A DNA stretch of 47,597 nt from positions 1 to 47,597 of the forward strand of contig NIVC01004389.1 of the NCBI GenBank assembly GCA_002269645.1. Reading direction: 5' to 3'. The position numbers were made by a program, and so were the translations under genes. Every line of letters starts with the position of its first letter. The first letter of the stretch is position 1. Under the pieces are notes generated by a model. That model was not told the DNA's origin. It was given only the letters and a program-made list of their open reading frames with translations, and ran no database searches. This stretch comes from Macrostomum lignano (taxonomy: Eukaryota). Of this stretch, positions 1 to 47,597 are shown piece after piece.

Positions 1-3000
1 AGTGTTGGGCCACTGTGTGTGTGTCTAGTTTTTTCCGCATTTGTTAAGTCACCTAAAGAACTCAATTAATAAAGGGCTCCAGAACAAATTGATGGGCAAA
101 CGGATGACACACTGCACAGAGACTTGTTGGGACATATTAAAAACAGCTTATTTTAGAATGGGTACACTTTACTAAAGTAGAATGCTCCTACAGAAAGCTG
201 CAAGCAAACTAGCATCTTCTGGAGCTGACATGCAGAGAAGAATGATTTTGTCGTCCTTGAAATCACTAAATAGATATGCGAAATCGATCTTTTGCTAATC
301 CCACCACAGGTTCCAGTGAAAAGAAGAAACGAAACCCATTGACTAAATTGGCAGTCGACTCAATCGATGCCGACTGCAACGGACCTGTCAGCTTCGAACT
401 CAGGAGAGCAGCTAATAGTCTACGAGAGTAATGCTAGATGCCAGAATGCTTCACAGCATCAAAGTCTTAAGCAGAAGCTTCAATGAAAGGTTAGTTCATG
501 CTGTGGCTGCATTCGTTTTCGTGTCTAGAAGCGTTATAACTTTTTGTACTTTTAACTCTCAGATCGGGTCTTAGCAGATTCTATAGCTATGCATGCAAGG
601 GCCCCTCAGAGGAGATGCTTAAACACTGCAGTGCATTTTTCCTAGCAATTATTGGGACACGAAGTGTTGGGCCACTGTGTGTGTGTCTAGTTTTTTCCGC
701 ATTTGTTAAGTCACCTAAAGAACTCAATTAATAAAGGGCTCCAGAACAAATTGATGGGCAAACGGATGACACACTGCACAGAGACTTGTTGGGACATATT
801 AAAAACAGCTTATTTTAGAATGGGTACACTTTACTAAAGTAGAATGCTCCTACAGAAAGCTGCAAGCAAACTAGCATCTTCTGGAGCTGACATGCAGAGA
901 AGAATGATTTTGTCGTCCTTGAAATCACTAAATAGATATGCGAAATCGATCTTTTGCTAATCCCACCACAGGTTCCAGTGAAAAGAAGAAACGAAACCCA
1001 TTGACTAAATTGGCAGTCGACTCAATCGATGCCGACTGCAACAGACCTGTCAGCTTCGAACTCAGGAGAGCAGCTAATAGTCTACGAGAGTAATGCTAGA
1101 TGCCAGAATGCTTCACAGCATCAAAGTCTTAAGCAGAAGCTTCAATGAAAGGTTAGTTCATGCTGTGGCTGCATTCGTTTTCGTGTCTAGAAGCGTTATA
1201 ACTTTTTGTACTTTTAACTCTCAGATCGGGTCTTAGCAGATTCTATAGCTATGCATGCAAGGGCCCCTCAGAGGAGATGCTTAAACACTGCAGTGCATTT
1301 TTCCTAGCAATTATTGGGACACGAAGTGTTGGGCCACTGTGTGTGTGTCTAGTTTTTTCCGCATTTGTTAAGTCACCTAAAGAACTCAATTAATAAAGGG
1401 CTCCAGAACAAATTGATGGGCAAACGGATGACACACTGCACAGAGACTTGTTGGGACATATTAAAAACAGCTTATTTTAGAATGGGTACACTTTACTAAA
1501 GTAGAATGCTCCTACAGAAAGCTGCAAGCAAACTAGCATCTTCTGGAGCTGACATGCAGAGAAGAATGATTTTGTCGTCCTTGAAATCACTAAATAGATA
1601 TGCGAAATCGATCTTTTGCTAATCCCACCACAGGTTCCAGTGAAAAGAAGAAACGAAACCCATTGACTAAATTGGCAGTCGACTCAATCGATGCCGACTG
1701 CAACGGACCTGTCAGCTTCGAACTCAGGAGAGCAGCTAATAGTCTACGAGAGTAATGCTAGATGCCAGAATGCTTCACAGCATCAAAGTCTTAAGCAGAA
1801 GCTTCAATGAAAGGTTAGTTCATGCTGTGGCTGCATTCGTTTTCGTGTCTAGAAGCGTTATAACTTTTTGTACTTTTAACTCTCAGATCGGGTCTTAGCA
1901 GATTCTATAGCTATGCATGCAAGGGCCCCTCAGAGGAGATGCTTAAACACTGCAGTGCATTTTTCCTAGCAATTATTGGGACACGAAGTGTTGGGCCACT
2001 GTGTGTGTGTCTAGTTTTTTCCGCATTTGTTAAGTCACCTAAAGAACTCAATTAATAAAGGGCTCCAGAACAAATTGATGGGCAAACGGATGACACACTG
2101 CACAGAGACTTGTTGGGACATATTAAAAACAGCTTATTTTAGAATGGGTACACTTTACTAAAGTAGAATGCTCCTACAGAAAGCTGCAAGCAAACTAGCA
2201 TCTTCTGGAGCTGACATGCAGAGAAGAATGATTTTGTCGTCCTTGAAATCACTAAATAGATATGCGAAATCGATCTTTTGCTAATCCCACCACAGGTTCC
2301 AGTGAAAAGAAGAAACGAAACCCATTGACTAAATTGGCAGTCGACTCAATCGATGCCGACTGCAACGACCTGTCAGCTTCGAACTCAGGAGAGCAGCTAA
2401 TAGTCTACGAGAGTAATGCTAGATGCCAGAATGCTTCACAGCATCAAAGTCTTAAGCAGAAGCTTCAATGAAAGGTTAGTTCATGCTGTGGCTGCATTCG
2501 TTTTCGTGTCTAGAAGCGTTATAACTTTTTGTACTTTTAACTCTCAGATCGGGTCTTAGCAGATTCTATAGCTATGCATGCAAGGGCCCCTCAGAGGAGA
2601 TGCTTAAACACTGCAGTGCATTTTTCCTAGCAATTATTGGGACACGAAGTGTTGGGCCACTGTGTGTGTGTCTAGTTTTTTCCGCATTTGTTAAGTCACC
2701 TAAAGAACTCAATTAATAAAGGGCTCCAGAACAAATTGATGGGCAAACGGATGACACACTGCACAGAGACTTGTTGGGACATATTAAAAACAGCTTATTT
2801 TAGAATGGGTACACTTTACTAAAGTAGAATGCTCCTACAGAAAGCTGCAAGCAAACTAGCATCTTCTGGAGCTGACATGCAGAGAAGAATGATTTTGTCG
2901 TCCTTGAAATCACTAAATAGATATGCGAAATCGATCTTTTGCTAATCCCACCACAGGTTCCAGTGAAAAGAAGAAACGAAACCCATTGACTAAATTGGCA

Positions 3001-6000
3001 GTCGACTCAATCGATGCCGACTGCAACGACCTGTCAGCTTCGAACTCAGGAGAGCAGCTAATAGTCTACGAGAGTAATGCTAGATGCCAGAATGCTTCAC
3101 AGCATCAAAGTCTTAAGCAGAAGCTTCAATGAAAGGTTAGTTCATGCTGTGGCTGCATTCGTTTTCGTGTCTAGAAGCGTTATAACTTTTTGTACTTTTA
3201 ACTCTCAGATCGGGTCTTAGCAGATTCTATAGCTATGCATGCAAGGGCCCCTCAGAGGAGATGCTTAAACACTGCAGTGCATTTTTCCTAGCAATTATTG
3301 GGACACGAAGTGTTGGGCCACTGTGTGTGTGTCTAGTTTTTTCCGCATTTGTTAAGTCACCTAAAGAACTCAATTAATAAAGGGCTCCAGAACAAATTGA
3401 TGGGCAAACGGATGACACACTGCACAGAGACTTGTTGGGACATATTAAAAACAGCTTATTTTAGAATGGGTACACTTTACTAAAGTAGAATGCTCCTACA
3501 GAAAGCTGCAAGCAAACTAGCATCTTCTGGAGCTGACATGCAGAGAAGAATGATTTTGTCGTCCTTGAAATCACTAAATAGATATGCGAAATCGATCTTT
3601 TGCTAATCCCACCACAGGTTCCAGTGAAAAGAAGAAACGAAACCCATTGACTAAATTGGCAGTCGACTCAATCGATGCCGACTGCAACGGACCTGTCAGC
3701 TTCGAACTCAGGAGAGCAGCTAATAGTCTACGAGAGTAATGCTAGATGCCAGAATGCTTCACAGCATCAAAGTCTTAAGCAGAAGCTTCAATGAAAGGTT
3801 AGTTCATGCTGTGGCTGCATTCGTTTTCGTGTCTAGAAGCGTTATAACTTTTTGTACTTTTAACTCTCAGATCGGGTCTTAGCAGATTCTATAGCTATGC
3901 ATGCAAGGGCCCCTCAGAGGAGATGCTTAAACACTGCAGTGCATTTTTCCTAGCAATTATTGGGACACGAAGTGTTGGGCCACTGTGTGTGTGTCTAGTT
4001 TTTTCCGCATTTGTTAAGTCACCTAAAGAACTCAATTAATAAAGGGCTCCAGAACAAATTGATGGGCAAACGGATGACACACTGCACAGAGACTTGTTGG
4101 GACATATTAAAAACAGCTTATTTTAGAATGGGTACACTTTACTAAAGTAGAATGCTCCTACAGAAAGCTGCAAGCAAACTAGCATCTTCTGGAGCTGACA
4201 TGCAGAGAAGAATGATTTTGTCGTCCTTGAAATCACTAAATAGATATGCGAAATCGATCTTTTGCTAATCCCACCACAGGTTCCAGTGAAAAGAAGAAAC
4301 GAAACCCATTGACTAAATTGGCAGTCGACTCAATCGATGCCGACTGCAACGGACCTGTCAGCTTCGAACTCAGGAGAGCAGCTAATAGTCTACGAGAGTA
4401 ATGCTAGATGCCAGAATGCTTCACAGCATCAAAGTCTTAAGCAGAAGCTTCAATGAAAGGTTAGTTCATGCTGTGGCTGCATTCGTTTTCGTGTCTAGAA
4501 GCGTTATAACTTTTTGTACTTTTAACTCTCAGATCGGGTCTTAGCAGATTCTATAGCTATGCATGCAAGGGCCCCTCAGAGGAGATGCTTAAACACTGCA
4601 GTGCATTTTTCCTAGCAATTATTGGGACACGAAGTGTTGGGCCACTGTGTGTGTGTCTAGTTTTTTCCGCATTTGTTAAGTCACCTAAAGAACTCAATTA
4701 ATAAAGGGCTCCAGAACAAATTGATGGGCAAACGGATGACACACTGCACAGAGACTTGTTGGGACATATTAAAAACAGCTTATTTTAGAATGGGTACACT
4801 TTACTAAAGTAGAATGCTCCTACAGAAAGCTGCAAGCAAACTAGCATCTTCTGGAGCTGACATGCAGAGAAGAATGATTTTGTCGTCCTTGAAATCACTA
4901 AATAGATATGCGAAATCGATCTTTTGCTAATCCCACCACAGGTTCCAGTGAAAAGAAGAAACGAAACCCATTGACTAAATTGGCAGTCGACTCAATCGAT
5001 GCCGACTGCAACGACCTGTCAGCTTCGAACTCAGGAGAGCAGCTAATAGACTACGAGAGTAATGCTAGATGCCAGAATGCTTCACAGCATCAAAGTCTTA
5101 AGCAGAAGCTTCAATGAAAGGTTAGTTCATGCTGTGGCTGCATTCGTTTTCGTGTCTAGAAGCGTTATAACTTTTTGTACTTTTAACTCTCAGATCGGGT
5201 CTTAGCAGATTCTATAGCTATGCATGCAAGGGCCCCTCAGAGGAGATGCTTAAACACTGCAGTGCATTTTTCCTAGCAATTATTGGGACACGAAGTGTTG
5301 GGCCACTGTGTGTGTGTCTAGTTTTTTCCGCATTTGTTAAGTCACCTAAAGAACTCAATTAATAAAGGGCTCCAGAACAAATTGATGGGCAAACGGATGA
5401 CACACTGCACAGAGACTTGTTGGGACATATTAAAAACAGCTTATTTTAGAATGGGTACACTTTACTAAAGTAGAATGCTCCTACAGAAAGCTGCAAGCAA
5501 ACTAGCATCTTCTGGAGCTGACATGCAGAGAAGAATGATTTTGTCGTCCTTGAAATCACTAAATAGATATGCGAAATCGATCTTTTGCTAATCCCACCAC
5601 AGGTTCCAGTGAAAAGAAGAAACGAAACCCATTGACTAAATTGGCAGTCGACTCAATCGATGCCGACTGCAACGGACCTGTCAGCTTCGAACTCAGGAGA
5701 GCAGCTAATAGTCTACGAGAGTAATGCTAGATGCCAGAATGCTTCACAGCATCAAAGTCTTAAGCAGAAGCTTCAATGAAAGGTTAGTTCATGCTGTGGC
5801 TGCATTCGTTTTCGTGTCTAGAAGCGTTATAACTTTTTGTACTTTTAACTCTCAGATCGGGTCTTAGCAGATTCTATAGCTATGCATGCAAGGGCCCCTC
5901 AGAGGAGATGCTTAAACACTGCAGTGCATTTTTCCTAGCAATTATTGGGACACGAAGTGTTGGGCCACTGTGTGTGTGTCTAGTTTTTTCCGCATTTGTT

Positions 6001-9000
6001 AAGTCACCTAAAGAACTCAATTAATAAAGGGCTCCAGAACAAATTGATGGGCAAACGGATGACACACTGCACAGAGACTTGTTGGGACATATTAAAAACA
6101 GCTTATTTTAGAATGGGTACACTTTACTAAAGTAGAATGCTCCTACAGAAAGCTGCAAGCAAACTAGCATCTTCTGGAGCTGACATGCAGAGAAGAATGA
6201 TTTTGTCGTCCTTGAAATCACTAAATAGATATGCGAAATCGATCTTTTGCTAATCCCACCACAGGTTCCAGTGAAAAGAAGAAACGAAACCCATTGACTA
6301 AATTGGCAGTCGACTCAACGATTCCGACTGCAACAGACCTGTCAGCTTCGAACTCAGGAGAGCAGCTAATAGTCTACGAGAGTAATGCTAGATGCCAGAA
6401 TGCTTCACAGCATCAAAGTCTTAAGCAGAAGCTTCAATGAAAGGTTAGTTCATGCTGTGGCTGCATTCGTTTTCGTGTCTAGAAGCGTTATAACTTTTTG
6501 TACTTTTAACTCTCAGATCGGGTCTTAGCAGATTCTATAGCTATGCATGCAAGGGCCCCTCAGAGGAGATGCTTAAACACTGCAGTGCATTTTTCCTAGC
6601 AATTATTGGGACACGAAGTGTTGGGCCACTGTGTGTGTGTCTAGTTTTTTCCGCATTTGTTAAGTCACCTAAAGAACTCAATTAATAAAGGGCTCCAGAA
6701 CAAATTGATGGGCAAACGGATGACACACTGCACAGAGACTTGTTGGGACATATTAAAAACAGCTTATTTTAGAATGGGTACACTTTACTAAAGTAGAATG
6801 CTCCTACAGAAAGCTGCAAGCAAACTAGCATCTTCTGGAGCTGACATGCAGAGAAGAATGATTTTGTCGTCCTTGAAATCACTAAATAGATATGCGAAAT
6901 CGATCTTTTGCTAATCCCACCACAGGTTCCAGTGAAAAGAAGAAACGAAACCCATTGACTAAATTGGCAGTCGACTCAACGATTCCGACTGCAACAGACC
7001 TGTCAGCTTCGAACTCAGGAGAGCAGCTAATAGTCTACGAGAGTAATGCTAGATGCCAGAATGCTTCACAGCATCAAAGTCTTAAGCAGAAGCTTCAATG
7101 AAAGGTTAGTTCATGCTGTGGCTGCATTCGTTTTCGTGTCTAGAAGCGTTATAACTTTTTGTACTTTTAACTCTCAGATCGGGTCTTAGCAGATTCTATA
7201 GCTATGCATGCAAGGGCCCCTCAGAGGAGATGCTTAAACACTGCAGTGCATTTTTCCTAGCAATTATTGGGACACGAAGTGTTGGGCCACTGTGTGTGTG
7301 TCTAGTTTTTTCCGCATTTGTTAAGTCACCTAAAGAACTCAATTAATAAAGGGCTCCAGAACAAATTGATGGGCAAACGGATGACACACTGCACAGAGAC
7401 TTGTTGGGACATATTAAAAACAGCTTATTTTAGAATGGGTACACTTTACTAAAGTAGAATGCTCCTACAGAAAGCTGCAAGCAAACTAGCATCTTCTGGA
7501 GCTGACATGCAGAGAAGAATGATTTTGTCGTCCTTGAAATCACTAAATAGATATGCGAAATCGATCTTTTGCTAATCCCACCACAGGTTCCAGTGAAAAG
7601 AAGAAACGAAACCCATTGACTAAATTGGCAGTCGACTCAATCGATGCCGACTGCAACGGACCTGTCAGCTTCGAACTCAGGAGAGCAGCTAATAGTCTAC
7701 GAGAGTAATGCTAGATGCCAGAATGCTTCACAGCATCAAAGTCTTAAGCAGAAGCTTCAATGAAAGGTTAGTTCATGCTGTGGCTGCATTCGTTTTCGTG
7801 TCTAGAAGCGTTATAACTTTTTGTACTTTTAACTCTCAGATCGGGTCTTAGCAGATTCTATAGCTATGCATGCAAGGGCCCCTCAGAGGAGATGCTTAAA
7901 CACTGCAGTGCATTTTTCCTAGCAATTATTGGGACACGAAGTGTTGGGCCACTGTGTGTGTGTCTAGTTTTTTCCGCATTTGTTAAGTCACCTAAAGAAC
8001 TCAATTAATAAAGGGCTCCAGAACAAATTGATGGGCAAACGGATGACACACTGCACAGAGACTTGTTGGGACATATTAAAAACAGCTTATTTTAGAATGG
8101 GTACACTTTACTAAAGTAGAATGCTCCTACAGAAAGCTGCAAGCAAACTAGCATCTTCTGGAGCTGACATGCAGAGAAGAATGATTTTGTCGTCCTTGAA
8201 ATCACTAAATAGATATGCGAAATCGATCTTTTGCTAATCCCACCACAGGTTCCAGTGAAAAGAAGAAACGAAACCCATTGACTAAATTGGCAGTCGACTC
8301 AACGATTCCGACTGCAACAGACCTGTCAGCTTCGAACTCAGGAGAGCAGCTAATAGACTACGAGAGTAATGCTAGATGCCAGAATGCTTCACAGCATCAA
8401 AGTCTTAAGCAGAAGCTTCAATGAAAGGTTAGTTCATGCTGTGGCTGCATTCGTTTTCGTGTCTAGAAGCGTTATAACTTTTTGTACTTTTAACTCTCAG
8501 ATCGGGTCTTAGCAGATTCTATAGCTATGCATGCAAGGGCCCCTCAGAGGGATGCTTAAACACTGCAGTGCATTTTTCCTAGCAATTATTGGGACACGAA
8601 GTGTTGGGCCACTGTGTGTGTGTCTAGTTTTTTCCGCATTTGTTAAGTCACCTAAGAACTCAATTAATAAAGGGCTCCAGAACAAATTGATGGGCAAACG
8701 GATGACACACTGCACAGAGACTTGTTGGGACATATTAAAAACAGCTTATTTTAGAATGGGTACACTTTACTAAAGTAGAATGCTCCTACAGAAAGCTGCA
8801 AGAAACTAGCATCTTCTGGAGCTGACATGCAGAGAAGAATGATTTTGTCGTCCTTGAAATCACTAAATAGATATGCGAAATCGATCTTTTGCTAATCCCA
8901 CCACAGGTTCCAGTGAAAAGAAGAAACGAAACCCATTGACTAAATTGGCAGTCGACTCAACCGATTCCGACTGCAACAGACCTGTCAGCTTCGAACTCAG

Positions 9001-10358
9001 GAGAGCAGCTAATAGTCTACGAGAGTAATGCTAGATGCCAGAATGCTTCACAGCATCAAAGTCTTAAGCAGAAGCTTCAATGAAAGGTTAGTTCATGCTG
9101 TGGCTGCATTCGTTTTCGTGTCTAGAAGCGTTATAACTTTTTGTACTTTTAACTCTCAGATCGGGTCTTAGCAGATTCTATAGCTATGCATGCAAGGGCC
9201 CCTCAGAGGAGATGCTTAAACACTGCAGTGCATTTTTCCTAGCAATTATTGGGACACGAAGTGTTGGGCCACTGTGTGTGTGTCTAGTTTTTTCCGCATT
9301 TGTTAAGTCACCTAGAGAACTCAATTAATAAAGGGCTCCAGAACAAATTGATGGGCAAACGGATGACACACTGCACAGAGACTTGTTGGGACATATTAAA
9401 AACAGCTTATTTTAGAATGGGTACACTTTACTAAAGTAGAATGCTCCTACAGAAAGCTGCAAGAAAACTAGCATCTTCTGGAGCTGACATGCAGAGAAGA
9501 ATGATTTTGTCGTCCTTGAAATCACTAAATAGATATGCGAAATCAATCTTTTGCTAATCCCACCACAGGTTCCAGTGAAAAGAAGAAACGAAACCCATTG
9601 ACTAAATTGGCAGTCGACTCAACCGATTCCGACTGCAACAGACCTGTCAGCTTCGAACTCAGGAGAGCAGCTAATAGTCTACGAGAGTAATGCTAGATGC
9701 CAGAATGCTTCACAGCATCAAAGTCTTAAGCAGAAGCTTCAATGAAAGGTTAGTTCATGCTGTGGCTGCATTCGTTTTCGTGTCTAGAAGCGTTATAACT
9801 TTTTGTACTTTTAACTCTCAGATCGGGTCTTAGCAGATTCTATAGCTATGCATGCAAGGGCCCCTCAGAGGAGATGCTTAAACACTGCAGTGCATTTTTC
9901 CTAGCAATTATTGGGACACGAAGTGTTGGGCCACTGTGTGTGTGTCTAGTTTTTTCCGCATTTGTTAAGTCACCTAAAGAACTCAATTAATAAAGGGCTC
10001 CAGAACAAATTGATGGGCAAACGGATGACACACTGCACAGAGACTTGTTGGGACATATTAAAAACAGCTTATTTTAGAATGGGTACACTTTACTAAAGTA
10101 GAATGCTCCTACAGAAAGCTGCAAGCAAACTAGCATCTTCTGGAGCTGACATGCAGAGAAGAATGATTTTGTCGTCCTTGAAATCACTAAATAGATATGC
10201 GAAATCGATCTTTTGCTAATCCCACCACAGGTTCCAGTGAAAAGAAGAAACGAAACCCATTGACTAAATTGGCAGTCGACTCAACCGATTCCGACTGCAA
10301 CAGACCTGTCAGCTTCGAACTCAGGAGAGCAGCTAATAGACTACGAGCGTAATGCTGA
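1..10358. repeat. Tandem satellite array, 660-662-bp unit, 15 full units plus about 0.66 unit; open at the left window edge
   Basis: AGTGTTGGGCCACTG recurs at 1, 663, 1325, 1987, 2648, 3309, 3971, 4633, 5294, 5956, 6617, 7278, 7940, 8600, 9260 and 9922. Units differ by only a few substitutions or 1-bp indels. Similarity breaks down at about 10358. Confidence 0.98.
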
Positions 10359-11124
10359 ATGCCAGAGTGCTCTAAATAACGAGACTCCTGTTTTCTCACT
10401 CGACCGGAATTTGTTGTTTAATCTGCTTAACTAATCTCTGCGTTTCAGTTTTTCAGTTTCACTGTCAATTTTAGGTTTTTTTCTAAGCGCAAGTGTAATT
10501 GAATTTTTTATTCATATTAGTCAGGCAAATTGCGTACAGCAATATAGCGTATTAGTAAAGGTAAAGGTAAATAGACTGCTTGTAACTAGTTTTTCCTTCA
10601 TGTGGATTGGCTTTAACGAAGCCTTTTGTATTTCAAGTAATGCTGAATTCGCTGGACTGAGGACAATATAGTTACACGATGATATGCTATTCCTTCACTT
10701 TCAGTAGATCATACTATTAGTATGGGACGTGCTTTTTTATTTCAATGTATGCTTTTTTTCATCATTTAAATGCTAAAAATACTTAATAGGTCATTGCACT
10801 GTGTGTATGTGTGTGTTTTCGTGTGTCAAAAAAAATTGCAAAATAAGTGCCCACCATTGTATACCGTACCAACAAGTGCCCGGTGCGTGATTGTGTGTGT
10901 GTGTGTGTGTGTGTGCTGTTTTTTATGCGGTGTACATGCTCTTTGCAATCGGTGGTTTTAAAACCCGCTTTAGCAAGCGGCAGCGGAGGCCAACCAGAAT
11001 TGCCAGCTCTTCCACAAAGGGGGAAGTGTTTCATATGACACTGAATTTCATATTGCCTAAAAGTTTAAAGCCTCTACTATCATGACGCTTAAATTTCACC
11101 TAACCGTGAAAAAGCTTTGGGAAA

Positions 11125-11742
11125 TTTAGGTCTCATGAAGCTTAGGTCTCATGTAGTTTAAAACTCATGTAGTTTAGGTCTCATGAAGTTTAGGTCTCAT
11201 GTAGTTTAGGTCTCATGTAGTTTAGGTCTCATGAAGTTTAGGTCTTATGTAGTTTAGGTCTCATGAAGTTTAGGTCCCATGAAGCTTAGGTCTTATGAAG
11301 TTTAGGTCTTATGAAGTTTAGGTCTCATGAAGTTTAGGTCTAGTGTAGTTTAGGTCTCATGTAGTTTAGGTCTCATGAAGTTTAAGTCTCATGAAGTTTA
11401 GGTCTCATGAAGTTTAGGTCTCATATAGTTTAGATCTCATGAAGTTTAGATCTCATGAAGTTTAGGTCTCATGAAGTTTAGGTCTAGTGTAGTTTAGGTC
11501 TCATGAAGTTTAGGTCTTATGAAGTTTAGGTCTAGTGTAGTTTAGGTCTCATGAAGTTTAGGTCTCATGAAGTTTAGGTCTAGTGTAGTTTAGGTCTCAT
11601 GAAGTTTAGGTCTTATGAAGTTTAGGTCTAGTGTAGTTTAGGTCTAGTGTAGTTTAGATCTCATGAAGTTTAGGTCTCATGAAGTTTAGGTCTCATGTAG
11701 TTTAGGTCTCATGAAGTTTAGGTCTCATGTAGTTTAGGTCTC
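11125..11742. repeat. 16-bp minisatellite (TTTAGGTCTCATGAAG and variants)
   Basis: Direct reading of the tandem units. Confidence 0.95.
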
Positions 11743-12248
11743 GTAAAAGCGCTCCCACCACATAAAAATGACAACATCATTTGTCGATTATCGCGAAAAC
11801 TTTTCAATGAAAAATTACAAGATTTCTGCAGCTCAATTTTGTCATTAGCAAATCGTAGCCAAGCCTGTTAGAGGCTACGGGTTAGGGAAGAAGCGGCGGT
11901 ATGGGAGACATTATCGGCAAACGCACGCAGTGTAAACAAGGGCTCCTTCCGGGGTTGACTATTTGTTGATTTCTAAAGCCCGTACATGTAGTTACCCGAC
12001 TAAATGCACCTGCCGTATTTTCCTCATTGCATATTTGAATTTTGTAGTTATGCACTGCTCTCATATTCCATATAAGATTTTCTAGCTACTCTTTCTAGAA
12101 ATTTACTAAAATAATGCTTGATTTTTCCTGCAGACTTTTAACGCTTATTTTAAGTAGCATAATTAGCGTTTATCGCCGTTTTCTGCCATAGCTAGCGAAT
12201 TTCTACGACTTTATAATTGATCGGATTTTTTTTCACTCCAAACCGCAG

Positions 12249-15200
12249 GCTCAGTGGGCACGGACTCATCGGATGCGGGCGATGAAGGCTTAGCAACAGC
12301 GGAGACTGCTGGAAAGCCGCCGAAAATGGATGAAGCTGACAGCGATGACGATTGGATGATGCAGACGCCAAGAAGCTGCGGCAAAAAATGTGAGTTGATT
12401 TTCATCGGTTCAAACCTCTTGCTTCTTGTAGAATCTACAGGTTCTACAGGTTAGAGTTACTGTCAGACTCTTTAAGATGCTGTCAGATTCTACAGGACAC
12501 TGTCAGACTCTTTAAGATGCTGTCAGATTCTACAGGACACTGTCAGACTCTTTAAGATGCTGTCAGATTCTACAAGACACTGTCAGACTATAATAATACG
12601 CTCGTATAGTCTGAATTCTGTGTCTATTCTAATAGATTAATAATATTCTATTATTATTATAGTCTACAATTAGGTGTCAATATAATTAATACTAATACTA
12701 TTATACTATTATACTATTATATTATTAATACTATTATACTATTATTATTATTATAATTATAACAATAATAACAATTGACTACACCTGCCCCAATTGGGCC
12801 AGATGTGCAACCGACAGCTCAGCCGCAGCCATTGCGCAGCGCATCTGAGGCTGAGTACGGCTGTTCAGTCCAAGGACTGCAGGGGGTCGCCACACACACC
12901 CTCAATTACCCCAGCTAATGCTGGCACCCATTTTACAGCTGGGTGAACTGAAGCAATGCAGAGTTAAGTGTCTTGCTCAAGGACACAAATTGTTCCAGTA
13001 GGATCGGGAATCGAACCCCCGACCTTCAAGTCGTGAGTCCGACGCTCTGACCACTAGGCTACATAGTCACTGTCAGATTCTACAAGACACTGTCAGACTC
13101 TACAGGACACTGTCAGATTCTACAAGTCACTGTCAGATTCTACAAGACACTGTCAGACTCTACAGGACACTGTCAGACTCTACAGGACACTGTCAGACTC
13201 TACAAGACACTGTCAGATTCTACAAGAAACTGTCAGATTCTACAGGACACTGTCAGATTCTACATGACACTGTCAGACTCTACAGGATACTGTCAGACTC
13301 TACAAGATACTGTCAGATTCTACAGGACACTGTCAGATTCTACAAGACACTGTCAGATTCTACAAGACACTGTCAGATTCTACAAGACACTGTCAGATTC
13401 TAAAAGACACTGTCAGATTCTACAGGATACTGTCAGATTCTACATGACACTGTCAGATTCTAAAAGACACTGTCAGATTCTACAGGACACTGTCAGATTC
13501 TACAAGACACTGTCAGATTCTACAAGACACTGTCAGATTCTAAAAGACACTGTCAGATTCTACAGGATACTGTCAGATTCTACATGACACTGTCAGATTC
13601 TAAAAGACACTGTCAGATTCTACAGGACACTGTCAGATTCTAAAAGACACTGTCAGATTCTACAAGACACTGTCAGATTCTACAGGACACTGTCAGATTC
13701 TACAGGATACTGTCAGATTCTACAGGATAGTGTCAGATTCTACAAGACACTGTCAGATTCTACAAGACACTGTCAGATTCTACAGGATACTGTCAGATTC
13801 TACAGGATACTGTCAGATTCTACAGGATACTGTCAGATTCTACAGGACACTGTCAGATTCTACAAGACACTGTCAGATTCTAAAAGACACTGTCAGATTC
13901 TAAAAGACACTGTCAGATTCTACAGGATACTGTCAGATTCTACATGACACTGTCAGATTCTAAAAGACACTGTCAGATTCTACAGGACACTGTCAGATTC
14001 TACAAGACACTGTCAGATTCTAAAAGACACTGTCAGATTCTACAGGATACTGTCAGATTCTACATGACACTGTCAGATTCTAAAAGACACTGTCAGATTC
14101 TACAGGACACTGTCAGATTCTAAAAGACACTGTCAGATTCTACAAGACACTGTCAGATTCTACAGGACACTGTCAGATTCTACAGGATACTGTCAGATTC
14201 TACAGGATAGTGTCAGATTCTACAAGACACTGTCAGATTCTACAAGACACTGTCAGATTCTACAGGATACTGTCAGATTCTACAGGATACTGTCAGATTC
14301 TACAGGATACTGTCAGATTCTACAGGACACTGTCAGATTCTACAAGACACTGTCAGACTGTCAGACTGTCAAACTGCAAGGCACTGGACAGAGCAGGACA
14401 AGTAAAAATATTTTACCTTTCCTTGAAAGCGAATGGAGATTTCCATTATTTTCCTAGCTGACAGCCAATTTCCAAGCAGCTTTAATAGCCGAAGAAATAA
14501 TTGGACCCGGACAGCAAAAGGCTCCCTCAACGGCCATTTCGCTCGTGCGCAGATGGCCGAGAAAGGACCAGATGCTGCGCGCAAGAAAGCCTCTTTTCCA
14601 ATGCTTTTCGTGTCTCTTCAATTTCTATCTTCTTCTCCTAGCCGTTACGCAGCAAATTCAAGGCTCTTCCGCATGTTTCCCTTGTTCAGACCACAGAATA
14701 TACGTTCAGATAGCTGTAGGCTGACTGCAGTTGAGAATAAACTTCATCTGTTACTATGAGGCTTTTGGTTGGCACACACACACTGGCAGTATGATTGGCA
14801 CACACACTGGCAGTTTGATTGGCACACACACACTGGCAGTTTGATTGGCACACACACTGGCAGTATGATTGGCACACACACTGGCAGTTTGATTGGCACA
14901 CACACTGGCAGTTTGATTGGCACACACACTGGCAGTTTGATTGGCACACACACTGGCAGTATGATTGGCACACACACTGGCAGTTTGATTGGCACACACA
15001 CTGGCAGTTTGATTGGCACACACACTGGCAGTTTGATTGGCACACACACTGGCAGTATGATTGGCACACACACTGGCAGTTTGATTGGCACACACACTGG
15101 CAGTTTGATTGGCACACACACTGGCAGTATGATTGGCACACACACTGGCAGTATGATTGGCACACACACTGGCAGTATGATTGGCACACACACTGGCAGT

Positions 15201-18200
15201 TTTATTGGCACACACACTGGCAGTTTTATTGGCACACACACTGGCAGTATGATTGGCACACACACTGGCAGTTTGATTGGCACACACACTGGCAGTTTGA
15301 TTGGCACACACACTGGCAGTATGATTGGCACACACACTGGCAGTTTGATTGGCACACACACTGGCAGTTTGATTAGCACACACACTGGCAGTTTGATTGG
15401 CACACACACTGGCAGTTTGATTGGCACACACACTGGCAGTTTGATTGGCACACACACACTGGCAGTTTGATTGGCACACACACTGGCAGTTTGATTGGCA
15501 CACACACTGGCAGTTTGATTGGCACACACACTGGCAGTATGATTGGCACACACACTGGCAGTATGATTGGCACACACACTGGCAGTATGATTGGCACACA
15601 CACTGGCAGTTTTATTGGCACACACACTGGCAGTTTTATTGGCACACACACTGGCAGTATGATTGGCACACACACTGGCAGTTTGATTGGCACACACACT
15701 GGCAGTTTGATTGGCACACACACTGGCAGTATGATTGGCACACACACTGGCAGTTTGATTGGCACACACACTGGCAGTTTGATTAGCACACACACTGGCA
15801 GTTTGATTTGCACACACACTGGCAGTTTGATTGGCACACACACTGGCAGTTTGATTGGCACACACACACTGGCAGTTTGATTGGCACACACACTGGCAGT
15901 TTGATTGGCACACACACTGGCAGTTTGATTGGCACACACACACACTGGCAGTTTGATTGGCACACACACTGGCAGTTTGATTGGCACACACACTGGCAGT
16001 TTGATTGGCACACACACTGGCAGTTTGATTGGCACACACACTGGCAGTTTGATTGGCACACACACTGGCAGTTTGATTAGCACACACACTGGCAGTTTGA
16101 TTGGCACACACACTGGCAGTTTGATTGGCACACACACTGGCAGTTTGATTGGCACACACACACTGGCAGTTTGATTGGCACACACACTGGCAGTTTGATT
16201 GGCACACACACTGGCAGTTTGATTGGCACACACACACTGGCAGTTTGATTGGCACACACACTGGCAGTTTGATTGGCACACACACTGGCAGTTTTATTGG
16301 CACACACACTGGCAGTTTGATTGGCACACACACTGGCAGTTTGATTGGCACACACACACTGGCAGTTTGATTGGCACACACACTGGCAGTTTGATTGGCA
16401 CACACACTGGCAGTTTGATTGGCACACACACTGGCAGTTTGATTGGCACACACACTGGCAGTTTGATTGGCACACACACTGGCAGTTTTATTGGCACACA
16501 CACTGGCAGTTTGATTGGCACACACACTGGCAGTTTGATTGGCACACACACTGGCAGTTTGATTGGCACACACACACTGGCAGTTTGATTGGCACACACA
16601 CTGGCAGTTTGATTGGCACACACACTGGCAGTTTGATTGGCACACACACACTGGCAGTTTGATTGGCACACACACTGGCAGTTTGATTGGCACACACACT
16701 GGCAGTTTGATTGGCACACACACTGGCAGTTTGATTGGCACACACACTGGCAGTTTGATTGGCACACACACACTGGCAGTTTGATTGGCACACACACTGG
16801 CAGTTTGATTGGCACACACACTGGCAGTTTGATTGCCACACACACTGGCAGTTTGATTGGCACACACACACTGGCAGTTTGATTGGCACACACACTGGCA
16901 GTTTGATTAGCACACACACTGGCAGTTTGATTGGCACACACACTGGCAGTTTGATTGGCACACACACTGGCAGTTTGATTGGCACACACACTGGCAGTTT
17001 GATTGGCACACACACTGGCAGTATGATTGGCACACACACTGGCAGTTTGATTGGCACACACACTGGCAGTTTGATTGGCACACACACTGGCAGTTTGATT
17101 GGCACACACACTGGCAGTTTGATTGGCACACACACACTGGCAGTTTGATTGGCACACACACACTGGCAGTTTGATTGGCACACACACTGGCAGTTTGATT
17201 AGCACACACACTGGCAGTTTGATTGGCACACACACTGGCAATTTGATTGGCACACACACTGGCAGTTTGATTGGCACACACACACTGGCAGTTTGATTGG
17301 CACACACACTGGCAGTTTGATTAGCACACACACTGGCAGTTTGATTGGCACACACACTGACAGTTTGATTGGCACACACACGCTGGCAGTTTAATTGGCA
17401 CACACACACTGGCAGTTTGATTGGCACACACACTGGCAGTTTGATTAGCACACACACTGGCAGTTTGATTGGCACACACACTGACAGTGCCAGAAGCAGT
17501 GTTGGTGTTCGAGGTGAAAAGTTGGGGAGGGTGCAAGCATGAGAAATGAAATTATGATGGTAAGTCTGACAATGGACTTAAAATTTATTGATAAGTACAA
17601 GAGCCCTTGACTTGACTTGCCACCCCACGCGGCAAAAGCTACTCTTACATGTACTCAGCTCGCCCATTTCATGCCTAGCTTTCGGGAACAACCCCAAAAG
17701 TCTCTGGTTCTTTGGGCGGGCAGAAAAATCCTATAAAGAAGGAAAAAAGACGCTAAGCTGCACGAGATGGAGGCTTAAGGGAGGCTTTTGCTGTCCCCAG
17801 GTGCAGCCATCCCAGGTTTTCAATTTTTATACTTGTGCGCCATTCGTTGCTTTAAAACACGCGAACCCCGGCCTCCGCATCCGGGAGAGAGCCGTATCCC
17901 TGTCTCTGTGTCGGCCCGAAATTTAAAATCCCCCTTGGAGAGATTCTGGAGAGAGGAGAGGAGAGAGAGAGAGGTTGCCGCCGCTGCATAATACGGAGCA
18001 GCTGAGCAGCTGGGAGCGGAGTCGGGGGAGGAGAAGGAGATGAGTAAAGAGGACTCAACACCCCGATCTCCCCCCCCCCCACAGTTGCGTGCGACAGTTC
18101 CCTTAATCTTCTAGTGGGATCTCGGCCCACGACTGGGATTATCTTGCCGGAGAAAAATGGGATATAAATGTTTTCGGGAAGTCTTAGCTTCGTCTATTGA

Positions 18201-21200
18201 TACATCTGGCTCTGTATAGACCTGGGAGCGCAGTATTGCTGATCATGCGCCACGTCTAATTTGCCAGCCTGCACTGGAAACTCGTGTGAATTTTCAGCTC
18301 TTTTCATTGCACCAATACAAGGTGACGTCAAAAATACAATCTGGTCAATTTTAACAAAAACAAATTCGATCACAAGCCCTTGTCGTTCGTTCGACAGTCT
18401 AGAATCAGGTCCACGATTCTCATGGGTCTCATCTGGCTCCTGCAAAGCCTCCATTAACTGCCGCCAACCTTGCCACCACAGACAAAAGCTCCAGTACTTC
18501 GGCAAACGTATCTTGGATTAAATTCAATGCGTGTAAACCCCAAATGAGCTGCAAAAGGCTATATACGAGGTTTATTCAAAAAGTTCTTTTCGGTCCTTTG
18601 GCATTTATTTTTAGAAAGCGTTGTAAGCAGAATTTTAGCGATTTTACCAAGTTATGTCTATGGCCTAAACGTTCCTAGGGTTTTAAGTCTCAGTTTGCAA
18701 CTATGTTAGAGCAGCGAACATTTCTATCAGCTGCCACTCAATTTCTTGGCCATGGCTGAATCATTTTCAAAGCAAACGTTCGAAGCTTGATGAAGTTTCA
18801 GTTTCTGCAAGGAAAAAAGCCACCGGAAATGTTTAGGGAGCCTCAGCAAGTGCTTGGCAACTGTGCACCAACTGAGCAGACAGTTCGAAAATGGTACCGG
18901 CTGTTCGCTGAGGGAAGAGAGAGCGTTGAGGACAATGGCCGCTCTGGAAGGCCGATGACTGCAACCAAAGAGACTGTTGTGAAGAAAGTGCAAGAGCTCT
19001 TGGATGATGATCGGCGACGGACTTGCGAAGAGTTGGCAGAAGACGTTGGTGTGTCAGTAGGAAGCGTCCACACTATTCTGACTGAGCGTCTTCTCCTACA
19101 GAAAAAGTTCTGCAAGTGGGTGCCACACCTGCTGACAGGTGAGCAAAAGATGCAGCGAACTGTGGCTTCAAGCAGCCACCTGCGTCGGTTCCATCGAGAA
19201 GGGGAGGATTTTCTATCAAGAATTGTAGCTGGAGACGAGACGTGGGTTTACAGCTGGGATCCTGAGACAAAGGCCCAGTCTGCCGAATGGCTTCCAGCAC
19301 ATTCTCCAAGACCTCAGAAGGCCATCAGGAAGCAGGGCGCGATAAAGATCATGCACGTCATGTTTTTTGATTCCCAAGGAATCCTGCTGAACTGGGCAGT
19401 CCCACAAGGAACCACCGTCAATGGGGACTACTACAAGTGGATTCTGCAGGAGAAGCTGCGCCCAGCAATACGAAAGAAGCGCCCTGGTCTGCTGGAATCT
19501 GGCGTGATCCTGCTGCACGACAATGCGCCAGCACATCGCAAGCACAACGTCGTGGAACTCCTGAGCAAATGGGGCTGGGAAGTGCTCCAACATCCACCCT
19601 ATTCGCCTGATTTGTCGCCGTGCGACTTCTTCTTATTTCCATCTGTGAAGAAGCACCTTCGGGGCATTCGATTTGACAGCGTCGAGCACATCGAAGCTGC
19701 ATGCAATCAAGCTGTTCGCCAAACGGACGCGAGTGGTGTGAGTTCCGGAATCAGAGGCCTGGTAAATCGCTGGCAGAAGTGCAAAGACATTGGCGGTGAA
19801 TATGTTGAGTGACAGAATCATGTTAAGCAATCTAACAGTGTTTTCATAGTTCCAGTTGTTTTGTGTTCAGTTTTGTAGGGCACCGAAAAGAACTTTTTGA
19901 ATACACCTCGTATTTCCAAACTTTTATGGTGCTATTCTACTTCTGAATCATCAACCTAGAAACTGAAAACTTGTCAGAAATATTTTCGTCTACTGTGAGT
20001 AGCAATAGATGCACAGTTTTGTAGTGTAATATCAGAAGTCAAAATGCAAAATTTTTAATTCTAAATTCATCAATAATACAATCATAATTCATAATTGGAA
20101 ATTAAATTTCCAAATTTCAAATTAGAAATTCGAAATTCATAATGGACAATACATGGATAAAGTTTCGAGCTTGTGAAGCGCCTTGTCATGGAAACGCATT
20201 CCAGTCTCGATGCGGCACCCGGAGAAGCCGCCGTCGGCCCGCCTGCGCGGCCTGCTGCACCGGGCGGCCTACCTGGGCTCCACGCAGCTGGCGCTGGAGG
20301 CGCGGCCGAGTCGGGCAACGCGAATGGCCCTGGCTCAGGAGGCGGTCGTGCGCATCAAGGTGAGCCGGGCAGCGAGGCACATAGCGAAGTCTATAGTTGT
20401 TTACTGCTGTTCGGATGCGTTCAGCATTGAAGATCAACCGCCGGTACCTTTGAGACTGTTTTAGCACCTTTGAGACTGTTTTAGCACCTTTGGGACTGTT
20501 TTAGCACCTTTGGGACTGTTTTAGCACCTTTGGGACTGTTTTAGCACCTTTGGGACTGTTTTAGCACCTTTGGGACTGTTTTAGCACCTTTGGGATTGTT
20601 TTAGCACCTTTGGGACTGTTTTAGCACCTTTGGGACTGTTTTAGCACCTTTGAGACTGTTTTAGCACCTTGCTGCTGTTGGTGATTCATTGGTTAGTTCA
20701 ACCATCAGCTACAGTCGATTAAAGATTTCAGTTTGCCTGAAGCGCTGCTGTTTCTAATCAGCATATTACTAGTACTTTTAGTCCTACAAAGGTCAACAAT
20801 ATTTTCACGCTAATTTCTCTGCCACCACAGGCACCAGACGGCGAGAAGCAGCCCAGTGTGCCTGTAGATCTATTCGTGTCCATCGAACGCCTGATGGTGC
20901 TGAACCCGACATCCAGGCTGGCCATGATGGACCACGCCCTGCGGACGGTGACTCACACGGCCGACATGGACAACCTGCTGGTGCTCATGGTCAGGCGAGC
21001 CGGCTGCCCCACAGGGACTGCCGGCCCGTGCAAAGTGGTTTGCCACCTGTTCCACACAGACCAAGTGAGCAATAAGGGGACAGGGCAGCACACTGGCGCT
21101 GCTTCCGATTCTAGTGCTAAAGTACATTGGGTTCACTTCCTGGGCACGTACGTACTTGTCCGCGTGCATGCGGTAAATTAATAATTTGAATTGGCGCCAA

Positions 21201-21978
21201 TTCCACGCACCACACCTGCCAGGCCTCGCAGGTGGCGCACACTATTGGCTGCGCGTTCAACGCCGCCTACGCGCAATTCGTGCACCGCGGCGGCGCCGTG
21301 CCGCCAAAGACGACGCCGGGCAACGATGGCGACAGCGTCAGCGGCACCTCCGCTGTCAGAGTCGACTTCGACAACGACAACGACCAGGTTGACGACAGCG
21401 ACAACGGCTTGGAGGACACCGCGCCGTTAGAGGTGACAATCTATAAGGAGCGCGGCGAAGCACTCGGCATCGCCCTTGTCGATAGCGGCTGGGGCGCCCT
21501 GCTGCCGTCCGTCCTACTGGCCAACCTCCGGCCAGGCGGCCCGGCTGTTCGCTCCGGACAGCTCAGCGTCGGCGACTTTTTGCTGGCGGTGGACGGCACC
21601 AGTCTGGTCGGCCTGCCGCTGGCCGCCTGCAGACGTCGGCTTCGGGCCTGCCGCTCGGCCGCTACTGTCCGACTACGCGTACTGCCCCGGCCGCCCGTGT
21701 CCGAGGCCGTCATCCAGCGTTTGGATCCTCGCCGGCCGCTCGGCTTCAGCGTCCGCGACGGCGTCGTCTGCGCCCTGCTCCGCGGCGGCGTGGCCGAGCG
21801 CGGCGGCGTCCGAATCGGCCACCGGATAGTGGAGATCGACGGCCGGTCGGTGGCGGCCGCCCCGCACGACCGGATCGTGGCCGCCCTGGCCTCGGCTGTG
21901 GGCGAAATCCGACTGAGAACCATGCCGGAGGCGGTGTACAGACTGCTGACCGGGCTGGATTCGCCGCGATATGTTTGA
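12249..21978 (+). CDS. APBA-like (X11/Mint/lin-10): X11/Mint/LIN-10 (APBA family) adaptor: acidic N-terminal region, PTB, two PDZ domains; 5' start unresolved
   Basis: Phase-compatible GT-AG exons at 12249-12389 (phase 1-1, GSVGTDSSDAGDEG...CGKK), 20205-20359 (..GLLHRAAYLGSTQLALEARPSRATRMALAQEAVVRIK), 20831-21064 (APDGEKQPSVPVDLFVSIERLMVL..MMDHALRTVTHTADMDNLLVLMVRR..KVVCHLFHTDQ) and 21223-21978 (ASQVAHTIGCAFNAAYAQF, PDZ1, PDZ2, YRLLTGLDSPRYV*). These match the X11 motifs YLGSTQL, AQEAVSRIK, MMDHPLRTISYIAD and C-terminal YRLLTxQEQPxYI from recall. The first exon is assigned by splice phase only. Confidence 0.9.
12459..12589. repeat. 20-bp minisatellite (CTGTCAGATTCTACAAGACA family), left segment
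   Basis: Alternating CTGTCAGACTCTTTAAGATG / CTGTCAGATTCTACAGGACA units. Confidence 0.85.
12690..13064 (-). mobile_element. tRNA-derived CORE-type SINE, copy 1, with (ATT)n-like tail
   Basis: Minus strand: A-box/B-box head GTAGCCTAGTGGTCAGAGCG...GGTTCGATTCCC, then GTGTCCTTGAGCAAGACACTTAAC...CAGCTGTAAAATGGG resembling the CORE domain, then an AT-rich tail. Homologous to 28579-28890. Confidence 0.85.
13068..14370. repeat. 20-bp minisatellite (CACTGTCAGATTCTACAAGA), right segment, about 65 units
   Basis: Exact 20-bp periodicity visible across consecutive lines. Confidence 0.97.
14769..17487. repeat. 24-bp minisatellite (TTGGCACACACACTGGCAGTTTGA) with occasional extra CA
   Basis: Direct reading; source of the HTHWQFDW / CQSNCQCV / VPIKLPVC ORFs. 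Confidence 0.98.
18566..19910 (+). mobile_element. Mariner (DD34D) DNA transposon, 1345 bp, full length, inside the X11 intron
   Basis: TIRs CGAGGTTTATTCAAAAAGTTCTTTTCGGT (from 18566) and ACCGAAAAGAACTTTTTGAATACACCTCG (to 19910), one mismatch; TA on both sides (18564-65, 19911-12). Confidence 0.96.
18752..19812 (+). CDS. Mariner transposase; likely ATG at 18752 is out of frame by one missing base near 18780; long frame 18787-19812
   Basis: WVPHLL, VAGDETWV, LHDNAPAH and HPPYSPDLSPCDFFLF are present, with 34 residues between the second and third Asp. MAESFSKQT- followed by -RSLMKFQFLQGK gives a typical mariner N-terminus if one nucleotide is added. Confidence 0.92.
20446..20670. repeat. 20-bp intronic minisatellite (GCACCTTTGGGACTGTTTTA), about 11 units
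   Basis: Direct reading; lies in X11 intron 20360-20830. Confidence 0.95.
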
Positions 21979-22106
21979 GCTCAGATAGAGCGCTGCTCAA
22001 ATGCATGGAAGACTGCGATGGCCACCAGTTATTGGGGTTGGGCTGTGGCACAGCGGTGTCACAAGAGGACCCCGTGAGAGGGACGGCTAAAAAAGGCGCG
22101 CACACG

Positions 22107-23532
22107 TCTCCTCTCCTCTCCCCTCTTCTTCTCTCCTCTCCTCTCCTCTCCCCTCTTCTTCTCTCCTCTCCTCTCCTCTCCCCTCTTCTTCTCTCCTCTC
22201 CTCTCCTCTCCCCTCTTCTTCTCTCCTCTCCTCTCCTCTCCCCTCTTCTTCTCTCCTCTCCTCTCCTCTCCTCTGCTCTGCTCTGCTCTGCTCTCCTCTC
22301 CCCTCTTCTTCTCTTCTCTCCTCTCCTCTCCTCTGCTCTGCTCTGCTCTGCTCTCCTCTCCTCTCCTCTCCTCTCGCCTCCTCTCCTCTCCTCTGCTCTG
22401 CTCTCCTCTACTCTCCCCCTCTGCTCTGCTCTCCTCTGCTCTGCTCTGCTCTCCTCTCCTCTCCTCTCCTCTCCTCTCCTCTCCTCTCCTCTCGCCTCCT
22501 CTCCTCTCCTCTCCTCTCCTCTCCTCTCGCCTGCTCTCCTCTCCTCTCCTCTCCTCTCCTCTCCTCTTGCCTCCTCTCCTCTCCTCTCCTCTCGCCTCCT
22601 TTCCTCTCCTCTCCTCTCCTCTCCTCTCCTCACCTCCCCTCTCCTCTCCTTTCCTCTCCTCTCCTCTGCTCTGCTCTCCTCTCCTCTCCTCTCCTCTTCT
22701 CTCCTCTCCTCTCCTCTCATCTTCTCCTCTCCTCTCCTCTCCTCTTCTCTCCTCTCCTCTCCTCTCGCCTCCTCTCCTCTCCTCTCCTCTCCTCTCCTCT
22801 CCTTTCCTCTCCTCTCCTCTCCTCTCGCCTCCTCTCCTCTCCTCTCCTCTCCTCTCGCCTCCTCTCCTCTCCTCTGCTCTGCTCTGCTCTCCTCTCCTCT
22901 CCTCTCCTCTCCTCTCCTCTCCTCTCCTCTCCTCTCCTCTCCTCTCCTCTCGCCTCCTCTCCTCTCCTCTCCTCTCCTCTCGCCTCCTCTCCTCTCCTCT
23001 GCTCTGCTCTCCTCTCCTCTCCTCTCCTCTCCTCTCCTCTCCTCTCATCTTCTCCTCTCCTCTCCTCTCCTCTCCTCTCCTCTCCTCTCCTCTCCTCTCC
23101 TCTCCTCTCCTCTCCTCTCCTCTCCTCTCCTCTCCTCTCCTCTCCTCTCCTCTCCTCTCCTCTCGCCTCCTCTCCTCTCCTCTGCTCTGCTCTCCTCTCC
23201 TCTCCTCTCCTCTCCTCTCCTCTCCTCTCCTCTCCTCTCCTCTCCTCTCCTCTCATCTTCTCCTCTCCTCTCCTCTCCTCTCCTCTCCTCTCCTCTCCTC
23301 TCCTCTCCTCTCCTCTCCTCTCCTCTCCTCTCCTCTCCTCTCGCCTCCTCTCCTCTCCTCTCCTCTGCTCTGCTCTCCTCTCCTCTCCTCTCCTCTCCTC
23401 TCCTCTCCTCTCCTCTCATCTTCTCCTCTCCTCTCCTCTCCTCTCCTCTCCTCTCCTCTCCTCTCATCTTCTCCTCTCCTCTCCTCTCCTCTTCTCTCCT
23501 CTCCTCTCCTCCTCTGCTCTCCTCTCCTCTCT
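22107..23532. repeat. (CTCCT)n pentanucleotide microsatellite with CTGCT/CGCCT variants
   Basis: Direct reading; starts about 130 bp after the X11 stop codon. Confidence 0.98.
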
Positions 23533-24296
23533 TCAAAACGGCACGCCACGGCAGCTGGATTTTGCGATCCCGTCGGTTTTCAAACTTCCTCCCCAAATTT
23601 GATCTGTCCGATCCAAATAATTGCTTTGCGATCCTGTAGATACCGTCTGGTTGGGCATTGTTCAATTATGAAGAAATATTCGCATCCTTCTACTGCTAAG
23701 GTCGTAACGCTGAGTAGTATGCTGCGAGCAACACCTCGTATTCATCTGAGTTATTTTTGCTCAGCCAAAGAAGTCAGAAGCAAAAAATGCTTTTTTGGAA
23801 TTTTATGCTTGTTGCAATCCGAAACTGGAGAAGAAAGGCGCAACAGGTTTTCTTATAAAGGCCGGTAAGGAACGTATATTTATCGTTTTGCTAGGACAAC
23901 AGTAAATAGCATAATCTTTAGCGTGAGGCTACTTCTCAACTCTCAGTTCAAATCAGGCAAGCACCCTATCGAGGGCATGAATTTCCCTCTCTTTCGAGCC
24001 GCAAAAGTCGCCCCTATCGCTAGGGGTGCTCACTTTGACTGTTGCCGAGTATAGTGGTGGTGTAAATAGGCTCTTCTGAACTTTTCTTTCATTAAAAACA
24101 ACAATTATTTTGATGCCATTGTACATGTCTGCCTTCGTTTGCCCACTTATATTATAAATAGAATCATAATGCTTAACAATCAGCTGATTTTTGTTATTCA
24201 AATATTCTTAATTTATTCGTGGACTACTAAACCAAAATTAGGTCATGAGTTGGGGGACATTTCATATGCTCGAAGTTTTACAAGGTTGAAGTCATG

Positions 24297-25225
24297 GACA
24301 GCTAAAGCAGAGGGCCGCTGCACTTGCAGATCGTGCAGATTTCGCTGCGAAATGCACTGGCGAGATGGGAAGTTTCCAGTTATTCAGCACTGAATTCCTA
24401 ACATCTCACCTGCTGGACTCCCGAATTGCAGATGCAGCCAGCAGGTGTTTTGTCCGAGCTGCGCTCACAAGTTTATCAAGCTGCTTTTTCATGAACTGCT
24501 GCCGGAGACCGGCAAGCAAGCAAAGTTGCGGCGAAATTGCAGCCGCTCCTGTCTCTGCAGTGTTTTGTCTGGACGGATTTGTCTATGGCCAAACCCCACT
24601 CAGCGCTGTGCAATATGCAAATATTTGACAAAAAACACCTGCTGGCTGCATTTGCAATTCGGAAGTCCAGCAGGTGAGAAATTGGGAATTCAGTGCTGAA
24701 AAACTGAAAACTTCCCATCTCGCCAGTGCATTTCGCAGTGAAATTAGGGATTGCAAAATCCCGGTGTTTCGCGATCCCGTGATCAGAAAAATACAGATTT
24801 TTAAGCTTCTGGGTTGAAATTTCAAGGCAAAATGGCAAAATATGCGCTAAACGTATTTTTGCTTCATTTTCGATTGTTATAGAGATAGTTATCTTTTTGC
24901 AGATGAAAAACAGCATTATCTTGTGACGTATTTAAGTAAGTTAATAAGTAGTATAAAAAGTACTAATTAGTAGTAAAGATGCAAATGAAATATCAAAATT
25001 TACATTGGAATAAATTTCACATTTAAATCTGTGATGCGGGGTTTAAAAAAGGCGCCACGCTACGTGAGGCAATTAACGAAAATTAGCTCAGTATAATGAA
25101 CTAGCTGTGGGCCCAATTATGTTCATATTATAAAATTTTTTGTAAAAATAATAACGTGATTTCGAGATCCCGGGATTGCAATCCCTAAGCCAAATCTGCA
25201 CGGTTTGCGAGTGCAGTGTCCGGCC
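24297..25225. mobile_element. Foldback/MITE-like element with long inverted arms, copy 1, interrupted by a nested MITE
   Basis: Arm 24339-24454 is the roughly 90% identical reverse complement of 24627-24744. The right terminus resumes at 25188 (..AAATCTGCACGGTTTGCGAGTGCAG). A second copy lies at 31774-32148 in the opposite orientation. Confidence 0.8.
24745..25187. mobile_element. 443-bp MITE, probably hAT-derived
   Basis: Perfect 12-bp TIR TAGGGATTGCAA...TTGCAATCCCTA. Flanks AGTGAAAT (24737-44) and AGCCAAAT (25188-95) are degenerate copies of AGCGAAAT, the uninterrupted site in the sister element, consistent with an 8-bp TSD. Confidence 0.8.
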
Positions 25226-27605
25226 TTCTACTTGTGTTGTGCACGCTCGAAACTTATTGTAATCCTGAAAGTGACTTTTCGACGATACTTGGAGCTCATG
25301 AAATCTTGATCTCAAGAAAGCAGCCCATGATTTGGTGTGGAACCGATAGGCAGAATGGACTAACCAAAAAAATGCTTCTGCAAGCCCTTTACTGATTTTT
25401 TGATTTTCATGCCTTGAGGCGAAATTATGAAATGAATTATTCCAAAGAAAAAAAAGCAAAGACAAAATTCAGAAACCAGATATGGGCGAAATGCAACACC
25501 AGGAAATTCGACACTCGATTGTTTTGCATGTCAGTTGGCGGTGTGAGGCAGCATGTCAGACTCGGACATGTCCGCAAGCGTTGGGGCAGACATTCTGACA
25601 GCGATTCAGTGCACCAGATTCGAAACCAGTACGCTGTAACCACCTGAACAGTTCCGCGTCTTAGAGCTGAATTAAAACCTTGAATTAGAAATTACTAATG
25701 GAACGGTAATTCAAATGGTTGAATTAAAAGAGATAGAATATCTTATAGATAAGAGATAGAATTAAAAGAGGTAGAATTCAAATGATTAGCCGAGCATGCA
25801 CGTGAGCGCACCTGTGCTTGGAGAGAGACCCGAGGATCAAGGATAAACCCTGACCACATCATAGCAATGCTTGTCTGACAAGTTTCTCTTATTTAAGGAC
25901 TCAAGGCAGAAACCGAAGGCTTTGCTCTTCGTGAGACCTATCTGAATGAGTCAGGTCGCAAGTTCTCTGGCATAAGTCATTAATTAAGCTGAACGAGCCC
26001 AAACAGCAGAAATTTCGATTAGCTCGCAAGAAAAGCTTGTATACTAAAATCGTCTTTGGCTGACAAGACGCTGGCTGCTGAATTTTAGATTTTGTCTATT
26101 CTTTCCTACTGGTGACGAGTAGTAGGAAACAATATAATTGGCAATTAATATTTAATTCGATACGACTGCAAAGCAAAAAAATTGTTGGCAAAAAAGATTC
26201 GCAACTCGGACGGTGGGTGAAAAGGTAGAAAAAACTGCTTGATTTGGTTCGGCATTCTCGGATAAGCTTATTCATTTCCGTTTAACTCTGTCACGACATT
26301 CCATCGGCCTGCGCTGCATCAATTTTTTTCTATTCTACAAGATTTTTCTCTAGTTACAAGCGTATTTGATTAATTTGAATTAGGTCGTAGAATAATTAGA
26401 TTCAGTCCTATTTTTTAAATCTTCATTTAATTGACACGCTAATGCGAATTTTGCGTTCAGTCGTTCGTGAATCTAATTACGATTTGATAAAAAAATTTCT
26501 GAATAAATCTTTTGTCAAAATGTCAAAATCGTAATATTTAGAGTTCACGAAAGGAATAGTCGTCCTGATTTCGGTAGTTTTTCTTTCAAACGGTAGTTTG
26601 CAACGTTCTATTAATAGTTGCAACGCGTCTGTGTGTTTAATAATTTTAGTTTTTAGTTCATTTCCAGAACTTCCTTCGCTAGTACAGCCTAGTGGTCTGA
26701 TTAGAATCTCGGTTTGGCTCTGCTCGTGCAATTAACACTTTTGAGGCCCAACCCCCAACCCCAAGGCACAGTGAAGTGTACATGCCTAACGATAAATTAA
26801 GTTAGGGCCGCTGTACACTGGCTTGTGTGCTCAGGGGAGTCGGCGGAATAGGCAGTAATGCGCCTCACAATGTCGCTTAATGTGCGCCAGGGTGCACACA
26901 GTACTCTAAAGTCGATCTTATCAATTTAATTCAAATGTACGTATCCACATTGCAAACCCATTGGAGGGTTAACATTAGCTTGTGTACATGCTATCGATTA
27001 GTTTTCTTGCCTAACCTTCTCTCCAACTGATGCCCCAGTTTATTGTATCGCTGCAATCTGTATGTCAACCTCTCAAACCCTAAAGCGGTCTGCGTCTGCC
27101 CCCTCCCTCAACTCAGCCAAGCTAATTGTCTTAATCGATTGAAAAGTGTCGGAATTGAATTTGCGAGTTGGAAACTTCAACCAGATTATATATTTCTTCG
27201 AAAGGCATACCTAGCATCAAACAGTGAAATGAAAGAAACGAACCTTTACTAGTGCAATAAATTTAAAACGTCACGTCAGGAATTTTGTTAAATTTTAAAA
27301 ATCTTTCCCAGCAGCTCAGTGCCATGCCATTATACCATATTTTCTAAGAAGTGTTTCTTCAAAATGAAAAATAACCAGACTCAAACGCAAGGCGCAATAG
27401 TTTAATGAACTCAAAATCAAATCTCGTGATCTGCATCGCTAGAGTTCTTTAACTTATAGGCGTCTATTTGTATTCAAAGTTCAGTTGGACCGAAACCGAC
27501 AGAGCTGGGAAGAGAGGAGCGCATATCAATTCGATCTTTGATGCCAAAATGGTCTGTAACTGATTCTCATCGACGGGAGTTTAGACGCCATTTTTTAAAA
27601 CAACT

Positions 27606-28135
27606 TTACTCGTCGCCATCTTCAAATCCAGAGTCGCGCTTTCCAAATGAGCTCGACCATCGCTGACGTCGCTTGCCGAAGGAGCTCGACCACATCTGGC
27701 GCTGTCGCTTACCGAAGGAGCTCGACCACACCTGGGGCTGGCGCTTTCCGAACGAGCTCGACCAGCGCTGCTGGCGCTTTCCGAACGAGCTCGACCACAC
27801 CTGGGGCTGGCGCTTTCCGAACGAGCTCGACCAGCGCTGCTGGCGCTTCGAATATGATGGATAGGCTGCTAACGAACGGGCCAAGTCATCATTGTTGTAG
27901 ATATCCCGTCGAGCTGTTGATGAAGCTACAGAAAGGATAAAAAGTACTTTACTATGCTGTGTTTGCATAAATTTCGAACCTCAAGTTTAATTATTAAATG
28001 GTGATTACTTTAGATACGAAAAAGTATATATAATTGGTAGACAGTAGGCCTTGTCAACAACAGACCTTCGCTAGCAACGATGACAGACGCGGAGATTAGC
28101 GACCCGACTAGCGCAGCCAACTGTAGAAGATGCAT
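27606..28135 (-). CDS. Neuropeptide precursor (129 aa): signal peptide plus six xWSSSF-amide peptides
   Basis: Coding exon 28135-28066 encodes MHLLQLAALVGSLISASVIVASE. Phase-1 intron 28065-27926 (GTCTGT...TTTTTATCCTTTCTGTAG). Exon 27925-27606 encodes ASSTARRDIYNNDDLARSLAAYPSYSKR, then QQRWSSSFGKR, QPQVWSSSFGKR, QQRWSSSFGKR, QPQVWSSSFGKR, QRQMWSSSFGKR, RQRWSSSFGKR and DSGFEDGDE*. A probable 5'UTR intron spans 28237-28152 (GTAAGT...TTTCAG). Confidence 0.92.
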
Positions 28136-28578
28136 CTTCTTAGGCGCCTACCTGAAAGCGTTAAGAAAATACGAGTAGTAGCAACGGAGTAATCTGACTC
28201 AAGTCCCTGTCTGCGACAGTCTGATTTTTAAACTTACAGCAAGTTGCTTTCACAAAAGATTGAAATGATAAATAGGGATAGACAGAGAGAAGAGGCAGTC
28301 AGTCGGTTGGCCGAGGGTTCGCGCGAGAGAGACTATGCGCAGAGGTGGGCAATGCAAATTTAGCAGGACTGTCGAGGAGAGAGGGGAAGCATTTGGGAGA
28401 GGACTGGTCTCCGAGTCGCTCCTCCAATGGGATTTTCTCTAGCTCAGCTCTGACATTTTCTTCATAAAGTTTGAACTCGTACATGGAGGTAGATATGGAG
28501 TCTCAATAAGTGCTCCATATTCATGGGTCCACCCCTCAGACATTGTCTAACTCAACAATGTATAGGAAACAAGAGTTT

Positions 28579-28890
28579 GTAGACTAGTGGTTAGAGCACC
28601 AGACTCACAACCGAAAGGTCTAGGGTTCGATTCTCGACCCACTTGGAACAATTTGTGTCCTTGAGCAAGACACTGAACTCTGCATTGCTTCAGTTCACCC
28701 AGCTGTAAAATGGGTGCCAGCATTAGCTGGGGTAATTTAGGGTGTGTGTGGCGACCCCCCTGCAGTTCTTGGACTGAACAGCCGTACGCAGCCTTCAGAT
28801 GCGCCGCGCAATAGCTGCGACTGAGCTGCCGGTTGCACGTCTGCCTATTAGGGCAGGTATAATTAATTATTATCATTATTATTACTAACT
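28579..28890 (+). mobile_element. tRNA-derived CORE-type SINE, copy 2
   Basis: GTAGACTAGTGGTTAGAGC...GGTTCGATTCTC head, GTGTCCTTGAGCAAGACACTGAAC...CAGCTGTAAAATGGG, body matching 12779-13062 in reverse, (ATT)n tail. Confidence 0.85.
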
Positions 28891-30109
28891 CTATCTGATC
28901 AGAGTTCACTAGTAGCCATCAGCGCCCCCCGTTGGGGAGCCAAAAAATGCAATACAAGTTTCGTAATAAACTACATGTAGCGTCTTTTTGCAATAACCTC
29001 AGCAATCCCTTGTACATGTAAGCCTTGACATCTCAGCAATTCCACCACAAGCCTTAACAAATTCCCCAGCATCAATTTTTTAGCTTAAAGCCAAAAGCAA
29101 CAACCGTTAATAGCCTGAAAACAATTAGCAATAAGCTCTCAAGCATTAGCAGCAGCAGTAGCTGGTGTCTGTGGCCCCAACCCAGGGGTTTTCGGGGCCT
29201 AAGTGCATTAGCGCATGGCGCAATTGACCGATTTGATTTCTAATCTCATTCTGACAGAGTTCAGCCAATTCGAATTTATAATCAACTATGCATTGCTCAG
29301 AGTCATAAAACCGAAGCCTGGACCACCATATTGAACTGATTTCACCAAATCTCAAACGTGATATGCCTGAACTTTTTAAGCATCCTCGTATGAGCTTTTA
29401 TGGCATATACTTAATTCTTTCTTCACCAGTCAACTCTGGAATACGTGACAATTTTGACAGCTTGATTGACCGCCGACATTGAAAATTTGCAGTCGACTTT
29501 GACTTAGAAAAAAATTTCAATCATTTTTAATAAATCATTCAATCGCTGCGAATTGTTTCATGACAGTTAGGCTTCACTTCAAGCACCTGATAATAAAGAA
29601 CTAACACGGGAAATAAGTTGGTGAAAATGAATAATCAATGCAGACAGCTGCCATCTCTATAGTGCCTCGATTGAAAACACAGACTGACTAGAGACAAGAA
29701 TTGATGCATACGTACTATAAAGCCGCAGTATCGATGGGTCACGTGAGGATGCGTAAACTAAAACGGTAAATTTAAGCCTGTTTGGTACCAATATACTCGT
29801 ATGCATATTTAATTCTACTATGCAGGGCAGCACGGCCTGTTTTGCGTGTTACAAATTCAACAGGCCTTCCAAGTATCCGATTACAACCTCAAACACTTAC
29901 ACGTATGGGCTAACAAACGTTCATCGTTCAACCTTCAAGTGAACACAGGTTAACAGATAGGCCTGTGAACTTTCTAGTGAACACAGTTTTACGAGATAGC
30001 TATACAGCCAAAATACAATGACTTATACATTTAGCTAGATTTCTCCAAAATATACGTTCGTAAAATCTCAATAGGTATAATAAAATTAGAGTTTGGACCA
30101 TAGACGACA

Positions 30110-30566
30110 AAAGATAGATTGATAGACTGGGTCATAGACAACACGCAGATAGGTTGATAGGTTGGGCCATTAGACAACACGCAGATAGGTTGATAGGTTG
30201 GGCCATTAGACAACACGCAGATAGGTTGATAGGTTGGGCCATTAGACAACACGCAGATAGGTTGATAGGTTGGGCCATTAGACAACACGCAGATAGGTTG
30301 ATAGGTTGGGTCATTAGACAACGCGCAGATAGGTTGATAGGTTGGGCCATTAGACAACACGCAGATAGGTTGACAGGTTGGGCCATAGACAACACGCAGA
30401 TAGGTTGATAGGTTGGGTCATTAGACAACGCGCAGATAGGTTGACAGGTTGGGCCATAGACAACACGCAGATAGGTTGAGCCATAGACAACACGCATATA
30501 GAATGATACTTGGGCCATAGACAACACGCAGATAGGTTGATACTTTGGCCATGGACAACACGCAGA
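30110..30566. repeat. 36-bp minisatellite (TTAGACAACACGCAGATAGGTTGATAGGTTGGGCCA)
   Basis: Direct reading; about 12 units, degenerating at both ends. Confidence 0.93.
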
Positions 30567-31405
30567 TTCCTGACTCAGAAACTCAAGTGAGAGAGTAATT
30601 AATTAGAATTAGCAACAGAAGTCTAAGGCCTCGCCTCGGCCTAGAAACGCAGTCCTCAGCCGTTCCTAGGCCATAGAAACGAAATCAAGTGGGGATTATA
30701 ATATTTAATTGCCGCAGCCAGCGGGAGGAAATGAGACTAAGCCTTGGCCATATAGACTATAAAGGCTATAAAGCTCTATAAAGCCGAATATTCTGTGTAA
30801 GATCAGAAAAGCTTCAGTTGTGTGTAGCTTGGTACCGAATATGGGTGACATCTCTGCTGCTGTCGTTGTTGAAGCCCCGGATATGGAGATTTCGCCGGAC
30901 CTACTGGATTTCATCCTGAAGCCTGGGGATAACGCTGGACCTATTGAAGCCGCTCTTCAATTGGACGTCATTCATTGGCAACCGTCGTCAAGGACGCCGT
31001 GGCCGTGGTTGCTCCCTCTGACACTGGACGCTACTCGAATCAGTCTCCGTAAGAGTTGAGAGTTAGATTTTTCACTTTCGATCCCCATTTGTTGCTATTC
31101 AGTGTTGTGAAACCGGTCTTGTTTCAAAATTACAACAGCATCTTTGTGTTTCTACCATAGACAATTATTTCTTGGCCTCCAAGAAACGCCTGATGGGAGC
31201 CTCAACTCATTTAAAGAATGTTTTTTAGCCATAGACAATTATTTCTTGGAGTCCAAGAAATGAAAATACACAGAGAAGATAGGCAGCTGGCCGGGCCAAA
31301 GCGGGGATTAAACATATTTTCTAAGTTTGGATGCTTAATTCTAGGCTTGCTGATCTCTCAGTCGAGTTTCTCAGTCAGAAATCTGTGTTGTCTATGGCCC
31401 AACCC
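30545..31405. mobile_element. Putative non-autonomous element with about 70-bp imperfect inverted ends
   Basis: 30547-30614 (GGCCATGGACAACACGCAGATTCCTGACTCAGAAACTC...) matches the reverse complement of 31332-31400 (GGCCATAGACAACACAGATTTCTGACTGAGAAACTC...). No TSD identified. Confidence 0.6.
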
Positions 31406-31773
31406 GTCTCTGCTCTATAGGATCTCAGCTTTGGATGTCTCCGTTTTCTAACTTCGCATGGCAAAAGCACACAAATGATGTTGTTTTACATGTCGCATAT
31501 TAATAATTATACACATTGCGATCATCGCCATGATAAATGGTTGTTATCTTAACTGGAGGAAACCCAGCCAGAAGAAAATTTGAGGTAGGAGTTAGACATA
31601 GGCTATGATTTTTTCCTGTTTTAAAGCTTTTGTTAAAAATTCCAGAACCTGTAATTACGAGTAGAAGCGGGACAGTGATGACACATAACCGACTGAAAGT
31701 CAGGATATGCAGAAAAGGTGAACAAATTGGTTATAATTTGCTTTGTACAGAAAACTCAAGTAGAACGCCGCTG

Positions 31774-32148
31774 AAGTTTTTCAGCACTGAACTCCCGATA
31801 TCTCAACTGAACTTCCAATGATTTGTTTTTCTGCACAGCGCTGAGTGGGGTTTGGCCATAGACAAATCCGTCCAGACAAAACACTGCAGAGACAGGAGCG
31901 GCTGGAATTTCGCCGCAACTTTGCTTGCTTGCCGGTCTCCGGCAGCAGTTCATGAAAAAGCAGCTTGATAAACTTGTGAGCGCAGCTCGGACAAAACACC
32001 TGCTGGCTGAATCTGCAATTCGGGAGTCCAGCAGGTGAGGCATTGGGGATTCAGTGCTGAAGAACTGGAAACTTCCCACCTCGCCAGTGCAGTTCGCAGC
32101 GAAATCTGCACGGTTTTCGAGTGCAGCGGCCCTCTGCTTCAGCTGTCC
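31774..32148. mobile_element. Foldback/MITE-like element, copy 2, inverted relative to copy 1, one arm partly deleted
   Basis: Reverse complement aligns with 24297-24610; spacer nearly identical. Confidence 0.85.
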
Positions 32149-32897
32149 CTATCGAAAGTGCTGATAAAAGGGAGAAATTCTACTATCTTACTTTTTCTTA
32201 AAAAGTTTCAATATCTAAAAAAGGCAGAATTACTTGTGTTAGATACTTGAACGAGAACGAAATGGCTTCTTCCGTTCTCAAAATATGCCCATCGTAACTA
32301 AATTGACGAGAAATGTCAAATCAATAATTCAATATTGATAAGAGCCGTACGTTGCCACCCAGGTAAAGAACACAATCTTTTTACTTTGCTAAAAGTCAAG
32401 GAAGTTTTTATTCTAGCGCCACTGATCAATTAAGATAATTAAATTTGCATGACCAACTGAATAATTGCATTAAAATTTGGCTTGCGCTATTTTAGCCTCA
32501 TCAAAAATTGGGACAGCAAATTAACTTAACTCGGAACTCATTTAAATATATAAATAAATTGAAACTTATTTTAAAATAAAATTCTCACTTTGCTACTTAA
32601 ACTAGCCAGTAAGAAATTTTATTTTCAAAAAATGAGTTCAAACAGGACTAAACTTATCAGAATTCGCCAAAATGCATAAATAGCAATTAGGTAACTGCTG
32701 CTTTTAATAGAATTTGCTAGCACGAGATAACACTGACGATTTGGGCGCAGCATGATAACAGGGCTCTGGGCAAACTTCACAGTTTTATTATTATAGGTCT
32801 GATAATTGTATAGACTGTACAAGTCTAGTCGGTCTGCAAGTACGAGTAGTTTCTGACAGAGCAAATCTAAATTTTTGTAAGAACACCAACATAAAAC

Positions 32898-33040
32898 TGT
32901 GTGTGAACTCAGTTGCAATGCATACACAGTTGTGTGAACGCAGTTGCATTTCATACGACAGTTGTGTGAACCCAGTTGCAATGCAAACACAGTTGCGTGA
33001 ACCCAGTTGCAATACAAGCGACAGTTGTGTGACTGCAATC
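32898..33040. repeat. Short 31-32-bp tandem repeat (CAGTTGTGTGAACCCAGTTGCAATGCAAACA), about 4.5 copies
   Basis: Direct reading; just downstream of the RCC1L stop codon. Confidence 0.75.
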
Positions 33041-33105
33041 GAGTTCACACAACTGCCAAATTCACACAAAAGCTGAGCCAAAAGGCCAAGCATTAACCAA
33101 GCAGG

Positions 33106-33834
33106 TCAGGCAAATGCGGTGCCGCAAATGATAGTGTGATCAACGCCGCATCGAGTCCACTGCACCCGGCAGGCCAGGGACACCTGCAGCGGGAAGCACT
33201 GGTTGTCGTCGTGACCGAGGCCCAGACTGCCCGACCGTTGATCTCCCCAGGTGTACAGCGAGCCGCTATTGGTGACTGCGGCAAAATGGTACATGCCCGC
33301 GTCCAGCTGGACAATGCGCACATCTTTAGCCAACTGCGTCCGGCCGAACAGACCGTCCGGAATTGGCCTTGGCTCGGCCAGCTGGGTGACGTCCGGCCCG
33401 AGGCCAAGCCGGCCGTAGCCCCAGACCCAGACTCGGCCGCAGCGGGTCAGCAGGGCGCACATTGAGCCGGCCGCGGCCACCCGGTCAACTTGCTGATTGG
33501 CTGATAGAACTGAGTGCATCACGTGATCTAATCGGATAGGCCGGTCCACCTGCCGCATTGCGATTACATTGTTGTTGCCATTACTTAATGTCTTAGTGTC
33601 TGTCTGTGTCTGTCTTAGTGTCTGTCTTGGTGTCTGTCTTGGTGTCTGTCTTGGTGCCTGTCTGTGTCTGTCTTAGTGTCTGTCTTGGTGTCTGTCTTGG
33701 TGTCTGTCTGTGTCTGTCTTGGTGTCTGTCTTAGTGTCTGTCTTGGTGTCTGTCTTGATGTCTTTCTTAGTGTTTGTCTTGGTGTCTGTCCGTCTGTGTC
33801 TGTCTGTCTGTATGTGTGTCTGTCTGTCTGTCCA

Positions 33835-33900
<66 letters not shown>

Positions 33901-33902
33901 CA

Positions 33903-33984
<82 letters not shown>

Positions 33985-35930
33985 CATCTGTCTGTCTGTC
34001 TGCCTGTCTGTCTGTCCGTCTGTCTGTGTGTCTGTCTGTCTGTCTGTCCGTCCGTCTGTCTGTCTCACAGTGTCAGTCAGACTCCCAGACAGCTGACCTG
34101 CAGCGCATCGGTGCCCAGCTGTCCGTACTCGGAGTTGCCCCAGCCGTAGACGCAGCCGTCCTCGCCCAGCGCCAGCACGGTGTCGGCTCGGCAGGCCAGA
34201 TCGGCCACCGGGGCACCGACGTCAACCAGCTGAAATCGGTCGGAGTTGTCGAAGCCGCCCAAGCCGAGCTGGCCGTCGGCGCCGAGGCCGCAGCTGTAGA
34301 CTCGGCCGTCGGCAGTCAGCAGGTAGGTGCTGTCCTGGCCGCAGACCAGCCGCTGCACAGACTCGGGCGGGCAGGGCAGCGCCAGCCTGGCCACGGCAGC
34401 GGATTCTCCGCCGGCCGGCCGGCCGCACTGTCCGAAGGCATTGTTGCCGAACGCGTAGGCGCCGTGACTGGTCACCAGCAGGGAGTGCGCCCGGCCGGCC
34501 GACAAGCGCAGCAGGCGGTACCGGCCGGACGCCAGCTCGGCCGGGTGCACCGGAAGGCGGACCTGAGTCGGCCGGAGCACCAGACGGTGCCTGGCGACGC
34601 CTGAAGACGACGAGTTTAATGACGACGACAATAATATGTCCTGGGCGGGGTCGGCGCCGTCGGAGACTCTGGTTTGCAGCGGCCCCAACTGGCCGTCGTT
34701 ATTGGCGCCGCAGGCCATCAGGATGCCGCGGTTGGCGCCGCGGCGGCAGGCCAGCAGGGTGAAGCCGTAGCCGGCGGCGCCATCTACGACGCTGAGGCCG
34801 CGAGACGACAATTCGGCTAGACGGGCGGGGGCCAGCACCTGCGCGGTGGGTGGCGAGGGCGGAGCTAATGTCAGTAGAACGACCAGGGTTTTTCGAAGGC
34901 TCAAATTTAACACAAAACCAGCTGACTTAATATATGTCAAAAGTCATTACTAATTGTCAGGAGGGATTAGCATGTGTCATGGGATCTGCATGTGTCAGGA
35001 GGGATCAGCATGTGTCATGGGATCTGCATGTGTCACGAGGGATCAGCATGTGTCATGGGATCTCCATGTGTCAGAAAGGAATCAACGTGTCAGGAGGGAT
35101 AAGCATGTGTCAGAAAGGAATCAACATGTGTCAGGAGGGATCAGCATGAATCAGGAGGGATCAGCATGTGTCTGGAGGAATCAGCATGTGTCAGGAGGAA
35201 TCAGCATGTATCAGGAGGGATCAGCATGTGTCAGGAGGGATCAGCATGTATCAGGAGTGATCAGCATGTGTCAGGAGGGATCAGCATGTATCAGGAGTGA
35301 TCAGCATGTGTCAGGAGGGATCAGCATGTATCAGGAGGGATCAGCATGTGTCAGGAGGGATCAGCATGTATCAGGAGTGATCAGCATGTGTCTGGAGGGA
35401 TCAAAATGTGTCAGGAGGGATCAGCATGTGTCAGGAGGGATCAGCATGTGTCAGAAGGGATCAGCATGTGTCAGGAGGGATCAGCATGTGTCAGGAGGGA
35501 TCAGCATGTGTCGGAAGGGATCAGCATGTGTCAGGAGGGATCAGCATGTGTCAGAAGGGATCAGTATGTGTCAGGAGGGATTACTACCTGACAGGGTTCA
35601 GCAGTCAGAGATTTAACCGACCTGTTCACGCAGCGGCCTGCCTGGCGTGGGCTGGGCGAACCGGGCGATGCCCAGGGCGCCGGTCACCGGCCAGCCGCAG
35701 GCGTACAGCCGCTGCCTGGCCGACGTCGACCGGCGACCGGCGGTCAAATCGAATTCCGTAGTGGCGCGCTCGATACGCCGCCTGACTATTGATTTGCATC
35801 GGCGCGGATGATTTGACGCCAGCGCCTGGCGCAGGCAGCGAGCGATAGCGCCGCCACTTCCGCTGCAGTGAAACTGATTGTGATTGAGGCATCAGTAATA
35901 TTGCAATGGCTGGGCTTCATTACCAACCAT
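33106..35930 (-). CDS. RCC1L: RCC1-like protein, RCC1L/WBSCR16 type (mitochondrial); start codon uncertain
   Basis: Phase-0 exons: about 35862-35622 (..RLYACGWPVTGALGIARF..), 34838-34098 (..GAAGYGFTLLAC..GANNDGQLG..WGNSEYGQLG) and 33549-33106 (VWGYGRLGLGP..IPDGLFG..GMYHFAAVTNSGSLYTWG..FPLQV..CGVDHTIICGTAFA*). These match RCC1L motifs from recall (FVWGFSFSGALG, ACGYGFTLL, WGNSEY, CGVDH). Possible 7-nt first exon ATGGTTG at 35930-35924. Confidence 0.87.
33591..34066. repeat. Intronic (GTCT)n microsatellite preceded by 12-bp GTCTGTCTTGGT units
   Basis: Direct reading; fills RCC1L intron 33550-34097. Confidence 0.96.
34950..35582. repeat. 20-bp intronic minisatellite (TCAGCATGTGTCAGGAGGGA)
   Basis: Direct reading; fills RCC1L intron 34839-35621. 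Confidence 0.96.
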
Positions 35931-35978
35931 GTCAATAGACTGAAATAGGCCTCGATAATATCGATCCCTACTCAGCGA

Positions 35979-36700
35979 AATCTACCCACATCCAATCTAC
36001 ATGAGAATCTACCTTCATTTAATCTACAGAAGAATCTGCCCATACGAATCTACAGTAGAATCTACCCATATCCATTCTACAGGAGAATCTACCCATATCC
36101 ATTCTATAGGAGAATCTACCCGCATCCAATCTACAAGAGAATCTACCCATATCCATTCTATAGGAGAATCTACCCATATCCATTCTACAGGAGAATCTAC
36201 CCATATCCATTCTACAGGAAAATCTACCCGCCTCCAATTTACAGGAGAATCTACCCATATCCATTCTACAGGAGAATCTACCCATAACCAATCTACAGGA
36301 GAATCTACCCGCATCCAATCTACAGGAGAATCTACTCATATCCATTCTATAGGAGAATCTACTCATATCCATTCTATAGGAGAATCTACCCATATCAATT
36401 CTATAGGAGAATCTACTCATATCCAATCTACAGGAGAATCTACCCATATCCATTCTACAGGAGAATCTACCCATAACCAATCTACAGGAGAATCTACCCA
36501 CATCCAATCTACAGGAGGATCTACCCACATCCAATCTACAGGAGGATCTACCCACATCCAATCTACAGGAGGATCTACCCACATCCAATCTACAGGAGGA
36601 TCTACCCACATCCAATCTACAGGAGGATCTACCCACATCCAATCTACAGGAGGATCTACCCACATCCAATCTACAGGAGGATCTACTCACATGATTCTAC
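35979..36700. repeat. 27-bp minisatellite (GAGAATCTACCCATATCCATTCTACAG), homogenised variant at the right end
   Basis: Direct reading; begins about 50 bp upstream of the RCC1L 5' end. Confidence 0.95.
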
Positions 36701-38589
36701 AGTTTAGAAGAATATACATACGCTCGTATATGTAATCTATACAGAATCTACCGACAAATCTAAAACAATCTATTAACACAAATCTACATAAAGTCTACCC
36801 ACACAAAAAATGAAGCACTCAAAACATTACTGCAATAATTAGCATTTTTTGTTAAGAAGTTCTTGAATAACTAAAGAAGCCAGCGGTAAAATTGACTCAA
36901 TTTAATTTCAAATGTTTTAGCACTGTTTTATTAGGCACCAGTCAGTCATTCGCGCAGAATGAGTATAGTTAATGATCGAAGCGCTACAATAATCAATACG
37001 GGGGGACAACAGTAAAAGCTAGGAAAAAATTATAAAGTTCATATGCCAATAACAATTAAAGCATTAAAAACAGTGCTGAAGCAGACACTACAGATTTAAT
37101 TAAACGTGAAAAAGGCAAAACAAAGCAATATTGATTATTTGTGAGTAAAGATTTTAATAACAGCATTAGGGGGGGGGGGGGAAGAGTAAAATTTTTGGCA
37201 AAATTTTAGTATAAAAAATGAGCAATGCAACAGCGTACGTAACAATTCTGAATCAACAATCAACAGATTTTGCACTGGGTTAATGAAAATCGATTTAGCT
37301 CGTATTAGACTAGTTCGCAACAATACCGCTGTAGATTATAATAACTGTTAATATTTGCACGCCATTTAAAATTATTTCATTAAATAAGATTTATAAAAAT
37401 ATACATGTAAAATTAATACACTTTTTTAATTAAAAGTGGATGATGTAGCATTTATATTTTTTCAAGCATATTTAAGAAGCGGCCAATCATAGTCGACACA
37501 ATGCTTCGACGATTGGCTATGGGCAAAACCGTGTGTACTGCAATTCAGACTTGAAACTCAGAGCCATTAGACAAAAGTTGTTTATTTTGTGACACAGACT
37601 GTGACTAAACTGTCAGACCACATGTGCTCAATCAGATATGACATCCCCACGCCTGACTCCCCGATTCTTTGCAGTACCATGGAGTGCCAATTCTAGATTG
37701 ATTTAGTCTGGTGGCCTCTCCAGTTCCATTTACACGGCTGGCATGACTTGTCTAAATTGAACTGCGTGTATGGCCAAGCACCATAGACTGTTTTGACCAT
37801 AGACGAAAGTAGAAGCATTGAATATGATTGGCAGTGTCTTAAAATGAATGCTCGAACTCCCCTTCTTTTATTGGTTTTATCTTTGGTCATGAGCCAACCC
37901 AAAATTTGGAGTAGATCTCTGCTATTTGGTATTCCATCCGATCCCTTGGTCCCCCTGCTGTCTCCTCTGGTTGTCTCCCTGCTTTTGTGTCTCTGCTCTC
38001 ATCACTGACTGTAGATTGAGTATAGTTCTGGGAAGGGTCCGTCCCGAATCGGGGAAAACCGGCTGAGCCCGGCGTCCTTTTACTCTTTGTTGCTGTTATG
38101 TTGTTGTTGGGTGGCCTGAGGGCCGTCTTTGCATCCGTCCACCTGATTCTACTGGAGGGTCCTCGTGTCCCCATCAGTAGTTGAGCTCTGCTGACTTCTA
38201 GGGCAAGTCCCTAAGCCCCAATCCTGGCTACCCAGGATTTATGCCCCTGGTGGAATTGCCGTTATAGATCCCGCGACAGAGCCCTTCCCTGAGCTGATCT
38301 GAGGTGAGCCTAGCTCTCCACCCCCGTTTAACAACTCTTAATTAGTGGCAACATTTCCAAACGTCCAGATCTCATTTACAAGCATTGTTCTTATGCGCTA
38401 ACGTTTTTATTAGATTTCATTTTCATATTAGCAAATCGCGCAATCAATTTTAAGCAACTTAATGGCAACATTTGGTTAGGCATAGCGCGGGAGAGTATTC
38501 AACAAAAATAAACATGCAGCCATGGGTAATACAAAGGCCCGGCATAGCATACCACCGAGAAAGTTAATAACTCATGCAACTGAAACCTG

Positions 38590-41500
38590 TCACACTTCTT
38601 GGGATTCACCGAAGGGAATCAATGGCACCGAACACTCCTGTCTAGCCGGTCCAGCTCCATCTTCCGAGTGCAAAGTGCGCATCCAAAATACGGTGTGAGA
38701 ATTATCAACAAACAGCAGATCTTGGCCATTGTTGAGCACGTGAACTTTGCTGACACTCTGACGCGAGTACAAGGACACCGTGCCAAGCTTCAAGTTTGGT
38801 GTCTGCGGCGCTAATCTCGCCGCGCCGAGGATTTCCTGCTCGGGCAGGCAGCACACGTGCACACAGTCTGACGCTATGATTAGCTTGTGGTGACGCGTCC
38901 CATCCTCATCTGTGTGCATAGTCCAAGCAATGCAGCCGATATTGCTTGGCTGCTGTGGGAGGCCGATTTGCACAGGCTGACAATTTACCAAATCGATCAG
39001 ATGGCCATCTCGTAGGGCCCACAATGAGAACCGATCGTCGTCAAAGGCGGCAGCCAACAGGTAACAGTCCTGGATAATCTGATGCGAAAACTGTAAGCAG
39101 CGCAGTGAACAATTGCGGGATTCATCCTCTATTCGGCTGCGCGTTGCCAAAATGCTAGCCGTATTATCAGCTGCCACCTTCCAGAGAATCAAATTGCCTA
39201 GGTCTGTTCCGCCGGCAACGAAACCACTAAGAGCGGGACAAAAGTTACAGCACAGTAGGCTTTCTTGAAGTTGATCGCCAATAGAGCCTCCGAAATTCTC
39301 ATTGACGCACAGAGAATCGGGCAATAAGTAGTTCCAGCCACGATCAAACAACAATAGAGCGGCGACATTGGCAGGTGGCTGAACTGAATCAATAGAATAG
39401 AGTTGCTTATGAGACAAATCTACTTGTTTGACGCACAAAGAATCGTGAAACTCAACAAGCTTGTTGCTTCTGTTCGATCCGATGAAACCTTGACAGTTGG
39501 GCAGAAAGACAATGTCAACAATTTCAACATTGATGGGTTTGAAATCGAATGTCCAGACATCGTTGAATCTTTTTGCGATAACAACTTCATTGGAGAAAGT
39601 AAAGACGGCGTAGTTTCCAGTAGGAGCAATACGAATAGCAGCGGCCTTTGAAAATGGGTGTTCTTTTCCACTTAGCTTGCCGCTTTCGTCATTTTGCAAG
39701 TGATTGCCGCTTGACTTAAGAATAAGCAGAGATCTTCGGACTGATTGGCAAGCGACAACAATCTCGCCATTGACATTGACAGCATCAATCACAGTTCGCA
39801 GTCGAAGAGTAGCATTTTCCGGTCCGAAAAAAATAGAGCTACTACGCTGATCATCAGCGTAAAAAGGTGTGGTACTGAGACTGGTCTGCCAGCAAGTAAG
39901 AACACCTTCGGTTGACATCTCGGAAATTGAATATAAGAATGACTTTCCCAAAGTTTGAAAAGCCAGACACTTAGTAATGCTACCTGAGCCATTTAACTCG
40001 TCTACTAGCTGCAGCCTGCAGGATGACTCAGTCAGATTCTCCACCCTGTAGAGATAAATGTGCGCTCGTGTGCTAGTGCCAACAGCTATATAAACACCTT
40101 CACTACTGATTGCAATGCTCGTAAAGGATGTGCTCTTTGGTCCAAATTCACGGACTAACATTTGTTGAGTTTCCGGGTGCCAAAGATGAATTTCGTTGTT
40201 TGCAATCGATGCAGCAAATCGCGGCTCAGGACGTGGCTCAAAAGCGCAGCGAATGGGATTCGAATTCTTAGTGTGTCCCGAGTACTTCTTAATGTCAAAA
40301 CGACTTTTGTAGACGTAAACACAGTCATTTGGACCAGAGACGGCAATTGAAGTTGAATACATTGATTGTGAAGCTGCAATGTGGTTAATCTGGGACTGTG
40401 CGCCTGCTGGAATATTCTGATCTATGTCGAATTCGGAGCTTAGGTTGGTCACTCGATCAGCCAAGGTAAACACCTTGATATTTCCGTCACTGCTTCCAAC
40501 CAGAAGCTTGGCGTCCGACTCAAAGCACATGGCAGTAAAAAAAGAATTCTCCTTGTCCTCCTCTTTGTAGACCGGTTTGTTTGGAGTGAGTTCTAGCGGG
40601 GATTTTTCAGTTGTGCCAGATCTGGGCCGGCCTTGAGGAAAATGCAAGCTCCCCTTTTCAGAAGGTAAAGGCGCAGCTGGGGAAGGTCGAATACCCACTT
40701 CAAAAGCACTAGGAGGCAGTTTGAAGCGAAACAATGCGAATTCAGTCAGGACTAACAGTGACTGATTGTCAGGACTGAAGAGAGCAGAAACAATTTGAAT
40801 GCTGTCCTGTGCATCGCCTCGAGCACTGCTGCAGGCCATGTCCTCTTTGCGGACACGGAAGTTGCGTAAACCCGTTTTTAGGTCTAAAACAACTGCAGAT
40901 GAATCGCTTGCAACAACAGCGTGCTTACAATCACGATCTAGAGCGAATGTAGAAACATCGCTGTCAACTTTGAATGTATTGTAGATCTGCTCTTCCGTCT
41001 GGTCGACATTAAGCCAATAGTAAAAGCAGAAAAACTGTCTATGCTTTTTAGCAGCCTCCACGGCACACTCGCGAACAGAGTTCTCATCTGGTAGAGTGAG
41101 AGCCAGTTGAATCACGGCCGAGTCAGATCGCCTAGTAGCCAAATTGGTTGCCTGAATGTGAAGAATCGGCGATCGGAAAAATTCGACGAAGTCTGTCAAG
41201 CTTTTCCTTGCTGACTCGTCAATCATAAGGATCTTAATGGAATACTGGTAAACAAACGTCAGGTTCTCGGCACCAATCCGACAGCAAAGCCACGAAATAA
41301 AGTCGAAGTCACGCAGGATACTTAACTTTCTGTCTAGCAGAACTGCATCAGAACCGACTAAGTGGTAGACAAAATTGTAGGCCAAATAGTGTATTTGATC
41401 GTTGCTGTCAACATCCATCCAACTACCCATCGTTTCCCGATGGCTGAGCACTCTTTCGACAAACTGATTGTTGAAGCTCGTTTGTTTTTCTTTGTACTCA

Positions 41501-42914
41501 CTTTTCATAGCACTCACAATTAAGTCATGAAGAGTAAGGAGCTCTTCATTCGGCCGGTACTTCTCTATCGTGGCAATAGAACGACGAACAAACCCTTCCA
41601 TCACATCTAAAGAGTCATCCACAGACAGTGGGTTGCCATCTTCGTCTCGCCAACAATATGTTGAAAGAAATCGCGCAGATAAAAAAGTGTCCTCAGGAAA
41701 AATAGACAAGTGAAGATACCGTTCCTTTTGCTCTTCATCTAGATCGTCAATACTAACTAGAATGGCATCTATGATGCTTCCATACTCATAATCACCCAGC
41801 TCTAAGTCGACTTTCTTAAAAAGATCAGTTTTAAACTTTTTCAAATATCTCTCGAATTGAGAGAGTCGGCCACGAAGAAGGCCACCGAAGATGGAAACAA
41901 TAAAAGGATTTCCTTTGCACTTGGAATGAAGCCTTCGAACACGCTCCATGTCTTCATCGTTGAACGAATCAGAGACTTGACCAGGTGAAACTTCGCTGTT
42001 GATAATCTAGTAAGAAGCTTAGAAGTCAATTCTTCGGGTAAACCTTCATCAACGGAGATTTTCATGCATCGCTGCGCATCTCCAGGCTGAATTTTGCTGA
42101 AAATATCGGCCTTTCTTGATGTAACAACGATTCTTGCTTGAACATTGAAATAGCGCAAAATTTTTGGCTCCCAAACGTCATCTAGAACGATAAGTCCGCA
42201 CGGGTACTTTTCTAGCATGATTTTGCGAAACAAATTTTTTGCGTCATCAAGGCTTGTTGGAGGCGACGCGCGCAGCGTAGGATCCAAACGGATGCAAATG
42301 TTCTGCATCTTAGCCAGGAGCATCGACTCCAATTCGTCGGTGCGCAGGTTGCCTATTGTGAACCAAAATACTCGATTGAAAAAATAGGAGGCAATTGGAC
42401 TTCCGTCAGAGGCCTTGCCTCTTATTGCTTGAGAAACAACTACCGACTTTCCAGCACCGCCGTGGCCTTTCACGAGAATCCAGCCCCCATCAGAGCGGAC
42501 CGATAGCTTTACCAAGCTTTCCTTGAGTTCTGCCACGTACTTAAGCTCAATGTTACCCACTGGAGTGATAGGAATACCACCTTCGATGAAGACGCCTTCG
42601 TAATCTTTAGTTGACTTAGTCAGATAAATTTGCGGTTTTTCACGGAAATTAGCCAACTCCTTTGACAGAAAATCGTAAGTAGGTTCTAGACTTGAAATGA
42701 GACAGTCGAATGTTCTCACATCATTTTTGTCCACAAGAATATCCACCAATGTGCTAGTCTGTCTATCTGTACTTCCAGCTCTGTTAATTATCTGCTTCTC
42801 CTCAGGGGAAATGAGACCAAAGCTTAACAGAGAATCTTCGATGTCGTGAAAATTGACATCTCGAACCAGCGCACCCTTCAGTGCCATTAGGGCAGCCTTT
42901 TGTCGCAGTTCCAT
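38590..42914 (-). CDS. APAF1-like: Apaf-1-like CARD / NB-ARC / WD40 apoptosome protein, intronless, about 1441 aa, with one frameshift at about 42007 (assembly error or pseudogene)
   Basis: N-terminal CARD-like helices (ALVRDVNFHDIEDSLLSFGLIS..STLVDILVDK). Walker A GHGGAGKS, Walker B LIVLDDVW, IVVTSR, CKGNP (GxP) and LHDL (MHD-like) are present, followed by a long beta-propeller-like C-terminus. ORFs 42914-41841 and 41949-38590 join as ..KLLT-[AG]-IINSEVSPG..DMERVRRLHSKCKGNP with one base missing. Confidence 0.88.
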
Positions 42915-43246
42915 TGTGCAGCTGACAGATTAACCGCCAATGCTGCTTGAATTCTTATTAGTGCTTTCAAATGTTCGATTGCTGAATGCTATAATACAAT
43001 CATGAATACAGAAAACAAAAAACAATTAATAACCAATGCTAAATACAAAACACTATTGAAGCAAATGTTGGTCTATGCAGATAGCATTTCTTAGAAAAGG
43101 AAATCAATTGATGTGCCTTTCTGCTTAAACATGCCTAAAACTTCTCAACTTGAAAATTCATTAAAATTCAAATTGTATAAAAACCTGTTCTTGACCACTC
43201 AAGGAGTAACAAAAACTGAATAAACCCGTTGGAAAAGTTATGCACC

Positions 43247-43694
43247 TGCAGAGGCATAAAAGGTGAGCGAGGTGCACAAAAGAGGCACCTTAGTGGCCTA
43301 TTTCGTGCATGTTTTGGAAATGCACCTGAGTGCACCTTTTATGCCTAAATGTCACCAATATTTTTGAAAAGAGGCATGAAAGGTGTAAAATCGGTGAAGT
43401 GGTCAGGCAGTAGGTGAATTCTCAATTTTGATTGGTTGCGGCGGTAGGGGCAGTAAAGGTGCGTAAGGGGCACTGGAGGTGCACAAAAGGTGAACAGCAG
43501 GCTCACAAGTGAGGCACAGCAGGTGTAGGAAAGGTGCTGAAGGGGCGCAGAAAGTGCACGAAAGGTGAATAAGAGGTGTATAAGGTGTACATGTGCGGCG
43601 TAAATATGTATACAGGTGCATTTCCAAAACACGCTCGAAATATACCCCTAAAGTGCCTCTTCTGTGCACCTCGCTCACCTTTTATGCCTATGCA
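43247..43694. mobile_element. MITE-like element with about 40-bp TIRs; related inverted partial sequence at about 44010-44250
   Basis: AGGCATAAAAGGTGAGCGAGGTGCACAAAAGAGGCAC (from 43252) pairs with GTGCCTCTTCTGTGCACCTCGCTCACCTTTTATGCCT (to 43689), one mismatch. Interior rich in AGGTG/GTGCAC subrepeats. Confidence 0.7.
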
Positions 43695-45859
43695 CGAATT
43701 AACGCATTAAGAATTCGTAACAAAAAATTAACTGAGAGTTACATACTCGTATATTGCACGCACCGATTGAACATAGATTTATTTACACCTTTACTAATCG
43801 CTGCTATCCCCTTCCTGATCCTGACAAACCACGAAACTAAACATGTCCTATACTGATAAGTTTTAATGACTTTCAAATACTCAGGAAAAGTTCCGAAAAG
43901 TGATGAAAAGGCTTGCATTAGTGAGGAAAAATTTCGAATAGTGAGAAAAGGTAGCAAAGAACTTCGCCAGTTGAAACTTTAACGCCCCTTGCATTGCCTC
44001 TACGCTTAAAGTGCCCACTGTGCACCTTTTATTCACCTTTCGTGCCTCCAGTGCACACTGTACACTTTTTATGCACCTAAATCCCCTACGACACCTGTGC
44101 CCCTACCGCCTAGTTCGTGCCTTAAATTCACCTTCTGACCCTGCAGAGGCACTCAGGTGAACAAAAGGTGCACAAGTGGCACAAAATAGGCATAAGAGAG
44201 GCGAAAGTCAGGCAGAAGGTGCAAAACTCTTCACCTTTCATGCCTAGGGGCCTACTTTAAAAACTCAAAATCCAACGGGAAAGCTTAGGTTTGTAATGAA
44301 ACTGTATTCCTATGATCCTATATAGCTACATGCCTAAGATAAAAGTTTGCCTGCATGCTTATACACCTGTCAAATAAGGCAATTAGTGCTCTTTAGATTT
44401 GCTTCAATAGGGGACACAAAATTCTAGTAGAGATATAAAATCATAACATTTTGATTGAAAAATAAATACCCTTCCCCTAAAGTATCTTTAGTGGATGATA
44501 CACTCATATTATAACTTTTTTGTCAATAGTCTATGTTTACTCGTATATATTTATATTTGGATAAAGATATGCTTTTATAGGAAAAACCCAAATATAATAC
44601 AATAATAATGACAATTTTAGTCTATTAGTAAGCATTATAAGAAGCTTAATAAACTTTGTCATTGATCTATCCATTTTGTTCATATCATTTTTCAAAAGCA
44701 TATAAGGGTGAATCCAAAAATGAATACAGAAAATTTTTTGTGTCTTGCTAAAATTTTCAGCAAACAGAGAATTGTTGCAGCATCATTACAATAAAAAGAT
44801 GATTAGATAACTAATTTCTATGTAAAACATCATAAAATAGATTGGTAAGATGAAACGCAAAGGTTTATTTTGTAAAAAAGTTCGGAAAAATTCAACAAAA
44901 CGAATGTCTTTTTTGAAGCACCTTCTCTTTTAAATAACTATAATTTTACTAGTACTTAATGGGGATACTCTATTTTGGTGTCATTTTTTTCCTTTTATTC
45001 AAGTAAAGTTGTTTTACTACTTAATAATATTTAAAACGTGTCAGCCATATTGATTTTCAAGAAAAATGTGTGTCTCCCAATTTCATTGTCCATTTATCAT
45101 GCCTATATTGTCCACTGATTGATGCCTTGAATTTAATTTTGGTAAGTTGGTTGTATTTGCATTATTATATATTTTAACATTTCTTTTGTACTCATATTGT
45201 CATGTAATCTCTTAGACATTGATAAAGTTGTTCATGTCTGTACATTGCAAAAACATTTTTTGAGTTATACTCTAATAGCACAAAATGTCCACTTACCAAT
45301 GGCATCGATAGTGGACAAGTGACGTCGGTAAGTGGACAAGTAACGTTGGTGAGTGGACAAAGAGCATAAATGAGTGAATTAATTAGCTTTGCAAGCTAAT
45401 AAATTGACTTATAAGGTATTTTAACTATTTTAATGTATCTTTAAATAATTTTAAATCATCAAGTATCTATTCTTTTTGAAAATACATGAAGCTTTTCAGC
45501 TCTAAAGATCAGAAAACCAAATGAATCTTTAGTGACTCTCTAAAATATAAAATAGGCACTTTATTGTTTTAATTATTTGTTTTGTCTATTGTTAGGCTCA
45601 AAATCATTTTAAGATTTAAATTTATTATTAATATTTTATAGTATATTATTTTTAGAATATTTGTATTAACATGCTTATAAATTTTAATATTAATAGCCAC
45701 AAACTAATGTATATTCAAAGTAAAATTATATTAAGAGCTTTAGTATGCTTCAAGAGTTTTGAAATGTCAATTAAATATGTTAGCTAATTAACGATATTTT
45801 ATTTTAAACATATTGTTTCTTTTTTTATTGCAGACTTCAAGTCTTAAACCTGTGCTACT

Positions 45860-47500
45860 ATGGTTAATCGCGAACTCAAAAAGCTCAAGATAAATGCTAT
45901 GTTGAAAAGCAAAAGGCAGAGAACCCTATTGCCTTTAATGCTAGAAAGGCAGCTGCAACTAAGCAATATAGTGAAAGAAAGAAGACAAACATGTCTGCCA
46001 GAGAAAAACGTCATCATCAAAAGAAAGATTGGCTACGAAAACGAACCGAAAGAGCAGCCAAAAAAGCTGCTACTAATCCAGCACCATTGATTATAGCAAG
46101 TTTGTCAACTGACAATTTGGATGATGCTGATAATCTCAATTCAACTAGCATTGTGAATGCTAATTCTAGTCCTAGATCAGTTCATTCTGATCCTGTAAGC
46201 ACTATCTCTAGTCCAGCTACTAATAGTGAAAGTGCTTCAACTTTAGCTGCCAGTACTGGAGATGCAAAGTCCACAAATTGAAGTGCTGCAGCCTTTTCTT
46301 GTGAGGCAAAGCATGCAATGGCTAAACGTAAAGAGCTTAAAAGGGAGAACAGTAAGCTTGTTACTAAAGTCTCATGGCTAAAAAAGCGCATGCAATGCCT
46401 GGTAAGCTTGTTTCTCAAATGTTAAATTTTTGTGATTATTAAATAGAATTGATGTACTATGCCCATGGCTACTTTGTTCAAAGACTTGGAATTGACTATC
46501 GAACCCTCAAGGAGACTGACAAAAACAGCATCAGCCTAGCTGCCAGTGCAAAGTTTAAGCGTCAAGTTCTTGTTGAAGAGTTCTTCACATGTGATGACAA
46601 CTCACAAATGACTGCTTCCACAAACGAAACAAAGACGCATAAGGGAAGAAAATGCAGAAGCGTTTTCTTAACTTCTCTATCGATGTTTTGTTTGAGAAGT
46701 TTCAATCTGAACATCCAACCATCTCAATTGGCCATTCAACTTTCTATGCTTTAAGGCCTTTTTATATTGTTTAGCCAAAGCTTAATGACTGTAACATTTG
46801 CCTGTGCATGACGTGCAGCAATCTTGATGTAAGTCGAGTATACTTTTTATCTATTTTTCTCAAATGCACTTTTGTTTAATTCAAAATACGCATTTCATGT
46901 CTTTTAAAAACAGAAAAAAACTTAAGCACCAGCTCATGGAGAGCATCTTGTGTGGCCGCGATGCACCTGCTGCTTGTCTGCTACGAGTGCTTAGAATGCA
47001 GCCAGAAGAGTTTTCTGATTCAATTGACCAACACTGCACCTCTGCGGCTAACCTATTATCAGTGGACCCTGATGTTCAACAAAAATAATTCCAAGTCGAC
47101 TCAGTGCATTCAGGTAGGTTTTTTGCACTATGTTTGCTAATTCAGTTTTAAAGTACCCATTTAAAAGATCATATGCAGCGACTAGTGGTAGATAAAAGTG
47201 TTGACCTTTATTTGAAACAATATATCACAAAAAAGTTCATTGATAGAGATGCGACGACTTGGCTGTGGCATTAAACTCCTTCTAGCTGATGCTGAAGAAG
47301 TACTCTAGCCACTATTACCGCATCAAGCATCAATTTCGTTCATGCGCTCCATCCAATCAACACTGGAGGAAGGTCATGCTGTAGTGGCATGTCAACTTTT
47401 TGGAAATTACACTGGAAAGACAGGCAAAGAGACAACATCCTCACACTACGGTAGTCACACCAAGGTGGTCATCATCATCAGGGCGTGTTGTACATGAAGG
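45860..47500 (+). pseudogene. Decayed, intron-containing DDE-type DNA transposase, truncated by the window end
   Basis: Fragments with stops and frameshifts: basic coiled-coil N-terminus; VEEFFTCDDNSQMTAS..KMQKRFL..FEKFQSEHPTISIGHSTFYALRPFYIV*P..CLCMTCSN; LC..C..C..LTYYQW; and a degenerate DFSENY (AACTTTTTGGAAATTAC)..SHYGSHTKVVIHQGVLY. Donors at GTAAGC 46402, GTAAGT about 46829 and GTAGGT 47113 and 47500. Three GTGGACAA repeats at 21-bp spacing (45311-45360) may be subterminal. Confidence 0.72.
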
Positions 47501-47597
47501 TAGGTATTGTGTAATGCTATGCAATCTTGCCTTTGCCAGCTGTCATCAAATTGCAGCAAGGTTGCTGAAGCTGTGCTGGCACAGCCTTCAGCCAGTT

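Follow-up and report, generated by a model that had tools for sequence, protein, structure and literature searches.

A predicted two-exon Macrostomum lignano gene for a multi-copy WSSSF-amide precursor resembling molluscan Wx3Yamide precursors

The minus strand of the window, i.e. the whole 47,597-nt stretch of Macrostomum lignano DNA that was analysed, carries an open reading frame at 27606-27968 in which six copies of WSSSFGKR share one frame. Upstream of it is a short second reading frame that we model as the first exon of the same gene. The proposed gene, all on the minus strand, consists of an ATG at 28135, a coding exon of 70 nt, a 140-nt GT..AG intron (28065-27926) and a second exon at 27925-27606. 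Joining 28066 to 27925 keeps the reading frame and produces a protein of 129 amino acids. An in-frame TAG at 28150-28148 shuts the frame 5' of the ATG, whose start context, AAGAAGATGC, has an A at -3. A possible 3' splice acceptor made of a pyrimidine tract and AG (ATTTTCTTAACGCTTTCAG/G, 28152..28170) lies 17 nt 5' of the start codon; a 5'UTR exon could be joined there, or a trans-spliced leader added. Downstream, pattern matching finds ATTAAA, the nearest canonical-variant poly(A) signal, at 27401..27406, about 200 nt past the stop, and AATACA at 27474.

Coding exon 1 (28066..28135) encodes MHLLQLAALVGSLISASVIVASE(A), a predicted signal peptide, and ends in phase 1. A heuristic calculation, used here in place of SignalP, found 17 apolar residues in a row in the spliced form, with hydropathy reaching 2.37 over the best stretch of 15 residues; these features are on par with those of mollusc precursors. 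Candidate cleavage sites obeying the (-3,-1) rule are IVA/SE, VAS/EA and SEA/SS. The predicted intron (27926..28065) reads GTCTGT...TTATCCTTTCTGTAG; its donor, AAG/GTCTGT, closes exon 1 and its acceptor, TTATCCTTTCTGTAG/CT, ends at 27926. Among all in-frame GT..AG combinations 28065-27926 is the best splice pair, and it is the only one that pairs an AAG/GT donor with a strong pyrimidine-tract acceptor. At positions +3 and +4 the donor does not conform to the general GTRAGT consensus, which counts against the model. Base composition supports the same in silico boundaries, the GC content being 54% in exon 1, 31% in the intron and 58% in exon 2. The ATG at 27968 that opens the mechanically called 120-aa reading frame falls inside the predicted intron. 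An earlier, sequence-only reading had proposed a hidden signal-peptide exon and had held that the reading frame called from 27968 lacks the real signal peptide. Both proposals agree with our analysis: the signal peptide and start context of the spliced form are better, and the N-terminus beginning at the intronic ATG is clearly poorer.

Exon 2 starts with an N-terminal pro-region, (A)SSTARR-DIYNNDDLARSLAAYPSYS-KR (27843..27925), where a possible acidic linker peptide of 19 residues is enclosed by RR on one side and KR on the other. The six copies follow. Copy 1 (27810..27842) is QQRWSSSF-GKR, with pQQRWSSSF-NH2 as predicted product (expected [M+H]+ 1007.469), and copy 2 (27774..27809) is QPQVWSSSF-GKR, predicted to give pQPQVWSSSF-NH2 (1047.489). 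Copies 3 (27741..27773) and 4 (27705..27740) repeat the peptides of copies 1 and 2, respectively, copy 4 with synonymous TCC, GGT and CGA variants within the core. Copy 5 (27669..27704), QRQMWSSSF-GKR, would yield pQRQMWSSSF-NH2 (1138.510). Copy 6 (27636..27668), RQRWSSSF-GKR, is predicted to release RQRWSSSF-NH2 (1052.538) or pQRWSSSF-NH2 (879.411). The exon ends with an acidic tail, DSGFEDGDE, and a TAA stop (27606..27635). Every copy ends in F-G-K-R and is preceded by KR (6/6), and the N-terminal residue is Gln in five copies and Arg in the sixth. When all frames were checked, the window held no WSSSFGKR-like repeat elsewhere.

This layout bears out most of the description in the sequence-only reading, including the six copies and their five Gln starts. 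The "acidic spacers" it described are absent, because the copies abut directly, and only the pro-region ahead of them (DIYNNDD...) and the tail behind them are acidic. Its list of products stands for pQQRWSSSFa (twice), pQPQVWSSSFa (twice) and pQRQMWSSSFa; the sixth, given as RQRWSSSFa, could instead be pQRWSSSFa, since the KR ahead of copy 6 creates a tribasic KRR site after which cleavage might occur.

A signal peptide, six GKR-ended copies, dibasic sites and a conserved core support, in silico, a multi-copy precursor of amidated peptides, and the maturation of such a protein can be proposed from the established prohormone pathway. As the sequence shows, exon 1 provides the signal peptide, and exon 2 the six abutting x(3-4)-W-S-S-S-F-G-K-R units between acidic ends. 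After removal of the signal peptide, a prohormone convertase would cleave at KR/RR, a carboxypeptidase would remove the basic residues, peptidylglycine alpha-amidating activity would convert the C-terminal Gly to an amide, and N-terminal Gln would cyclise to pyroglutamate. The resulting pQQRWSSSFa, pQPQVWSSSFa, pQRQMWSSSFa and (R)QRWSSSFa would leave neurons or endocrine-like cells by way of dense-core vesicles and would target a receptor, most likely a GPCR, for which the conserved WSSSF-amide C-terminus is likely the binding core.

The pattern of variation among the copies points in the same direction. The eight codons of the WSSSFGKR core contain four variable nucleotide sites, all at codon position 3 and all synonymous. 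This variation represents at least six substitution events, and random single changes in the core would be silent in only 21% of cases, which gives a probability of ~8e-5. The N-terminal halves of the peptides, unlike the core, vary in amino acids from copy to copy. Variation that is wholly synonymous in the core speaks for selection on the peptide and against a satellite reading frame open by chance; we take it as evidence that purifying selection has maintained the core in all six copies. The units are 33 or 36 nt long, and copies 1-3 are almost identical as DNA, suggesting recent duplication of the unit.

The gene appears to be unannotated and undescribed. In a collection of 15 billion proteins exact look-ups found neither the 120-aa reading frame nor the spliced 129-aa protein, in line with the point of the sequence-only reading that standard screens could miss the gene. 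Word-indexed searches of proteins, whether with the spliced protein or with an alignment of it and the matching region of a relative (P0004, below), gave either no hit or only a nematode nlp-7-type protein, and brought up no flatworm paralogues. A Pfam scan of the precursor gave nothing above threshold and a single sub-threshold "Mucin-like" low-complexity match. The motifs were absent from the searchable texts of papers, and a prior description in the catalogues of McVeigh 2009 or Koziol 2016 is possible. Among the retrieved passages of the prohormone tables for planarians (Collins 2010) there is no WSS or W-x3-F family, and 12 kb of supplementary text to a paper drawing again on the Koziol set has no match to the motif.

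The searches produced a single clear homologue, a diverged gene model of 1305 aa, P0004 (UniParc UPI0007A1322A), whose C-terminal part has seven copies of the form (A/P/D)(G/D)QRWS(S/N)GFGKR, six of them QRWSSGFGKR and one QRWSNGFGKR. Both proteins have the core QRWSS(S/G)F-GKR, with 71% identity across the repeat region, directly abutting copies and a "D..LAR.L" stretch ahead of the first copy. P0004 differs in having Gly rather than Ser at -2, in peptides that begin A/P/D-G/D-Q and hence would have no N-terminal pGlu, and in being a chimera, with a recombinase/retroelement-like N-terminal part and frameshifted copies after the intact ones. In a tblastn search of the window with P0004, the peptide region was the sole match, which does not link P0004 to M. 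lignano, and an exact look-up of P0004 among assemblies gave no hit.

An exhaustive HMMER search against 1.84 billion protein representatives returned 55 matches, the majority of which arise through KR...GKR periodicity. Mollusc precursors with W-x3-Y-GKR copies make up 15 of the best 20 and rank ahead of other multi-copy amidated families; the mollusc genera among these 20 are Haliotis, Littorina, Batillaria, Dreissena, Mya and Potamilus. The corresponding family, Wx3Yamide, was named in oysters by Stewart et al. 2014 (PMC4200219), includes the scallop peptides SNKWSIAYa, LRQGWNIAYa and QQGWHIAYa (PMC5996578), and is an orphan family without known receptor or function. Members encountered here also include the precursors of Haliotis rubra (XP_046558594.1), Littorina saxatilis (KAK7099168.1), Mya arenaria (XP_052801122.1) and Dreissena polymorpha (KAH3891038.1). 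The resemblance is illustrated by mollusc pQQGWHSDYamide beside flatworm pQQRWSSSFamide. In a permutation test against the mollusc set the real residue order scored 79 bits; permuted orders averaged 5.5 (n=150) and none of the 150 reached 79. The highest-scoring permutations were those that retained W4...F8, showing that the W-x3-aromatic order is what produces the match.

Trp stands at -5 in all six flatworm copies (W-S-S-S-F-G) and at 200 of the 208 amidation sites in 19 mollusc precursors. A Wx3Y profile built from the 200 mollusc copies of these 19 precursors gave the flatworm peptides +3.4 to +7.9 bits and peptides of other families -12 to -21. The flatworm scores lie under the 5th percentile of the mollusc family itself (10.5 bits). 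The C-terminal residue is Phe in 6/6 flatworm copies and Tyr in 97% of mollusc copies, so that by a Tyr-amide definition the flatworm peptides fall outside the family. Phe does end 4 of the 200 mollusc copies (QQGWHSGF, QQGWHSHF and QQGWYGHF in P0008, LQAWLTTF in P0038). The flatworm peptides have 8 or 9 residues and start with QQ, QP, QR or RQ; in molluscs the modal length is 8 (109/136) and QQ opens 67 of 200 copies.

Gene structure adds to the likeness. The Haliotis, Littorina and Mya genes each have a signal-peptide exon, a phase-1 intron and a single exon for the remainder, with first exons of 91, 85 and 61 nt, all ending in phase 1, compared with 70 nt and phase 1 in the flatworm model, where the intron is predicted. 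A phase-1 intron following the signal peptide is common among secreted-protein genes generally. The flatworm precursor and the Wx3Yamide precursors thus have in common multiple, mostly 8-residue peptides, Trp at -5, an aromatic amide at -1, a frequent QQ (pGlu) start and KR/GKR processing, and the Haliotis precursor also has directly abutting copies without spacers. They differ in the peptide interior (S-S-S in the flatworm, typically x-(A/T/V)-(T/M) in molluscs) and in the residue before Trp (R, V or M in the flatworm, G in molluscs), and the flatworm precursor lacks the single-copy "KRLPGWxVYYGKR" peptide of bivalves.

Other families fit less well. The peptides are not RFamide or FMRFamide-like, the C-terminus being Ser-Phe-amide rather than Arg-Phe-amide in 6/6 copies, and not MIP/allatostatin-B (W-x6-W-amide), as each has one Trp and a C-terminal Phe. 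Matches to allatostatin-A-type YxFGLa, enterin HSFVa, nematode PLGTMRFa and myomodulin-like precursors, and to the few non-peptide repeat proteins among the 55, reflect KR...GKR periodicity, and we rejected all of these as relatives. Nematode NLP-7 precursors are multi-copy with amidated S-x-S-F-amide ends, one of them exactly ...SSSF-amide, and position -5 or -6 is aromatic. The NLP-7-type protein of Mesorhabditis spiculigera (CAJ0571716.1) carries DPRFFSSSFGKR, and mass spectrometry detected the nlp-7 peptides ...DPRFSSMSFa and ...DPRLFSTAFa in Haemonchus contortus (PMC8153747). Their similarity to WSSSFamide is order-specific in the permutation test as well. NLP-7 peptides nevertheless have no Trp, with F or L where the flatworm has W; they carry a conserved D-P-R that the flatworm peptides lack, are longer and have acidic N-termini. 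Their HMMER E-values, 1e-7 to 1e-4, do not improve on those of unrelated multi-copy families, and their Wx3Y-profile scores are -12 to -14. As only the S-S-S-F-amide tail is common to the two, we rejected membership in NLP-7.

We conclude, with a rough probability of 0.8, that the locus is a real, unannotated two-exon M. lignano gene for a 129-aa secreted prepropeptide, a W-x3-aromatic-amide precursor. By motif, peptide length, precursor organisation and exon layout this predicted gene belongs in one class with the Wx3Yamide genes of molluscs, and its fit to them is peripheral, with F replacing Y and profile scores below the 5th percentile. The claim in the sequence-only reading that the peptides belong to no known family and may define an undescribed system is not supported: they are literally W-x3-F-amides, Wx3Yamide precursors are their top database matches, the similarity is order-specific and the exon layout is the same. 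True orthology or homology with Wx3Yamide has about even odds, given that same peripheral fit. A broader proposal, that the WSSSFamides and their QRWSSGFamide relative are the first non-molluscan Wx3Yamide members and part of an ancient spiralian system, possibly with a protostome-wide link to the NLP-7 ...SxSFamides, is tentative and we place it a little short of an even chance.

The best-surviving alternative is that the precursor is real and restricted to Macrostomum or to flatworms, its W-x3-aromatic-amide shape being convergent with the mollusc peptides. The low profile scores, F for Y and atypical SSS interior favour it. So does the absence of detected similarity outside the repeats. The flatworm-mollusc similarity rests on about four informative positions of an 8-mer. 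The two groups are different phyla, homology is not demonstrable from 8-mers, and peptides this short do not permit a tree. The passages of Collins 2010 retrieved offer no planarian counterpart, convergence is easy for short amidated peptides, and the order-specific ...SSSF-amide tail of nematode nlp-7 implies that such tails arise repeatedly. Set against this, an unbiased search of 1.84 billion proteins put Wx3Yamide precursors first, and the 8-residue length, QQ start, W at -5, spacerless tandem copies (in Haliotis), exon layout and intron phase coincide. Flatworms and molluscs are moreover both lophotrochozoans, the group in which those who described the family had already suspected that it arose. 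We regard lineage restriction as a serious contender, at somewhat below even odds.

Alternatively, the peptides might come from non-neuronal (gland, reproductive or epidermal) cells and act as pheromones or as seminal or defensive peptides. Nothing in the sequence specifies the cell type, and non-neuronal secretory cells use the same processing pathway. Short tandem pGlu- and amide-capped peptides with a strictly conserved C-terminal core nevertheless typify neuropeptide precursors, and the mollusc look-alikes were identified in ganglia transcriptomes and peptidomes, so a non-neuronal source is unlikely. Still less probable is a single-exon gene starting at the ATG at 27968, with the 140 nt retained as coding sequence or UTR and MQTQHSKVLFILSVASSTA as a short signal peptide. 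Its 120-aa frame is open throughout, and 12 consecutive apolar residues, together with (-3,-1) sites, are present at its N-terminus. Against it, that ATG has a T at -3 and lies within the 31%-GC stretch between the two coding blocks, the hydrophobic run is simply what a strong acceptor's pyrimidine tract yields on translation, the upstream frame with its far superior signal peptide stops exactly at AAG/GT in the right phase, and the mollusc relatives all have a separate phase-1 signal-peptide exon. Finally, a non-functional 33/36-nt minisatellite open by chance in one frame, or a decayed pseudogene, is hardly credible: the window's many satellites do give long reading frames in several frames, the strand opposite the repeat is open too and copies 1-3 look recently duplicated, but the units have lengths divisible by three, the core varies only silently as the residues flanking it change, the processing sites are complete, the signal-peptide exon matches in phase with good splice sites, the peptide is conserved in diverged P0004, and the similarity to an established peptide family is specific.

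M. lignano is a flatworm model with transgenesis and RNAi. If confirmed, the precursor would add one more peptide system to this model, offer a possible flatworm counterpart of the molluscan Wx3Yamides, orphan since 2014, and illustrate concretely that a neuropeptide gene with a short first exon can escape screens based on ORFs or annotation. Were membership of Wx3Yamide true, the family's receptor could be sought in a genetically tractable flatworm, and a shared receptor would make a single spiralian signalling system out of what are now two orphan findings. Were the peptides lineage-specific instead, they would be another of many clade-restricted multi-copy peptides, useful and unsurprising.

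Counting against the gene reading, the window is very rich in repeats, and the precursor gene is flanked on its two sides by copies of a foldback-like repeat in opposite orientation. Scanning the window for Rfam families and for tRNAs gave no hit. A neighbouring gene encodes a CARD/NB-ARC/WD40, Apaf-1-like protein, and paralogues in its >=90% cluster identify the DNA as that of Macrostomum lignano, in keeping with a flatworm origin; the break between its two reading frames, considered as a genuine M. lignano intron, proved to be a 1-nt frameshift.

Six W-S-S-S-F-G-K-R copies lie in a single frame of a 120-aa ORF (27606-27968, minus strand), as a minus-strand reading of 27300-28600 and the ORF listing both demonstrated. 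A six-frame scan of the whole 47.6-kb window detected no WSSSF outside the precursor and no further cluster with at least four G-[KR]-[KR] sites. Joining 28066 to 27925, the junction proposed by the sequence-only reading, keeps the frame and yields a 129-aa product, MHLLQLAALVGSLISASVIVASEASSTARRDIYNNDDLARSLAAYPSYSKR-[QQRWSSSFGKR-QPQVWSSSFGKR-QQRWSSSFGKR-QPQVWSSSFGKR-QRQMWSSSFGKR-RQRWSSSFGKR]-DSGFEDGDE-stop. The acidic spacers described in that reading did not hold up: the copies abut directly, and acidic sequence is confined to both ends of the pro-region. The observation of the precursor gene is confirmed and the predicted model is well supported in silico; we consider it likely (probability of roughly 0.8) that the locus truly encodes an unannotated precursor whose secreted, amidated peptides arise through the standard processing pathway. 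Both the spliced 129-aa protein and the 120-aa ORF are absent from a 15-billion-protein collection, and we found no recorded gene with either product. A full-text search, with the flatworm catalogues of McVeigh 2009 and Koziol 2016 outside its scope, found the strings WSSSF, SSSFamide, WSSGF and QRWSS in no relevant paper.

The hydrophobic reading frame starts at ATG 28135 and reaches AAG/GTCTGT after 70 nt, while the acceptor at 27926 consists of a pyrimidine tract with TTATCCTTTCTGTAG/CT as its end. When all GT..AG pairs that lead from ATG 28135 into the peptide frame with no intervening stop were enumerated, an AAG/GT donor and a strong pyrimidine-tract acceptor were combined only in the proposed pair. 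GC content changes sharply at the predicted junctions (exon 1, 0.54; 140-nt intron, 0.31; exon 2, 0.58); the weak point of the predicted donor is its +3/+4 positions (GTCTGT). ATG 28135 carries A at -3 and has an in-frame stop 15 nt upstream, whereas ATG 27968, the start of the 120-aa ORF within the predicted intron, carries T at -3 and lies inside an AT-rich stretch. The longest apolar run is 17 residues from ATG 28135 versus 12 from ATG 27968, and the best 15-residue hydropathy 2.37 versus 1.06. The apolar run of the ATG 27968 form is the translated pyrimidine tract and nothing more; the spliced N-terminus is on a par with the signal peptides of molluscs that served as controls. A second good acceptor, TTTCTTAACGCTTTCAG/G, is located 17 nt upstream of the start codon and might be a landing site for a 5'UTR exon or a spliced leader.

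By established biochemistry, the prepropeptide would be processed by signal peptidase, convertase cleavage at KR/RR, carboxypeptidase trimming, Gly-directed amidation and Gln cyclisation. Since a tribasic KRR precedes the sixth copy, its product may be pQRWSSSFa instead of RQRWSSSFa.

An exhaustive HMMER search of the window ORF against 1.84 billion cluster representatives returned 55 hits. One of these is a true relative, UniParc UPI0007A1322A, a 1305-aa chimeric model whose C-terminal part reads KKR-DGQRWSSGFGKR-AGQRWSSGFGKR-..., with seven in-frame copies followed by frameshifted ones. Like the window protein, it carries a 'D..LAR.L' stretch ahead of the first copy, and it has nothing else in common with the window. 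Its peptides start with a residue other than Gln, indicating that what is conserved is QRWSS(S/G)F-amide rather than the pGlu cap. Among the 20 best of the 55 hits, 15 are molluscan x-x-x-W-x-x-x-Y-G-K-R precursors, from Haliotis rubra, H. asinina, Batillaria, Littorina, Dreissena, Mya and Potamilus. The earlier view that the motif fits no family is therefore not supported: the best matches are molluscan Wx3Yamide precursors, and WSSSFamide is literally W-x3-F-amide. Other multi-copy families among the hits, namely allatostatin-A-type, enterin, nematode PLGTMRFamide and myomodulin-like precursors, owe their match to the KR...GKR periodicity, as do a few repeat proteins of no relation. DPR(F/L/M)FSS(A/S)FGKR occurs in two nematode hits of the nlp-7 type; Haemonchus nlp-7 peptides, e.g. 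...DPRFSSMSFamide, have been detected by mass spectrometry (PMC8153747). We also noticed a 306-aa JGI/IMG metagenome protein with copies NPW(V/L/Y)GGFGKR and NQPWAYGFGKR, a further W-x3-F-amide pattern, which could be another Wx3Y/F-amide-type relative outside molluscs.

The scallop neuropeptidome paper (PMC5996578) lists SNKWSIAYamide, LRQGWNIAYamide and QQGWHIAYamide as Wx3Yamides and credits Stewart et al. 2014, a survey in oysters, with the family. A 2021 oyster study states that its physiological function is little known, and our literature search found the name in no further paper. Flatworm pQQRWSSSFa and Haliotis pQQGWHSDYa are both octapeptides that begin with QQ, carry W at position 4 and end in an aromatic amide, and one mollusc precursor contains QQGWHSGFGKR, which resembles QRWSSGFGKR of the UniParc relative. 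We then permuted the eight peptide residues identically across copies, with processing residues and composition fixed. Against 19 Wx3Yamide precursors the real order scored 79.0 mean bits versus a permuted mean of 5.5, and the real score was reached in 0/150 permutations; the corresponding values were 43.4, 5.9 and 0/150 for the nlp-7 type, 50.0, 17.8 and 2/150 for other families, and 41.9, 12.3 and 6/150 for the allatostatin-A type. The permutations nearly matching the real order against the Wx3Yamide set were exactly those with W at 4 and F at 8. In the 19 mollusc precursors, W occupies -5 at 200/208 amidation sites, 97% of copies end in Y and four in F, and the modal length is eight residues. 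On a log-odds profile built from these 200 mollusc copies, peptides of the flatworm reach +3.4 to +7.9 bits, a level matched by 4.5e-5 to 4e-4 of random 8-mers; for peptides from other families the range is -12 to -21 bits, and for the family's own members the median is 22 (5th percentile 10.5). By profile score the flatworm peptides are at the very edge of the mollusc family.

The Haliotis, Littorina and Mya genes have two coding exons, the first encoding the signal peptide only and the second everything else, a layout that supports the predicted flatworm intron by analogy. The first exon ends in phase 1 in all four cases (70 nt in the flatworm model; 91, 85 and 61 nt in the molluscs, respectively), whereas the single intron spans 22, 36.6 and 37.6 kb in the molluscs and 140 nt in the flatworm model. 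This layout agrees with common ancestry but says little in favour of homology, because a phase-1 intron after the signal peptide is frequent in secreted proteins.

Orthology with the molluscan Wx3Yamides and convergent invention in the flatworm are about equally probable. Points in favour of homology are the top rank of Wx3Yamide in an unbiased search, the common exon layout, peptide length and anchor residues, and membership of one superphylum. Convergence is favoured by the Tyr-to-Phe change at the peptide end, the atypical peptide interior, the peripheral profile score, the lack of similarity beyond the repeats and the family's apparent absence from the planarian catalogue, judged from the queried portions of its prohormone tables, which hold no such family. 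We read the gene as a multi-copy amidated peptide precursor, plausibly the first of Wx3Y/F-amide type in a flatworm, and not as a system new in kind. Its value lies in closing a gap in the annotation and in offering a reasonable starting point for the deorphanisation of a spiralian peptide family that is still orphan.

A repeat that merely happens to be open had to be considered, as satellites with long ORFs in several frames fill the window, but three points argue for a coding sequence. The precursor's units are 33 and 36 nt, and among its copies the eight codons of the WSSSFGKR core differ at just four nucleotide sites, each of them third-position and synonymous (TCG/TCC/TCA, TTC/TTT, GGA/GGT/GGC, CGC/CGA). 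Of the 72 single changes that the core allows, 15 are silent; the at least six substitution events would all be silent by chance with a probability of ~8e-5, assuming independent events. The peptide N-terminal parts vary in amino acids (QQR, QPQV, QRQM, RQR). A conserved core with variable N-terminal parts is the pattern expected for a neuropeptide precursor in which selection acts on the active core at the C-terminus and on the processing signals.

The precursor gene is flanked by 317-nt inverted repeat arms (24296-24612 and 31832-32148; 95% complementary, 7.2 kb apart). The left copy contains an internal 113-nt palindrome (24339-24451 versus 24632-24744) and hence looks like a foldback/MITE-like element; the gene lies either in a composite mobile unit or simply between two insertions. 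A tRNA-like stretch on the minus strand (~28547-28640, GGTGCTCTAACCACT...), ~400 nt upstream of the precursor start, is suggestive of a tRNA-derived SINE, with no call by ARAGORN or Rfam. Domain matches identified a mariner/Tc1-type transposase ORF (18787-19812, plus strand; HTH_48, Transposase_1, DDE_3), a GC-rich exon of a two-PDZ-domain protein (21232-21978, plus strand) and an intronless Apaf-1-like gene (38590-42914, minus strand; CARD, NB-ARC, APAF1_C, WD40). Judged against the annotated M. lignano paralogue PAA53960.1 (...KLLT/EIINSEV...), a 1-nt frameshift near 42000 divides the latter into two ORFs, one of them long (38590-41949); either this copy is pseudogenised or the assembly contains an indel here. 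PAA53960.1 and other M. lignano proteins belong to the at least 90%-identity cluster of the long ORF, which bears out the flatworm origin of the window; the best non-flatworm relative of the gene is fish APAF1 (25% identity). A TGTC microsatellite lies between the GC-rich exons of an RCC1-like-repeat protein (33106-33558 and 34077-34940, minus strand). Positions 1-10300, a fifth of the contig, are filled by a 662-bp satellite in 16 head-to-tail copies, nearly all ~100% identical, which accounts for the flat composition profile there. Micro- and minisatellites are dense at 11121-17488, 20446-20670, 22107-23531, 30112-30567 and 33597-36686, with units of 16 nt (x39), 20 nt (x65), 24 nt (x112), TCTCC (x288), 36 nt (x13), TGTC (x119), 20 nt (x32) and 27 nt (x26), and several of them give long spurious ORFs in multiple frames.
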